Shown: piece by piece, positions 1-64,000 of the stretch
How positions within the stretch are numbered: the first letter of the stretch is position 1
Layout: each line of letters opens with the position of its first letter
Virus record (IMG/VR): IMGVR_UViG_3300013232_000486
DNA from: a virus
Lineage: Duplodnaviria; Heunggongvirae; Uroviricota; Caudoviricetes
Strand: one strand, 5' to 3'
Length of the DNA stretch: 64,000 nt
The notes under the pieces: generated by a model
Databases searched by the model: none
What the model was told of the DNA's origin: nothing
Seen by the model: only the letters and a program-made list of their open reading frames with translations
Program-made: the position numbers and the translations under genes

Positions 1-96
1 GGACTTTGGAACGTTCCAGAGGACATCGTCATAAAGATTGGTCGCCAGATCATGGATCAGCTTGACAGGAATGCTGCCTTGAAACACGGTAGTTAA
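1..96 (+). CDS. 3' end of a CDS entering the window (GLWNVPEDIVIKIGRQIMDQLDRNAALKHGS*), possibly ASCH-like
   Basis: Frame open from base 1 to TAA at 94-96. The GLW motif resembles the C-terminal G-x-x-GLW of phage ASCH domains, but the fragment is too short to be sure. Confidence 0.45.
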   Translation, partial: GLWNVPEDIVIKIGRQIMDQLDRNAALKHGS

Positions 97-107
97 CGTG
101 GTAGTAT
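79..107 (+). promoter_or_regulatory. sigma70-type promoter for tmRNA
   Basis: TTGAAA (79-84), 17-bp spacer, TAGTAT (102-107) with extended -10 TG (99-100); 25 nt upstream of the mature tmRNA 5' end. Confidence 0.7.
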
Positions 108-132
108 GGATGTGTAGGGCTGTTTGACAAGT

Positions 133-502
133 GGGCGCGTAAAGGTTTCGACCGGGCAACGGACGGTTGAGGTCGCGTGTCGCGGTTGATCGGCAGGCCG
201 CGTTAAAAAGCTGATCAAGTCTCAACTGCGAAGAACGTAACTCGCATTGACTTCGCCCGCGAGGGCGCGGTCGCCATGGCTGCCTAACCATTGGCTAACC
301 CCGCTTTGACGGTGCTCAACGTCAAGGCAAGGCAAGCTGTAAATGAGCTGGGAGTTCTCGGGAAATCCGGGAGGACGGCGGGAAAGAACGCATGGCTGGC
401 TCGCTGAGCCACGTGGGCCAAGAATCACCAACTCAGCTACACACGTAGAAGCCCTTCCTGAAGGGCCTTGGGACAGGAGTTCGATTCTCCTCGCGTCCAC
501 CA
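133..502 (+). ncRNA. ssrA: tmRNA (transfer-messenger RNA), one-piece
   Basis: 5' GGGCGCG pairs with 3' CGCGTCC, including the G3:U alanine wobble; discriminator A and encoded CCA (499-502); D-loop GGTTTCGAC; T-arm AGGAG-TTCGATT-CTCCT; pseudoknot 1 (CGCGG 181-185 with CCGCG 198-202; TTGATCGGC 186-194 with GCTGATCAA 210-218); tag frame 228-287 encodes AKNVTRIDFAREGAVAMAA* ending in AA. Confidence 0.96.
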
Positions 503-510
503 TAACTACC

Positions 511-548
511 ATCACCTCCAAGGACTTGTACAAGTCCTTGGAGGTGAT
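511..548. terminator. Perfect 38-bp palindrome between convergent tmRNA and 552..746 gene; likely bidirectional terminator or processing hairpin
   Basis: ATCACCTCCAAGGACTTGT/ACAAGTCCTTGGAGGTGAT is exactly self-complementary. There is no clear U-tract on either side. Confidence 0.6.
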
Positions 549-551
549 ACG

Positions 552-746
552 TTAGTTCCATGGGGCAACGCGCTCCCGATACATATGCTCCAAGTGGTTG
601 ATTTTGCAGGCGATCTTGATTGCCCTACAAAGACACCCCTCTGATACCCGCAGTCTGCACAATTTCTTCAACAGCAAGATCACCCTCTGGATGTCACTAG
701 TGGACGCTGCATCCCAAATGAGTTCCTTGATCTCTTCTGGCTCCAT
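552..746 (-). CDS. small hypothetical protein (64 aa, MEPEEIKELIWDAAS...)
   Basis: ATG at 746 lies just downstream of the MTase stop (772) and the gene fills the gap to the palindrome. The longer 866 start would overlap the MTase. Confidence 0.6.
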   Translation of the reverse strand: MEPEEIKELIWDAASTSDIQRVILLLKKLCRLRVSEGCLCRAIKIACKINHLEHMYRERVAPWN

Positions 747-771
747 GTAATCTGATACCGAGGTACTAATA

Positions 772-1806
772 TCAGTCCTTGCGTTTTGTTTTGACAACCG
801 CCGTACCAAGCGCCGTCGAGCTGATGGCTTGCCCAATGGTCTTCGCCAAGCCGATCGGAACTGCATTGCCTATCTGTCTGTATTGCTCAGCCAGAGTTCC
901 ATAGAACAGCCAGTCGTCTGGGAACTGTTGTATCCTGGCGTACTCTTTGACGCTCAGTGGCCTGTCTTTGGTCGGATGACAGAATAGTGTGGATTTCTGA
1001 GTGGGAGAAGTCAACAAAGTAGGAGATGGCTCCGAATATGAAAGACGACGCAGATAACCAGTATTTCCACCTCCGACTGGCGTATGTTTCAACGCCTTCA
1101 CGGCGTCTTCGTCGCTCAAGTCCTTCCAGTTCCCTCCCTCGGGAATCTTTCCTAGCCAAACCCTTTTCTCTTCTGGAAACTCGGCGCATGGACCAGGATC
1201 TTCAATATCTGATATCGCAGAGGCAAGAGTCTTCCATCTGTAGGCTGGGTCCTGATGATGCTTGAAGTGTGTCGGCTTCGGAAGGAATATGTCCTCGCCG
1301 TCCCTTGATCCAATGACAAATAGCCGCTCTCTGAACTGAGGAACGCCGTAGTCCACGGCGTCCAACACGCCATGAACGACCTTGTAGCCCATCTCTCGGT
1401 ACCCATCCAAAACGTACTCCAGAATGGATCCTCCGTCGTTCAAGCGGGCCGACAATAAGCCCTTCACATTCTCAAAGACGAAAAACCTTGGACGAACTAT
1501 ATCAACCACCCTTCCGAACTCGAGCAGCAACACTCCTCTCGGGTCGTCGAACGCCTTTCGACGACCCGAGGTCGAGAAGGCTTGGCAAGGCGGTCCTCCA
1601 GCGACGAGGAAGCATTCTTTGTGAGAGTTGAGGATTGGTCGTCCAAGAATTGAAACGTCGATTATCAACGGAGTTTTTGGCCTGTTCAATCCGATGGTAG
1701 ATATGGACGTTCTGTCCCTTTCCACGCACAAGTCGCATGATAATCCGCTATGTTCCAGCCCGATATCGAGCCCCATCGCACCACTGAATAAAGAGATGTA
1801 TTTCAT
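772..1806 (-). CDS. dcm: DNA (cytosine-5)-methyltransferase, intact, M.SinI-like
   Basis: Motif I FSGAMG, IV GGPPCQ, VI FENVKG, VIII GVPQFRER, IX RPLSVKEYARIQQFP, X QIGNAVP. The TRD region GGGNTGYLRRL..PSPTLLT resembles the M.SinI family from memory. SD GGAG upstream. Confidence 0.95.
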   Translation of the reverse strand: MKYISLFSGAMGLDIGLEHSGLSCDLCVERDRTSISTIGLNRPKTPLIIDVSILGRPILNSHKECFLVAGGPPCQAFSTSGRRKAFDDPRGVLLLEFGRVVDIVRPRFFVFENVKGLLSARLNDGGSILEYVLDGYREMGYKVVHGVLDAVDYGVPQFRERLFVIGSRDGEDIFLPKPTHFKHHQDPAYRWKTLASAISDIEDPGPCAEFPEEKRVWLGKIPEGGNWKDLSDEDAVKALKHTPVGGGNTGYLRRLSYSEPSPTLLTSPTQKSTLFCHPTKDRPLSVKEYARIQQFPDDWLFYGTLAEQYRQIGNAVPIGLAKTIGQAISSTALGTAVVKTKRKD

Positions 1807-1824
1807 GCACGATTCTCCGTCAAG

Positions 1825-1860
1825 ATCTTATCGTCGACAGGTCCGATATCAAGGTAAAAT
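1825..1860. promoter_or_regulatory. overlapping divergent sigma70-like promoters (dcm on -, GT on +)
   Basis: Minus strand: TTGATA-16-TAAGAT (1852-1825). Plus strand: TAAAAT (1855-1860), 5 nt before ATG 1866. Confidence 0.45.
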
Positions 1861-1865
1861 AGTGA

Positions 1866-3053
1866 ATGAGAATCGTTATGCCAGCCATCCTGAGCCCTTC
1901 GGGGATCAGCAAGGCCACCAGGGAGTACTTCAAGCTTATCAGATGGATGGGCTTGCCCGTATCCACTCTCCTCGCAATGGACGAGCAACTTCCATTACTT
2001 GAAGAGAAAGTCACTGCCGACATGATTTCCGTCTCTGGCCCAATCCCTGATGGGGAGAAGTACGTCCAGCTCCATGTGGGGCCGCCCAACAATATGGGCA
2101 TGATGCCACGGGCCGACGCTGTTATAGCGATTTTTTTCTTTGAGGGCGCTCAACTGTCCCCCATGCAACTTGGGCCAGCCATGTCGGTTAAAATTGCTGG
2201 TGCTCCGTCTGGTTTCTGTCACACAGGTTTGCTAAGATCTGGAATCAAGCGTGTTAAGAGAATTCCAGTCCCTCTGGACGAAACGACATGGAACCCGTCG
2301 GTCAAGGCGTTGTTTCCAAATGAGGGCAAGTTCAGGTTTCTTTACATGAACTCAATCTACGAGCGCAAAGGACTTGACGTTCTTTTGCGTGCGTTCTGGC
2401 AAGAGTTTGGAGCGAACGAACCAGTCGAGTTGTTTGTGAAATCCTATCGCGAGAACGACAGGCCTCGATCCGCCGAAAGCTACATTGCCAGCATTGCCGT
2501 GAAGTACGGCTTGCGCCCCGAGGAAAGTGCTAAGGTAAACGTGATAGACGTCCCTATGCGCGATGATGATGTTCCTGGGTTTATGAAGTCGTTCGATGCT
2601 GTGGTTTCGACACATCGCAGCGAGGGTTTTGGACTTACTCCATTTTATGCCATGGCACTCGGAATCCCAGTAATCACCACAGACTATGGTGGCGTCACAG
2701 ACTTCTGCCAAGAAGACACCTCGTGGCTGGTCGAAGTCGGAGACATGGTTCATCCTGGAGAGGCCGAGGTCAATACCTTTGGTCATCTTCGCGGGTCCTT
2801 ATGGGCTGAGCCATCAATTGAATCTGTCAGGAAGGCTTTGCGCAACTGCTTCTGGGACGAAAGGGGAAGGCTTGAGCGAGCAGACAAGGGAAGGGCGCTA
2901 GTGGCTAAAAACCATTCCTATGGTCTGGTTGGCGGAATGCTCATGTCCGCGCTTGAAACGGCGCGGCCTGGGTTCTCCAAGGAGATTTCCATGGAGAAGA
3001 AGTTCGTAAACGAGAAGTACGAAGGGAAACCATTCGACATGCTTGAGTTATGA
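1866..3053 (+). CDS. glycosyltransferase, GT-B fold (GT4-like)
   Basis: SGISKATR N-terminal loop, ERKGLDVLLRAFWQEF, RSEGFGLTPFYAMALGIPVITTDYGG. The second Glu of the E-x7-E motif is replaced by Tyr. Confidence 0.9.
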   Translation: MRIVMPAILSPSGISKATREYFKLIRWMGLPVSTLLAMDEQLPLLEEKVTADMISVSGPIPDGEKYVQLHVGPPNNMGMMPRADAVIAIFFFEGAQLSPMQLGPAMSVKIAGAPSGFCHTGLLRSGIKRVKRIPVPLDETTWNPSVKALFPNEGKFRFLYMNSIYERKGLDVLLRAFWQEFGANEPVELFVKSYRENDRPRSAESYIASIAVKYGLRPEESAKVNVIDVPMRDDDVPGFMKSFDAVVSTHRSEGFGLTPFYAMALGIPVITTDYGGVTDFCQEDTSWLVEVGDMVHPGEAEVNTFGHLRGSLWAEPSIESVRKALRNCFWDERGRLERADKGRALVAKNHSYGLVGGMLMSALETARPGFSKEISMEKKFVNEKYEGKPFDMLEL

Positions 3054-3182
3054 CTTTTTAGGGTTTTTGACGCTTTCACAGACCATGCATTGTAGTTTGC
3101 CGTCAGGGAGTTTCTTGTGCGTGGTTGTTCTTCGACATCTCTCGTTTGTGCAATATATCGGAACGTATCGTCGGCTGTCCAT
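3048..3182 (-). CDS. 44-aa zinc-ribbon protein (MDSRRYVPIYCTNERCRRTTTHKKLPDGKLQCMVCESVKNPKKS), not in the ORF track
   Basis: Translated by hand. GGAGAGGGG SD upstream of ATG 3182; C-x4-C ... C-x2-C pattern; overlaps the tail of the 3103..4311 gene in another frame. Confidence 0.7.
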   Translation of the reverse strand: MDSRRYVPIYCTNERCRRTTTHKKLPDGKLQCMVCESVKNPKKS

Positions 3183-4311
3183 CTTGGACGCCCCTCTCCA
3201 GGAGTTGAACCATCTTCTTTCCGATGGTCACTGGGTTCAGGTTCCGACTGACGTCTTCCATCCCAGCCTTGGCTATCTGCTTTCTAGCGCCCTCACCGTA
3301 TACTACTTGACGCATCAGCTCGGCCAGATGCTCCCATGAATGCACCGACCATCTCAGACTCGCGAAGTTAGGGTACATACGCGACGTTTCTGGCCCGACC
3401 TTCTCGTCCCCCACATACTTTACGAGGAACGAGTTGTATGGGTTCATAAATTCTCTGTTGCCACCGACTTCGGGGCCAATGCAAGCCAGCCCGCAAGCCA
3501 TGGCCTCCGCGTACGGTATGCCGAAGCCTTCTCTGCTCATGCCCACGTAGCAATCCGCGCAGCGATACAAGCCAGCCATCTGGTTCTGTGGGACGTCATG
3601 TCCATATACCAGCATCCTGGGCGTGTTGGCGACCTTGCATTCTGCCTTGAACGCCTCGATTCGCCTCATGATGCTCTTGGTCGACTCGTCGGAGAAGTTC
3701 CCGAAATAGACCTTGAGGATCAGACAGACGTCCTCTTTCGGCGTGAAGGCAGACCAGTAAGCACGAAGAAGTCTCCTCCAGTCCTTGCGCTCCGTGAAGT
3801 CGAACACGCTGATGAAGTTGAACTTTGCCAGGTTCTTGATTGGCCATGGCGCGACCTGGTCATTGAACTTGGACAAGTCTATGGCATGCGGGAGGACTTC
3901 TATGGGCGTTTTGCATCCAGTGGCGACGAAGGCCGTTTTGGAATACGATGATCCAGTCCAGATGACGTCCATCAAGTGGCAACCTTCAATCCATCCCTTT
4001 GGAACGCCAGCCATCTCGAAGATCGTATACCCGATCTTCAGCTTGGCCCTCTGATCTGGATAGAACTGGTCGGGAACCTGATGCTGTACTGTTGGGCAAT
4101 CCCGCGAGACCGCCGTGTCCTTCATCCTCTCGTACAATGCCAACGTTTCGTCGTCTATGCCCTTGTGATAAAGATTAAGCGAGCGGCTCCTGTCTACGGC
4201 TTTCAGACGCAATCCAATGGCCTGGGCCGCTCTGAGGTACCCACGACCAGCGGATGAGTACCCAGAACAGTCCAGTAACGGGCCTAGCCACCTCAACTCG
4301 TGAACAGCCAC
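3103..4311 (-). CDS. glycosyltransferase, GT-B fold (GT4-like)
   Basis: SGYSSAGR, GYTIFE, ERKDWRRLLRAYWSAF, SREGFGIPYAEAMACG with intact E-x7-E. Confidence 0.92.
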   Translation of the reverse strand: MAVHELRWLGPLLDCSGYSSAGRGYLRAAQAIGLRLKAVDRSRSLNLYHKGIDDETLALYERMKDTAVSRDCPTVQHQVPDQFYPDQRAKLKIGYTIFEMAGVPKGWIEGCHLMDVIWTGSSYSKTAFVATGCKTPIEVLPHAIDLSKFNDQVAPWPIKNLAKFNFISVFDFTERKDWRRLLRAYWSAFTPKEDVCLILKVYFGNFSDESTKSIMRRIEAFKAECKVANTPRMLVYGHDVPQNQMAGLYRCADCYVGMSREGFGIPYAEAMACGLACIGPEVGGNREFMNPYNSFLVKYVGDEKVGPETSRMYPNFASLRWSVHSWEHLAELMRQVVYGEGARKQIAKAGMEDVSRNLNPVTIGKKMVQLLERGVQDGQPTIRSDILHKREMSKNNHAQETP

Positions 4312-5099
4312 TGCTTTACCTCCGTCATCAAGGCATGGGCTACTGGCGGGCAGATTCCGCTTGCCAAGAGCCGTATCGCCTTGTTCTTTGTAACGGGCAT
4401 GGAGAAGTAATCTGGAAACCCCATGATCCTCTTCGCTTCTTCAAGAGATAGCCTTCTTGGGCCATATCCCTGATCTATGAGAAAGGACGTTTTGTCACTC
4501 GCGTACCTCGGGCTGAACTCCAGTAGCCTGTCCTCTGGACGAACGATCCTTCCAGTGGAACGCCACCCACGAGCAAGGTTCTTCTTTCGTCTGCTTATAA
4601 TTCCAGAAAGGACGTCTGGCGGGATGACCAAGTCCTCTCTTCGTTCGTCGAGGAACGGTCCGATCGGCTGTTTGCCGCGAGTGATCTCTGGGAATGGGAA
4701 ATACGAGAAGAGGGGTTTGATGTCATTTCTGAATGCCACCACGTACTTGCGTAGCCTTCGTTGTGGAAGCCCGAACTCCTCTGCCCTGAGGACTTCTCGG
4801 TACTTCTTGTATCCATGCAGCCAAGGGGCCTCGGAACTTTCGATGCAAACCACTCTGGGCATCAACGTGAGCGTGGTTAGCTTGACCCATTGCGGCTTGT
4901 CATCATTGATGACTAAGACATCTGGATGTGCGAAGTCGACGAGATCCCTGGGTTCCGAGGCATTGGCCTCTGGGAAGTTCCTGTCGAAGACTTTGACGGC
5001 ATCTGGGTCGTCGTCCCATGAGGCCACGATGGCGCCGCCCGCTCGAATCGCGCCGAGAGCGAATCCACCAGCCCCACATTTTAGGCAACCAACCCTCAT
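4293..5099 (-). CDS. C5-methyltransferase-like protein lacking catalytic motifs (pseudo-enzyme)
   Basis: Retains a motif I-like CGAGGF, VIII FGLPQRRLR and IX RRLSLEEAKRIMGFPD. PC (motif IV) and ENV (motif VI) are absent and GN (motif X) is SG. Likely start MRVGCLKCG at 5099. Confidence 0.8.
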   Translation of the reverse strand: MRVGCLKCGAGGFALGAIRAGGAIVASWDDDPDAVKVFDRNFPEANASEPRDLVDFAHPDVLVINDDKPQWVKLTTLTLMPRVVCIESSEAPWLHGYKKYREVLRAEEFGLPQRRLRKYVVAFRNDIKPLFSYFPFPEITRGKQPIGPFLDERREDLVIPPDVLSGIISRRKKNLARGWRSTGRIVRPEDRLLEFSPRYASDKTSFLIDQGYGPRRLSLEEAKRIMGFPDYFSMPVTKNKAIRLLASGICPPVAHALMTEVKQWLFTS

Positions 5100-5129
5100 G
5101 CTGTATGATACCCCTAGGAGAGAATCGTC

Positions 5130-5819
5130 ATGATCAAGGATCTTCAATCAAAGTTCGCTGGATGCCTTAATGGAATGCTCGCAGCCGAGAGAAAAGTTGA
5201 CGCCAACATTCCCGCAACGTTGGAGGCCTTCGACGTCGCGAAGCTGATCGCGTCCAGTCAGACTCCAGAAGCCCTTATCGCGAAGATGCCTCCATCTGCA
5301 TGGACAAGGTCTTCGTCTGCGGCGGTCATTGGCCTTGTGTTCCATGATCGGTTCGGTGATGTGTTGGATTTTTGTAGGGTCGAAACCTTGTATTCCAGCC
5401 CGCCATCACAATGCGCGGCCCTTGGAGCATCACTTCTCGTGTCCAGCGCGTGCTTCGATGTTCCCATGGGAGTATGGTCCAACGAGATCGGCGGGATCAT
5501 CCGTGGAGTGGACAACTACTTCGTTTCCTTGATAAACGAGTCCACCGTCGCGTCCATGTCTGGAATCAGCGACTCGGACTTCTTCAAGGAAATGAACGCA
5601 AAGGCAGACCCGGACTCGGCCATAGTAGCGATGGCGCTCTTCGCATGTCTTCGCGGCAGAACATACGGTTTGGCAGTAGAATGCGCCAAGGCCGCTGGAT
5701 CACACGTGGCTTGCCTTACTGGGGCCGCCATGGGCGCAGCATATCCAGACAAGGTGGAGGAACGAGAGCCATCGGTCGCCGAAGTGTGCGAGATTTTGAT
5801 CGCACGAAGGAATTCATGA
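5130..5819 (+). CDS. ADP-ribosylglycohydrolase-fold protein, degenerate active site
   Basis: N-terminal SKFAGCLNGM and C-terminal VACLTGAAMGAAY match ARH/DraG helices. The GDA, TDD and DxD metal ligands are missing. SD AGGAG. Confidence 0.65.
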   Translation: MIKDLQSKFAGCLNGMLAAERKVDANIPATLEAFDVAKLIASSQTPEALIAKMPPSAWTRSSSAAVIGLVFHDRFGDVLDFCRVETLYSSPPSQCAALGASLLVSSACFDVPMGVWSNEIGGIIRGVDNYFVSLINESTVASMSGISDSDFFKEMNAKADPDSAIVAMALFACLRGRTYGLAVECAKAAGSHVACLTGAAMGAAYPDKVEEREPSVAEVCEILIARRNS

Positions 5820-5841
5820 ACAAAAAGTTTCGGATTTTACC

Positions 5842-5868
5842 TTGCTTTTTGTGAGGCAAGCGTATAAT
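5842..5868 (+). promoter_or_regulatory. sigma70-like promoter for the lipoprotein gene
   Basis: Perfect TATAAT at 5863-5868; TTGCTT at 5842-5847 with a short 15-bp spacer. Confidence 0.45.
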
Positions 5869-5928
5869 CAGACCGTGCGATGGAAGTGAGAGCAAACTCA
5901 CTGTTACCTTTGGAAAAGGAGAAGCAAG

Positions 5929-6453
5929 ATGCGTAATGTTCTTTCGTTGGGAGTGGTTGCTGCCGTTCTTCTACTGGCCCCTGGTTGCGGAGAAACGTCT
6001 GGCTCGGTTACGCCAGAACAGCAGATCGCGAAGACCGCTCAGTTGATCAACATGGGAGCGTCAAGCATGACGGCCATCGGCCTGGTTGCCGTCAAGGCCG
6101 AGGACGCCGACAAGGTCGCCACGATGCTTAAGGACGTTCTTGGAACCAGCGTTCTGCCAATTCTGAATGGAGACGAGGCTGGAATCGGCGCGGGTCTGGA
6201 AAAGATCTTGGCTCTTGAAGCTTTCAATGATCCCAAGCTTGCCAAGGCCAAGGCCATTCTTGAGACCGCCATTCCATTGCTGAAGTCGAAGCTGCCCAAG
6301 GACTTGCTTGACAAGGCCACGGGCAAGGTTCCTGCCGACGTTCTCGCCTACACGAAGGCATTCTTCACTGGCGTGAATGACGGCGTGAATGCCTATCTCG
6401 GATCGCGTGGCGAAGTGGACTACAAGAAGCTTCGCGAGACGTTGTCCAAGTAA
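5929..6453 (+). CDS. predicted lipoprotein, helical
   Basis: Signal peptide MRNVLSLGVVAAVLLLAPG-C with lipobox Cys20; strong SD AAGGAG; has its own promoter and terminator. Confidence 0.8.
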   Translation: MRNVLSLGVVAAVLLLAPGCGETSGSVTPEQQIAKTAQLINMGASSMTAIGLVAVKAEDADKVATMLKDVLGTSVLPILNGDEAGIGAGLEKILALEAFNDPKLAKAKAILETAIPLLKSKLPKDLLDKATGKVPADVLAYTKAFFTGVNDGVNAYLGSRGEVDYKKLRETLSK

Positions 6454-6484
6454 CATTCGGTCTGGCAGGCCAAATATTGGGGGG

Positions 6485-6516
6485 AAGCGCGGGAGCAATG
6501 GCTCCCGCGCTTTTTT
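6485..6516 (+). terminator. Rho-independent terminator
   Basis: AAGCGCGGGAGC-AATG-GCTCCCGCGC followed by TTTTTT. Confidence 0.9.
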
Positions 6517-6523
6517 ATAGGCC

Positions 6524-6550
6524 AAGGGAAGAACGGTATCATGGTAGAAT
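6524..6550 (+). promoter_or_regulatory. putative late promoter (AAGGR-N16-KMGAA, sigmaH-like) heading the structural operon
   Basis: AAGGG-16-TAGAAT; the same spacing occurs twice more at 61080-61134. Confidence 0.55.
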
Positions 6551-6590
6551 CAACAAGTGAACGTTTTCTCTTTGTTTTCTAGGATAAACC

Positions 6591-9500
6591 ATGGCCGAAG
6601 CTCCACGATATTATCCACTGCCAGGTCCAGGTCGGATCCCGCCTACTGATGTAGATCCTGGATGGGGGTGGCACCCCATTGAACACCCAGAGGTTCCAGT
6701 GGTACCCAGTCCTACCGAACCGAGTCCCACTGAACCGAGTCCCACCGAACCAGTCTCAAAGGAAGAAGCTGAAGCCTCAGCTTCGACCTCAATAACCGAA
6801 GAAGGGGCGCTTATTCCAGAGGGGTTCTGCGCAGAAGAGCAACGCGTTAGTAACCACACGTGTAATTCTTTGCATCCAGCCGTGGCATTGGATTGTCAAG
6901 GAAACCAGAACATCGTTTGGTATGACAATCGAGACGGCAACTTCGAGATCTATTACAAGGCAAGGCCTTCAAGCCTTTCGGACGCCGAGTTGTCCGACCA
7001 ATTCTCCACTCCAGACTCAGGAGCGACAAGACCGACAAACTTGAGCTGTCCAGTCGGTTTCTCTGGGTATAGGTTGCTTTCTGAAGTTTGCAAAGGATTC
7101 TCTAGCGCTGCCGAAATGGGTGGCATCCGTAGGGTTGCCACAAGCTTGTCAGTTAACCCCACGTCTGTGGCAGTTTACTTGACTGATAACGCAGCCGATT
7201 TCTTGGCCATGGGGATTGCACCTGGAGCAGCGCTTACATTCGATACTGGTCTTAACATGACCATGGGAACGAATGTGAAGGCTGTAGTCAGCGCGAAGGT
7301 TCTTGAGTTGACCTATAGCCCATCGTTAAGGGCAGACGTGGACTTCGTTTACTACTTGGACAACAGACTAAACAAGAAGGAGTCTTGTGAAACAAGGATC
7401 ACTTGTACGAAGACGCCGTCCTTGTTTCCTGACGTCGCATCAGACTGCTACTGTCGTAGCCATCTCGTGTGGCACGACAAAGAGTCCGAGAACGACCAGG
7501 TTTTCTACTCGCAGATTGGTTATGGAGCATTCCAGCAGGAGTGTGGCCAAGGCAAGTCTGGGGCAAACTCTATAAATTTGGGTACTGGAGGATATTCCCC
7601 GCTCACTAGCTATAGATCGCCTTCGTATTGGTTTGCAGCTAAGGGAAACCCGTCGATAACCAGTTTCTATGCAAAAACAGGCGATATCGGTCAAAGGGTG
7701 TCGTACGGAATTTCTTCCTCACCTCCGACTGACGGGACTGGTCTTCATACCATATTCAAAGACAGTGGATCCTACGACGGCTCGTGGGTTGGATTGTCCA
7801 AGTACTACGACAGGGCGTCTTGGAATAGCCAGATTTCTGATCCGAACAGTTTCGTTCCACCAATTGAGATCACAAGCCAAACCCCGATCGCAGAGATTGG
7901 TGATTTTGGTACGTCCCATAACTTCAAGAATCTGGCATTCATGGGGATGACTCCGCCAGACCTTGGAGTCGAGCTGGAAACGTTGACTCTTCCTATTATC
8001 CCGAAGTGCGCCCCTGGAGGGTCCTCTCGGAATTCGCCCGTGATACTTGATGACATAGTGGCGGCCCCCAAGCGACCTTTGCCTCCTACCTATGTTGACC
8101 CCGTTGACATCACGGCGCTAATGACAAGTCCTCTCGCGACGATCGATGCCACGCTCCCGAACAGATACACGATTGATGGCGATGAGAGCGGTACGGTTTA
8201 CACTAACAGCTTCGTTTCTGACGCAAGGAACCAGCTAAGCCAACTCGTGTTCTCGAAAAAGGAAAATGGAGACCAGTACAAATTCATCTTGTCGACCAGG
8301 AAGTGTGGCGATGGTCCTTGCGCGGTGAGGCCGTCGAAGTCGTTCGATAGCTCTTCGTCGCAAAACGCGATAGTCTCGCTCACGTTGCAAGTATGGAGAG
8401 GCCCAGATTACCGAGTAGATTCTGGATTCGTTGATAATGGAGAAAACACGGCGGAGAAGACGTACGAGAAGGAATTCTTCTTTTCTCCTGGTGCCGACAT
8501 GACCACGTTCGCTTTCGCTCCTGGAGAACTCGTTCTGAATCGTGGATCGATGTATTACTTCGTCGCCATCCCTAGTTCTGGACTTGAAATTTTGACGCGT
8601 GGGCGTGGCGATGGAAACGTGATCTGGAGTGACGACGGGACTGGTTTGTTTACGCAGTATAACATCCCATTCACTGTTCCACCATACAAAGGCGTCAACG
8701 CGCCCATCTTCTTTAATGGATACCTGGCGTACTCTCCGAGAACAGATACGGAACTTGACCCGGAAGATTTCAGAGATGAAATCCCTCCTGGGACGAGAAC
8801 AGATTGCCAAAACAGCATTAATATAGACCCTGGGTTTGGCTCTCAGTTGATGATTCCATTGACCGAGGTCAGCCGAGCACAAGGGATCGGATACAACCCA
8901 GCAATTGGGAAGTTGATTGTTTCTGCAAATACTCCGAATGGAACTCCCCACAACCTAGAGTCCATCGACGGGAATGCAACGCGAACTCCATATGCAGTGA
9001 CGTTTTCTGGAGGACGTGGTGAAACTAACGTATGTACCATAGAGACTACGGCTGGTGGGTTTACAGAGGGCGAAACGTTCTGTGGTAACGGGACTGCTGG
9101 TCAAATCGTAAAAATCTCGTCAGATGGATCTACTGTTCAGTCTCCATGGATAACGCTTCCAGACGATCCAGTTCTGTTTTCTCCAACGGGCTGGTCTGTG
9201 GCGAATCTACCAGCAGAGTGGGCGGGAACACTTGACATATGTCATGACGAAACTGGCGTTTTTGGAAACTGTCTGGTGGTCGTTTCTCTCTCCGGGTATG
9301 TTTTCCTCGTAAAGGCTGATGGCTCATCAACCAAGCTCACCTTGATTGAAAAGCCAAAGCTATATTGGACATGGGATTACTATCATCACAGCAAGCTGTC
9401 AAAGGGCAAGGTCGAGAACAAGCTCCCGAATGACGAGTGGCTAAAGGGTGTTGTGGTCCTTCCAAACGACACGAGAAGGTTCGGTCCATGGGCGGGCAAG

Positions 9501-12251
9501 ATTGTTGTTGGCGCAAAGAGGACGAGTCAGGTATTTACCATTGACCCTCTTGGCCAAGTGCAGTCGTATAACATCTGTTTGACGGTTGAAGATCTAAAAA
9601 TAATCAAGAAAGACAAGGACTTGTATTCGATCGGAGTTGAAGACCAGACCCTTTACAGGATGCGAAGCAAAGAACTTGAGCATGTCGTCGGAGACTTGGT
9701 CATAAGCCAGCAAGAAGCTCTTGCGCTGACCACGCAAGTCAACAACTATTTCTGGCCAGGCGGTCGGCGAGCCATCCAGTGGTCTCCAGTAATCGTCAGA
9801 AACACGAGTGGTCAGATATGGCATATGCACTGGAGCAACAAACAACAGAAGTTCGTTGCAGTGAAGCTCGCTGGAATGCCTGTCGGAATTGACAACATGG
9901 TGTTCGCAAACCTTGGATGCGTCGATCCTCCATGCAATGTAGTACCAGAAGGGGGCGACCCAGAAAACCCTTGTACTGGAGAGGCCAAGGTCAGCAATCC
10001 GATCAGACTGACGTCTTCCCTTGGAGACAACCAGTATCCTTCCGTGGGCATCACTTCAACACAAAATTTGTGGCTTGTATGGCAATCAACCAGAAATGGT
10101 TCAGAGGAGATATACGCAGCTAGGTACTTTGGGAAATGCTCTATCTGGAACTCAAGCGCGACTGGAGGAAGCGACCTGCGCGTGACTAGGTTCGCCGAGG
10201 ATGGGTTGCAGCGCAGAGCAAGGTTCCCAAGGGTTGCTTGTGACAATACTGGAGTCGCTCACATCGTATTCCAGTTAACTGATCAGAATGGGAACTCTCA
10301 GATCTACTATACGAGGTCAAGTGGAATAGATGAGTTCGTCGAGCCGATCAAAATCACAGACAATTCTAGCGATGCCATGATGCCAGACATAGCTATCTCC
10401 TATGATTCCGCGAAGAGAATGATGATCAACGTGGTTTGGCATGATAACAGATTCGGAAACTGGGAAGTCATGTCTACAAGCAGTGTCGGCGGGTCGTGGA
10501 GAAGCTCGTCGTTCGGTGGACAAGACACCAGAATTTCTGCATCCAAAAAAGACTCAATGTTCCCTCGGATAAGGTCTGACAAGGACGGAAACTTGAGGCT
10601 CGTGTTCCATAGCAACCGTTCTGGCAAGTATGACATTTACATGGCGTCATTCTCGGCATTAGCACAAAAATGGAGCAGTTCGGCTAACGGAGCCAGCGAC
10701 CTAAAAGTTTCCAATGGACCATCCAATTCGATGTTCCCGGACCTGGATACCGACTCGACGGGCGGACTGGTTATCGTTTGGCAGGACGAGCGTCACCAGT
10801 CAGAAAACCCAGACATGCACGAGGAAGTTTACTCTACGTACTGCGCGAAGATGGGACACCCTGGACGACCGCACTTTTCCGCTCTCATAACGAACATCGA
10901 ACAAAAGATGGACTTCCAGTGGACATTTACCGATTGCAAAACTGGAAAGGAGATAGATTCGACCAACTCCGAGAACGTTTGCTTGAAGATAAAAGCCACA
11001 AACGCAACATTCTGGAGAGCCGTCAATGCGTCTGGGCAGTATTCTGATTGGGCGCCATTCAAGCCCAATTTCGACTTGGACACGACCATCGTACCATGGA
11101 CGTTGTCATGTAATAATGGAACCAAAGAAGTTTGCGTTCAGGTCCAAGATCAAGACATGGTGGCATTCCCAATCTGTCGTAACATCGTCTTGGCCAAGCC
11201 TCCAGAAGCCTACAAGGTTGAGTTGTTCTCTGACGAAACCATGCTTGTCCCGTTGCCAGAGTGTTCTGGGCAACAAGCAGCTACAGAAGGAAATGTATAC
11301 ATCAAAATAACCGCTCCTCAAAAGATCCTCACGATGCCAGTATTCGACGTAATCCAACGCGGCCTTGCGAGCGTGTACAACCAAGAGGCCGAACCAATCA
11401 AGATGAATGAAGACGGCACGTATACCGTGATAGACCCAAAGGCCGTTGTGTCGACTGTAACGGAAGGGGACCTGACCGTAGAGGGGTATCAGACCTTCAG
11501 AGGAATGTTCACCGTAAAGCGTCAGGATAACCTATATCACATAGATGGGCTATCAAGAATAATTATCAGATCAAACGATCTGTGTGAATCTAGGCCAGGA
11601 GTAACGTCGTCGACGGCGTCAACTGAAATAGAGATTGATAATATCGTGGTACCTCCTCTCACGGTACATGTACCAGGCTGGTCTTCGGCTGGCGGTACGG
11701 CAACGTGGACTGGCCAAACGGTCAGTATTCCAACGTCATGCGCAGAGTTGGGCATGTCCATAGGCCCAGCGATCAATGACGTTCCATTCAACCTGACTCT
11801 TGGTGGCGTTGCACAGCCATTCGCTTCGAATGCATTTGCTGGCGGAAGCGCGACTTTCTACCTGCGCATAGCAAAAAGAGCCATTCCTCCTTGGCTGTCT
11901 GCGTTCGCCTCAAGAACGCTTGTGGTAAGCTTGATAAAGGACTTTTTGCTTCCTGGGCAAACGACGCTAGGATCAACAACAGTTTCTGCGACCTTGCTTG
12001 AAGAGGTTGATCTCGACGTGATCTCTGGATCAATCACTTATCCAGGGGTAGCTGGAGACATAAGCCAATTCCCTGTAACGCTCACTGGGTTGCCAGCGAT
12101 AGCGATTGGAACGTCTCTTGCGATAGAGGTGAAGGATACATCCTATGCTGGTTATGTAAATGAATATGGGGCCAACGCGAAGATGTTTGTCATAGCGGTC
12201 GGAGATTCGGTTCCTCCTGGATCTCTCCCGTACTATACAGAGGAATTCTGA
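6591..12251 (+). CDS. 1886-aa putative virion protein: beta-propeller with large inserted domains, Cys-rich
   Basis: Repeated blades S-x2-P-x4-D-x2-G-x4-VW-x-D-x-R-x-G-x2-EIY; Pro-rich N-terminus; Ig-like W-x-L..G-x-K-x-V-x-V-Q module. Confidence 0.7.
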   Translation: MAEAPRYYPLPGPGRIPPTDVDPGWGWHPIEHPEVPVVPSPTEPSPTEPSPTEPVSKEEAEASASTSITEEGALIPEGFCAEEQRVSNHTCNSLHPAVALDCQGNQNIVWYDNRDGNFEIYYKARPSSLSDAELSDQFSTPDSGATRPTNLSCPVGFSGYRLLSEVCKGFSSAAEMGGIRRVATSLSVNPTSVAVYLTDNAADFLAMGIAPGAALTFDTGLNMTMGTNVKAVVSAKVLELTYSPSLRADVDFVYYLDNRLNKKESCETRITCTKTPSLFPDVASDCYCRSHLVWHDKESENDQVFYSQIGYGAFQQECGQGKSGANSINLGTGGYSPLTSYRSPSYWFAAKGNPSITSFYAKTGDIGQRVSYGISSSPPTDGTGLHTIFKDSGSYDGSWVGLSKYYDRASWNSQISDPNSFVPPIEITSQTPIAEIGDFGTSHNFKNLAFMGMTPPDLGVELETLTLPIIPKCAPGGSSRNSPVILDDIVAAPKRPLPPTYVDPVDITALMTSPLATIDATLPNRYTIDGDESGTVYTNSFVSDARNQLSQLVFSKKENGDQYKFILSTRKCGDGPCAVRPSKSFDSSSSQNAIVSLTLQVWRGPDYRVDSGFVDNGENTAEKTYEKEFFFSPGADMTTFAFAPGELVLNRGSMYYFVAIPSSGLEILTRGRGDGNVIWSDDGTGLFTQYNIPFTVPPYKGVNAPIFFNGYLAYSPRTDTELDPEDFRDEIPPGTRTDCQNSINIDPGFGSQLMIPLTEVSRAQGIGYNPAIGKLIVSANTPNGTPHNLESIDGNATRTPYAVTFSGGRGETNVCTIETTAGGFTEGETFCGNGTAGQIVKISSDGSTVQSPWITLPDDPVLFSPTGWSVANLPAEWAGTLDICHDETGVFGNCLVVVSLSGYVFLVKADGSSTKLTLIEKPKLYWTWDYYHHSKLSKGKVENKLPNDEWLKGVVVLPNDTRRFGPWAGKIVVGAKRTSQVFTIDPLGQVQSYNICLTVEDLKIIKKDKDLYSIGVEDQTLYRMRSKELEHVVGDLVISQQEALALTTQVNNYFWPGGRRAIQWSPVIVRNTSGQIWHMHWSNKQQKFVAVKLAGMPVGIDNMVFANLGCVDPPCNVVPEGGDPENPCTGEAKVSNPIRLTSSLGDNQYPSVGITSTQNLWLVWQSTRNGSEEIYAARYFGKCSIWNSSATGGSDLRVTRFAEDGLQRRARFPRVACDNTGVAHIVFQLTDQNGNSQIYYTRSSGIDEFVEPIKITDNSSDAMMPDIAISYDSAKRMMINVVWHDNRFGNWEVMSTSSVGGSWRSSSFGGQDTRISASKKDSMFPRIRSDKDGNLRLVFHSNRSGKYDIYMASFSALAQKWSSSANGASDLKVSNGPSNSMFPDLDTDSTGGLVIVWQDERHQSENPDMHEEVYSTYCAKMGHPGRPHFSALITNIEQKMDFQWTFTDCKTGKEIDSTNSENVCLKIKATNATFWRAVNASGQYSDWAPFKPNFDLDTTIVPWTLSCNNGTKEVCVQVQDQDMVAFPICRNIVLAKPPEAYKVELFSDETMLVPLPECSGQQAATEGNVYIKITAPQKILTMPVFDVIQRGLASVYNQEAEPIKMNEDGTYTVIDPKAVVSTVTEGDLTVEGYQTFRGMFTVKRQDNLYHIDGLSRIIIRSNDLCESRPGVTSSTASTEIEIDNIVVPPLTVHVPGWSSAGGTATWTGQTVSIPTSCAELGMSIGPAINDVPFNLTLGGVAQPFASNAFAGGSATFYLRIAKRAIPPWLSAFASRTLVVSLIKDFLLPGQTTLGSTTVSATLLEEVDLDVISGSITYPGVAGDISQFPVTLTGLPAIAIGTSLAIEVKDTSYAGYVNEYGANAKMFVIAVGDSVPPGSLPYYTEEF
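6705..6752 (+). repeat. 15-bp tandem repeat x3 encoding (PSPTE)3
   Basis: CCCAGTCCTACCGAA / CCGAGTCCCACTGAA / CCGAGTCCCACCGAA. Confidence 0.85.
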
Positions 12252-13267
12252 TGGCATACTTCCCAGAACAAATAATGCCAGCAAACATCAAAGACGAAAG
12301 TCAAGATGTTCGCGGGAATCCATATGTCATCACAGCGGCTGATAACAACAAGCTCGACGAGGAGATCAGGGCGGTAGAGGCTTACATTGGAATCAAGCCA
12401 CCAGCCTATTCGCTTGGATTCAGCGGAACTGGATGCGGATTGCTTCAGTTTTCTTCTGCGGCTGGAACATATCCGGCCCCTTCTGTCATACCTAGTGTAG
12501 AACCAAATAATTTGGACTTGCTTGAGGATCTGTCTGCTGACTTAGGAAACATCAGGGACGACACCGTCATGGTCACGAGCGGTATCGTGGCAATTAAGAA
12601 CCCTATGGTTCCTTTGGCAGATGGGATGATCCCTTGGCCGACGAGCTGGGCGCCATACATGACCACGCTGTCTCAGGACATTGACGACACGAGCGTTGAT
12701 GACGAGGAAAGCATGGCGGTTCTTGAAACCGTAGGCATTGGTGACGTCACAGGAATTGATGAGGTTGGAAGTATTTCGCTGATTAACAGTGTGTATGCAT
12801 TCGACGTGGAAACCTTTACAACTGGCGATGAGTATATGGCATATGGGTTTTCGGGGGCTGTTCTGCCTCCAGAAAATGGAACTGCTACTCAAGCGAATCT
12901 TTTCTATCGGCAACTCGCGATGGGAAGCAATATCGAGATAATGGACTACTGGGGCGTAAACACTGACAATAACACCTTGTTGAAAGTTGGAAGGAAGAAG
13001 CAAGGCACGTCGTCGTGGGTTCACAAAACGGGCGACCTAGTCTTCAAAGGAAAATTGTCGATCCATGTCGCGCCAATAATGTACGCATCTTCGAATGGCG
13101 GATTTTGCTCGATTAACTGCTACGTGACTCCAAACGGAAGAATTGCATTTAGGTCAAGGCTATGGGATGATCCAAACGCTGTTTTCATAGAGAACGCAAC
13201 TTGCTTGTACGCATCGTATCAAGCAGTTCTAGTGAGAACGCCGCTGCTCACACCGAGGGCGATATAA
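12251..13267 (+). CDS. putative virion fibre/decoration protein, paralog 1
   Basis: TGATG coupling; N-terminal MAYFPEQIMP...ITAADNNKLDEEIRAVEAYIG is shared with the next two genes. Confidence 0.7.
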   Translation: MAYFPEQIMPANIKDESQDVRGNPYVITAADNNKLDEEIRAVEAYIGIKPPAYSLGFSGTGCGLLQFSSAAGTYPAPSVIPSVEPNNLDLLEDLSADLGNIRDDTVMVTSGIVAIKNPMVPLADGMIPWPTSWAPYMTTLSQDIDDTSVDDEESMAVLETVGIGDVTGIDEVGSISLINSVYAFDVETFTTGDEYMAYGFSGAVLPPENGTATQANLFYRQLAMGSNIEIMDYWGVNTDNNTLLKVGRKKQGTSSWVHKTGDLVFKGKLSIHVAPIMYASSNGGFCSINCYVTPNGRIAFRSRLWDDPNAVFIENATCLYASYQAVLVRTPLLTPRAI

Positions 13268-14520
13268 TGCCATACTTCCCGTCCTCCATCATGCCTTTGA
13301 CGCCGAAGCAGAATGCGACTGGAATATTCCCAGTCGGAAACGCCATCACGGCATCGGAATTCAATCTTCTAGACGAAGAGCTTCAGGCTATCCAGACATA
13401 TCTCCTTGGACAAGGTACTGTTCTCCCAGACTTCTCGAAGCGCGTCAAGAACTTGACCTTGGAAACTAACCAAGTGGCCTTGCGCCAAAGCGTTTCCAAC
13501 GTTGTTTCTGGATACTGCATATCGGGAATGCGTGTGAGACTTCCAGAAACCTCTTGTACTTGGCTTACAAAACTACCCGAACCGACCGACAAGGAAATCA
13601 CGGTAAACTCGACAAACGGGTTCCCCTCTACTGGTGTCATTTCAATTATAAACGATGTCGATCAGATACAGAAGGGCGAAGACATAACTTGGATAAGAAA
13701 CTCTGAAAGCGGCGTGACTACGGTCGAATGGATCAAGTATAACGGGAAGACTTCTGACACGTTCCTTGATTGCGAACGCGGGTACATGAGTACGTATCCA
13801 AGTACTCATTCTGGATACTATACTGGAAACGCAAACGCAACCGACATCGTGAACTTAAGGGATCACTGTCCAGTCATCCCATTGAAAACGATGAAGAAAA
13901 TCTGTCAGAGGAGAATAAACAGACCGTACGTCAGCAACTATTTCCCGCTATTTGGATACAACGGAACGACCGAAGATATGATGCGAAGACTCATGTTTGA
14001 TGGGGCATCGTTTAAGTTCTATCCTGACAATCCATATCTTGAGGGTATGAGAAAAGCGTTCTCTGCCGTGGAAGCGAGCGCGGAGGGTGTGCTTTCTTAT
14101 GGGATATGGAGAGAACAGTGGTCGTATAACAGTCAGAACGTACTCGCCTTGGAATACGCCTTCCTTCAATCAGAAGACTACTCGTATTCTTTGCAGGGGA
14201 TGCTGACTGGGCTAGAGGCGTATGCGTTCATCAACACGGCACTGCAATACGGCAATATTTTCACGTCGTCTATGGTACAGATAAACTGGCCAGAAAATGG
14301 GATCCCAGTTTTCAACGGAAGACTTGACTTGTCTGTTGGGTTTGCCGAGTGGACATATAATAATATGCCTGAAGGATCCGACTACATGAGTCCAGAGGCT
14401 CCGAGAATTGTTATATATGCTGATGGAACCGTGGCTGGTTACCTTGACAAGTTCGGGACGTTCTCTGACGTTGCGCAGTCTGTGATCGGATACTCCGCAA
14501 AAATGATATCGGGGTACTAG
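13267..14520 (+). CDS. putative virion fibre/decoration protein, paralog 2
   Basis: TAATG coupling gives start MPYFPSSIMP; ITVNSTNGFPSTGVI..EWIKY..CERG module typical of phage structural proteins. Confidence 0.7.
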   Translation: MPYFPSSIMPLTPKQNATGIFPVGNAITASEFNLLDEELQAIQTYLLGQGTVLPDFSKRVKNLTLETNQVALRQSVSNVVSGYCISGMRVRLPETSCTWLTKLPEPTDKEITVNSTNGFPSTGVISIINDVDQIQKGEDITWIRNSESGVTTVEWIKYNGKTSDTFLDCERGYMSTYPSTHSGYYTGNANATDIVNLRDHCPVIPLKTMKKICQRRINRPYVSNYFPLFGYNGTTEDMMRRLMFDGASFKFYPDNPYLEGMRKAFSAVEASAEGVLSYGIWREQWSYNSQNVLALEYAFLQSEDYSYSLQGMLTGLEAYAFINTALQYGNIFTSSMVQINWPENGIPVFNGRLDLSVGFAEWTYNNMPEGSDYMSPEAPRIVIYADGTVAGYLDKFGTFSDVAQSVIGYSAKMISGY

Positions 14521-14522
14521 AA

Positions 14523-15392
14523 ATGTCATACTTTCCAAATTCCGTAATGCCAAAGCGACTCAAAAAGGAAACCTCGAACGAGGTTGACGGAAGCCCGCTG
14601 GTATACAACGCATGGGATTACAATCGTCATCTCAGAGAAATAAGGGCCATTGAGTGTTCTTTGCTTGGATCCTCCGTTGGTTCTGGGATATACAGTACGT
14701 TAGGCAGGGCAGAAACCGTCACGGAAGAAGTCAAGCGTGGCGGTCTTATGGTATTCTTCTCGGGAACCGTCCCGAGTGAATCTCAAATCCCAGTTCCAGA
14801 TAGAGTCACGTGGGTGACTATCCAAGGCCCGCTGGCTGCGACTGACGTAGAAATCACTGTAGACGACGCTTCCTATCTTCCAAACAGCGGCGTAATTACG
14901 AAAATGAATGCCCTTAACGCCGAGCAGTACTGCTCAGTCGGCGTTCCAGTTGGTCCTGGTGATAGGTGCGCCGACGGAGATGGCGTCAAGTACATGGAGT
15001 ATAGCCACTTCCTGGCTGGTACCACCTCCATGACAAGCCAGGAACTCATAACGTATAATGGAATAGACAAGTTCAACAACAAGCTACTAAACTGTACTAG
15101 GGAAGTTGACGGGACAACGGCTCAAGACCTCGAAAATAACGCTGTTGGAATCGCAGGATGGGCGAGTATCGCCTTGACACATAACGCATACTCTCGGCAA
15201 TGGATCGAACCCAGTCAGTTCTACATCACTCATGACGAAATGCTCAACGTTTATGGAGCGTTACTTGAAGAAGGCTCGTCGACCAGGGTTAAAGAGCCAA
15301 TAAGTTACCTCGTAGAAATCGCATACTCCTGGGCCATTGTGGGTAACTTCTCTTCACTTGGACTTGGTACTGGCTTTGCCTGCCAAGTATAA
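14523..15392 (+). CDS. putative virion fibre/decoration protein, paralog 3
   Basis: MSYFPNSVMP...EIRAIECSLLG; ITVDDASYLPNSGVI..ELITY..CTREVDGT module. Confidence 0.7.
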   Translation: MSYFPNSVMPKRLKKETSNEVDGSPLVYNAWDYNRHLREIRAIECSLLGSSVGSGIYSTLGRAETVTEEVKRGGLMVFFSGTVPSESQIPVPDRVTWVTIQGPLAATDVEITVDDASYLPNSGVITKMNALNAEQYCSVGVPVGPGDRCADGDGVKYMEYSHFLAGTTSMTSQELITYNGIDKFNNKLLNCTREVDGTTAQDLENNAVGIAGWASIALTHNAYSRQWIEPSQFYITHDEMLNVYGALLEEGSSTRVKEPISYLVEIAYSWAIVGNFSSLGLGTGFACQV

Positions 15393-15393
15393 T
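15364..15393 (+). promoter_or_regulatory. sigma70-like promoter inside the structural operon
   Basis: TTGGTA-18-TATAAT; the -10 box overlaps the stop codon of the upstream gene. Confidence 0.45.
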
Positions 15394-15414
15394 TTACCAA
15401 GGATGGAGAATACC

Positions 15415-16185
15415 ATGAAGCAATTACTGGGCGACCAGTCTGTGTACACGCACATGCCATATATCCATGATGCTGGTGGTTCGGTGGCAATTTTGTTGTG
15501 CTTATCAGACAAGGTTATAAACGAGAACGACGAGCCATCCTCCTACAGAGCATGGAAAATACACTCCTATGACCCATCAAAAAATACGTTTACCAGAGTG
15601 GAGACGGGAGCCGATCCTCTTGATGTAGAGGCGTCTCCAGTATGCTACTATCGAGACGGCAAGTTCAATATGAGCTTCATGCGCGGGAAGTGGGTCTCTG
15701 GTCCCAATGGCAATGAGTACAGAGACTTACGTTTGTATAAAATGACAGGAAAGTCCTTGTTTGACCTTGATGATATGGAGCAAGTCCTTCCGTTCAGGGT
15801 GAACGCTGGATTTGAATGGTATGGCAAAGCCGTTTTCGCGACAGACGGGCGCATAATGCACGATAATATCGATGGGATTGGAAGATACGAGACTGAAATC
15901 GGACTGAAGTGGATCTTCAGGATGGTTCCAAGGCATGACCATACGACAAGCGTTCTTGTGACTGGGATAAGAGGCCAAAACGAAAAGGTCACCTTGCTGT
16001 ATGACCTTGATTCTAGACAAGTCATCGACGAGATTAAAACTCCAGACGGGAAAGCCACTTACAAGCCATCAATATTCGAGAAAACGATGGCCCATGCGGT
16101 ATGGGGTGGCGATGGGATCGAGGAATACAAGGTCGAGTTCCTGAAGGACATAGACCAGACCATGCCCAACATAGTTCTTAGGTAG
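15415..16185 (+). CDS. hypothetical beta-rich protein (256 aa)
   Basis: ATG 15415 with GGAG SD; composition is less acidic and less Ser/Thr-rich than its neighbours. Confidence 0.7.
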   Translation: MKQLLGDQSVYTHMPYIHDAGGSVAILLCLSDKVINENDEPSSYRAWKIHSYDPSKNTFTRVETGADPLDVEASPVCYYRDGKFNMSFMRGKWVSGPNGNEYRDLRLYKMTGKSLFDLDDMEQVLPFRVNAGFEWYGKAVFATDGRIMHDNIDGIGRYETEIGLKWIFRMVPRHDHTTSVLVTGIRGQNEKVTLLYDLDSRQVIDEIKTPDGKATYKPSIFEKTMAHAVWGGDGIEEYKVEFLKDIDQTMPNIVLR

Positions 16186-16223
16186 ATGGCGCTCCTTTTT
16201 CCCCAAAGTAGAAGGTCGAGCAA

Positions 16224-17831
16224 ATGGCCGTCTTCGGACAGCAAGAATATGGAAGTCCACTAGGAGCGATAGCCCCGAACGTGGTCTTCGATGCCTCTGG
16301 GGCTGGTTATTATGACTATTCTGGCTTCTCTGCTAGGACTGGGGCCTCCGGGTTCTCTGGATTCTCGATGGCTTCCGTATCTCCGTTGTGTCACCAAAAG
16401 CCTGGTATAGAATTGCTCCCGTGGCGTCCGACACTCATCTTCCCGTTGAATTACGAGGTTGTTGTTGGGGTAGTTGACGTGATCTGGCGAGAAGCCATAC
16501 CGCAAGACTCGTGTGGAGACGACGTCACCTACGAAATACAGTACACCAACTCGTTCAGTAGAAACTTTGGATGGAGAACCATCAGCAAGGACATTCCGTC
16601 GGGAACATCGTCCACACCCATAGACTTCTCCAAAATACCGTACTCCGACGATGCTGGGCTAAGGATCAGGGCTAGAGACACAAGCGGGATCTATTCGGAC
16701 TGGTCCTCAAATTTGAAGCCGTTTACTGTAGCCAATCATCCGCCGAATGAGTTGCAGCTTATTTTCCCAGTTTCCGGAAACACGTTCGACGAGATTTTGA
16801 CTGTGATATGGAAAGAGCCTACCGTAGCCGACATAGACGGGCATTCGGTTACTTACACGGTCCAAGTAACCATGGATTACGCTGGCGATACTGGGTGGAT
16901 AACCGTTCCTGGAGGGGAATTCATTCCTCGCGGGATTACCAGCATATCCGTCAGCAGTTTTGAGTTCCCAGAAGGGTATAACTTCGGAGTAAGGGTAATC
17001 CCAGTAGACGAGTTTGGGGCGCAAGGCATTCCAGCGAAAACCGACTTCAAGATAAAACACGCTGGCAACTTCATAATCGACACCGTCCCGCCTGTTGGAA
17101 CGGCTGTAATCAATGACGGATCCACTCTTGTGGCGGATCCAAGAGTAAAGATTGAATTGTACGCCACCGATACCACGACGGGGATTAAGGACGTAAGGTT
17201 CAGGAACGAGGGTGAAGACTGGGGCGACTGGGACAGCTACGTGAACCAGAAGTTCTGGGACTTGTCTGAAGGTGACGGAAGCAAGAGGGTGTTCGTTCAG
17301 TTTAGGGATTGCGCTGGAAACATTAGCGAAGCATGTGATTGCGAAATAATAAGCCGCGTCTTGTGCAGGACGGGCAACGTCACCGACTTGCAGAGGGGTC
17401 CTGAACGCTTGTATGCGTCTTATGACAGAGATGGCAGGATCATTGAGTACGCATATCTACCGATCAACCTGACTGCCACCCCTGTTCCAGTGGTGAATGC
17501 GCTGGCGTTCTATCAAGACGACCTATACGCGGCGGCCTATGACGAAGCGGCAGACCAAACGACGGTATACAGGATGAGGGGAACGCCTTCCACGATAATG
17601 GTCATTTCTGGGAAGATACTCTCCATGACCGAGTATTCCACGGGACTATACGTGGGTATGCTAGGCGGATACATCAAGGACCTGTTTAGCACGACTAGGT
17701 ATCCAGCCGTCGGAGACCCTCCTCTTCCGCCAGTCACCAAGGTCAGGACTGACGGATCGGTCCTGTACGCCACTGCTGGAGAGTATTACGTCACCTACAA
17801 CGATGTCCAGTGGGAGCAGAAGCAAGTATGA
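16224..17831 (+). CDS. putative virion protein: two FN3-like domains, Ig module, partial propeller
   Basis: W..A..D..GD.VTY.(I/V)Q repeats; DTVPPVGTAVINDG..W.L..GDG.K.V.VQFRD.AGN module; SGFSG-rich N-terminus. Confidence 0.7.
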   Translation: MAVFGQQEYGSPLGAIAPNVVFDASGAGYYDYSGFSARTGASGFSGFSMASVSPLCHQKPGIELLPWRPTLIFPLNYEVVVGVVDVIWREAIPQDSCGDDVTYEIQYTNSFSRNFGWRTISKDIPSGTSSTPIDFSKIPYSDDAGLRIRARDTSGIYSDWSSNLKPFTVANHPPNELQLIFPVSGNTFDEILTVIWKEPTVADIDGHSVTYTVQVTMDYAGDTGWITVPGGEFIPRGITSISVSSFEFPEGYNFGVRVIPVDEFGAQGIPAKTDFKIKHAGNFIIDTVPPVGTAVINDGSTLVADPRVKIELYATDTTTGIKDVRFRNEGEDWGDWDSYVNQKFWDLSEGDGSKRVFVQFRDCAGNISEACDCEIISRVLCRTGNVTDLQRGPERLYASYDRDGRIIEYAYLPINLTATPVPVVNALAFYQDDLYAAAYDEAADQTTVYRMRGTPSTIMVISGKILSMTEYSTGLYVGMLGGYIKDLFSTTRYPAVGDPPLPPVTKVRTDGSVLYATAGEYYVTYNDVQWEQKQV

Positions 17832-20317
17832 GCGTGAACTGGACGCAACTTTTGGTTGATGCCACCACCTCCACGACCTCCTGGATGGTTCCAGCGGCGG
17901 AAGAGGTTGTTGCGGTTGCCTCTTTGGGCTCGTATTATGGGCCGCTTCAAAAAGGCATTATGAAGTCAACCGACCTGAATTATGTGGACATCTCGTACCC
18001 GACCACCAAGTCTGCCCCATACTTGTCTGACAGAGGATTCTTCTCAAGCTCAATCTTAGTCGGCTATCACCTGCAAATCATTGAAGGCGACTATAGCCAG
18101 TCTGATTGCAACCAGATTTTGTCAGACGACTCAAAGTCATTGTTTCAGTCCACGGTCTTGGTGTATCGTCGAGCTGGAAGGCCGTTAATGGATCGTGCGC
18201 CAGGAAGTGTGGTTTACGAGGATTCTATCCTCGTGGCCCCTTCCGATGCGTCATTTGACCGACCAGACAAGCTTTTGTCTCAATCCACGCTAAAGATCAG
18301 AGTTGATATCCCCAGTGGCGTTCTCGTGGAAGGAACCAGGTACACGGCTAGAGCGAGATGCATTCTTGCCTTCCCGTTCACCGAGGGGGATGGATACGAG
18401 CCTAGGTGGTTTGTTTACGAGAATGGTGCTCGCCCATATTTTACCAATTGGGGGATCTCGAAGGCATCCGTAAACAGCAAGCCAAGCATCGTAAACTTGA
18501 CTGTGAATGGGCTATCAAATGCTGCGCGACTTCCATCAAAGAGCGGAACGTTGATGGGATTCACGGTAAAGAACCAAGATGGTCCGAAGGCCAGATACAG
18601 AATACAGGTAGGCAGCGTTACGTATGGCCAGTTCATCCCGAGCATGTGGGATTCAAATTGGGTCACCCTGACCGACGGAGTTGGCATCGTCGATGTCTCC
18701 ATCCCATACCAAGGAAGGGGACTGAAAAACGGCATTGCATACTCGTGGAGGGTTCGCGCCAACGACGGGCTATCAGATGGTGAATGGTCGGACATAAAAA
18801 CGTTCTCCATAAATGACCCTGCAAGGATCCGTTCCATAAAGGTGGACGATACAGAAATATTGTTCGGTCACGTTCCGAAGTCTCCAGCCAATGGGGCAGT
18901 CGTGACGTGGACATATTACGACAAGGAGAGCGTTGGTCAGAAGTACTACAAACTCTTCTACAGGCAAGATGATTGGGCCACGGAAAAGGAAATATCTGAT
19001 AAAAGTAGCGTTAGCACAGTTACCCTTCCGTCATTGGACGCTGGCAGGCAAGTATTCTTGAGGCTCGTTGTTTCGGATGGAATTGAAGAAACGACGGCTT
19101 CGGGAAGCTTTGTCGCGAACAGTCCAGCGTCCGTCACAAGGATACTAATTGACGGGGAAGAAAACCCGCTCACCGTGACCAATCTTACTCCGACGCTATC
19201 TTGGGTATACCAAGACATGGATTCAGAGGCGCAAGCTGGCTATCAGCTACAAGTTTCGGATAACCCAGATTTCTCCACGCTGGAATGGGATACTGGACAA
19301 ACCTTGTCTTCGACAAACTTTGTAGTCTATGCTGGAACCGCGCTCGCACACGGAACATACTTCATCAGGATGAGCGTGTACGATGGAGTATCGTGGTCAG
19401 CGTTTTCAGACTCAGTTACCGCCTTCTTTGCGGTGAATAATGCGCCCACGAGTCCAGTGGTGATTCAGCCGACTGCTGGATCATATTCTGGAGCGATCGA
19501 GGTCAGGTGGCTCCCAGCAACCGATATCGACGGGGACGAGTTGACATACCAAATTGAAGTGACGAGCCAGCGCAGCAGCAATCGCGGATGGAGCCTTTTG
19601 GTTGGCCCATTACCATCAACTCAGACTTCGTATTGGATTGGCGCGTCTGACTTGCCGTCTGGAGACGACTATGGGATTAGAGTGATAGCAAGCGACGGCA
19701 TGGCCAATTCAGACCCTGCCCTTGGATCCATATCGCAGAAGTTCTACATCGCAAACCATGCTCCAACTACCCCTGTGTTTGTATCCCCCTTGAGTGGTCA
19801 AACCGTCGTGAAGTCCATGCGCGTGGAATGGATCGAGGCTGACCCAGTTGACATTGACGATGATGTTGTCTACTACATCCTAGAGATTAGCGACGACGCT
19901 AGCAGTTCTTCTCCATCGTGGAAGCATCTTGGCACATTTGGGACTGGAACGACGTCATTTGTTTTCGATACGGATGGATACGACAACGGAACGGACTATC
20001 AGTTCCGCATCACTGCTTACGACGAGCATGGGCTTGTCGGCGACGTGAACACGAGCCCTAAGTTCATCATCAACACCACCCCAACGGCGATTGATGTGGC
20101 ATTCCTAGATGGAACCACTTACCTGACTACTTCTGACGGTAGAATACTACGTGTTAGGAACGCGTCATGGCAAGTTGACGAGGACTGGTCTGGAGAGAGG
20201 TCGTCTAGAACTTTTGATTACTACTCTACCCCCGGAGGAAAGCTTTCGATCGTAGATGGCGAGCTTAGGTTTACCGCTCCAAATGGGCAAACAATGATTT
20301 TGAGGGAGGGACAATAG
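17828..20317 (+). CDS. putative virion protein with FN3/Ig repeats
   Basis: ATGA overlap gives start MSVNW; repeated W.Y.D.D...Q..Y.(L/I).V....WD(S/T)G and N.AP..P...P domains. Confidence 0.72.
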   Translation: MSVNWTQLLVDATTSTTSWMVPAAEEVVAVASLGSYYGPLQKGIMKSTDLNYVDISYPTTKSAPYLSDRGFFSSSILVGYHLQIIEGDYSQSDCNQILSDDSKSLFQSTVLVYRRAGRPLMDRAPGSVVYEDSILVAPSDASFDRPDKLLSQSTLKIRVDIPSGVLVEGTRYTARARCILAFPFTEGDGYEPRWFVYENGARPYFTNWGISKASVNSKPSIVNLTVNGLSNAARLPSKSGTLMGFTVKNQDGPKARYRIQVGSVTYGQFIPSMWDSNWVTLTDGVGIVDVSIPYQGRGLKNGIAYSWRVRANDGLSDGEWSDIKTFSINDPARIRSIKVDDTEILFGHVPKSPANGAVVTWTYYDKESVGQKYYKLFYRQDDWATEKEISDKSSVSTVTLPSLDAGRQVFLRLVVSDGIEETTASGSFVANSPASVTRILIDGEENPLTVTNLTPTLSWVYQDMDSEAQAGYQLQVSDNPDFSTLEWDTGQTLSSTNFVVYAGTALAHGTYFIRMSVYDGVSWSAFSDSVTAFFAVNNAPTSPVVIQPTAGSYSGAIEVRWLPATDIDGDELTYQIEVTSQRSSNRGWSLLVGPLPSTQTSYWIGASDLPSGDDYGIRVIASDGMANSDPALGSISQKFYIANHAPTTPVFVSPLSGQTVVKSMRVEWIEADPVDIDDDVVYYILEISDDASSSSPSWKHLGTFGTGTTSFVFDTDGYDNGTDYQFRITAYDEHGLVGDVNTSPKFIINTTPTAIDVAFLDGTTYLTTSDGRILRVRNASWQVDEDWSGERSSRTFDYYSTPGGKLSIVDGELRFTAPNGQTMILREGQ

Positions 20318-20318
20318 T

Positions 20319-21173
20319 TTGGGTTACTATGCTTATCCCAATGGCGTTGTCAGTCATGCAATAAGCATGATGGCAAGGTCGACGGACTATCCAAACCCAC
20401 CCTTCATGCCATCCGGTCTCTTGATAGAGTGGCGTCTGAATGGAACCGTCGTAAAGACAGGGAACACCAGCATTGAAGCCGACAGGAGCATAAACACCAG
20501 CTCTCTTGGAGACTACAAGTTCAAGCCATGGCATGCCAATCTGCTCGTCGACTTCGTAATATCTGGGACCGAGTTTTCGTCAGCGAACACATTATCGAAC
20601 AACGACCCTACATTCAGTGGGGGACTTGAACAAGACGAATACGGCATAGCTCCACGCAGTCCAAGGATCTACTGGACGTATGACGATGTGGATGGAGACA
20701 GGCAACAATTATTAAGGGTTCTTGTCGGCGCTGGGCCAGGAGGATCGGAATATTACGACTCCGGGTACATCTTTGGAGACCCAGGAGACGCGAATGGTGA
20801 TGGAGTCGTGAACGAGGACGACTACAATTACGTTAGTGCTAGGCTTGGGGCCGTCTATGGAGACGCGAACTACGTATACAAAGCCGACTTCAATAGAGAC
20901 GGGGTCATAAGCGAAGCAGACCTTGACATCGTGACTCTGTTCATGGGATCAGAATATAGCTTGTCTCAGGCCTCCGAAAGTTACACGTTTCAAATACCAG
21001 AAATGGCTGGAGGGATACCAATCTTTTGGTCGATCCAGTCTGGAGACGGAGAGAAGATCAATAATACCGATCCAGATTGGCCCGAGCCGCCAAGGAAGTT
21101 TATTGAAATCACTGGAGCGTCGACGACGAACGAGCCTCCTTTAATCAAAACAGTTCTGATTGACGGGAAATGA
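20319..21173 (+). CDS. FN3-like virion protein with inserted dockerin/EF-hand pair
   Basis: TTG start with GGGAGG SD; GDANGDGVVNEDD...ADFNRDGVISEADL. Confidence 0.72.
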   Translation: MGYYAYPNGVVSHAISMMARSTDYPNPPFMPSGLLIEWRLNGTVVKTGNTSIEADRSINTSSLGDYKFKPWHANLLVDFVISGTEFSSANTLSNNDPTFSGGLEQDEYGIAPRSPRIYWTYDDVDGDRQQLLRVLVGAGPGGSEYYDSGYIFGDPGDANGDGVVNEDDYNYVSARLGAVYGDANYVYKADFNRDGVISEADLDIVTLFMGSEYSLSQASESYTFQIPEMAGGIPIFWSIQSGDGEKINNTDPDWPEPPRKFIEITGASTTNEPPLIKTVLIDGK

Positions 21174-23620
21174 CGATGGTATCAATAGAAAACAAAACCC
21201 CAACCATCACCTGGACATACGACGACAGTAGTATGCAGCCACAACAAGCGTTCAGGGTGATCGTCACGCGAGGCCCAGACAAGGGCGAGGAGATCCTCTG
21301 GGATACTGGAGAGGTAGAGAGCGATCAGACCGAGGTGGTCTATGGCTACGACAACAATGCGAAGCCGCTTCCTTCCCATGAAACGCTGAGGCTGACGATA
21401 CAAGCATTTGACGGACTTGATTGGGGATGTTCCAGCATCAAGGAATTTGAGATTTCTGCGAAACCAGTAATCACTCTGTGTACGGTCGACAACAAGATAA
21501 ACCCGACAAACCTGACGGACACGTCTCCGGTATTCAGGTGGAAGTACGAGGACGTAGATAACGACCCACTGACCGCATACGAGATCAGGGTTAACACAGA
21601 GCAGACGAACTGGGGAGGGGACGGATTTGCCGGAGTTGTTTGGAGTCCTGGCGTACAGTACCTTCCGAACCCACATGAGGCAGAGTTCAACAAGGATGGT
21701 CTCGCCTTCCATGGCTGCTTCTTCCCGAAGACAATGCAGCTTGGAGTTGTTTACTACTATCAGTTACAAGTGTACGACAAGTATTCAAAATCTGTTTGGT
21801 ACACTGGATACTTCAGGCTTAACAACCCACCAACGGTTACAGCGCTTTCTGTCCTTCCAGTCGACCCGAGTAACGGAGACGACATCGAGGCCGTGTACAC
21901 GTTTGTTGACGACGCTGGGGAACAAGAAAGCAGCAAAACGCAGATCAGATGGTACAAAAACTCCCGTGAAGTGTCCTTGTTAAGAAACATGAAAATCGTT
22001 CCAGCAGCCATGACTAAGCCCAACGAGAGCTGGTACTTCACCGTCACTCCGCATGATGGCGTCGAGTATGGAATCACGTACACGTCACCAAGGGTCTCCA
22101 TAACAAACATTCCTCCAAAGGTTACGGCCAGCGGGATCACGCCTAAATTGCCAAAGAGTTCGGACGCCTTGGAGGCGATATTCTATGTGTCCGACTTGGA
22201 CAAGGATGCCATAACCGTATCAATTTCATGGTTCAAGAACGGGATTGAGCAAGCTTCTTTGAGAAACAGCCCAACGGTTCCTGCTGGGTACGGCTCTGTT
22301 GGAGATACGTTCTACTTCCAGATCCAAGCCAATGACGGATACGAAAAGAGCACGGTAGAAAAATCAGAAACTGTTACGATACAAAACTCGTTACCGTCAA
22401 TAAGGTACTTGTTCGTTCAGAATCAGCCGTTGCCGATGGATGTCACCAGTCAGTCTCCTTCGATCTGGTGGAAGTACGATGATCCAGATAGACAAACTCA
22501 AGCGGCATATCAGGTCATCATAGGGTCTACGCCACCAATCGCAGCAAGTTCGGTCAACGTTAGATATGCCCCTAGTTCCGCGAAAACGTCTGGCATCATA
22601 GCCGTTGTAAAAGAGTTGAAGGATGCGACTGGAAACGACATCCTTGACACTGGAGTCGTTTACAGCAAAGACAGCGTGTATTCAAGGTCGCTGGTGGACT
22701 CTCGTCAGTCTATAAGCCTGAGCGCAGCGCAATCCATAAAATACTCTAATTACTACCTAGACAAGGACTTGCAAACAACTATTCTGCAAGCAAACCAACC
22801 AAAGGGAGAGGCCGTATTCACGTTCCAAGGTGAAACAGGAATTTACGAGGTGGCTATAGAATACGTCGGAGAGGCGAACAAGAAGTCAGCCTACCGATTG
22901 CTTGTAGACGGTACTACCATTGACCAGTTCGTATCCGACGGGGTTGCTGGCGTAAAGTCGCGAGCATTCTCTCAGGCAAAAATACAGAAAGGCTCATCGG
23001 TATCCATTGTCGGTAGCCCATCAGACAATAATGGCAGAGCACCGTTCAGAAGGCTGTTATGCTCGCCAGTCCTAAGTTTTGAGTTTTTGGCCAGTCAGAT
23101 GCAGCTTGCCGGATATTCCGATGCTGGTGACGGTACGATTCGTCTTGTTGGATCTAGCGGGTTGGCTCAGCTCAGGTTCCCATACGTGAGCGGGACATAC
23201 GACATAGAGGTCTACTATGTGACTGAGTCTTCTGGATCACCAACCGCCGAGATTCAAGTGAATTCCACGTCCGTGTACTCTTGGACGTTTGAAGAAGGAT
23301 TGCAACGCAGGATCAGAACTGTTCGTGGAGTGGATCTGGATACTGGCAATATCATAAAGCTACTGGCCACGAAGGACGGAAGCTCTTCTGCCAAGATAGA
23401 AAAATTGGTGTTCTTGCCATCAGCAACTGGAGGACTCGCGTCCTTGAGGCCTGGTCGGACGTACTTCGCTTCGGTGAGAGTATCTGATGGAGACGCATGG
23501 AGCGATTGGTACGTCACTAGATTCGTCATGGATGGTTCTGCCTGGTATTCTGACGTGAGCAACGAGCAAGGATGGACGATAGAGTTCTCTGCGAGGCTGA
23601 TGAGAGGGGTTAGTGTGTAA
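21170..23620 (+). CDS. putative virion protein: FN3/Ig repeats and two CBM-like beta-sandwiches
   Basis: ATGA overlap; N.PP...Y.F.D..G..E....I.WYKN Ig repeats; two G.Y.(V/I).(I/V).Y..E modules resembling CBM6/35. Confidence 0.72.
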   Translation: MTMVSIENKTPTITWTYDDSSMQPQQAFRVIVTRGPDKGEEILWDTGEVESDQTEVVYGYDNNAKPLPSHETLRLTIQAFDGLDWGCSSIKEFEISAKPVITLCTVDNKINPTNLTDTSPVFRWKYEDVDNDPLTAYEIRVNTEQTNWGGDGFAGVVWSPGVQYLPNPHEAEFNKDGLAFHGCFFPKTMQLGVVYYYQLQVYDKYSKSVWYTGYFRLNNPPTVTALSVLPVDPSNGDDIEAVYTFVDDAGEQESSKTQIRWYKNSREVSLLRNMKIVPAAMTKPNESWYFTVTPHDGVEYGITYTSPRVSITNIPPKVTASGITPKLPKSSDALEAIFYVSDLDKDAITVSISWFKNGIEQASLRNSPTVPAGYGSVGDTFYFQIQANDGYEKSTVEKSETVTIQNSLPSIRYLFVQNQPLPMDVTSQSPSIWWKYDDPDRQTQAAYQVIIGSTPPIAASSVNVRYAPSSAKTSGIIAVVKELKDATGNDILDTGVVYSKDSVYSRSLVDSRQSISLSAAQSIKYSNYYLDKDLQTTILQANQPKGEAVFTFQGETGIYEVAIEYVGEANKKSAYRLLVDGTTIDQFVSDGVAGVKSRAFSQAKIQKGSSVSIVGSPSDNNGRAPFRRLLCSPVLSFEFLASQMQLAGYSDAGDGTIRLVGSSGLAQLRFPYVSGTYDIEVYYVTESSGSPTAEIQVNSTSVYSWTFEEGLQRRIRTVRGVDLDTGNIIKLLATKDGSSSAKIEKLVFLPSATGGLASLRPGRTYFASVRVSDGDAWSDWYVTRFVMDGSAWYSDVSNEQGWTIEFSARLMRGVSV

Positions 23621-24963
23621 TGGCAAAGAAAACGTATGAAGAACTGGATAGGGAACGAAAGGCCAAGGAAGCGGAGGAAGCTGCCGCCAGGCAGAAGCGT
23701 ATTCAAGAAGCTCAACAAGAGTATAAGGACGCTATAAAGCCACCCGAACCACCAAAGCCGAAGCCACCAAGGTCAAACCCTTTGGAAGATGCCAAGGCGA
23801 GATATGAGGAACAGCGTGCTGCCGCAGAAAAAGCACATAACGATGCCGAAGCCAAGGTTCGAAGCGACCTACAGAAAAAAGCCCTTAACGACGCCGCAAA
23901 AGCATTGGCAGAAATGCAAGCCGAGTTCAACAAGCGCAAAGCATCTGGATGGGTCACCTCCAACGAGGAAACCGAGTTCAATAAAGAACAAGCCGCAAGA
24001 CAGAACGCCTACAATGAAATGCAGCAAGAATTTAAGGACAGTGAGGCAAAAAGGATAGAAGATAAGAAGAAGGCTGCTGGACAAAGCAAAGAACAGCAAG
24101 ACCAAAGAGACAAAGAAGAGCAAAGAAGGAAAGACGAAGAAAAAGCAAAGCGAGACAAAGAGCAAGAAAAGCGAGACGAAGAAAAGAAAGGCTGGGAAGA
24201 CTGGAACGACCAAAACAACAAGAACGGTCAGGCACCAACGAACTATCCCGTCGAACTTGACGCCGAAACTCCAATGGTAGGGGAACTGAACTTCTCGAAG
24301 AACGACCCAGGCGCAGAAGTCAAAGCTACGAAACCAGATTGTAGGCCCCTCGAGGAGACCATCAACAAGAAGATAGCAGAGTTCCAAGAACTTCAATCGA
24401 ATGCGTCTGATCTGTTTGGAAAGATAAGCGGTCTTGTTGATCGTTTTGAGATGGAAAAGAGTAAAGGCAAGAATGCCTTTAAGGTAATGATTCAAGGACT
24501 ACAAGCCATGACAGCATTACAAGAGGCTTGCAAGAAATTGAACAAATGCAACACTCCAGAATTTAGAACCAACCTTGATAGATATGCCAAAGAAGTTGCT
24601 GTAGCCACAGAAACACTCAAAAATTCTACGGCTTTTGTCCAAAAAACATTAGTTACGCTCAAGGAAGACGTCAACAAGATACAGATTATGTACAATACTG
24701 CTGTGGGCTTGGGATCGGACGTCAACCTTAATCTGAGGCCCGCATTCATTAGATGTGAAGCGGGTGACGGAGCTGTGAAGGTAAAGATTACAGAACCAAG
24801 TGGAAGTGAAAGTGGAAGTGGAAGTGAAAGTGGGTCGTCTGGAGATTCTGGAGACTCCGGAGACAAGGGTTCGACAGGCATTACTGGTACGATCACTGGA
24901 TCCGACCAAGCATCTGTATCAGGCGCATCTGGCGCGTCTGGAACCTCTGGGACGATAGCATAG
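23620..24963 (+). CDS. highly charged coiled-coil protein with Ser/Gly-rich tail
   Basis: TAATG coupling; E/K/Q/A-rich helical N-terminal half; SGSESG repeats at the C-terminus. Confidence 0.75.
   Translation: MAKKTYEELDRERKAKEAEEAAARQKRIQEAQQEYKDAIKPPEPPKPKPPRSNPLEDAKARYEEQRAAAEKAHNDAEAKVRSDLQKKALNDAAKALAEMQAEFNKRKASGWVTSNEETEFNKEQAARQNAYNEMQQEFKDSEAKRIEDKKKAAGQSKEQQDQRDKEEQRRKDEEKAKRDKEQEKRDEEKKGWEDWNDQNNKNGQAPTNYPVELDAETPMVGELNFSKNDPGAEVKATKPDCRPLEETINKKIAEFQELQSNASDLFGKISGLVDRFEMEKSKGKNAFKVMIQGLQAMTALQEACKKLNKCNTPEFRTNLDRYAKEVAVATETLKNSTAFVQKTLVTLKEDVNKIQIMYNTAVGLGSDVNLNLRPAFIRCEAGDGAVKVKITEPSGSESGSGSESGSSGDSGDSGDKGSTGITGTITGSDQASVSGASGASGTSGTIA
24799..24834 (+). repeat. 18-bp tandem repeat encoding (SGSESG)2
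   Basis: AGTGGAAGTGAAAGTGGA AGTGGAAGTGAAAGTGGG. Confidence 0.8.
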
Positions 24964-24973
24964 GCGGTTGAAA

Positions 24974-27900
24974 ATGGCAGACATCTATCAACAAAGCGAC
25001 GATTTGCTGGCCATTATGTCAGAAATCTCTGCTTTGGTCAATAAAATGGACGTGGAAGACACCGTCGGGCTTACCGACATACTTTCTCAGTTGTTGAGCA
25101 AAACGCTTGTCGCATCACAGCTATATGCAAATGTCAATTTCAACATATTCAGTTCTCTTCAGTCTGCTAAGGCACTCGTTCAAGATTCTTTCCAAGGAAT
25201 TAGGTTCTATGATGGAACGCGCTTCGGATATCTAAGGATCTGTCCAAGCAAGGTCGAGTTGCTTGTCGGCGAGACGCTCGAGTATGAGTTGGACGGGACG
25301 CTTCCTCATTCGTACCGCATTGCGGCGAAGGGAAATGACGTAAAGCTGTACGTCGACAACGTCCTTGCCATCGATGGAACTGGTAAGTTCATCCAAAAAA
25401 CTGATCACAAACTTCTTGAGTTCGGAGATATTTCTGGGAGGTCTCAGCTTAACGGCTCCGCTTGGAGAAGTTTCAGGTACAACGTAGAAGGCGACAATGT
25501 TCCAGGTAGCGACACGAACATGGTCACCGAAGAGGTCTTATCGGTTCCTGGTGGGGCGTTTGGCAGTGCCGCATCGTACGGGGACGCTCTGTACGCGGCC
25601 TTCAATCCAGACGATGACTCATCGTCATCGTCAATCTACAGGTACAAGGAAGGCTCCACGCCAGAAATAGTTCCAGCCAGATCAATCACGAAGTCTGGAG
25701 TGAACTCGGTAAAGATTGACCCTAACAAGCAATCAGATATTTTCGGTACCTCTGGAAAGTTCATCGCCACAGATTACGGTCTGCAATACGTACTTGGCAG
25801 CAAGCTATCTGATCTTCCGATCGAAGCCGACATGTTCTCTCCTCCAGAAGACGAGGGTTGGGTTGTTTTGGCGAACTGTGAAGGTACCTGCCACAACCTC
25901 AATGGCGGTATCCTTACGATCGACACTAGAAATGAAAGCGACGTAGTCTACTACGATTATCGTGATCATCCTGCTGGAGACTGGGTTTACGCGGCTGATA
26001 ACCAAAACGGATGGACTATCGAAACCGTTGTTCGCATAGCGGATGATGGAACATCTGGAATACCAAGTACTCATGACGATGCCTATTTTGAGGCTCTTGC
26101 GGCGACGGAAGGTAAGGACGTTGTCGTGGCTGTTGAGCGCTCGTCAATCATGCAGCCAAACGAGAAGAGAAATGCGGTTCAAGTAGTTTCATACATACTA
26201 AGGCAGTTGAACCGATGGGACAAGTTCAACGTGGTTCTTTACGGCCAGTTCGACAATAGATATCCAAACGGATCGCCAGTAATAAGTAACTTGTGCGAGT
26301 CTTTCACCAGCGATTTTGTCCTGGCCAGCGGGCAGAACATAGACTTGGCCATAGACTTTTTGAAGACAATAGATTCGGACACGGACTTCGGATTGTACCC
26401 AGACGTCAGGGCCGCTACCGAGAAGTCGCTCAACATGACGTATTCTAGTCCGAACAAGTTCATGGTTATTGTCGGGACTGGATTCTCGTACATCGGACCT
26501 TTCCCTCCGCCGAACGCCTCGTACAATTACGGAACCCAGCCCACTGACCTGACGTCGCTGAGTTACAATGTGATCCCAGCAGCGATAGGACACAGCGTCG
26601 TAAAAGATACCAACGACCAGAACACGTCAAGCTACGATGCGAAAATCATAACCGTAGGACTTGGAGAGTTCCTCGATTCTCCGTCATTGGTTCTTCCAAG
26701 TGACATCGGATACTCAACCGCAGAAACGTATCAAGATATGTGGTCTGCGCTTGCATCCGATAGCGGTGGAAATACGTACAGAATCAAGTCAGTAGACGAT
26801 CCAGATGTGGTTGCAAAATCAATCGTTGTCTTCATGGATCCAAACTCGGCTGACGACACGTCACCAGCGTCTGCGTTTACGCCACTTCAAGCAATGGTAG
26901 CTGCTGGTGATGGATGCGACCCAAAGATTGATAGGGCGATGGGAAACGAGCCTCCATCTGATGGGATCACTTGTCCTGGAATCGTAATTAATGACGGCAC
27001 GTACCAAGAAGTAGTCCAATTGTTCCAGCGTGGCATCAGGCTTAAGTACGCCAAATTGTTCGCCTCGTTGGATCTTTCAAACAAGTACTACAGACTCAGA
27101 ATAGTCGGGCGCAAGCAAGCCATTGCCGTTTACGCAAAGGCTGAGGGAGAAAAAGACTGGGAGAGAATCTTGTTCTCCCCGTATGGATTGTACGTCAAGT
27201 CGCAACAAGTCAGTGACGTCGACAAGCCAATGGTCATCATCGATGCATTTGGCGTTAAGCATGCCGTATGGCAAGAAACGGAGAATGGAGTTTGGGGCAT
27301 TTACTATGCCAGAACCAACCCAGAAACCGTTTTGTGTTCTGGCGTTGCTAATGATCCACAAAGCGATTATCTCAAGGACATCATAGCAAACAGAATCGCT
27401 TTCGGGCTTAGCGCTGTCGGATCGTTCGATCCAGCGAGACTTGATGGATCAATTGTTTCTGGTACTGGTAAATTCCTGTCCTCTGGAGTAAAAGAGGGCG
27501 ATCTCATATCATTGTATAACTTTATGAGGGCTGACGGAGTAAGGCTTGATAAGCCCCCAGTAACATACTCGGTAAAGTCAGTTTCGGACGATGTCGTTCT
27601 TGTCCCTGATACCAGCAGCGCCATAAACTCGTCCGACGAAGAAACGAGATGGAATACCGCAGAGTACGTCGTCCATAGAGGCAGCTTTAAGTTCGGAACA
27701 AAGGTAAAAGTCTCCACTCAGACCCTTGACAGTACTAGCCCATATGTTTTCGCTCACTCGTCTGGTGACATATATGTGGCGTACGACAACATTGAAAAGG
27801 GTTCGGCTGACATATACATCAGACGGGCAACGGCCAGTCCCACGTCAACTGCATGGAAAGAAACGCTGCGCCTAACTCGCGGATCTGGGCAAAGTCATGC

Positions 27901-30900
27901 CCCATCATTGGCTGAGGTTTCGGATGGAAAGTTTTTCGCCGTCTGGGAAGAGAGCAGTTCTGACGGATCCAGGTCAGAGGTGTTTTATGCTCTCATAGAA
28001 CCAAACACGTTTACCGACAAAGTACCTCTGATGGTCTTGGATCAGTCTTCCATAAGGGCTAGGAACCCGAAGGTTATATCCGCAGCAATAGACGCTGATG
28101 ACCAAGAAAAGCGTGACGCGGTAATTTTCTGGGAAGACGACTTCGGAGGACAAAACGGAAAGATATACGCCGCGAAAATATCTGGATCCGATGGGCTGAT
28201 ACTGTACCCGACCACTGCCTTGGTCACGACGGACGACAACAGGTCTCCGTCAGTTTCCATAAAAACAGATGACTATGTATGGCTGACATGGAGAAAGGTT
28301 GTTGGCGGTAAGGGGCAAATATGGGCTGCCAAGGTTAATTTCGCCAATCTGTACATTAGTGATGTGAGTCTCGTCGCGATTACAGTCGGGAATTGCTCAA
28401 GTCCTTCAATCTCACAAGATTCAAACGAGAACGTCTACATTTGCTATGCCGATGATCGATTCAGGAGCGGTAGAACTGATATATTTGTTTCAACATACCA
28501 AGAGACTCCAGTGGATGCGGCAACCGAGCCAGAACCAAGGCCTCCTGCGTCTTGTCCGCCACCTCCAACTCCACCAGAACCGCCAGATCCACCAGAACCA
28601 CCAGATCCACCGACGCCACCAGTACCTCATGGGTTGAATGCCAAGTACTTCAGTGGCGTCACACTCAAAACCCTTGTTTTGGAGAGAATTGATCCAGTCG
28701 TCAACTTCTGGTGGGCATCCACGATGCCTTGGCCAGCCAGAAGAAGGGGAGCCTTTAGCGCCAGGTGGACGGGACAAGTACAAGCCCAATATACCGAAGC
28801 GTACACGTTCTCTACGGTCACGGATGATGGAGCCAGGCTGTGGATTAATGGACAGCTTATTCAAAACCATTGGTGGAAACATGGTCCCGTAGAAGTCCGC
28901 TCCAAGCCAATGAACTTGGTGGCTGGCCAAAAGTATGATATCGTGCTTGAGTTCTTCGAGAATGGAAGAGGAAGGGCTGCAACACAGCTATTCTGGAAGA
29001 GTCCTTCCACGCCAAAACAAATCATTCCAACAGAAGCCTTGTATGCAGTCGCTCCAGTAGGAACTCCAGTACCTGAAACTCCGCCCGCGCCAGAACCAGA
29101 GGTTCCGGCCCCAGCGATTCCAGAGCCACAAGCTGGCCCAGTTCCTAACGAACTGGCTTTGCCAACAACGGGTCAGTGGGTCAGTAGCGCTCAGTTCGGC
29201 ATGGATATCAGACTCATGCCTAGGGATAATCATGACTCATTTGATGTCCCAAGCATCGTAGCAGAGTCTGGTTTGGACAAACCAAGATTCTTCGTAGTGT
29301 GTCGGGCATCAAATACTGGCTCAGACACGGCAATTCTTGGTACCTGCATCGACATAGATCCAGGACAGGGAAATCCGCCCATTGTGGCAATTCTGACTTG
29401 CGAAGACAACACCGCGTCCCAGTCGGTGACGAACCTTGTTCACTTCCTTGACAGCACAACGTACAACTCGTATGCGTCCGTCAATACCGATTTGCTACAT
29501 GGAACGGACACTGATCACGGATTCTATGACATAGATAAGGGAACGAAGTCATTCTTCAGGATCAAGACAGAACACGTTGCGTTCCCAAGGATAGTTCCGT
29601 TTTCTGGCTGCGTAGACTTGTGGTTCAAACCACAATGGTCTTCATCGGACGCAACCCCTAGGCACCTGTTCGGTAACGCCAGATATGACAGTACGGATGC
29701 GAATTCGTTTTCAATAGCGTACGTACCGAATGGACTACAGTTCAAGATCATTGACTCTTGCGGCTTCGTCAGGTCAACCACCATAAACTCGTCAGAGTTC
29801 TCGTGGTTGGCGGACGAGCCGATCAGACTTCGCGCAAAGTGGATCCCAACCGCGACTGGAATGTCAAGAATTAACAGCATTTGCTTCAAAGATTCAAGTA
29901 ACGGGATCGCGTGTGGCGCGGAAGGAGCCATTTTCAAGACGACCGATGGTGGTGTGACATGGGCAAAGGTCAATACCTATCTAACCTATGACTTCTTCTC
30001 CGTTGACTATTTGAATACGGGAATGGCTTTCGTCAGTGGTGAAATGGGGACGATACTCGTTTCATCAGACGATGGCGCAACTTGGACAGTCGTCGACACT
30101 GGCATCGAGCATGACTTAAAGTCGATATACTATGACTTGTCTGGCGCCAAGGCTTGGACTGTATCTGCGAATGGAGAGGTTCTTAGCTCTACTGATTTCG
30201 TGACATGGACAGTCGCTTGGACGGCTCCGACTGGATTGCTCACGGTGACCGTGATGTCGGATCCACTAGGACGAGCGATTCTGGTCGGAGGAATGAACGG
30301 AAAGATATACAAGAGTACGAACGGTACCACGTTCTCCTCGTCGACCGTCCCCGTACAGTCTACGACGCTAAGCATCTCGTCGATAAGCAAGGAGCATTAT
30401 AGCTCTGGATATACCACATTCGCATGCGGCGATGGAGGATTGATTCTAAGATCCGATGATTCAGGAGATACGTGGACGCAAGTTCACATCAAGTACGAAG
30501 ACCTGGAGCCAGCCCTATATTCAATTTCTAGAGTTGATGATGGATTCGATACGTGGTTTGCTGTTGGGTCAGATGGTACCATGATCGGCGGCGTTGGGTC
30601 TACTGGATCAGTATGCAGCACGGCATTGATCAATGGTGCGTTCATGACCATTGACGCGCAGTTTGGAGCAGCGCCTGGAACAAAGGTGATCGCTGGTGGA
30701 AGTGGAAGCTCATATTTCATTTCTGACGATTCTGGGGTATCTCAAACATACTATACGATAAGTTCAAAGAACTTGACGCTCACCATAAATGGAAGAGAGT
30801 ACAATCAGACCCGCGTCGGGGATAGTACGTTCGATTGGGATCCAGCCTTCAGGCTTTGGTATGTCGGAGACACTGCTGCGTCTGCCACTGACAGCGACTT

Positions 30901-33900
30901 CAAGCTTTACCAATTGACAGTTTGCGCAGAACCCGTCCTGAACGAAAGGGCCTTCTTGAGAAAAGAGACGTGGACGATCCCTGCCTACAAGGGCATGGAC
31001 AAGACGATAGCTTCTGGATACATGCCTTTGTCTGTGGTAGGAAAGCGCCTTGAATGGGGAAGCCTCACCTCAAAGTCACGGTCACACTGGAAGTACTTCG
31101 GAGCCTATCCTTGTTCCTCAAAGGTTCCTCAAAAGTTCTACTGCTGGACGACACAACTAGGCCTTGCTGGAGAAATCGTAAACGACTTGGCTACTGACAA
31201 GCTTGGCAGGCTCTTTGTCGCCACTGGTAATGGCATGTCCGTGATGAACACGTCCGAGATAAGCAGTGACATCGAAAGATGGGAAATGCGCCTCGGAATG
31301 CCATACAACAGCAAGTCCAGGCTCGTGAACGTAACGAATCTTCTATACGGGCTACCAGAAGGGAAGATAAGCTCGGTAACCGTAGACGAAAATCAAGACG
31401 TATGGTTTGGTACTCCTAGCGGACTTTGCCTTCTTCCAATAGGATCCATATCTGAAACCCAGAATGACGAAACCGATCCTCTTGACGCGATTATCGCTGA
31501 ATATCAGAAGAGACTTACTGGACAAGCATCTGGAGTAACCAGTCAACAGACCACCACTGAAAACGAGAGCATACGCAAGTACGATAAGGTAACCGTAATC
31601 ACCACTGGGAACGGGTTGTCGTCTGATAACGTGCTCGCCGTCAAGGCAATTGGAAACAAGGTTTTCGTTGCGACCGACATGGGATTATGCGTCATAACGA
31701 AGGCAGCCACCGTAAAGACCACTGTGACGACGCAAGTCACGTCAACTGTTGATTCAAACGGAACAGCCGTCACAACTGGAACAACGACCGAGAAAAACGC
31801 TTCTACTGGAACGACGACAGAAACCACTACTAAAATAGCTGGAACTACCGATACTACCGAAATGGCCGATACCGCAACCGATGGTACCGAAACGACTGGT
31901 CCCGTCACTACCGATGCCACAAATACGAAAGTGAACTCGTCAACCAGTACGGGAACGGCGAAACAGTCTCAAGTCGACACGACCTTGAACTACACCATCA
32001 AGAGGTATGGCATTGAAAGCGGTCTACCATCGAACAGGATCCAGGCGATCGGCTATAACAAAAACACCGAAGAACTATGGGTAGGAACTGATTATGGATG
32101 CGCCAGAGCGCAGATAACGGACGACAAAATCGTCTTCTCTCAGTTGGTGACAGTGGCCAATACCATGTCCGTTACCCCGTGGCTTGACGGCATTCTCCTT
32201 GGTACTAACTTTGGATTGTTGTACTTTGATAATTCATTGCGTGAAACGCAAATCGGGTCTGACGTAGTTGGCCTGAGTCCGATCGTGTGTGGCGACGTTG
32301 ATGCGTCAAACGTCGCATGGCTTGGGTCATCACTTGGGCTCGTGGAACTAAACAACGACTGTGGACTAAAGTCGGGGTCGATAACTTCAAACCAAGATGG
32401 CTTGTTAGGGTTTGAAACGCTAATCGACTTCAAGTACTACAGACTTGTGTCCTCGTCCCTTCCAGGTGGGGGATGTGAGAAAGCGCTCATCTTCCCTCAG
32501 ATAAACGGAAAGAGGGTTACTAGCGGATACAAGGTAATTCCACAAGTTCCGATGATCGAGTTTGATACCCCTCTACGGTCAACCGATCAGGTAGAGGCCT
32601 TCGTTCACAGAGGCTTCAGAAGGCTGCCTTCGCTCATAAACACTGAAATATATCCATTTGCTTACTTGGAAACAGACAAGCTGAGAATGAACCTGTATCG
32701 CAAGCGTGTCTTGGCTGGTACGGTTAAGGTTGGCGGAAACAGAGGCCCAGGGTCTCGTGGTACACCGAGAATGTATACGGTGATTGCGCAGCCAGTTGAC
32801 CCATCTGGCGCACCACTTGAAGACAATTGGCCGATCACGGCTGTAAGCGGGCCAGCAACGGTGACGTTCAAGCGTCCTGTCGAGGAAGGACAAAGCATAT
32901 ATTGTGACACGTCAGAACTCATTCAGACCGTACCGACAGACGCGTATGACGCACAGATCGTGTCGTTCCCATCGACGGATGAAGAGGGAAATCTTGACGA
33001 GTATGCGACTCTGACGGTGGCTGTCGACTCCGTAATCTATGTCGCCTACGACTCAAAAGCTCTTGATATCCCGTCATGGCTAAGGTCATTCGACCCTGTT
33101 TCTACAGTCCAGCGCGTCACAGACATGGAGGTCTACACCGCGCCTGGATCAGTGGAAAAACTGTATGCGGCCACAAGAGGATCCAACGGATGCATTTATA
33201 GCGTCTTGCAAGACGAGTCCGCTTGTGACATCATGGCCGAGACGGCAATGGACAACTCTGGGCCAGATGGATGCATAACGAACGCGGTCATGACTGGAAC
33301 AGACAGAATGCGTTTGAACTTGACTGCAAACGACTTGATCAGTGGAGTGGCAGACATGAGGGTGTCTGCCCGAGAGGACTTCAAGGACGATAATGGCAAT
33401 GACTTGCCATGGGTTCCTTTCGCTGGGACGTATGAAATACAAGTTCCAATCACGCAAAGTACCTCCGCGACAGTCGTTTCCACGATAACCACTGGTACCT
33501 ACACGAACTTTTACACATGGAACGGCCAGTCACTGGCCACGGCCTCTGATACTGGACGCGTTTACAAGATAATTCCTGGAGCGGATCCAGAACTTCTATT
33601 TGACACTGGACAACCAGACATCACGTCGCTTGTTAGTTTTGGCAAATACTTGGTCGTTGGAACTGGTCCAAACGGGCTTATCTACACGTGGGACGGAACA
33701 GCACTCAAGCCTCTCACCGTTCCTAACGCGACTAGAATCACGGCGATGACGCCATTCGATAGTCTCCTGTTCTTGGGCGTGACGTACGTGGACAACAACG
33801 GGCTTCCAACCGCTTACGTATACACAATCAGTGAGGTCGATCTTGACCTGGGCAACTTCCCAACGCTGTTCAAGTCAACGCTTGAAACTGACATCACTGG

Positions 33901-35758
33901 GTTCGCGATCTTCGGCGGCATGCTATATTGGTCTTCATCGAACGAGCGCATCCACGCCGAGGGGTCTGAGGTGGTCGAGGACTTTGTCACCTTGTCCACC
34001 ACGACGACTCGTGGGCATAAGCATTCGTTCAGCGTTCCCGCCGGGGTCAAGTTGATGTACGACTTGAACGGATACACGACAGAAGTTGACGGTCATTCCC
34101 ACCAGGTTATCAACGGCGTTGTCCAGGCCGCTGATAGCCATTCCCATGTACTAAATGGCGTGATGTCCGGGAAGGTCTTCAGGCTTGATTCCGTAACTGG
34201 AAATGTGATCATCGTCCATGCCGACCGAGACTACAAGGTCACGACGATATCTTCGTCTTCGCTAGACGATCAAGGACTGATGTTCGTTGGCACATACCCG
34301 AATGGCAAGATTCTAAGGTACGTTCCTACAGAAGAGATATTCTCGAGGTCATTCGATACCCCAGCGGACAGCGTCAACAAACTCAAGTACCTTGAGGGCA
34401 AGACGTATGCCGTCGCGGGGAACGACTTCTTCGTCTTCAACGGGTTCAGATGGGAGTTCTTGGGATCTACTGGCGGAGCAGAAATCATAGACATACTCGC
34501 TAATCCAAGCGAGGTGTTCCTGCTCACGTCAACGTCGGTATACTCGGTAACCACAACGACCGTCACCACCACGACCACAACAACACAACAGCCAGCATGG
34601 AAGGCGTGCGCCTACGTTACCTTCAGAGACAATCTTGGCAACGAAAGCGACAGATATGACTCAGACGGGGCGTTGAAGAGTTGCTACTACGTATGCGCTA
34701 CAGACCAAGGTTTCAGCGGAGCGTCTGGGTTTAGTGGCTCCAGCGGCGGCGGTGGTGGTGGAGGCGGTGGAACTGACGGAGGCGGAACGAACGGGGCCGT
34801 ACAGATCGTCCATCGCATAACAGAAGTCAACGAAAACGCGTTGTCAGTCATGTCCATAGTCGGGCCGAAGGCGTTCTTCTCGGCCAACCTAGTCCAGAAT
34901 GAAATCGGAGTATACGAGTCCGAGATCTTCAACGGGACGACTTCGTTCGTTCAATGGGTGTCGATATCTTGGGATTCGACTGTTCCGATGGGAACCAGCC
35001 TTGACATCCAAGTCAGGAGCGCCTCGACGTTCGCGGCTGTTTCTTCGGCCACGTGGTCAGACCTCATGACGACTCCAAGCGGTGGGACGAGGCCGGAGTA
35101 CGATATCACCAATCAGCGTGGCCAGTTCATGCAGTTCAAGGCAACGCTGAAATGCACCACGGCTGGAGTGACGTCACCAGAGCTTCAGGCCGTGTTTATC
35201 AAGCTGAGGACGTCGCAAGCCGTTCACTACTACACTACCAACTTCGCCTTGCCGCAAGCGCTTAAGAGCGGCATCCTGACGTACAATGGATGCAAGTATC
35301 CTCCTACGACTGACCTCGTTTTCGGTATCAATGCGCAGGATTCAACCGACTTCTCGGACTATCAAGTAATAGAGCCGAACAAGGTCTTTGAGGCGCTCCC
35401 AGAACACCAGATGAAGAACTTGCGCGTCGGTATCAAGCTGATCTCCGACACGACAACCGTACCAGTGGTGGACGAATTCGCCTTGTTGTTCAGCCTGGCT
35501 AACGACGCGATCATAAGGCTGAACCTGCCTGGAATGCCAGTAGACGGAGGAAGCTCAATCGTCACACAAGGGCAGACAAAGAGCGTACTGACGGACGTCG
35601 CCCAAGGACATGCACATACGGTGACCTACGATGCGTACCTCGACGCCAAAGATCAGGTCAATGGCCAGACCTCGATCAACGCTGGCCACAGTCATAAGAT
35701 TGTGAGCGGCGTAATTCAACCCGCTGCTGGCCACAGCCACGACTTCACATTCGAGTAA
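24974..35758 (+). CDS. ~3594-aa giant virion protein: LamG-like sandwiches, degenerate vWA, propellers, PA14, BNR/Ycf48 repeats, Thr-rich linker, HxH motifs
   Basis: PA14 (GLNAKYF..FSARWTG..TDDGARLWING, ~28630-29045) between Pro-rich linkers; S/T-x-D-x-G-x-TW BNR repeats (~29870-30760); two GH.H clusters; ATG 24974 with AGGCGG SD. Confidence 0.8.
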   Translation: MADIYQQSDDLLAIMSEISALVNKMDVEDTVGLTDILSQLLSKTLVASQLYANVNFNIFSSLQSAKALVQDSFQGIRFYDGTRFGYLRICPSKVELLVGETLEYELDGTLPHSYRIAAKGNDVKLYVDNVLAIDGTGKFIQKTDHKLLEFGDISGRSQLNGSAWRSFRYNVEGDNVPGSDTNMVTEEVLSVPGGAFGSAASYGDALYAAFNPDDDSSSSSIYRYKEGSTPEIVPARSITKSGVNSVKIDPNKQSDIFGTSGKFIATDYGLQYVLGSKLSDLPIEADMFSPPEDEGWVVLANCEGTCHNLNGGILTIDTRNESDVVYYDYRDHPAGDWVYAADNQNGWTIETVVRIADDGTSGIPSTHDDAYFEALAATEGKDVVVAVERSSIMQPNEKRNAVQVVSYILRQLNRWDKFNVVLYGQFDNRYPNGSPVISNLCESFTSDFVLASGQNIDLAIDFLKTIDSDTDFGLYPDVRAATEKSLNMTYSSPNKFMVIVGTGFSYIGPFPPPNASYNYGTQPTDLTSLSYNVIPAAIGHSVVKDTNDQNTSSYDAKIITVGLGEFLDSPSLVLPSDIGYSTAETYQDMWSALASDSGGNTYRIKSVDDPDVVAKSIVVFMDPNSADDTSPASAFTPLQAMVAAGDGCDPKIDRAMGNEPPSDGITCPGIVINDGTYQEVVQLFQRGIRLKYAKLFASLDLSNKYYRLRIVGRKQAIAVYAKAEGEKDWERILFSPYGLYVKSQQVSDVDKPMVIIDAFGVKHAVWQETENGVWGIYYARTNPETVLCSGVANDPQSDYLKDIIANRIAFGLSAVGSFDPARLDGSIVSGTGKFLSSGVKEGDLISLYNFMRADGVRLDKPPVTYSVKSVSDDVVLVPDTSSAINSSDEETRWNTAEYVVHRGSFKFGTKVKVSTQTLDSTSPYVFAHSSGDIYVAYDNIEKGSADIYIRRATASPTSTAWKETLRLTRGSGQSHAPSLAEVSDGKFFAVWEESSSDGSRSEVFYALIEPNTFTDKVPLMVLDQSSIRARNPKVISAAIDADDQEKRDAVIFWEDDFGGQNGKIYAAKISGSDGLILYPTTALVTTDDNRSPSVSIKTDDYVWLTWRKVVGGKGQIWAAKVNFANLYISDVSLVAITVGNCSSPSISQDSNENVYICYADDRFRSGRTDIFVSTYQETPVDAATEPEPRPPASCPPPPTPPEPPDPPEPPDPPTPPVPHGLNAKYFSGVTLKTLVLERIDPVVNFWWASTMPWPARRRGAFSARWTGQVQAQYTEAYTFSTVTDDGARLWINGQLIQNHWWKHGPVEVRSKPMNLVAGQKYDIVLEFFENGRGRAATQLFWKSPSTPKQIIPTEALYAVAPVGTPVPETPPAPEPEVPAPAIPEPQAGPVPNELALPTTGQWVSSAQFGMDIRLMPRDNHDSFDVPSIVAESGLDKPRFFVVCRASNTGSDTAILGTCIDIDPGQGNPPIVAILTCEDNTASQSVTNLVHFLDSTTYNSYASVNTDLLHGTDTDHGFYDIDKGTKSFFRIKTEHVAFPRIVPFSGCVDLWFKPQWSSSDATPRHLFGNARYDSTDANSFSIAYVPNGLQFKIIDSCGFVRSTTINSSEFSWLADEPIRLRAKWIPTATGMSRINSICFKDSSNGIACGAEGAIFKTTDGGVTWAKVNTYLTYDFFSVDYLNTGMAFVSGEMGTILVSSDDGATWTVVDTGIEHDLKSIYYDLSGAKAWTVSANGEVLSSTDFVTWTVAWTAPTGLLTVTVMSDPLGRAILVGGMNGKIYKSTNGTTFSSSTVPVQSTTLSISSISKEHYSSGYTTFACGDGGLILRSDDSGDTWTQVHIKYEDLEPALYSISRVDDGFDTWFAVGSDGTMIGGVGSTGSVCSTALINGAFMTIDAQFGAAPGTKVIAGGSGSSYFISDDSGVSQTYYTISSKNLTLTINGREYNQTRVGDSTFDWDPAFRLWYVGDTAASATDSDFKLYQLTVCAEPVLNERAFLRKETWTIPAYKGMDKTIASGYMPLSVVGKRLEWGSLTSKSRSHWKYFGAYPCSSKVPQKFYCWTTQLGLAGEIVNDLATDKLGRLFVATGNGMSVMNTSEISSDIERWEMRLGMPYNSKSRLVNVTNLLYGLPEGKISSVTVDENQDVWFGTPSGLCLLPIGSISETQNDETDPLDAIIAEYQKRLTGQASGVTSQQTTTENESIRKYDKVTVITTGNGLSSDNVLAVKAIGNKVFVATDMGLCVITKAATVKTTVTTQVTSTVDSNGTAVTTGTTTEKNASTGTTTETTTKIAGTTDTTEMADTATDGTETTGPVTTDATNTKVNSSTSTGTAKQSQVDTTLNYTIKRYGIESGLPSNRIQAIGYNKNTEELWVGTDYGCARAQITDDKIVFSQLVTVANTMSVTPWLDGILLGTNFGLLYFDNSLRETQIGSDVVGLSPIVCGDVDASNVAWLGSSLGLVELNNDCGLKSGSITSNQDGLLGFETLIDFKYYRLVSSSLPGGGCEKALIFPQINGKRVTSGYKVIPQVPMIEFDTPLRSTDQVEAFVHRGFRRLPSLINTEIYPFAYLETDKLRMNLYRKRVLAGTVKVGGNRGPGSRGTPRMYTVIAQPVDPSGAPLEDNWPITAVSGPATVTFKRPVEEGQSIYCDTSELIQTVPTDAYDAQIVSFPSTDEEGNLDEYATLTVAVDSVIYVAYDSKALDIPSWLRSFDPVSTVQRVTDMEVYTAPGSVEKLYAATRGSNGCIYSVLQDESACDIMAETAMDNSGPDGCITNAVMTGTDRMRLNLTANDLISGVADMRVSAREDFKDDNGNDLPWVPFAGTYEIQVPITQSTSATVVSTITTGTYTNFYTWNGQSLATASDTGRVYKIIPGADPELLFDTGQPDITSLVSFGKYLVVGTGPNGLIYTWDGTALKPLTVPNATRITAMTPFDSLLFLGVTYVDNNGLPTAYVYTISEVDLDLGNFPTLFKSTLETDITGFAIFGGMLYWSSSNERIHAEGSEVVEDFVTLSTTTTRGHKHSFSVPAGVKLMYDLNGYTTEVDGHSHQVINGVVQAADSHSHVLNGVMSGKVFRLDSVTGNVIIVHADRDYKVTTISSSSLDDQGLMFVGTYPNGKILRYVPTEEIFSRSFDTPADSVNKLKYLEGKTYAVAGNDFFVFNGFRWEFLGSTGGAEIIDILANPSEVFLLTSTSVYSVTTTTVTTTTTTTQQPAWKACAYVTFRDNLGNESDRYDSDGALKSCYYVCATDQGFSGASGFSGSSGGGGGGGGGTDGGGTNGAVQIVHRITEVNENALSVMSIVGPKAFFSANLVQNEIGVYESEIFNGTTSFVQWVSISWDSTVPMGTSLDIQVRSASTFAAVSSATWSDLMTTPSGGTRPEYDITNQRGQFMQFKATLKCTTAGVTSPELQAVFIKLRTSQAVHYYTTNFALPQALKSGILTYNGCKYPPTTDLVFGINAQDSTDFSDYQVIEPNKVFEALPEHQMKNLRVGIKLISDTTTVPVVDEFALLFSLANDAIIRLNLPGMPVDGGSSIVTQGQTKSVLTDVAQGHAHTVTYDAYLDAKDQVNGQTSINAGHSHKIVSGVIQPAAGHSHDFTFE

Positions 35759-35761
35759 AAA

Positions 35762-38700
35762 ATGAGGCGGACCCTCCAGTACAGGTTGGCGTTCTTCCAG
35801 TACGGCGACACCTATAGCGCCTCACAAGATGCTCGAAACATGCAGACGGTTGAAAACCAACTGGATGATTTGGCCAAAATCATCGGAGACGGAGTATTGT
35901 CTGGATGGAACTTGAGTTGCATTGGATCTTCTCCAGCAAGCGTCAGAATTACTACTGGCGAAGGATTCGTTGCCGGGATCTATTCCAAGACGCTTAGCCA
36001 GAAAACCATTGTCCTTCCAAACGATGCCGAAGTAAAGGTATACATGCAGTCGAACGCGTACGATCCGCTGCTTACAGCACAAGGGTTACAGCTTGAGACG
36101 GAGGGGCCAGCCGAACCTCTTGAGATAGACCCCCTAACCAATACTTGGAAGAGCGTAACGTACGCGAACTATGATCCTCCAGCCAGTCCGACGGGCTTCA
36201 AAGGGCAATCCGCTGGGTTCAGCGTCATCCAGTTGTTCTGGAACCCGAACACAGAAATTGACCTTGATCACTACGAAATTCAGCGATCCATAGTTAGTTC
36301 CTCTGGCCCTTGGGTTGACATAGGAAGCCCAGTCACAAACGGATCGTACCCAGACCTTCCGTACAACGACACTGGATTGTCTGGATCTACCAGTTACTGG
36401 TATCAGATCAGGGCCGTTGATACTGGCGGAAATGCGTCAGCTTGGGTAGCCGTGACACAGATCGACGGAATCACGGCCCCTCCAATCATAACTCCCGTAG
36501 ACACGACCACACCAGGCAACCCTTCAAACTTGAAAGCCTACGCGGGAGATGGAGCCGTTTCCCTTGTTTTTGACCCGAGCATATCCGCGAACGTCACGGG
36601 ATACTTGTTGTCCGCACAAAAGGTTGACCTGATCGGCGTACCATTCGACCCTCCAATAACGTATGTCGAGTCTCTTTCTGAAACGTGGCATCTTTCTGGT
36701 TTAAGCAACTTTCAGCGGTACCGCATAACCGCGCAAGCGCGTAACTCTGTCGGAAACCTAAGTTCTGGGATTTCAACAGATATCACTCCATTGTCGTCTT
36801 CTGCCCCTCAAGAGATATCTGGTCTCACGTCTACGTCTCAGAGCGGAGGAGTTCAGCTTGATTGGACGGCAAGTCCATCTTCCAGCAAGGCGAAGTATCT
36901 GATCACTGTATACGATGGGGACAGCAACCGAGGATCAAAGCCCCTTGACGTGGGGCTGGTCGTGCAAAGACTGTTGACCTCTTATATCCCGCTGACGGAT
37001 GTCGGTGTTGGTTCTACAACGAAGTTTGTTGTGGACAAAAAGTATACTTTCCGAATACAGACATCGGATTCGCAAGGGAACATTTCGACGGGGATATTCG
37101 TCAAGGGAACGATCATTGATGATGTACCTCCGAAAGATCCGAACACACTGATCGGAGAGGCTGGCGATACCCAGATCGCGTCCACCTGGAATCGTAGTCC
37201 ATCCGAGGACGTGGCAGACTATCTCTTCTCGTACTCGATAAACAACAAGGTTACTTGGTCAGTCGATTTGTCAGTAGGAAACGTGACGTCATACCTACTG
37301 ACTGGCCTTACAAATGGGATTGCCGTTTACATACGTGTCAAGGCTGTAGATGACGCGGGCAACGAGTCTTCTGGGCTTATCGCTGGGCCATACACATGCG
37401 TCACTGACACGATCGCCCCAGATCCCCCAACGAACATACGTGCAATGGTTGATGACGAAAAGGTAACCTTGTCATGGGACGACAGCGTGGCGTCCGACTT
37501 CAGCTTCTTTGAGGTCATGCGGACGAGGATAGTTTCAGTCTCAAATCCTAATCCAAACAGCGAACTAAGGATAGACACGAGCTACGACGCCAACCACCCT
37601 CTTCCAGTACAAGTGATAAACGTCGGCGCGGCGACAAGCATGGTCGACTTGAAGTTGACCAATGACAAGTCTTATGCCTACAATGTCAGAGCCACAGATA
37701 CAAACGGAAACATCGGGGAATGGTCTGAGACCCATATTGGAACTCCGACCAGCGGGATAAATACCTCCTCGACGTCAATCAGACGTCTCAAGGCCCCGAC
37801 GCTGGTGGACGCCGTTTACGACACGATGACGCAGAGCATAAAGGTTTCATGGCAATATTGGTTTCCAAGCGGATCAAATGACGCGTTCAATGAAACCACG
37901 TATTCTGATGGAGTCGCTACGTACCCAAGTGACGGGCCGACCGCATTCAATATTTATAGGAGCGCCACTGGAGCATCGGTCGGATATGAGTTGGTTGCCA
38001 GCCAAAACTCTTCTTCTTGGGAGTACTATGATTCTTCTGGTCTAATTGACGGAAATGACTACTGGTACGCAGTCTCGGCAGTCAGAGAAGTTTGCGACGT
38101 GATAACCGAAACGGGATCGACACAGCCAGCCGACTCGATATTGCTCGGGATCGTGAAGGTCTCTGGAGGAGTTTGTCAGTCCATCACGTCATCAAAGAGA
38201 ATAGCCGCCAACCTTGAAGGCACGTTGATGGAAGAAACCATCAACAGGCTTCTCGTCCATAGGCATTCTGCGAGTCCGATCAATAGCGCAAGCATCGTGG
38301 CTTCCGAGCAAGTTCCTCTCATAGACGTGCTCGACATGAAAACTACTTGCTTCAAGACTGGAACAATAGGAGACGACTCGTTCACTTGTGGTACGAATCT
38401 TAGCCCAGAAACGTCCTCTTATTACGTTGGTCTCATGACTAGCGGAATATCCGTAGTAAAGAAAACCGCTACAGCCAATCAAAAAACTGGCAGTCTCATC
38501 AAAGATTCTGACGGGAACCTTGTTAGTCTGCCTGGCAAGGGAACGTATACCTACGACTATTACGTGAACAACTACAAGTTCAAGGAAATGTCTTATGGAC
38601 CAAGACAAGCATACGTAGTAGACCCCAGATCGGCAACTTGGAACATACCGTATGTCGGAGACTTCCAGGTCACCGTGAATGGGTTGGCTCCAACAGTCGC

Positions 38701-41700
38701 GTTTACCATAGACCGTACCATGAACATGGTGGTATTCTACGAGTCACTTCCTTCTGGTTCTGTGGTCGCCATGAACGGTCTTGGATACAACTTCTACGTA
38801 CCAGCAAAGATAGACTACGACAACAGGGGCGTTCGCGTACTGGTCGACGGATCTGAGTATAGGTCTGCCAAAGTGGACTATAGGGAACAAGTCATACGGT
38901 TCTCTCCGCCCATAAGCACGGCATCGACTGTGACGCTAGAGCTTGAACCTGGCGTAGCGGACTTCGGAACGCAGACTAATTCAAGACAAGTAAACTTGTC
39001 TCCGAACTCAATCACCACGGACGTGACCAACCTTGACGGAAAGGTCATACAGGCTCTTGATGGAAGCTTCCAGCTCGGAGACCTGGTTTTTCCTATAGAC
39101 TCAGACGGGAACAGGATCAGCGGATACACGGTAGATTACGACAAGCAACAGATCATCTTGGACGAAGCTGTTGACCCAGAAGCTGTATTGGGGATAGAAA
39201 TCATAAACAAGCCAGAGGTCCAAGACAACCTAAAGGCCTCAAACATTCAAGACGGGGTGGATGGAAGCGCATTCATGACGGGAAAGTTTTTGCTTCCTCA
39301 GCTTCCCAACATCTCACATGAAGGCAGGATGAACGAGCCTTGTTATCCAGAATTTGTTTCGGCCTCAACGAGAAATCACTACACGTATTCGCTTGAGCAA
39401 GGACTTGTAGGGAATGGCGTCACGGCATATTCAGTTGCGTTCGTGAACTACAAGACGCTTCTCGGTACCAGTGATGGGATCAAGAGGACAAAGTACGGAA
39501 GCATCTTCCTTGGGTCTTCAGACGAGGCGGTCATCAATCCTCAGCAACTGGCCTCCACCATAACGTTTGGAGACGACGTCGTTTCTGCGGCAACGACGGC
39601 AAGTGAGCGCGGAGGCCAGCTTGATGGACAAGTGGACATTGGATTAAAGGTCATAGATAACCCATCAATGACGTTCCTTGACGACGGGAGAATACTGATA
39701 ACTGGAGGAAAACTTGGGTCGTTATATAGCGAAAGCACCTATGTATACGACCCAACAACAAAGACCGCGACCCAAGTTTCCTCCATGTCTACGGCAAGGG
39801 TTGGACATGCCTTGGTCAGACTGTTCAACGGGCAAGTTGTCGCTATAGGGGGCCAGCAAGCCTATCTGACATGCATGGCCTCAGCGACTTTCGAGGCTCT
39901 TCCGTCATATCCGACCGATGGGATCATAGGCTTGTACCAACTGTCCTCATGCGAGTTGTACGACCCGATGTCAGACACGTGGACTTCCGTAGCAACACTT
40001 CCGTCTCCGAGATCGTTCATGGGGGCCGTGGTTCTTGATTCAGATAGGATACTCATTTCTGCTGGTTATACGTATATCAATCCGAATGGAAACGTCAGAT
40101 CGGGGTACGCGCTCCAGCCGCCTAGCTTCGACTCGTCTGGAAATCTGCTCACGCCAGAACAGTACTGCGACAAAGACATTGAGGTGGTAAACCTTTCGAC
40201 AGCCTATGTCTACTCTTACGGATCTAACACGTGGACCCAGACTGGATCACTGATTAAGAGCAGCGGGGCCATCTCCCAATGCGGGTACTACAATAACCAG
40301 ACTCCGTACACGAGTTTTGAAGCATCTAGAGAGTTATATTCTCTGTCTGATGGCACATGGGAAGACGCCAAGGTTCTAGTCCCTCCGACAGAGGTCATAA
40401 CCGGAGTAGAGGTTGCTCAACCAATCAAGCAGTTCTTCGTTGATAGCCGAGGGAAGCTATTTGCTGTCGGCCACTCAAAGGTGTACGTCTCGTACAATGA
40501 CGGCGAAACTTGGGCCGAATCGAGCGGTTTGGAGTCGATAGGATGCGTTCATAGGATAGCCGAGGCTGGCGGGATCATGTACGCGGCTACCGACCTTGGC
40601 GTCTATGTCATTCCCGCATCACTGCAAGACTTCAATAGCTGGATACAAGGCGGGCTGATCGGCGCTGGAACGACAGAAGTCTTCGACTTGCTTCCATATT
40701 CGATGCATTATCCGACTGGCGAGGGAATCCTTGCAGCCACAGAAATAGGCGTGTTCTTCTCGGTGGACGTGGCCCAGACGTGGACACAGATAACTCCGAA
40801 CACTGTTTCCGACGTGAGGAACGTGGAGTCTGTTTGGACGGAAACCCTCTTCATCACCGCGAACGATAATGAATTGTGGAGAAGCGACGACAGAGGATAT
40901 TCCTGGACCAGAATAGGCGCGTACGACTTCATTTCCGATACTTCGCGTATGCTATCGAGGGGCCTGTCTGAACTGTACATCGGAGGACCGACTGGGCTTT
41001 ACTACAGCAGCGACGGAACAACGTTTGCCCTATCGGACTTCGACTTCAATAGGAACTCACGCAAGAATGCCGTCCAGTTCCTGGAGATGCTTGGAGATGA
41101 CGTCTGTGTCGGATATGAGAAGCTTGTTTACCTGATCGGCGCAGACCTAACAATCACGAAGATATACGACGCCGTTGGGACGATACCAACCGTCAGAGTA
41201 AATGGCGCGGACGCCAGGAACGCGTATCGGTACTTCATACCTAGCGGCGAAGTCACTTTTGAGTTCAAGAGGTTTGCCAAAGACACCGTTACTGTGGCCT
41301 CAAACTATGCTGTATTCATGCCAGAGGAAGGCCCTTGGTATTCTCAGAATGCCGATGCTCCAATCCGCGTCTTTGTGGATGGAGCCGAGACTTCGACTGG
41401 AAACTTCCTCTGGGACGCGTGGCAAGGAAAGGTCTCCTTCCCGAGCGCTCTAGATAAGTTCCAAGTCGTAACCGTGTCGCTGGCAAATATTTACCTAAAT
41501 AGGGCTGGGTCATACTTCCACACAGAACTAGAAAACAAGATGGAACAGGAAAAGGGGCTTCCCCTTTCCCTCGGAAGGGACTTCGCCTGTAACGTCTTGC
41601 AACTTGGCTTGGCCATGGAGCATAACTTCCTTGAGCGCGGCCTAGACAGGAATCAGTACTATTGCTTGTCTACGACGATGGTGGATAGGTCGTTCAATTC

Positions 41701-42820
41701 GTTCTTGCAGAACTCAGACTTCTTCATCATGGGCAGGAAGGACTTTGATAGCTTCAATTCAACGATCAACTACCAAGTTGAGTCCGAACAGAACAGTCCT
41801 GGCTACGCGGCAATGCTTTGCCATTGTGCCTTGGCATACGAGCAAGACCTGATCTTCATAGGAACAGACTCTGACTTGTATCTGCTGGACGGATTGCCAG
41901 GTGGCGTGGTCACGCCAGTATTGCTGCGAGTTGAGCCACCGGCTGGGTTCCTTGGGCCTATCAGGGACTTGCAATTGCTTGGAAACGACGTCTATGTGGT
42001 CGCCAAGAGCGGTATCTATAAACTGACCATAAACGCAAGAAGGGTTTCCACGTGGACAAAGAACCAAGGATTAGGACTTCCAGACGTTGTCTATAGCGTT
42101 GGGTCAGTAGACCAATATATTGTCGCCGCAACCAGCGACGGGATGTACTACACCTCGTCCGCCGCCGTACCAGCATACGAGGCTTGGTCAAGGGCTTCTC
42201 ATACCGACCTTCAAAAACGTGTCGAGCTTCAACTCCTTGGGCCAGCCTCGGCGCTCGGGTGTTCTAATGGGCAAGCCTATGCTGGCATAGGCAATGAAAT
42301 CTATCGTTCCAACGACGGGCTACTATGGGAGAGGATCTACCAATTCGGGATAGAAGTCGATTCCATCGCAGACCCAAACCTGATCACCGACGACGAGCGA
42401 GCCTTGGCCGCTGCAACCGTGATAAGCAAGGTTTTGATCTTTGAGAACAACGTATACGTGGCCACCAAGAATGGTTTGTACAATGATTTCGGTTCCGCAC
42501 GTTCACAACAAGTCAAGTTCACGCTCGAGAACATAAATGGAACCGCTAGCGCGAGCGCCATCAGGATCAATGACGTGTTTGGGTTCAAAAATGGAAGCCA
42601 GACCGCAGAACTCTTCGTCGTTTCGGAAACGTCCTACTTGTATAATTACAGGTCGAACACTGGGACAACCACGCCGCTGACGCCTAGCGACGTGACTGGC
42701 GGCGAAACGACCATGTGGTTCAAGGATTTGGTTCAGGGAGTTTCCGCTGTCGATAGGGTCATCGTGACGGGAAGTAGGGTACCTCTCTTGTTCGCTGGCA
42801 ACTCGATCTTGTTTGGATGA
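35762..42820 (+). CDS. 2352-aa tail-fibre/baseplate-like protein: FN3 array, Kelch and BNR repeats
   Basis: N-terminal GDGVLSGW..V.IT.G.G anchor-type domain; about five FN3 repeats (Y...AVD..GN.S); Kelch (GRILITGG..YD......W); S.D.G.TW repeats. Confidence 0.78.
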   Translation: MRRTLQYRLAFFQYGDTYSASQDARNMQTVENQLDDLAKIIGDGVLSGWNLSCIGSSPASVRITTGEGFVAGIYSKTLSQKTIVLPNDAEVKVYMQSNAYDPLLTAQGLQLETEGPAEPLEIDPLTNTWKSVTYANYDPPASPTGFKGQSAGFSVIQLFWNPNTEIDLDHYEIQRSIVSSSGPWVDIGSPVTNGSYPDLPYNDTGLSGSTSYWYQIRAVDTGGNASAWVAVTQIDGITAPPIITPVDTTTPGNPSNLKAYAGDGAVSLVFDPSISANVTGYLLSAQKVDLIGVPFDPPITYVESLSETWHLSGLSNFQRYRITAQARNSVGNLSSGISTDITPLSSSAPQEISGLTSTSQSGGVQLDWTASPSSSKAKYLITVYDGDSNRGSKPLDVGLVVQRLLTSYIPLTDVGVGSTTKFVVDKKYTFRIQTSDSQGNISTGIFVKGTIIDDVPPKDPNTLIGEAGDTQIASTWNRSPSEDVADYLFSYSINNKVTWSVDLSVGNVTSYLLTGLTNGIAVYIRVKAVDDAGNESSGLIAGPYTCVTDTIAPDPPTNIRAMVDDEKVTLSWDDSVASDFSFFEVMRTRIVSVSNPNPNSELRIDTSYDANHPLPVQVINVGAATSMVDLKLTNDKSYAYNVRATDTNGNIGEWSETHIGTPTSGINTSSTSIRRLKAPTLVDAVYDTMTQSIKVSWQYWFPSGSNDAFNETTYSDGVATYPSDGPTAFNIYRSATGASVGYELVASQNSSSWEYYDSSGLIDGNDYWYAVSAVREVCDVITETGSTQPADSILLGIVKVSGGVCQSITSSKRIAANLEGTLMEETINRLLVHRHSASPINSASIVASEQVPLIDVLDMKTTCFKTGTIGDDSFTCGTNLSPETSSYYVGLMTSGISVVKKTATANQKTGSLIKDSDGNLVSLPGKGTYTYDYYVNNYKFKEMSYGPRQAYVVDPRSATWNIPYVGDFQVTVNGLAPTVAFTIDRTMNMVVFYESLPSGSVVAMNGLGYNFYVPAKIDYDNRGVRVLVDGSEYRSAKVDYREQVIRFSPPISTASTVTLELEPGVADFGTQTNSRQVNLSPNSITTDVTNLDGKVIQALDGSFQLGDLVFPIDSDGNRISGYTVDYDKQQIILDEAVDPEAVLGIEIINKPEVQDNLKASNIQDGVDGSAFMTGKFLLPQLPNISHEGRMNEPCYPEFVSASTRNHYTYSLEQGLVGNGVTAYSVAFVNYKTLLGTSDGIKRTKYGSIFLGSSDEAVINPQQLASTITFGDDVVSAATTASERGGQLDGQVDIGLKVIDNPSMTFLDDGRILITGGKLGSLYSESTYVYDPTTKTATQVSSMSTARVGHALVRLFNGQVVAIGGQQAYLTCMASATFEALPSYPTDGIIGLYQLSSCELYDPMSDTWTSVATLPSPRSFMGAVVLDSDRILISAGYTYINPNGNVRSGYALQPPSFDSSGNLLTPEQYCDKDIEVVNLSTAYVYSYGSNTWTQTGSLIKSSGAISQCGYYNNQTPYTSFEASRELYSLSDGTWEDAKVLVPPTEVITGVEVAQPIKQFFVDSRGKLFAVGHSKVYVSYNDGETWAESSGLESIGCVHRIAEAGGIMYAATDLGVYVIPASLQDFNSWIQGGLIGAGTTEVFDLLPYSMHYPTGEGILAATEIGVFFSVDVAQTWTQITPNTVSDVRNVESVWTETLFITANDNELWRSDDRGYSWTRIGAYDFISDTSRMLSRGLSELYIGGPTGLYYSSDGTTFALSDFDFNRNSRKNAVQFLEMLGDDVCVGYEKLVYLIGADLTITKIYDAVGTIPTVRVNGADARNAYRYFIPSGEVTFEFKRFAKDTVTVASNYAVFMPEEGPWYSQNADAPIRVFVDGAETSTGNFLWDAWQGKVSFPSALDKFQVVTVSLANIYLNRAGSYFHTELENKMEQEKGLPLSLGRDFACNVLQLGLAMEHNFLERGLDRNQYYCLSTTMVDRSFNSFLQNSDFFIMGRKDFDSFNSTINYQVESEQNSPGYAAMLCHCALAYEQDLIFIGTDSDLYLLDGLPGGVVTPVLLRVEPPAGFLGPIRDLQLLGNDVYVVAKSGIYKLTINARRVSTWTKNQGLGLPDVVYSVGSVDQYIVAATSDGMYYTSSAAVPAYEAWSRASHTDLQKRVELQLLGPASALGCSNGQAYAGIGNEIYRSNDGLLWERIYQFGIEVDSIADPNLITDDERALAAATVISKVLIFENNVYVATKNGLYNDFGSARSQQVKFTLENINGTASASAIRINDVFGFKNGSQTAELFVVSETSYLYNYRSNTGTTTPLTPSDVTGGETTMWFKDLVQGVSAVDRVIVTGSRVPLLFAGNSILFG

Positions 42821-42824
42821 GGAA

Positions 42825-45800
42825 ATGGCATACACCAAGCTCTTCGACATAAGTACGAGAGAAACGATCTCTGGGACAAGGAGAGTTGCCCAGACCATTT
42901 CCGTTCCTACGGGAAGGCTTGACAAGGTTTCCTTGTTCTTGCAAGGCATCGTTGGAGAGTCGCTTACTGGAAACGAAACGACGGTACAAGTGGCCGTATA
43001 TGCCGTTGATTCTCAATACATACCAACTGGCGCGGCGTTGGTCGTTGACTCAAAGATGATCTCCGAGTTGACGACGCCCTCCTTCTACAACTTCGCCTTG
43101 AGCGCCGACGTGCCAATCACCGCTGCTGTTATCGTAAGTCTGGAGGGAGACGCTGGAAACTACGTCACGTGGTCATATGTCAATTATGACCGTGGCGGAG
43201 AACCCATGGCGGTTGATGACGGCGCTGGATGGCAGCAAGACTTCTACCGAAAGATGTCGTACGCCGCATATAGTGTGGTCGTGGGAGCCGTTACACTTGA
43301 TGACGAAAGGCCATATACGACCCCAGACTTTGACTCGTCAGACGCACGACCAGATATAGAGCCAGACATAATCCAGTCCGCCGAGATCCAGGCTGGAACC
43401 GCTTCTGTTTTGGCTGCAAACAGCAGGGAAGACTTCGAGGCGATGAACTTATGGCAAGGGCTGATTATAGGTGATACCGTAGCCATAAATGTAGGTACGT
43501 ATGTGATCACCCTTGTCGTCGACCATTCTGGGTCAATGACCTGGAACGATAACAACAACACGAGGATAGATTTCCTCAAGAGTTTTATAGACGACATTGA
43601 TACCAGCTTGCAGAATGCGGCAACGCCATCAAGGTACTACTTGTCACTCGGAGCCAGGACGAAAAACGGTACATGGGGATCGGTAAACCCGTGGACTGAG
43701 GGATTCGTCGAAGTACTGGCTGGCGAGGAATATGACACCACGATACTTATTGATGGCCAACAGGCCTCGTTGCTCGTGCAACAAGGCATGACGACCATTG
43801 GCTCTTTCACAACCACTCTCCCGGAAGCGCTCGCTAATTTCGGCCCTCTCAACCAGGCTATCATAGGAAGGTCGTCTGGGCAGACCGCCGATAGTTCATT
43901 CATAACGACCACGATCAAGGACATGCAAGTCACCACCCCGCCAGGAGTCGCGACGATATTTAGCGACTCCTTGACGTCTGATTTGGGATGGAACTTTTCT
44001 GATTCGGCAGAGGCAACTTTTTCTGCTCTTGGGCTTGACTTGACCGCATCAAGCGGAACAGATCAAGTCGGTTCTAGAGGAATGACGAGTTCCGTAGGGT
44101 CCTCGTTCACCATAAAGAGCACGATCAAGATAGATGCCGCGTCTGGGTTCTATGACTTGACTGCTGGAATCACGGCTGGGCGCGGTACGGGATACAACCA
44201 GAACCCCGCTGGAATATGGCTCGTGGCTGGGTTCGAGCGTGAGATCACTCCGCAAGTATCCTTTGAGATATTAAAGTTCAATGGAAGAAAGATCGCCAAG
44301 ATGAGGCTCCTTCTCAATGAGGAGTCGCAGAATGGGACGATGCTTCAGAACGTCGTCCTCTCAAGAAACGGCGTGGTGATCTACGAGGGGCTTAATGAGA
44401 AGCTCATAGATCGTGGGAGCAACGGGGTACCACTCACGGAAGGAACGATTTACACCTACACGATTTATTCCGTGGATAGCGCTGGGAATCAATCCGCCAT
44501 AAAGACCGTCACCGCCGCGCCAATGTCCGCCCCAAGATTTCCAATGGGATTGGCTGGTTTCAAGGCAGTCGAAGAAGTGGTTCTCGGGACGACCGATGAC
44601 GACGTCGGAAAGAGGCGAGTGAAACTATCATGGGTTCACGCCGCAAGTACCAGCTCAAGCCTGTCCTATAACAAAATCTACATCTTGAGGAGAGAGGACA
44701 GGCCTCCTGAATCCGTATTGGATGGAACTCTCGTTCTGTCCGCCGAGAGCACCGATCCTCTCTACAATTCTCCGTACTACGACTTTGACGTAGCTGGATA
44801 TGACAAGTCCACGTACCCTTGCGCAGGGCTTACATATTACTACGCGGCATTCACCGAGAACACGAGCGGAGCCAAATGCAAATTTGACAATGCAAGACAA
44901 GCCTCCGTAGAAATCTCTTCAAGTTCAAAGTCATGGGAACTTCTCGACCCAATCGTCATACCGCCAGATTATGATCCAACTCCTCCTGGAATCCCCTTAA
45001 GCGTAGTTGCCTTGCCTGGTCCAAGCGAAATCAAGCTTAACTGGGCGGCTGGGACGGGAGCCAAAAGATACGAGGTATACTACGGAGAAACCGAGTATCC
45101 AAGTCCTGGGATAGATCCAGACACGGGACTTCGAATTTATACGGCCCCGACGATCCAAAGCGCAACCCCAACAACGCTGACTCCGATATACAGCGGAAGC
45201 GACTTGTCGTTCGTCCATAGGGGACTTGAGAACTACGAGCCACACTACTATGTCATCGTTTCGTATGACGCGGTTGAAATACCATCCGCAGGAGTACAGA
45301 CCTTCGCAAGGCCAGATGACACGGTAACGTATTCCATACCGCCACTCGCCCCAGAGGAGTTCTCCGCCGATCCGTATAACGCCGAGGCAATAGTCGTTAC
45401 GTGGAAGCTCTCATTGCCAGACGCGACTAACGTTACCGCATACCATGGCGAAGCCGTAAACGTAGTCGCCGTTGTTACCTTTGACGATGACGAAGACGCT
45501 CCATTCACCTCTGATCTCAGTCTGGACGAGACCAGCAGAAGCGCCGAAGGATATTCTTTGACTGAAATGCCAAGAGACGTCATTATAGACACCTTTGGTC
45601 TTGGTACTTATAGCGACTTGGTTACTTCCATTCAGACTGCCCAAAGCGAGGCGCAAGCGGCTGCGGAGACAGCCCAAGCAGCGGCAGAAAACCCTGACCA
45701 GAACGCGCTGGCTAAGGAATCCGAAACTGTCGATACATCTGGTCCAACGGTACAAACTCAGACCGCTGTGGATCCAACCACGCTTCCAGCCATCTCCGTG

Positions 45801-47612
45801 GACAAGCTGACGCAGCAAGCCATAATCAACCCGATTTCAGCGATTAACTTCGGTAGGGGCAAGTCATACGAGCCGAACATAACCACTGGAACAATAAAGA
45901 TCGCCCCGAGTAGCTCGATTCAGAACTTCACGAAGTCGGCGCAATGTTCGTTTGAGACAAGCCTTTCCGTCACCGATAGGGACACTGGGATTATTCTCGC
46001 AAAGGTATACGGCGGGAACGGCAAGGTAACTTTCAATAACCCATTTGATTTGTCCATAAAAGACGATCCTCCACAGAAAATCAATCGTAGGACCGCATGG
46101 AGACAAAGCTGTTGTTGCCCCGCTGGAGAGAATTGTTTCCAAGCAACCGGAGACCCAGTTGAGTGTTCGGGCGGAGCAACCACAAGCAATGGACTTGGAT
46201 GGATCTGCGAAGAAGTTCCAGGAGTATACACGATATTGGGTGGTACTTTTACATTCACTGTCGAAGCCACCTGGAAAAACCTTCCCATAACCGATCCAGT
46301 TAATTTGGAGATTCGCATACTTGACGCGGCAACTGGAATCCAGTCTGCCGTGACCACTCTGCCTGGGGCGTCTGCGGACGGAGTTCTATATACCGCAACT
46401 TCATTCCAGGCTGAGGAAATAACGGACAGGGCTGGAAACCCGTCTGGATACACGACAAACTTCAACAAGACCTCCGTAACGTTGCCTTCCCAGAATGTTC
46501 CAGGTGACTACATCATAGAGGTGACGGCCAGGTATAACGGGTATTCTCGTACCTCTTCGCTTCCAGTGCATTACGAGCATCCGCTCAACATAGACATTAT
46601 CAGCAAAGAGTTCGTTCCTAATGGAATCGACATAGCGGAACAACAAGCGCGGGTCTACATTGGAGATCCGAAGTGGGACGCCTCAAAGAAGGTTCCAGTC
46701 CCAGATGGAACCGTGGTCAAGTGGACGCTGATTCCGGGAGGAAACTTCAAGAAGACCAGGCCGTTCTACTCGACCGAAAGTCTTGGCGGAACTGGCATCA
46801 AGTCCGTGACCAACGGCGGCATCGCGAAGAACGTGTTCTTCGGGCCTGGAGTAGACATTGAGGAATTTAAGTGTCTCACCACAGAGCCATGCCATGACTA
46901 TGAGTGGTACGTGGTGAGGGCCGACGTCTCTGCCTACGGACAGACCAAGACTGGCTACAACGTCATCTATCTGAATCCAACTCAAGGATCAGAAAGAGAC
47001 ATGAATCGAATATTCATGCGTCCATTGTATGGGTTCTCGACGGACACAATACCGTGTGACGGAGAGACTGTTAGCACGTGGGAAGTCCTTGGAGTCGCAA
47101 GAGAAGACGGCGACGTGACGGACATGGAATCGGGAGCCTATTTCCATGATCGCGTAACTTCCATGGGCGGCCTAGTTCCCGACCTTCCAGACGGTACGGT
47201 CGTGACGGTGTACGCTAATGCATATCAGTCCTCGTCCTCGGCGTCCGCAAGGGACAGGCTGAGGAATGCTGGTATCCCAGAGATAAAGACTGACTTGACC
47301 AATAGTCAGTTCGTGAAAGCCAACTATGCAAAGGCCACGATAATCGACGGAAAAGCCACTTTCCAAGTAAGACTGAATGCTCTGGCGAATGGGAAACCGA
47401 TCGAACAGCCAGAAGAGTTGCCAACGAACATGGTGTATGGACAACAGTTGCCATTCAACTCCTCGCCGATCGTCTTCTACATGACGTCAGTCGCGAACTT
47501 GACCGTGAGAGGCAAAACGCTGACTTTCTGGGGTGGTGGAAAAGACTTGTCATATAGCGCTCCGCCATGCTGGTTGTCATTCACGGAGCCCTTGGGGACG
47601 AGGCAAATATAA
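42825..47612 (+). CDS. ~1595-aa virion protein: N-terminal half of vWA, FN3 domains, Cys-rich insert
   Basis: VVDHSGSM MIDAS start; FN3 modules (YTIYSVDSAGN, YYYAAFT, HYYVIVSYD); start MAYTKLF. Confidence 0.75.
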   Translation: MAYTKLFDISTRETISGTRRVAQTISVPTGRLDKVSLFLQGIVGESLTGNETTVQVAVYAVDSQYIPTGAALVVDSKMISELTTPSFYNFALSADVPITAAVIVSLEGDAGNYVTWSYVNYDRGGEPMAVDDGAGWQQDFYRKMSYAAYSVVVGAVTLDDERPYTTPDFDSSDARPDIEPDIIQSAEIQAGTASVLAANSREDFEAMNLWQGLIIGDTVAINVGTYVITLVVDHSGSMTWNDNNNTRIDFLKSFIDDIDTSLQNAATPSRYYLSLGARTKNGTWGSVNPWTEGFVEVLAGEEYDTTILIDGQQASLLVQQGMTTIGSFTTTLPEALANFGPLNQAIIGRSSGQTADSSFITTTIKDMQVTTPPGVATIFSDSLTSDLGWNFSDSAEATFSALGLDLTASSGTDQVGSRGMTSSVGSSFTIKSTIKIDAASGFYDLTAGITAGRGTGYNQNPAGIWLVAGFEREITPQVSFEILKFNGRKIAKMRLLLNEESQNGTMLQNVVLSRNGVVIYEGLNEKLIDRGSNGVPLTEGTIYTYTIYSVDSAGNQSAIKTVTAAPMSAPRFPMGLAGFKAVEEVVLGTTDDDVGKRRVKLSWVHAASTSSSLSYNKIYILRREDRPPESVLDGTLVLSAESTDPLYNSPYYDFDVAGYDKSTYPCAGLTYYYAAFTENTSGAKCKFDNARQASVEISSSSKSWELLDPIVIPPDYDPTPPGIPLSVVALPGPSEIKLNWAAGTGAKRYEVYYGETEYPSPGIDPDTGLRIYTAPTIQSATPTTLTPIYSGSDLSFVHRGLENYEPHYYVIVSYDAVEIPSAGVQTFARPDDTVTYSIPPLAPEEFSADPYNAEAIVVTWKLSLPDATNVTAYHGEAVNVVAVVTFDDDEDAPFTSDLSLDETSRSAEGYSLTEMPRDVIIDTFGLGTYSDLVTSIQTAQSEAQAAAETAQAAAENPDQNALAKESETVDTSGPTVQTQTAVDPTTLPAISVDKLTQQAIINPISAINFGRGKSYEPNITTGTIKIAPSSSIQNFTKSAQCSFETSLSVTDRDTGIILAKVYGGNGKVTFNNPFDLSIKDDPPQKINRRTAWRQSCCCPAGENCFQATGDPVECSGGATTSNGLGWICEEVPGVYTILGGTFTFTVEATWKNLPITDPVNLEIRILDAATGIQSAVTTLPGASADGVLYTATSFQAEEITDRAGNPSGYTTNFNKTSVTLPSQNVPGDYIIEVTARYNGYSRTSSLPVHYEHPLNIDIISKEFVPNGIDIAEQQARVYIGDPKWDASKKVPVPDGTVVKWTLIPGGNFKKTRPFYSTESLGGTGIKSVTNGGIAKNVFFGPGVDIEEFKCLTTEPCHDYEWYVVRADVSAYGQTKTGYNVIYLNPTQGSERDMNRIFMRPLYGFSTDTIPCDGETVSTWEVLGVAREDGDVTDMESGAYFHDRVTSMGGLVPDLPDGTVVTVYANAYQSSSSASARDRLRNAGIPEIKTDLTNSQFVKANYAKATIIDGKATFQVRLNALANGKPIEQPEELPTNMVYGQQLPFNSSPIVFYMTSVANLTVRGKTLTFWGGGKDLSYSAPPCWLSFTEPLGTRQI

Positions 47613-50600
47613 TGCTCTGGGCTCAAATCGGCGACATGCGCGTGAAGGAATGCCCCAGCGATGGCAAGACCTCGCTTAGCTTCTATTCTGCATTCTCTTG
47701 GAACGGAGAAATCCTTGATCCAGAGAGGTCAGATACTGGTCCATATGTCATACATTTCCTCGCTGGCGCTCTGAACGTACCGAATACCGAGAACTCCGTC
47801 CCTCCGACCTCACTTGACGAGTTGCTGAACTATTTCTCGCCAATTAATGGCGTTGAGTTTGAGAATGAAAGCGCAGTTCCTGAATACCAAGCCGTGGTCA
47901 ACGACAAAAACGAGCTGGTCACTCTCCCAGTAGCCATGGCAAGGCTCAAGCCAATCTCCAGGACAGACTTGGACAAGATGGACATAATCGCGTACACGGA
48001 CTACGACAAGCTGGGAGAGATCAAGAGGTTCTCGTTCGAGACCGTAAGCTTCACGTTCAACACAAAGTCTGGTGATAACAACACATTCTTGAACAAGGCG
48101 GAGAGGCTCAATTCATCAACCAACACATGGGAAGAGATCGGATCGATGGCGTACCAAAGGGTCTCCCCGTTCTCGGCCTCTGCGAATGGCAAAGTTTACG
48201 TGTTTGGCGGATACGATGGAAACAGCTACGTTCAGGAATACGAGTCCTATGATGACGCCAATGGATGGCAAACCGTTGGCAGAGCTTCAGCGGCCCACGG
48301 GTTCGGGATGACCGTTTCCTACGGTGGGATGATCTACCTGATCGGCGGGATGAACTTCTCCGGCGTCTCAAACGCCATGACACAATATGACCCAATTGGA
48401 AACGCGTTCACGTCGTTCCCAACGATGCCACAAGGCGTCGCTATGGGCGCGGCGGTCATGAATGGATCAGACCTATACGTGCTGTTCGGAGCGTCATCAG
48501 CTAGCATAGAATCCAGTGGGGACTCTGTATCCGCGTTCAACTACGGCATTTTCAAGTACGACTTATCTTTGGGAGCTGGCGGATCATGGAGCATTGAAAA
48601 GCTCAATGTAGTAGGCCAGACCGTAACGTTGTCCGTAGACATGGACGTTGGAGTCACGGCTGTAGCAACAACGACCTCTCCGACTGCTCCAAATGGAATC
48701 GCCATAATCAATGAGGGACAGCCAACCGAAGAGGTCGTTTGCTTTAATGGAAACAAGGGGACTGGGCCGTTCCAGCTATCCAAGGCCACGTCCTACGCAC
48801 ATGTTATCGGTGAGACGTTCAAAATCATAAACTTGACAGAGAACAGGCTTAGTCCGAATGCCTCGTATGCTGGATCCGTGATCAGGGTGTTTGATGGCAT
48901 CTCATTCTATGGCTATACGTCTAAGGCCCAGTTCATATACAAGGGCGTTAGCGCGGACTATGACCCAGTAGCCAAGACTTATACCGCCAAAACCAGCAAA
49001 CCAAACGTTTCAAGGGCAAAGGCCCAATTTGAAAGCGCTGGTGGAACATGGTACTTGCTGGGAGGAAGCGCAGAGAAGTCGCAGTGGCTTGACGACACGG
49101 AATCCTATGACTTGCTTGGCGACTCGTTTACGTATCTTGGTCGAACGGCCAACATGACGTATCCAAGGTATAGCTTCGGATCAGCCGTCCTAAATGATTA
49201 CATCTATGCCCTTGGTGGAATCGGAAGCGGACACGAGCCTGGCTGGTTGAAAATCTCCATAAAGGCAAACCCAACGTCTGTCAAGGCTGATGGCGTTCAA
49301 ACCGCGAGCATAACGGTCGAGGCAACCGATGTCAGCGGAGATCCGCCGCCAGACGGAACGCAGTTCCTGACGAAGGGGCTTATCTCGTTTCCGATGACGG
49401 ACAAACAAAGGGATAGTTACAAGACAAAAATCGACGAGCTAAAACAATCCCTTGGGGAAGCCACGGCGACAACCTCCACGACCACCACAACAACAGCCAG
49501 CAAGGCTCCGACTGCCCCTCAATGGATTTCAATTCTCCCCGTATTGTTCTCGTCGAAGAGCTTTGAAATGACAAACGGGATAGCTGGGACTACGGTTCTA
49601 GCCAGGTCGGAAGACCCGATCAAGGAAGTCGATTCGTTATTTAGCTTCTTGGTCGGTGGAGAAGTCGCCCAAGACCAGCAGAAGTTCAAGGAACTTGCCT
49701 CGTCTCAACTAGACCAATTGAGGCAAAGCAAGGTCGGCGACAAGCGAGATCTGTATACCGCCGCCATAGAAGTATCTTGCGTAGACGACTTCTATTATGG
49801 AACCACAAACACAGACTTGGCGTTGTACGCTGCATCAGCCCTACAAGAGACCACCGCTGATGGGGTTCCGTCTTCAAAGGCCATTGGAGCACAACAAGCG
49901 GTCGCCGACGCAGAACAAGGACTTGGAGAAGCTGGATTCTCCATCGTCGGTTCGCCAGCAGCCCAAGGCTTATCCGCGAGTGTTTCTTTCTATAGCGACA
50001 TCTCTTCCATTCCTAACGTACAGAGAATAACCTCAGAGCCAGTAACCCCTACGGTGGCCAAGGCAGACTTGACGACGCTGCTAGATGAAATCCCATTCGG
50101 AGCAAGCCCGCATTATGACGCCCTCGTGAAAGCCGCTGGAGTAAGAGCTTCGGACAGCCAAGCGAGCAGCGTCAGAAACATGATCCTCAGCGTAAGCGAC
50201 AATGAGGAGAGTTTGTCGGCATCCTCCGCAGACGACGTTGTGAACGCGGCGAATGCTGTGGCTGGCGACGGTCAATGCCCAGTATTCGTGACCAACTTTG
50301 TGGTCACGGATCCAATCAGCCTGTCGGCTCGCAGAGCAAGGACCGACGTGGCAGATCTGGAATTGATATCGGAAGGGACTGGAGGAAACTCATTCTCCGT
50401 CGTCGATCCAAGCTATATCGACTTCGTAATCTCAAGGATCAAGACGGCGGCTCCATCCAGCTTGTCGGCATGTACGCTCATAGGCGACTATGAGCTGGAA
50501 GGTCCGCTGAACTCAATTTCGTTCTCGCTTGTCGGATCACTGACTGGATCAGAGGCATCGATGGAGTTGTTCTCCAGTGACGACGGATACAACTTTGATC

Positions 50601-52231
50601 CAGTCAGCACAAACTTGAAGTCTATCGAGTCGGCATCCGCAACGTACACGTTCCCAGAACCTCTGGTCAAGAAGTACATTCGTTTCTCGTTCACAATGAG
50701 TACGACCACGTTCATATCTCCGCGATTGACCACCATCGCGTTCACGTTCGTTCAGCCCAACATACAGTACTTGTTTACCTATCCACAACTCGTCTCTGGC
50801 CAGGTCGCCGAGTTGGCCGCTGTCGTGAACCATCGCTTGCCAGAAGGATGTACGGTCGAGATCGGGCTGTGTCACGGAGAGTCTTTCTTCTTTGACCGAG
50901 ATTACAAGAGTGTTGTACAACCAGTAATCAAAGAGCGTGGCGTAATTCTTGCCATAAACAGATCTTATGATACGTATCTCGGAAGCGATTCTACGATGGA
51001 CAGGTTGCAGACCGACGACTTCCAACTGTACCGCTCGGTATCTGGCGGATGGAAACAAGAGTCGATAAACGTGCTTGTGAACAATGTCTCGGCGCTTCCG
51101 ACCACGTACAAGATATACCCAGAGGAAGGCGTCATCGTCTTCAACTCGAAGCTTGACCCGCAAGACGTCGTTGCTGTCACTGACGTCAAGCAGCCTTCTC
51201 AGTTCAGGGTCGGACTTAAGATCACCAACCCGACATTGACGGCTGGCAGGCTTGACGAGTTCGCCTATTCTTGGACTGGAACAGAAGACGCCATAGGAGG
51301 AAGGTCCAATAGGGCGCCTAGGGCGATTAATCTGTTCATATCTCCAGTACCATCAATGCCTGGTGGCCCGCTGGTAGCCAACTACACGTTCATTGATCCA
51401 GACGGAGACTCCGAAGACATAACGCAGACTGAGATAACTTGGTACAGAAACGGAATGCCCATACCAGACGTGAAGGACAAGAAGACCATAAAGAACTCGG
51501 ACTTCTTCGCCAAGGTAGCCGACAAAGATCCTGGTATCGTTAAGAGCCAGGAATGGTTCTTCACCGTCAGGCCAAGTGATGGTCGGTCATATGGCCCATT
51601 GGCCACAAGCCCGAAAATCATAATCTCCAACAATCCTCCAGTGGTCTCAAAGGCCAGGCTCGTGTCGTCCAATAAGGATCCATTGGTATTCACCACGTTG
51701 GACGTGGTCAAGGTCGAGGTTAAGGTAACTGATTCCGACACCGACACGCCGAAGACTGGCGTCTACACTTGGTATGTCGATGACGTCCCAGTCAAGAGCG
51801 GCACGTCTAGCCAGATAGGACCAGAAGAGAAGGATGCTTCTGGAAATAGATATCTAGCGGCTGAGGCGGTAGTTAGATGCGAAGTGGTACCTTACGACGG
51901 AACAGACTATGGCGATCCGTTCTTCACAGACAGCGTCACCATCCAGGCCTCGCCTCCTCAGGTAAGCCAGGTCGCCGTAACGCCTTCGTCGCCGACTCTT
52001 TTAAGCAACCTGAGGATCTCGTACAAGTATAATGATCCAGACAGTCTTCCAGACAAGAGTCTGGTTCGATGGTACAAGGATGGTACGAGGATCTCCGAGC
52101 TTGATGACTTGAAGCAGATCTCTCGCGTATTGCTTGCCCCTGGACAGAAGTGGCAAGCCGGAGTCATCCCGAGTAATGGCCTTTCACAAGGAGACGAAGT
52201 CAAGTCAAACACCGTCGAAGTGACCTTCTGA
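47612..52231 (+). CDS. ~1539-aa virion protein: Kelch propeller, C-terminal half of vWA, Ig repeats
   Basis: TAATG coupling gives start MLWAQIG; Kelch (GKVYVFGG, IYLIGG, IYALGG); GASPHYDAL..MILSVSDNEE..ISEGTGG; three C-terminal Ig repeats like those in 21170..23620. Confidence 0.78.
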   Translation: MLWAQIGDMRVKECPSDGKTSLSFYSAFSWNGEILDPERSDTGPYVIHFLAGALNVPNTENSVPPTSLDELLNYFSPINGVEFENESAVPEYQAVVNDKNELVTLPVAMARLKPISRTDLDKMDIIAYTDYDKLGEIKRFSFETVSFTFNTKSGDNNTFLNKAERLNSSTNTWEEIGSMAYQRVSPFSASANGKVYVFGGYDGNSYVQEYESYDDANGWQTVGRASAAHGFGMTVSYGGMIYLIGGMNFSGVSNAMTQYDPIGNAFTSFPTMPQGVAMGAAVMNGSDLYVLFGASSASIESSGDSVSAFNYGIFKYDLSLGAGGSWSIEKLNVVGQTVTLSVDMDVGVTAVATTTSPTAPNGIAIINEGQPTEEVVCFNGNKGTGPFQLSKATSYAHVIGETFKIINLTENRLSPNASYAGSVIRVFDGISFYGYTSKAQFIYKGVSADYDPVAKTYTAKTSKPNVSRAKAQFESAGGTWYLLGGSAEKSQWLDDTESYDLLGDSFTYLGRTANMTYPRYSFGSAVLNDYIYALGGIGSGHEPGWLKISIKANPTSVKADGVQTASITVEATDVSGDPPPDGTQFLTKGLISFPMTDKQRDSYKTKIDELKQSLGEATATTSTTTTTTASKAPTAPQWISILPVLFSSKSFEMTNGIAGTTVLARSEDPIKEVDSLFSFLVGGEVAQDQQKFKELASSQLDQLRQSKVGDKRDLYTAAIEVSCVDDFYYGTTNTDLALYAASALQETTADGVPSSKAIGAQQAVADAEQGLGEAGFSIVGSPAAQGLSASVSFYSDISSIPNVQRITSEPVTPTVAKADLTTLLDEIPFGASPHYDALVKAAGVRASDSQASSVRNMILSVSDNEESLSASSADDVVNAANAVAGDGQCPVFVTNFVVTDPISLSARRARTDVADLELISEGTGGNSFSVVDPSYIDFVISRIKTAAPSSLSACTLIGDYELEGPLNSISFSLVGSLTGSEASMELFSSDDGYNFDPVSTNLKSIESASATYTFPEPLVKKYIRFSFTMSTTTFISPRLTTIAFTFVQPNIQYLFTYPQLVSGQVAELAAVVNHRLPEGCTVEIGLCHGESFFFDRDYKSVVQPVIKERGVILAINRSYDTYLGSDSTMDRLQTDDFQLYRSVSGGWKQESINVLVNNVSALPTTYKIYPEEGVIVFNSKLDPQDVVAVTDVKQPSQFRVGLKITNPTLTAGRLDEFAYSWTGTEDAIGGRSNRAPRAINLFISPVPSMPGGPLVANYTFIDPDGDSEDITQTEITWYRNGMPIPDVKDKKTIKNSDFFAKVADKDPGIVKSQEWFFTVRPSDGRSYGPLATSPKIIISNNPPVVSKARLVSSNKDPLVFTTLDVVKVEVKVTDSDTDTPKTGVYTWYVDDVPVKSGTSSQIGPEEKDASGNRYLAAEAVVRCEVVPYDGTDYGDPFFTDSVTIQASPPQVSQVAVTPSSPTLLSNLRISYKYNDPDSLPDKSLVRWYKDGTRISELDDLKQISRVLLAPGQKWQAGVIPSNGLSQGDEVKSNTVEVTF

Positions 52232-52248
52232 ATAGCAAGGAATGAACC

Positions 52249-53673
52249 ATGAGAGTTGTAAACCAGTGCGATAATTCAGTATACCTGAATGATGTTGACT
52301 TCATCATTCCGTTCAATCCAGACGGAACCCCATTCCACATACCAGACGAGATAGCCAACAAGTCCGTCACTCTCTCCATTTGCTTGGCCAAGGGAATGTT
52401 GTTCGACGTGGAAAAGGGAACCGCCACGCCAGGAGCATTCATGAAGAAGAAGTCCGTGTTATGCGATGACAAGCCAAGACTTCCCATGGATGACCTAATC
52501 AACGACGACAAAAAGGTAAGCGAATACTTCCCCGAAGCCACGTACGCCGCGTGGCATGGGCCAGCCTACGATTATGGTGGCTACGCGAACATGAACCGCA
52601 GGTTTATGTTCGGGTTGAACGAGCTTGGCGCGAAGATAAGATACGACAAGGTCGCGTCTATAAACGATGCCGACATGGACATCGTCGGACGCCTCGAGAA
52701 GCTATCTCTGACCAAGATACCGAAATGGGCTCCAAAGATTTACGGGATGACCGCCCCTCTACATTACGACTGGTCGAGATACAAGATGCTGTTTACGATG
52801 ATGGAGACTCGCAGACTCCATCCTCACTACGTCGACAGATGCAACTGCGCCGACGAGATCATCGTCCCTTCAAAATGGTGCAAGCAAGAGTTTGAAGAGA
52901 GCGGCGTCACAAAACCAGTCAAGGTCGTGCCTCTTGGGGTGAACACGGACTTGTACCGCCCCGGCGTTGAGCCCATAGGCTTCTCCAAGTCCTTGAAGGA
53001 CTTCGTGTTCGTCTCTGTTTTTGGATGGTCTATGCGTAAGGGATACGACGTCTTGCTGAAGGCATATTTCTCCGAATTTACGTCAGACGATCCAGTGTCC
53101 CTTCTGATCATGTCGCGCTACTACGGGTCCACCGACGAGAGCAAGAAGAAGGTCATCCGCGAAGACATCCAGCGCATGGCCTCGCTTGTCCCCAATACCA
53201 AGAAGCCGCATGTCATGCTGTTTGGAGATACACTTTCGGAACAAATGATGCCAGCCCTTTATGCGGCGGCGGACTGCTATGTTCTCATCAGTCGAGGAGA
53301 GGGATTCGGCTTGCCATACTGCGAGGCCTCCGCTTGCGGCTTGCCAGTGATCGGATCCAGATACTCTGGACAAACCGACTTCTTGGACGATGAGAACTCG
53401 TATCTCGTAGACGTCGACGGATATAGCAAAGCCGAGAAAGACATCTCATGGATATCCTACTTCTATGAGAACCAAGAGTTTCCAACGCTAGGACCAAAAG
53501 CCGTAGAGCAAACCCGCTATCACATGAGGCAAGTCTTCGAGAACCGTGATGAGGCGCAGCGCAAGGCACAACTGCTCAGAAACAAGGTAGTAAAGGAATA
53601 TGACTGGTCGGTCGGAATAAGAAAGATGCAGGATGAACTGAAGCGTGTCAATGAGGAGCTAAAGCCAAAATGA
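52249..53673 (+). CDS. GT4-like glycosyltransferase with extra N-terminal domain
   Basis: GGYANMNR, FTMMET, RKGYDVLLKAYFSEF, SRGEGFGLPYCEASACG. Confidence 0.92.
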   Translation: MRVVNQCDNSVYLNDVDFIIPFNPDGTPFHIPDEIANKSVTLSICLAKGMLFDVEKGTATPGAFMKKKSVLCDDKPRLPMDDLINDDKKVSEYFPEATYAAWHGPAYDYGGYANMNRRFMFGLNELGAKIRYDKVASINDADMDIVGRLEKLSLTKIPKWAPKIYGMTAPLHYDWSRYKMLFTMMETRRLHPHYVDRCNCADEIIVPSKWCKQEFEESGVTKPVKVVPLGVNTDLYRPGVEPIGFSKSLKDFVFVSVFGWSMRKGYDVLLKAYFSEFTSDDPVSLLIMSRYYGSTDESKKKVIREDIQRMASLVPNTKKPHVMLFGDTLSEQMMPALYAAADCYVLISRGEGFGLPYCEASACGLPVIGSRYSGQTDFLDDENSYLVDVDGYSKAEKDISWISYFYENQEFPTLGPKAVEQTRYHMRQVFENRDEAQRKAQLLRNKVVKEYDWSVGIRKMQDELKRVNEELKPK

Positions 53674-54626
53674 ACAAGGCCCTGATTTTCCTGGACGGAG
53701 AGACGTGCAAAGTTGTATTCGGAAACGTTTTGAAGTGTTTCCCGATTTCCGACCACTCAAAGCCAGAGATCGAAAAGTTCTTGGAGAAGATATTCTCCAC
53801 GTATGACGTTAGGGTTGCCACATCCACGGCCAAAACGGACAAGGACGCTTTCGTGTCCGCAATCCAAAAGGCTTCTGGCTCTCAGATGGTTCCCGCGCAA
53901 GCCCCCGCTTCGATGATTGCCAAGGCAAAGCCAATGCCGTCTCCGATGGTGGAGCAAGCAAAGCAACAGAAATCCTCAAGCATGCAAGCTCCCGACTTCG
54001 CAAACCTGAACTGGATGAAGTCTACTGCGGCCACGACCATCGTCATAGACGACTTGCTCACCAATGAAGAGGTTCGCCCAGGAACGGGCATCCGAAAGGC
54101 TTTCGTCATAAGCCCTGGCTTGCCATCAAATCTCCTTGGGATAGACCCACAAGTCGTTCGTCAGTCTAGGATTTTGGCAAATCTCCTCCGCAACGGAACC
54201 CTCGTTCCAATCAGCCAGGCAGAGGCCTTCAGGTTGCAGAACGAGCATGACATCCAGATGAAACGCGAAGAGGATGCCGCCCTCGATGACACGAGTCCGA
54301 TCGTGGACCGCAGATCCATCATGGAAAACGGAATGAGCACGGGAGGCCACGAGGCTCCTCCACTTGACCTCACGAGCGAAGCTGACTTGATGCCAATCAA
54401 GGGAGAAATACCCAACGAAGGGTACGGAACGATGTCCGAACTCATGGAGCAGATCTATGCTCCGCCAAGCGATTCTCCTCCTGAAGAATCTGAAGCCGAA
54501 GTCGTCGAGTTGAATGAGCAGGGAGATATTTCACAGTCGATCCCAGAGAGAGTCGCGCAGCGGCAAGCTTTGCGCCAAGACGTACCAGTAAGACAGCGAG
54601 CTAGCGCCATAAGAAAGCGTGAATAG
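53670..54626 (+). CDS. hypothetical protein, acidic disordered C-terminus
   Basis: ATGA overlap; middle domain resembles the N-terminal extension of the upstream GT. Confidence 0.75.
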   Translation: MNKALIFLDGETCKVVFGNVLKCFPISDHSKPEIEKFLEKIFSTYDVRVATSTAKTDKDAFVSAIQKASGSQMVPAQAPASMIAKAKPMPSPMVEQAKQQKSSSMQAPDFANLNWMKSTAATTIVIDDLLTNEEVRPGTGIRKAFVISPGLPSNLLGIDPQVVRQSRILANLLRNGTLVPISQAEAFRLQNEHDIQMKREEDAALDDTSPIVDRRSIMENGMSTGGHEAPPLDLTSEADLMPIKGEIPNEGYGTMSELMEQIYAPPSDSPPEESEAEVVELNEQGDISQSIPERVAQRQALRQDVPVRQRASAIRKRE

Positions 54627-54941
54627 ATGAGCGAACAACGAGACAATCAACTGGCAAAGACGCTGTACCTAGAGAACATGTCTTCTATGAAGCAAGTTCT
54701 CAAGCTTGGCGAGTTCAAGATGGGTGGGCGAGACTCCCAAGAATACAAGTACTTCAAGTCGGTCGTCATGGACAAGTTCTACCTCCCGATGCTGGCTTTC
54801 TTTGAACACCTGGAATCCCTCGGACTTCTAGAAAAGTGTTCTTGCGGAACCAGTATTCGCAAGGGGTACAAGACTTGCCAGAAGTGCAATGGATCTGGCT
54901 ATTGCAACACGAAGAAGTTGGACGAGATCATTAAGCCGTAG
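54627..54941 (+). CDS. small protein with C-terminal zinc ribbon
   Basis: CSCG-x8-CQKCNGSGYC. Confidence 0.75.
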   Translation: MSEQRDNQLAKTLYLENMSSMKQVLKLGEFKMGGRDSQEYKYFKSVVMDKFYLPMLAFFEHLESLGLLEKCSCGTSIRKGYKTCQKCNGSGYCNTKKLDEIIKP

Positions 54942-55010
54942 TCCGTATTCCTCCGTATTATCAGACAGTACCGTCACGGCGCTGAACGCGCCCTGCATTG
55001 GAGATAACAC

Positions 55011-58000
55011 ATGCTGAAGGCCGTTCTGCTAATGGATAACCCCACGGTCCCGACGGGGTATGCAAGTACTTGTCGTCTGACGGCGAAAGAACTGAAGAAG
55101 CGCGGATGGGAAGTCTATGCCCTAGGCTTCAACGGTGGTCAGCAAGTAGGTGAAAAGAACGCAACGGTCTTCGAAGCCGCTGGAGTAAACGTAATCAAGA
55201 ACTATGCCATTGACAGGAATAAAGACGCCATCTATGGTGACGCGGAAACGATCCTCAAAGTAGAAAAAGACATAGCTCCAGACATATACTTCTGGCACAA
55301 CGACTCGTACAGGTATAGCTACGTCAAGCAGTTGCCTAACGAGATCATGGAGAAGTCAGTTTTTTGGCTCCCGTTCGAGGGCGAAGCTCCAGATGCCCCC
55401 GGACTCGACATCTTCGGTAGATGCGCCGCCATACGATTCGTGACAAAGCATGCCTTGGATTTGCATGCAGACTTGCTGAAGGGTAAGAACGTCGGATCCA
55501 TTTACCATGCCATAGACCTTGAACACATGAATCCAATCGGATTCGGGGTTCAAAAGAAGATCGCTAAGCGCGAGAAGAAACTGAACGTCGAGGACAAGTT
55601 CGTCGTCAGTCGCGTGGATCGACACCAGCCTAGAAAGTACTGGGATCTTACGCTGAAGGCGTTCGCGCAGTTCGCCAAGGGTAAGGACGACGTCTTCCTT
55701 CTCTGTAAGTGCAATCCACGCGACATCACAATGTATTCTTCGGAACAAGGCGGGATGGACCTGGAGAAGCTTGCCTCGTCTCTTGGCATCGAGAAAAAGA
55801 TCGCGTTTGACGATTGGTTCTTTGACACCTCGTTCATGCCTAGGGCCTTCTACCATCCAGCAGACGTCTTCTTCACCACGACCTCTGGAGAAGGGTTTGG
55901 TCTCGCCTTAGCTGAGGCCATGGCTTGTGGAATCCCCGTCGTGTATCCAAACACTCCCGTTCTCCCGGAGGTCGTCGGCGATGGCGGGATCATGTTTGCC
56001 AGGAAGGAACGGAAGTGGTACGACAAGATGTCCGTATGGCACAACATATCGGACGTTGACGACGCGGCCCGGGCGCTGGAACAGGTATATCAAAATTGGA
56101 AGCTTCCAGAAGATCAGCAGCGTTTGATCAAGACGATAAGCGAGAAGGCTCGCGAAAGAGCCGAACAAAACTTCAGCCCAAAGGTCGTATACGACCAGTG
56201 GGACGAGGTCATGCGCGACGTTGTCGAAAAGCGCGACCTCGTGTCCATCATCACGGTCTTGTACAACGTCAGCGGAAAGGAACAGATATACGGGGAAGAC
56301 GGGATCGAGCATCTTCGGGAAACGATGGAGAAGTACGTCAAGTTCCCATATGAGTGGATAATCGTAGACAATGCCTCTCCAGCCAAAGAAGTAACCCAAG
56401 AATGGTTGTCAAACGCCGCGTCAAAGAATAGGCGCATCAAGCCGATTTTCCTTACCATCAACCGAGGGTACGCTGGAGGAAACAACGCTGGGCTAGAAGT
56501 CGCGTCAGGCAAGAACGTAATTTTGATGAACCCAGACAGCGAGGTCATCCCACCAGAGAAGCATGGCTTCAAGCATGACTTCGTCAAGTTGATGTATGAC
56601 AAGGTTTCCTCAGACCCGAACCTTGGCGTCCTAGGGATGACAATAAACAAGAGAGACGATGTCATGCCAGGGGCTCAGTTCCCCTATTTCTGCTGCGTCA
56701 TGATCTCCAAGGCGTGCTTGGATGCTATCAAGACTCCAGATGGCAAATGGCTCGACGAGAACTTCTGGCCAGCTTACTACGAGGATCTGGATCTCTGCAT
56801 CAGGGCTCAGGCGAGAGGCTTCTCCATCGCCGAGGACAAGACCTTGCCGTTCTGGCATAAGAGTGGAGGAACGAACAAGTATCTCGTTCAGAAGGCTGTT
56901 TCCGAGCCAGCCATCAAGTCTTTGCTGCATGGACTTGAGAGGCTGAAGAAGGAAAACAGGATGCCGTTGGACTTCGAGAGGAAGTTTGGCGAAATCGCCT
57001 CTGGAGGAATGCAAGGACTCATTGAAGGCAACATCAAGTACCTGAATTCCAAGTGGGGCGTCTCGGCAAGACAGAAGGTTCGACTCGTCTGGGATACGCA
57101 TATCGGCGAGGCCGTCGGGTTCTCCGAGATCGCAGAAGGCTTGATCCCAGAATTGCACGCTCTTGGTTTTGATATCTATGTGAACGACTGGACGAACGGA
57201 TCAAAAATCAAGAATCCGCTCATCAAGCAGTTGTGGGAGAAGACGAAGAAGGTCAAGGAGTCTGGCGATGACCTTTACGACGCCATTCACATCATTTGTT
57301 GGTTGATGGAAACGTTCGCGGACGTCGACGGATCATACAAGGTCGGCATTTCTCTTTGCGAGAGCACGAAGGTAAGAAGCTCGTACCTCCACTTGTGCAA
57401 CTCAACGGATCACATCCTCACGTTCTCGAACTTCTGCAAAGGCGTTCAGAAGAACTCTGGGTTCTTGTCTCCGATCCACGTCGCAACTCCTGGAATATCA
57501 ACTGCTTACATAAACCACCACGAGCGTCCATCGCTTGCTGATATCGTCAAGAACGGGAAGTTCACGTTCCTTACTGTCGGGGTCAGCCAAGAGCGCAAAG
57601 ACACGTTCCGCCTTGTCGAGGCCTTCTGCGAGGCCTTCCCGAAGGGTCACAAATTCCCGCCAGAACGCGGGGAGAGCTTCCCAATAACGTGCGACCAGAT
57701 AGAACTGGTTCTGAAGTCGAACAACTTCGGCGAGTTGAACTGGGTTCACGAGAGGGGATACTCGGCGAGAGCCAACATCAGGACGATCTTCACGGGATGG
57801 GATAAACGAGCCGAACGCCCAGACTTGACCACCGAAGAAATGTACGACTTGTATTGCAACTCCCACGCGCTGGTTCATCCGAGCCATGGAGAAGGCATCG
57901 GGATGCCGATCCTCGAGGCTGCGGCTACGGGAATGCCAGTCATCTTCACAAACTGGTCCAGTCCAGCCGAGTACCTTGATGAGTCGAATTCGTACCCGAT

Positions 58001-60536
58001 CTCGCTCAGCCCGTACCCAGGAACGACGCTCACGGCGGCCTATAACGGAGCGCCTGGTGACAACGGGCTATGGGCCAACATGCATGTCGGCCACATGAAG
58101 CATTTGATGTACACGGTGATATCCGAATGGGAAGACGCCAAGAAAAAAGGCCGCAAAGCGCACGAGAAAATCAAGGCTTGCTATAATTGGAAGGACTCGG
58201 CTCTCAAGCTGTGGCCAGTCATCATGGAGTGGGAAGACTGCCGAAAGAACAAGCCTAAACGAGACACGCAGTTCGATCCGATGACTTTTGAGAAGCCAAA
58301 GTTGGATCCAGTCCAGCGGAACGACAGGATACTGATCGATGTGGCTACCAGAGACAGGCATTCTTACCTGTCATGCCTGCTGATCAGTTTGCTCAATCAA
58401 TCCTTCAAGAACTGGGATATCGTAATTCAAGTCGACGACGCTGACGAGTCGATCTTGCAAGATCATTTGATCATGACTCTTATGGGAAGGCTCCAGAATG
58501 AGGGTCATGGATGGAGGATGAACCGCTCCCATCGCCAAGGGCCACATATCGCTCACCAGCGAACACTACAGATGGCCATTGACGATAACAAGAGGACGAA
58601 GGGCAAGTACAAGCTCATTTGCCGAATAGACGATGACATTTACGTGCAACCAAACTACCTCGAGAAGCTATTTAACGAGTTCCTTGCAGACCCGAATTGT
58701 GAATTAGGAGCCGTCAGTGGCGTGTACCTTGATCCGAAGAGGTCTGACGCTGAACAATTCGCTCCGAAGAACTACAAGGACGACATAAACTACGCTGGTT
58801 TGATCGACCATAACGTCCCATGGCCGTATATCTGTAGGTATCCAGAAGGGACCAAGCCACGTAACGTCGAGCATCTCTACTCAAGCTATCTTTACCGCGT
58901 CGAGGTTGCAGAGGCCATCGGCGGGTACTGCAAGCTGTTCTCGCAGATCGGCCATCGTGAGGAGTCTGACTTCAGCTATCGCTTCTGGCTGGCTGGATTC
59001 CAATTGAAAATCCACCCAGAGGCCATCGGGTACCACTTCAGCGCCCCGAACTCTGGCATTAGGTCGATCGACATCAACGAGAAGAACGCGCTGGCAGAGA
59101 CCGACCACAAGATTTACTCCAGAAGGCTTCACAGATGGAAACAACGAGCGACTGAGAGGAGAAACACCGAGCATCAGAAGCGCATGGCCATGGAAAAAGA
59201 GGCAATAGAGAAAAGGCCAAAACCCGAAACGAGCAAGCTGACATGCGTGATAAACAGCGGAGATAACCCTGAGATCATAAAGTCGGCCATCAGGCGTTTT
59301 GCCAAAGTAGCAGACTCCATTTACGTGACGTGTGAGCTATCGTCAAAGGACTTGTTGTCAGACATATTCTCTGAGCCTGGAATGGCCATGAAGATCAAGT
59401 CTATCGGAACCACCGTAGAGGAGTCCGCTGGCATAGCTCAGACGGTCGCGGCCCTTGGAGACCATGAGTTCGTTATGACGGTCTCAGACCTGATGACGTT
59501 TAAGACGGATCCAAGGAGCATCCTATCTCCGAATTACGACGAGTACGTGTTCGAGGTATACGAGACGTATCGGTCTGGAACCACGAACGGAAACATGTTC
59601 TCTCCAGACGATTCGGCTCCAGTGATGATTGGAAGGGAGTGTCGGAACCAGTGTCTGATCTTCAGGCGTAACTGTGGCAAGCCATCCATAGAAAGAATCC
59701 TCTACAGCGACATCATGGTCATTGAGGACACAAAGCATATCCCCGAGAAGGGAATGTCTAGATATGGACAGTCTTTGGTCAGGCTCGACGCAATCGGCTC
59801 GATCGACTGGACGAAGATCTGCGTGTTCCAGCATCCAGACGGACAACTCAGTAAATGGGCGGTCCAAGACATCACAAACGGATCGCCTCTCGTTTCAATT
59901 GTAATCCCGACTCCTGGCAGGAAGGCGCATTTGAAACGCTGCATTGACAGCATCTACGCGTACACGACGACCTCATTCGAGCTGATCATCGTCGACAATG
60001 CGAGTTCCGACGGAACAGCCGAGATGCTTGAGAATGAAGCAAAGGTTCGCCCAAACATAGTCGTCCTCCGACAAGATAAGAACCTGGGATTCCAAAAGGG
60101 CATCAATATCGGAGTCGGGAAGTCCCGTGGCAAGTACGTCCTCTTGTTTAATGATGACGCTTGGGTTGAGAAGCCAGAGCCAGACGGAGGAGATTGGCTT
60201 GGCGTCCTAATCAATGAGCTTGAAGCCAATCCGAAGATAGGCATCGTCGGCCCACACGAGGATGTCAGTCCCGCGCTTGGAAAGAAAATCCTTTTGTTCT
60301 GGTGCGTGATGATGAGGAAGAAGACGTGGGATGACGTCGGGCCACTTGATGATGTCACCTTCTTGAACTATGGCGGAGATGACGACTACTGCGAGCGGCT
60401 GAAGGCCAAGGGCTACGAGATAAAGTGCAAGTATGTACACTTGCGTCATCTGATGAACCTAGTTCCTCAGAGCGTAAAGAACAGGGAACTTGAGGAGAGT
60501 CGAGTTAAGTTGAGGAGCAAGTACAACGTCAGCTAA
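55011..60536 (+). CDS. 1841-aa multi-glycosyltransferase (GT4-GT2-GT4-GT2-unknown-GT2)
   Basis: GT-B: GEGFGLALAEAMACG and HGEGIGMPILEAAATG. GT-A: VSIITV..IIVDNAS..LMNPD..YEDLD; IDVATRDR..RIDDD..REESDF; VSIVIPT..IIVDNASSD..FNDD. SD GGAG. Confidence 0.92.
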   Translation: MLKAVLLMDNPTVPTGYASTCRLTAKELKKRGWEVYALGFNGGQQVGEKNATVFEAAGVNVIKNYAIDRNKDAIYGDAETILKVEKDIAPDIYFWHNDSYRYSYVKQLPNEIMEKSVFWLPFEGEAPDAPGLDIFGRCAAIRFVTKHALDLHADLLKGKNVGSIYHAIDLEHMNPIGFGVQKKIAKREKKLNVEDKFVVSRVDRHQPRKYWDLTLKAFAQFAKGKDDVFLLCKCNPRDITMYSSEQGGMDLEKLASSLGIEKKIAFDDWFFDTSFMPRAFYHPADVFFTTTSGEGFGLALAEAMACGIPVVYPNTPVLPEVVGDGGIMFARKERKWYDKMSVWHNISDVDDAARALEQVYQNWKLPEDQQRLIKTISEKARERAEQNFSPKVVYDQWDEVMRDVVEKRDLVSIITVLYNVSGKEQIYGEDGIEHLRETMEKYVKFPYEWIIVDNASPAKEVTQEWLSNAASKNRRIKPIFLTINRGYAGGNNAGLEVASGKNVILMNPDSEVIPPEKHGFKHDFVKLMYDKVSSDPNLGVLGMTINKRDDVMPGAQFPYFCCVMISKACLDAIKTPDGKWLDENFWPAYYEDLDLCIRAQARGFSIAEDKTLPFWHKSGGTNKYLVQKAVSEPAIKSLLHGLERLKKENRMPLDFERKFGEIASGGMQGLIEGNIKYLNSKWGVSARQKVRLVWDTHIGEAVGFSEIAEGLIPELHALGFDIYVNDWTNGSKIKNPLIKQLWEKTKKVKESGDDLYDAIHIICWLMETFADVDGSYKVGISLCESTKVRSSYLHLCNSTDHILTFSNFCKGVQKNSGFLSPIHVATPGISTAYINHHERPSLADIVKNGKFTFLTVGVSQERKDTFRLVEAFCEAFPKGHKFPPERGESFPITCDQIELVLKSNNFGELNWVHERGYSARANIRTIFTGWDKRAERPDLTTEEMYDLYCNSHALVHPSHGEGIGMPILEAAATGMPVIFTNWSSPAEYLDESNSYPISLSPYPGTTLTAAYNGAPGDNGLWANMHVGHMKHLMYTVISEWEDAKKKGRKAHEKIKACYNWKDSALKLWPVIMEWEDCRKNKPKRDTQFDPMTFEKPKLDPVQRNDRILIDVATRDRHSYLSCLLISLLNQSFKNWDIVIQVDDADESILQDHLIMTLMGRLQNEGHGWRMNRSHRQGPHIAHQRTLQMAIDDNKRTKGKYKLICRIDDDIYVQPNYLEKLFNEFLADPNCELGAVSGVYLDPKRSDAEQFAPKNYKDDINYAGLIDHNVPWPYICRYPEGTKPRNVEHLYSSYLYRVEVAEAIGGYCKLFSQIGHREESDFSYRFWLAGFQLKIHPEAIGYHFSAPNSGIRSIDINEKNALAETDHKIYSRRLHRWKQRATERRNTEHQKRMAMEKEAIEKRPKPETSKLTCVINSGDNPEIIKSAIRRFAKVADSIYVTCELSSKDLLSDIFSEPGMAMKIKSIGTTVEESAGIAQTVAALGDHEFVMTVSDLMTFKTDPRSILSPNYDEYVFEVYETYRSGTTNGNMFSPDDSAPVMIGRECRNQCLIFRRNCGKPSIERILYSDIMVIEDTKHIPEKGMSRYGQSLVRLDAIGSIDWTKICVFQHPDGQLSKWAVQDITNGSPLVSIVIPTPGRKAHLKRCIDSIYAYTTTSFELIIVDNASSDGTAEMLENEAKVRPNIVVLRQDKNLGFQKGINIGVGKSRGKYVLLFNDDAWVEKPEPDGGDWLGVLINELEANPKIGIVGPHEDVSPALGKKILLFWCVMMRKKTWDDVGPLDDVTFLNYGGDDDYCERLKAKGYEIKCKYVHLRHLMNLVPQSVKNRELEESRVKLRSKYNVS

Positions 60537-61039
60537 GACTTGAACCCAGACGTCTTTGCGATCGTCTTTACGCTGGCGAAGGCCATTCCAGGACTCATCA
60601 CCGATTGGAGGGCCTCGTTAATGGCCATCCATAGCTCTTTTTTGCTCAGGCTTACTTGCCTTCCGTCATTCCGTGTATAAATGAATCCATGCTCTGGACG
60701 ACTCGGATCTGGTTCCGTTATCTCTTGCGCAACGCTTCGCATAATCGGGGTAAGCTGCTCCATCAATGTTTCGTTCTCAATGGACTGCAACGAGAACGGA
60801 AGGTCCATCTTTATCTCTGGCTTAAGCCTCTTCGGGTCCGTTTCCGTTTCTAACTGGAGCCTTCTGCTGGCCTCGTACTCCTCTAATTTTTTGAGGAGCC
60901 TGTCCCTAGCCTTGGACTTGATCTCCTCGATGTCATACTCGGAGATCGCAGCCAGCTTCTTTATTTCAGAGGCGAATTTCTCAGCCATCTGAGCCACTAC
61001 CTCCGTTCTTTCGAACAGCCTCGTAGCAATAGTCACCAT
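60533..61039 (-). CDS. hypothetical helical protein (168 aa)
   Basis: GAGAGGA SD; natural-looking charged composition; convergent 4-nt overlap with the multi-GT gene; own promoter motif. Confidence 0.75.
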   Translation of the reverse strand: MVTIATRLFERTEVVAQMAEKFASEIKKLAAISEYDIEEIKSKARDRLLKKLEEYEASRRLQLETETDPKRLKPEIKMDLPFSLQSIENETLMEQLTPIMRSVAQEITEPDPSRPEHGFIYTRNDGRQVSLSKKELWMAINEALQSVMSPGMAFASVKTIAKTSGFKS

Positions 61040-61079
61040 GAGCTTTCCTCTCTCAACTCACTCATGCTTCCTTAATGGA

Positions 61080-61134
61080 CTTCGAATCGTCTCGGTGGTG
61101 TTCCTTCAAGGATTTAGCCCTTAGCATAGAGAAC
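61080..61134. promoter_or_regulatory. back-to-back putative late promoters (AAGGA-N16-KMGAA)
   Basis: Minus strand: AAGGA(61106-61102)-16-TCGAAG(61085-61080). Plus strand: AAGGA(61108-61112)-16-GAGAAC(61129-61134). Confidence 0.55.
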
Positions 61135-61154
61135 AAGCCTCTAGGAGACCCCTC

Positions 61155-62135
61155 ATGGCCGACACTCTCTATTTCACCGCTGGCCAGCTAGCAGCGTTGA
61201 CCGCCTTGTTCACGACATCGCCAAGCGGCCAGCCCATAGACGTACCAGACGCGCAAGTACAAGTTTTCGGGTCTGGTGGCGACACGATCATGGGTCCAGT
61301 CAGCATGACTCAGATCGTAACTGGGTTCTACTTCTATGATTGGGTCATCCCGAACTCGACTCCAGTTGGCGCGTATACCGTCAAGTACTCTGGAACGGTG
61401 CTTGGCATCCCCACGGCATCCATCGGAAACATCCAAGTATTCCCATATGGAACGCCCGCTGGCGTGACGATGACCCCGCAGCAAGTCGCCTTGATCGCTG
61501 GCCTCGAAACGTATTTGGGATGCATGCAAGCAATTCCCGTGTATAGCGAGGTGGCCAGGAGGAATTCCACAAGGTCGGAGTTCCAGTTCACCTTCCCCAG
61601 ATGGAACATGAGTAACCATTCCGTCTTCGTGAACAACGAGGAAGTCACGTCTGGATTTGCGATTGACACTGACGCTGGACGCATCAGATTCGACTCTCCG
61701 CTGCTGGATTCCGATGCCGTTCGAGCCACGTATACGTTCAGGTTCTTTTCTTCCACCGACTTACTAAGGTTCATCAACGACGCCATCAACAACCTGAACG
61801 TCGGCCCTCCGCTATATTCTTGGACTCCAGAGACCTTGCCTTCGCAGATGTTTGGTGTTATCATGCAAGGGGCTGCGGCGCTGGCCATTCAGAAGCTCTT
61901 GATGTGCTGGAGCATCCAGCAGATCAGGAAGATCTTCGGTGACAAGGACGCGCAAGCCGTGCAGTCGAACTGGCAGTCGTTGAAGCAGAACTACGAGGAG
62001 CAGTTCAAGGAGTTGAGGGCTCAGGCAAAGATCAGCAGATACCCGACCCCAGCGGCGGTCATCGCGCCAGAGTACACGCTGCCAGGCGGAAGGTCGAGGT
62101 GGTTCCGCTACCTGTTCTCCTCATCTCTTGGCTAA
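61155..62135 (+). CDS. putative virion neck/head-tail connector-like protein
   Basis: N-terminal Ig-like domain (G.Y.Y.W.IP....G.Y.V); V.V....V......D...G.I.F..P...D.V.ATY module; FS..DL..FI..A...LN connector-like helices; SD AGGAG. Confidence 0.55.
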   Translation: MADTLYFTAGQLAALTALFTTSPSGQPIDVPDAQVQVFGSGGDTIMGPVSMTQIVTGFYFYDWVIPNSTPVGAYTVKYSGTVLGIPTASIGNIQVFPYGTPAGVTMTPQQVALIAGLETYLGCMQAIPVYSEVARRNSTRSEFQFTFPRWNMSNHSVFVNNEEVTSGFAIDTDAGRIRFDSPLLDSDAVRATYTFRFFSSTDLLRFINDAINNLNVGPPLYSWTPETLPSQMFGVIMQGAAALAIQKLLMCWSIQQIRKIFGDKDAQAVQSNWQSLKQNYEEQFKELRAQAKISRYPTPAAVIAPEYTLPGGRSRWFRYLFSSSLG

Positions 62136-62149
62136 GCAGGGGACTTGAA

Positions 62150-63856
62150 GTGATAATCATCCAAGCCGCTGAGGCTCCCAAGATAAGCCTTTCGCCAAAC
62201 GAGCAGAAGATATTCTCTTTCCTGCTCGAGGCCAATCAGAAACTCGGATTGAATTCCACCATGCGCGTGGCTGGTGGATGGGTTCGTGATAAGCTCCTCG
62301 GCAAAGACAGCAACGACATCGATGTCGCCATCGATAACATGAAGGGCGAGGACTTTGCCAATCAACTCAAGAAACTTGAGGGGCACCCAGCAGTTGGAAA
62401 GTCATACGTCGTAAAAGAGAATCCAGAACAATCAAAGCTGATTGGCAGCGCCAACGTGGTCATCTATGGCGAGCCGATCGACTTCGTGAACTTGCGAAAA
62501 GACGAGTACGATAAGGATTCAAGGATCCCTACTACGACAATGGCTACCCCACAAGAGGATGCCTTGCGTCGTGATCTTACCATCAACGCCATCTTCTATA
62601 ACATAAACAGTGGCCAAGTCGAGGATTATGTAAATGGAATCCAAGACTTGTCCACCATGACGCTCCGTACCCCAAGGGAACCAATCTTGTTGCTTCGTGA
62701 GGATCCTCTTCGCGCCTTGCGTTGGCTCAGGTTCTTTTCAAGGTATAAGGACGCAAAGATTGACCCCTCGCTCGTGGAGGCTCTCGCCAGTTCAGAGCTT
62801 CACGAAATGTACAAGACTAAGGTCAGCCCAACCAGAGCATTCCCAGAACTGAAGAAGTTAATGGAAGGCAGCAAGCCAGGGGAAGCCTTACGGGTTTTGT
62901 TTGACACTGGATTGTACAAGGCAGTCTTCAACACCCCGAAGTTCAGGGAATTATCAGACCTCAAAATGGACCAGAAGAACAAGCATCACGTCCATAATCT
63001 GATGGATCACACGTTTAACGTCATGGACGGCTTGAACAAAATAATGATTTCAGAGGGCGTCGATCCAGAGACGCGGATGCTCATGAACTTCGCGGCCATG
63101 TTCCACGATTTCGGAAAGGCTGGCCCGCAAGCGTTCGGAAAACCTGATAGCCCGAGGGTACAACAGCCTCATCCATCTCGCCCCGAAGAGATGATGTACA
63201 AGGGACACGAGAACGTATCTTCCGAGGTCGCAGACGAAATCCTCAAGACCATTGGTCTTGGGTCAAAGGCCAGACGATTCGTCTCCCAGATCATTGATAA
63301 CCACATGCTCCACGAATGGCCAGAGGCCGTTCCTGGTGTACCGTCAAGACAGACGAAGAAGCAGCAGCGCAAGTACTTCGAGAAAATGCATAGTCTTCTC
63401 TCTGGCCTTAAGCCAATCGAGAAGGGAACCGAGAACGACAAGCTGCCCTCTCGGCCCTATGGCGTCGACGAGTTGGCGAACCTGGCCATGATGCATGTTC
63501 GCTCAGACATCCTCGGGACTGGGCCTGGGCGCGAGCAAGAAGCCGAGCGAATCAAGCAACACCAAGAGAATCTGAAGCAGTACTACCCATTCTGGTCTTC
63601 CCTTCGCCCGCTTGTCAGGGGAGACGAGATCATCACGATGTTCCCGGCCCTAAAGGTCGGGAACACCGTTGATGGAAAGTCCTTTGTTGTCGATATAATA
63701 GAGAGGCTGAAGTTGGCGCAAGCTAACGGACAAATTTCGACGAGGGAAGAAGCCTTGAGTATGATCCAGCAGATGAGAGGCGGGATCATGGACAAGTACG
63801 GAAAGCCGAAGTCGGCCATTGCTTCGTGGTTTAACCGCATCGAGCAAGAAGGCTAA
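62150..63856 (+). CDS. cca: class II tRNA nucleotidyltransferase (CCA-adding enzyme) with HD domain
   Basis: RVAGGWVRDKLLG..S.DIDVA, IDFVNLR, EDALRRDLTINA, EDPLRALR; HD domain DHT...FHDFGK...GHE...NHM...D; GTG start at 62150 with GGGG SD. Confidence 0.92.
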   Translation: MIIIQAAEAPKISLSPNEQKIFSFLLEANQKLGLNSTMRVAGGWVRDKLLGKDSNDIDVAIDNMKGEDFANQLKKLEGHPAVGKSYVVKENPEQSKLIGSANVVIYGEPIDFVNLRKDEYDKDSRIPTTTMATPQEDALRRDLTINAIFYNINSGQVEDYVNGIQDLSTMTLRTPREPILLLREDPLRALRWLRFFSRYKDAKIDPSLVEALASSELHEMYKTKVSPTRAFPELKKLMEGSKPGEALRVLFDTGLYKAVFNTPKFRELSDLKMDQKNKHHVHNLMDHTFNVMDGLNKIMISEGVDPETRMLMNFAAMFHDFGKAGPQAFGKPDSPRVQQPHPSRPEEMMYKGHENVSSEVADEILKTIGLGSKARRFVSQIIDNHMLHEWPEAVPGVPSRQTKKQQRKYFEKMHSLLSGLKPIEKGTENDKLPSRPYGVDELANLAMMHVRSDILGTGPGREQEAERIKQHQENLKQYYPFWSSLRPLVRGDEIITMFPALKVGNTVDGKSFVVDIIERLKLAQANGQISTREEALSMIQQMRGGIMDKYGKPKSAIASWFNRIEQEG

Positions 63857-64000
63857 TGATAGTAAAGTTTGACATGGTGTTGATCGGATGCCTTTTAAGG
63901 TCGCATATCCACCCACCGCGACCAAAGCCGCCAGTCTTTGTCACAGTCATGACCGAAAGCGGCCCACAACTAATGAAGTGTGAGAAGAATCGTTGTCACG
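63856..64000 (+). CDS. 5' part of a CDS running off the window (MIVKFDMVLIGCLLRSHIHPPRPKPP...)
   Basis: TAATG coupling with the cca stop; frame open to the window end. Confidence 0.55.
   Translation, partial: MIVKFDMVLIGCLLRSHIHPPRPKPPVFVTVMTESGPQLMKCEKNRCH

Follow-up and report, generated by a model that had tools for sequence, protein, structure and literature searches.

Organization of the locus

The window, as we call the whole stretch of 64,000 nucleotides analysed here, comes from a virus of the Caudoviricetes and carries the genes C to G, in which we located candidate parts of one lectin-type jelly-roll domain (copy 1) as well as a second, internal copy (copy 2) within gene G (Table 1).

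Table 1. Genes and domain parts of the locus in window coordinates
Feature	Position	Strand	Description
Gene C	17828..20317	+	829 aa; Ig/FnIII domains, one propeller-like blade, conserved tail at the end
Piece 1 (probable), C tail	20168..20314	+	49 aa; likely N-terminal strands of jelly-roll copy 1
Gene D	20319..21173	+	284 aa, TTG start; Ig-like domain with dockerin insert
Gene E	21170..23620	+	816 aa; tandem Ig/FnIII-like domains, piece 2 at the end
Piece 2, in E	23528..23599	+	short helix and one strand (GWTIE) of copy 1; stop 6 residues later
Gene F	23620..24963	+	447 aa; charged, helical; Ser/Gly-rich end; sits within the cut loop
Gene G	24974..35758	+	3594 aa; multidomain, nested
Piece 3, in G	25184..25495	+	other nine predicted strands of copy 1
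Copy 2, N-terminal strands and GWTIE strand	25811..26047	+	N-part profile bits and fused-domain mapping
vWA-like insert in copy 2	26048..26977	+	weak Pfam VWA_3 match, E 0.027
Copy 2, middle strands	26978..27196	+	sequence comparison
Copy 2, last two strands	31043..31117	+	beyond an insert of ~1280 aa

The twelve motifs quoted in the initial annotation were all found where it had placed them, and C, E and G do lie in frame 2 with the intervening D and F in frames 3 and 1. Three features did not appear in it: the fused relatives described below and two further cuts, the second in the internal copy and the third at 21170, where it interrupts an Ig domain.

At this third cut, the Ig domain begins with a strand formed by the last 14 residues of D and continues in E; five relatives (L004, L008, L009, L011 and L012) have D and E as a single ORF. 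Frameshifting at the C|D and D|E junctions was considered and dropped because in relatives D starts with Met at the corresponding position and the D|E cut is retained in four of them. Gene F is variable or missing in relatives (missing from L008, L012 and L013), and its proteins showed no similarity when compared with one another, except for the L004/L006 pair.

The loop at which copy 1 is cut is the one that holds the vWA-like insert in copy 2, and this insert is missing from P0003, L011 and L013. In a second clade of 17 loci (support 100/99), copy 2 is cut after its N-terminal strands, at another loop than the E|G cut. The piece at 31043 is the best match in G of a profile from unrelated intact domains, at 5.2 bits only; the stretch homologous to it was the best match in 29 of 41 sequences, with no match in ten and a match elsewhere in two.

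The E and G parts of the predicted jelly roll

Fused ORFs in related phages, which the initial annotation had proposed looking for, were found for the E|G pair. Of 58 related loci, 45 have the end of E and the start of G in one uninterrupted ORF and 13 are cut as the window is; after removal of seven duplicates (L005, L010, L029, L030, L036, L047 and L058) the counts are 40 fused and 11 cut out of 51, and the distant small-phage matches L001 and L002 stand outside all counts. Relatives of the locus were found neither in the annotated phage records nor in the single-protein viral scan or the genome contigs searched. Each compared singly with the naturally fused domain, piece 2 maps to columns 1-29 (98.6%) and piece 3 to columns 35-139 (99.8%), end to end with no overlap, the E tail corresponding to strands that the G head is missing. 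Fused copy 1 matched copy 2 (98.9%, E 1e-17), as did the G head (84.6%, E 7e-6), and copy-to-copy similarity by BLASTP within the window was weak (E 0.6 and E 0.003). As judged by these comparisons, the E end and the G start are consecutive parts of one predicted jelly-roll domain. In P0015, P0016 and P0017, which are 59-65% identical to piece 3 and group within the window's clade (support 100/98), the two parts are fused, with a linker rich in Ala and Thr occupying the loop that is cut in the window.

All nine non-self E homologues retrieved with a 397-aa query stop shortly beyond the GWTIE strand. The 24-aa strand stretch ranks 20th among 691 windows in conservation (97th percentile), the residues behind it dropping to 0.23, and it is conserved across split-only E homologues of 37-81% identity in which the residues behind the strand drift. 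Because GWTIE served as the search pattern, finding it invariant across the L loci is a biased result. The E tails retain copy-1-type sequence. The missing strand cannot come from the N-terminus of G itself, since piece 3 has just 9 residues ahead of it in L013 and 21 in L012. The conserved E strand very probably docks into the incomplete sandwich of G.

The AF2 model of a fused relative shows ten strands with high pLDDT in a two-sheet antiparallel sandwich of jelly-roll order; copies 1 and 2 were folded separately, each strand being contiguous with its own copy, and the N-terminal strands of copy 2 were poorly modelled. Residues 1-145 of this model matched the Vibrio cholerae sialidase lectin domain (2w68_A, a chain of 195) with Z 11.5 and rmsd 2.8 over 132 aligned residues, a match that begins at residue 76 of 2w68_A and leaves about 50 N-terminal residues uncovered. 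E and G alone gave an equally good match to whole galectins (5nld_A, 5-138, Z 11.3), and E+G may thus be complete without C. A Pfam scan of G returned no Laminin_G_3 or related family; intact relatives matched LamG3, GH16 or 3keto-disac_hyd, several of them near or below the cut-off, the CBM66 sequence match was weak (E 0.04), and LamG-named clusters retrieved with the G head in the ESM Atlas at 0.90 serve as a lead only.

The C tail and the competing explanations

The initial annotation had spread one domain over three ORFs. For pieces 2 and 3 this stands, given the fused relatives, the mapping and the homology to the internal copy; piece 1 matched neither the internal copy nor intact domains significantly at the profile level. 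Comparison of the C tail with the N-terminal strands stayed below 9% hhalign probability, comparison with copy 2 (HMM and hhalign) yielded nothing significant, the true window ranking at best 4th of 140, and the ESM Atlas returned no usable match. With the N-part profile of intact domains, the C tails scored a median of 1.4 bits (3.8 in the window) versus a median of 19 for near-clade copy-2 segments. No C-E fusion was seen in 55 proteins, covering those up to 2000 aa, nor in 44 loci. AF2 of a distant C tail placed short helices mid-tail. The predicted complex of the three window pieces with the C tail as partner, at a score of 0.06 against a mark of 0.32 and with controls that did not fold, was weighed neither way.

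The tail is nevertheless conserved, as 55 of 55 C homologues end at most 10 residues from the tail match. It carries an invariant Trp, and its Trp-to-GxL spacing is 32 versus 33 in intact domains; it ranks first among 142 family windows, which overlap, the 45 tails being one family. It lies on a separate gene in all 44 non-redundant loci where it was seen and is retained behind two different N-terminal regions. In its own chain the tail does not fold confidently, at a pLDDT of 43-71 compared with mostly 83-96 in the core. After 26 of 89 domains had been taken out of the intact set as operon-family or uncertain, 63 intact domains with such an N-part remained, in 39 unrelated proteins, and every well-aligned intact relative has the N-part with the same spacing. 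We consider it somewhat better than an even chance that the C tail represents the N-terminal strands (about 50 residues) of copy 1. The terminal Ile-Arg of C may be explained by its last codons doubling as the Shine-Dalgarno-like site of the next gene. An orphan propeller-like blade precedes the tail, and the two may travel together. A toxin link of a distant C was rejected, because the fold search gave generic jelly rolls (about 250 columns), including clostridial neurotoxin receptor-binding parts, and hence a shared fold only.

Our preferred reading, at a probability of roughly 0.65, is that separate genes encode one lectin-type jelly roll piecemeal and that separately translated proteins would rebuild it by fitting their strands together, with two pieces clear (E and G) and the third (C) likely. 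Since most relatives carry both clear pieces in one unbroken protein, the separate proteins likely lock together and rebuild the domain. Strand complementation in trans, as offered in the initial annotation, is thereby supported for pieces 2 and 3 by the fused relatives, the end-to-end mapping and the conservation, and plausible for piece 1. The arrangement probably arose by gene fission at surface loops, stop/start pairs having cut loops of this fold that can accommodate large inserts; the fused E|G and D|E forms are consistent with this route. Gene F is likely dispensable, having probably either originated from the expanded cut loop or moved there. The C tail would supply the N-terminal residues of a three-protein joint, and the gene context of a relative suggests that the joint may hold together the subunits of an appendage (tail tip or fibre) bearing many adhesion-type domains.

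A joint of two pieces, in which E and G restore a ten-strand sandwich the size of a galectin and the C tail has another binding partner in the appendage, would account for the galectin match, for the helices and insignificant profile scores of the tail and for its position behind the blade. We regard this as unlikely, if worth keeping in mind, given the N-part with constant spacing in the intact relatives, the top rank of the C tail and the N-terminal strands of copy 2, at which another clade is cut. Pairing could also run crosswise, the N-part and strand of copy 2 completing the G head in cis and copy 2 being completed instead by the tails of C and E, still in trans. Residues 282-360 of G do hold the full set of parts missing from piece 3, about 100 residues downstream; the contiguity of each strand with its own copy in fused relatives, the separate folding of the copies and the copy-1-type sequence kept in the E tails make this very improbable. 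No more credible is an E strand left over from fission with no binding role, next to a G head working as a truncated fold: the strand is conserved where the residues behind it drift.

The initial annotation had alternatively suggested that RNA splicing or ribosomal bypassing rejoins the ORFs, pointing to their common frame. That frame exists in the window and is not conserved, since the C/E offsets fall at 10, 20 and 15 of 45 loci, a shared frame accounting for 10 of them, and C, E and G all share one frame in three of six loci (window, L008 and L009). The common frame is a coincidence. For E and G it recurs in four of seven loci, with gaps of just 3 nt in L008 and 12 nt in L012, points in favour of rejoining by these routes or by readthrough, but the gap between pieces 2 and 3 varies from 137 to 1635 nt and splicing would remove 1100 conserved codons of D and E. 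The gene junctions are coupled stop/start pairs, and a Shine-Dalgarno-like 4-mer precedes 26 of 40 E starts versus a background of 13% (the window, L003, L012, L013 and L021 being left out of this count), the downstream genes having their own starts. The Rfam scan of the window returned a tmRNA and no group I/II intron family, and no intein family was found in D, E, F or G. Rejoining into one chain by any of these routes is therefore scarcely tenable. That one giant gene was merely broken up by assembly errors is refuted by independent assemblies: some junctions do cut domains, and L003 has one likely error stop within E, but the same ends recurred in 9/9 E and 55/55 C homologues from several sources.

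Parallels in other systems and the phage context

In the donor-strand complementation of chaperone-usher pili, a strand of one chain fills the gap in another's beta-sandwich; there, the donor is N-terminal, the fold is Ig, and a chaperone and an usher build a repeating polymer. Here, the donors would be C-terminal, the fold a jelly roll and the joints one-off, and no chaperone or usher family was detected among the 24 window proteins scanned. The predicted fold is the concanavalin-like one of the V. cholerae sialidase lectin domain (CBM40, 2w68), B. subtilis CBM66 (4b1m/4azz) and galectins, at Z 10-11.5 and 14-17% identity; those are single chains, and the likeness is one of predicted fold.

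A closer parallel is the BppU-BppA pair of Lactococcus phage Tuc2009, where, as described, a C-terminal extension of about 25 residues of one structural protein completes the beta-sheet of the other's domain and thereby attaches carbohydrate-binding modules, as seen in a solved structure (PMC4742702). Likewise, a C-terminal peptide of one phage protein would here complete its partner's sheet. In that account, the Tuc2009 joint involves an Ig/titin-like domain and two proteins, whereas the present case would involve a jelly roll, probably three proteins and whole genes between the pieces; unlike there, fused forms are on record here, clades are cut at different loops, and the joint is a predicted one. 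Jumbo-phage RNA polymerase subunits and a minimal DNA polymerase III alpha are described as modules made as separate polypeptides that reassemble, and concanavalin-fold domains have been reported in jumbo phage virions (PMC7824862). Those enzymes, as described there, are divided at the subdomain level, whereas the cuts here run between strands of one small structural domain. A description of this split-lectin system was not found in the main texts of the open-licence literature searched.

A three-chain jelly roll, if true, would exceed the two-chain Tuc2009 case. Among the relatives, one fold occurs in a natural series that runs from the intact form through one expanded by a linker and one that is cut to one in which a whole gene fills the cut, by which the tolerance of within-domain gene fission and its turn into a protein joint become testable. 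The 24-residue E peptide and its 104-residue acceptor are a candidate natural peptide-catcher pair. The case also cautions against annotating or folding such giant phage proteins one gene at a time.

We see about even odds that the three-protein jelly roll is the hub of a nested many-protein appendage in undescribed phages of 400-550 kb and that its fold was cut independently at three loops. The window's phage is likely a giant-genome (jumbo) phage, a term for tailed phages above 200 kb, and the locus likely a structural operon for a virion appendage of roughly 500-kb phages. Promoter and terminator counts in the window equalled those of shuffled sequence, and neither Terminase_6N nor a sheath was found in G001-G005. 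The relatives G001 and G002 measure 488 and 499 kb and have terminal repeats and tail genes; upstream, G002 carries a head-tail adaptor, a tail protein and a 2081-aa tape-measure-like ORF. An identical protein is present on a 250-kb contig.

Division of the jelly-roll domain between E and G

All 12 motifs quoted in the initial annotation were located at their positions, and its central claim was that one beta-sandwich domain (copy 1) is distributed over the tail of C, the tail of E and the head of G, repeating a domain internal to G (copy 2). Because the likeness of the two copies by BLASTP is weak inside the window, relatives were required. A search with E residues 420-816, followed by scans with the alignment of the resulting homologues, gave 58 loci, or 51 once 7 duplicates were removed. 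Nine non-self E homologues (37-81% identity) all stop soon after the GWTIE strand of piece 2 (9/9). The fused relatives that had been proposed as a check were found: E and G form one ORF, with the strand continuous with the remaining domain, in 45 of 58 loci (40/51 non-redundant), and the ORF ends 7-29 residues past the motif in 13 (11/51). Columns 1-29 of the fused domain correspond to E tails (98.6%) and columns 35-139 to G heads (99.8%), and copy 1 is homologous to copy 2 (98.9%). A 58-row tree places the window in a clade (100/98) made up of 16 split and 3 fused rows; the 10 protein-only rows called split were assigned from the protein start alone. Three related proteins (P0015, P0016 and P0017) share 59-65% identity with piece 3, and their fusion runs through an Ala/Thr-rich linker in the cut loop. 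Gene F is present in most split loci with unrelated sequences, and is missing from L008, L012 and L013.

Conservation was measured in 10 split-only E sequences picked independently of the motif; motif invariance in the L loci was left out of the count, since these were selected by motif. Mean majority is 0.76 over piece 2 (24 residues) versus 0.64 over the E body; the stretch ranks 20 of 691 windows, and the six residues past it fall to 0.23. The AlphaFold2 (AF2) model of a fused relative comprises, with high confidence, a short helix and ten strands, the first being the E strand, which we presume from LamG topology to lie inside a sheet. The best structural match is the lectin domain of Vibrio cholerae sialidase, matched from residue 76 onward (Z 11.5, rmsd 2.8, 132 aligned, 195-residue chain), with whole galectins tying (Z 11.3); on these matches, the predicted fold of copy 1 is a concanavalin-like jelly roll. 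Compared with the V. cholerae domain about 50 N-terminal residues are missing, whereas compared with galectins none are. We regard the division of the domain between E and G as a real, conserved fission.

Features and their coordinates (in the window unless a related locus, L, is named)
Feature	Coordinates	Remarks
C	17828-20317 (+)	
D	20319-21173 (+)	
E	21170-23620 (+)	
F	23620-24963 (+)	
G	24974-35758 (+)	
Piece 1 (probable), C tail	20168-20314	49 aa
Piece 2, E tail	23528-23599	GWTIE strand
Piece 3, G head	25184-25495	
D/E boundary	21129-21250	ATGA overlap
Single propeller-like blades	20084-20167; 25530-25810	in C; near G start
G His-x-His repeats	33950-34170; 35600-35758	match phrog_15223; possible metal sites
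Three neighbouring genes	12251-15392	paralogous N-termini (M-x-Y-F-P), cross-matching in relatives
Glycosyltransferases	52249-53673; 55011-60536; 1866-3053	several; an 1841-aa member combines GT1 and GT2 domains
tRNA nucleotidyltransferase-like gene	62099-63856	
tmRNA gene	133-502	Rfam RF00023, ARAGORN
Copy 2 cut past N-terminal strands	L060 11896-11912	also 16 other non-redundant loci; one clade
Stop breaking E	L003 11056-11234	Trp in protein P0008; likely assembly error in L003 record
Small, apparently intact domain version	L001 9677-11386	inserted in small phage's tail protein

The tail of C as a candidate third piece

C is its own upstream gene in 44/44 non-redundant loci where it was seen, and 55/55 homologues stop within 10 residues of the tail, which is retained in near relatives after FnIII/Ig domains and in distant relatives after a complete LamG domain. 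C tails have a median score of 1.4 bits on a profile of the N-terminal strands built from 63 intact domains in 39 unrelated proteins, against -1.2 for both other gene ends and reversed tails and 19.4 for copy 2; as a family, they rank first of 142 overlapping windows. The Trp-to-GxL spacing is 32 (IQR 31-33) in C tails versus 33 (32-35) in intact domains, and Gly stands two before Leu in 32/45 versus 45/54. Profile-profile matches of the C tail to the N-terminal strands were not significant, and AF2 gave a distant C tail some helix (pLDDT 43-71). The three-gene claim stood for E and G, through fused relatives and end-to-end mapping, and did not reach significance for C. We put slightly better than even odds on the C tail supplying the N-terminal strands of copy 1. 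Counting against this role, the last codons of C serve also as a ribosome-binding-like site; in distant loci these codons, often ATA AGG, provide the following gene with its Shine-Dalgarno-like sequence.

Proposed rejoining of the pieces and the position of the cuts

Splicing or ribosomal bypassing had been offered as one way of rejoining the pieces, and in the window C, E and G do share frame 2, with D in frame 3 and F in frame 1. Across the loci compared, all three ORFs share a frame in 3/6 and E and G in 4/7; over 45 loci, the C/E offset is the shared frame in 10 and the others in 20 and 15. The distance from piece 2 to piece 3 ranges from 137 to 1635 nt, a Shine-Dalgarno-like 4-mer precedes 26/40 E starts against a 13% background, and an Rfam scan of the window returned a tmRNA alone and no intron family. 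Given the varying offsets, these sites and the Rfam result, splicing appears unlikely, and we read C to G as ordinary coupled cistrons. Strand complementation would most likely rejoin the E and G pieces, with C probably the third partner. A related joint is found in Lactococcus phage Tuc2009, where a 25-residue BppU hairpin completes a sheet of BppA (PMC4742702); jumbo phages, likewise, are already known to have split enzymes and to carry domains of concanavalin fold in the virion (PMC7824862). The open-licence literature searched yielded no account of a C/E/G split-domain system.

Further cuts occur in the same fold and its neighbours. In a second clade of 17 rows (100/99), E and G are fused and copy 2 is cut past its N-terminal strands, near the site matching the putative C/E cut of copy 1; other relatives carry an insert there, and in L031, L032 and L035 300-1000 added residues come before copy 2 picks up again. 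The window's copy 2 has a vWA-like insert in the loop where copy 1 is cut, and about 1280 residues intervene before its last two strands. The D/E boundary splits an Ig_Rha78A_N-like domain, leaving the first strand in D; D-E is one ORF in 5 loci of more distant relatives, and the cut is present in the window, in L003 and in close proteins. From the copy-1, copy-2 and D/E sites, the cuts therefore sit in loops that accept inserts, a pattern that reassembly of folded parts would allow. The single propeller-like blades are well removed from the propeller regions of G, Reg_prop among them, and the assembly of propellers, too, may draw on distant or separate chains.

Genomic setting

Two related records, G001 (488 kb) and G002 (499 kb), have terminal repeats. 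In G002, genes for a head-tail adaptor and a tail protein lie upstream of the operon, as does a 2081-aa ORF that we read as tape-measure-like from position and sequence, and neighbours of the operon match central tail fibre families. Sheath and Terminase_6N were not found in G001-G005. By analogy with G001 and G002, we infer a phage origin for the window and a virion location for the proteins. The glycosyltransferases lie next to the structural operon and may serve to glycosylate virions.
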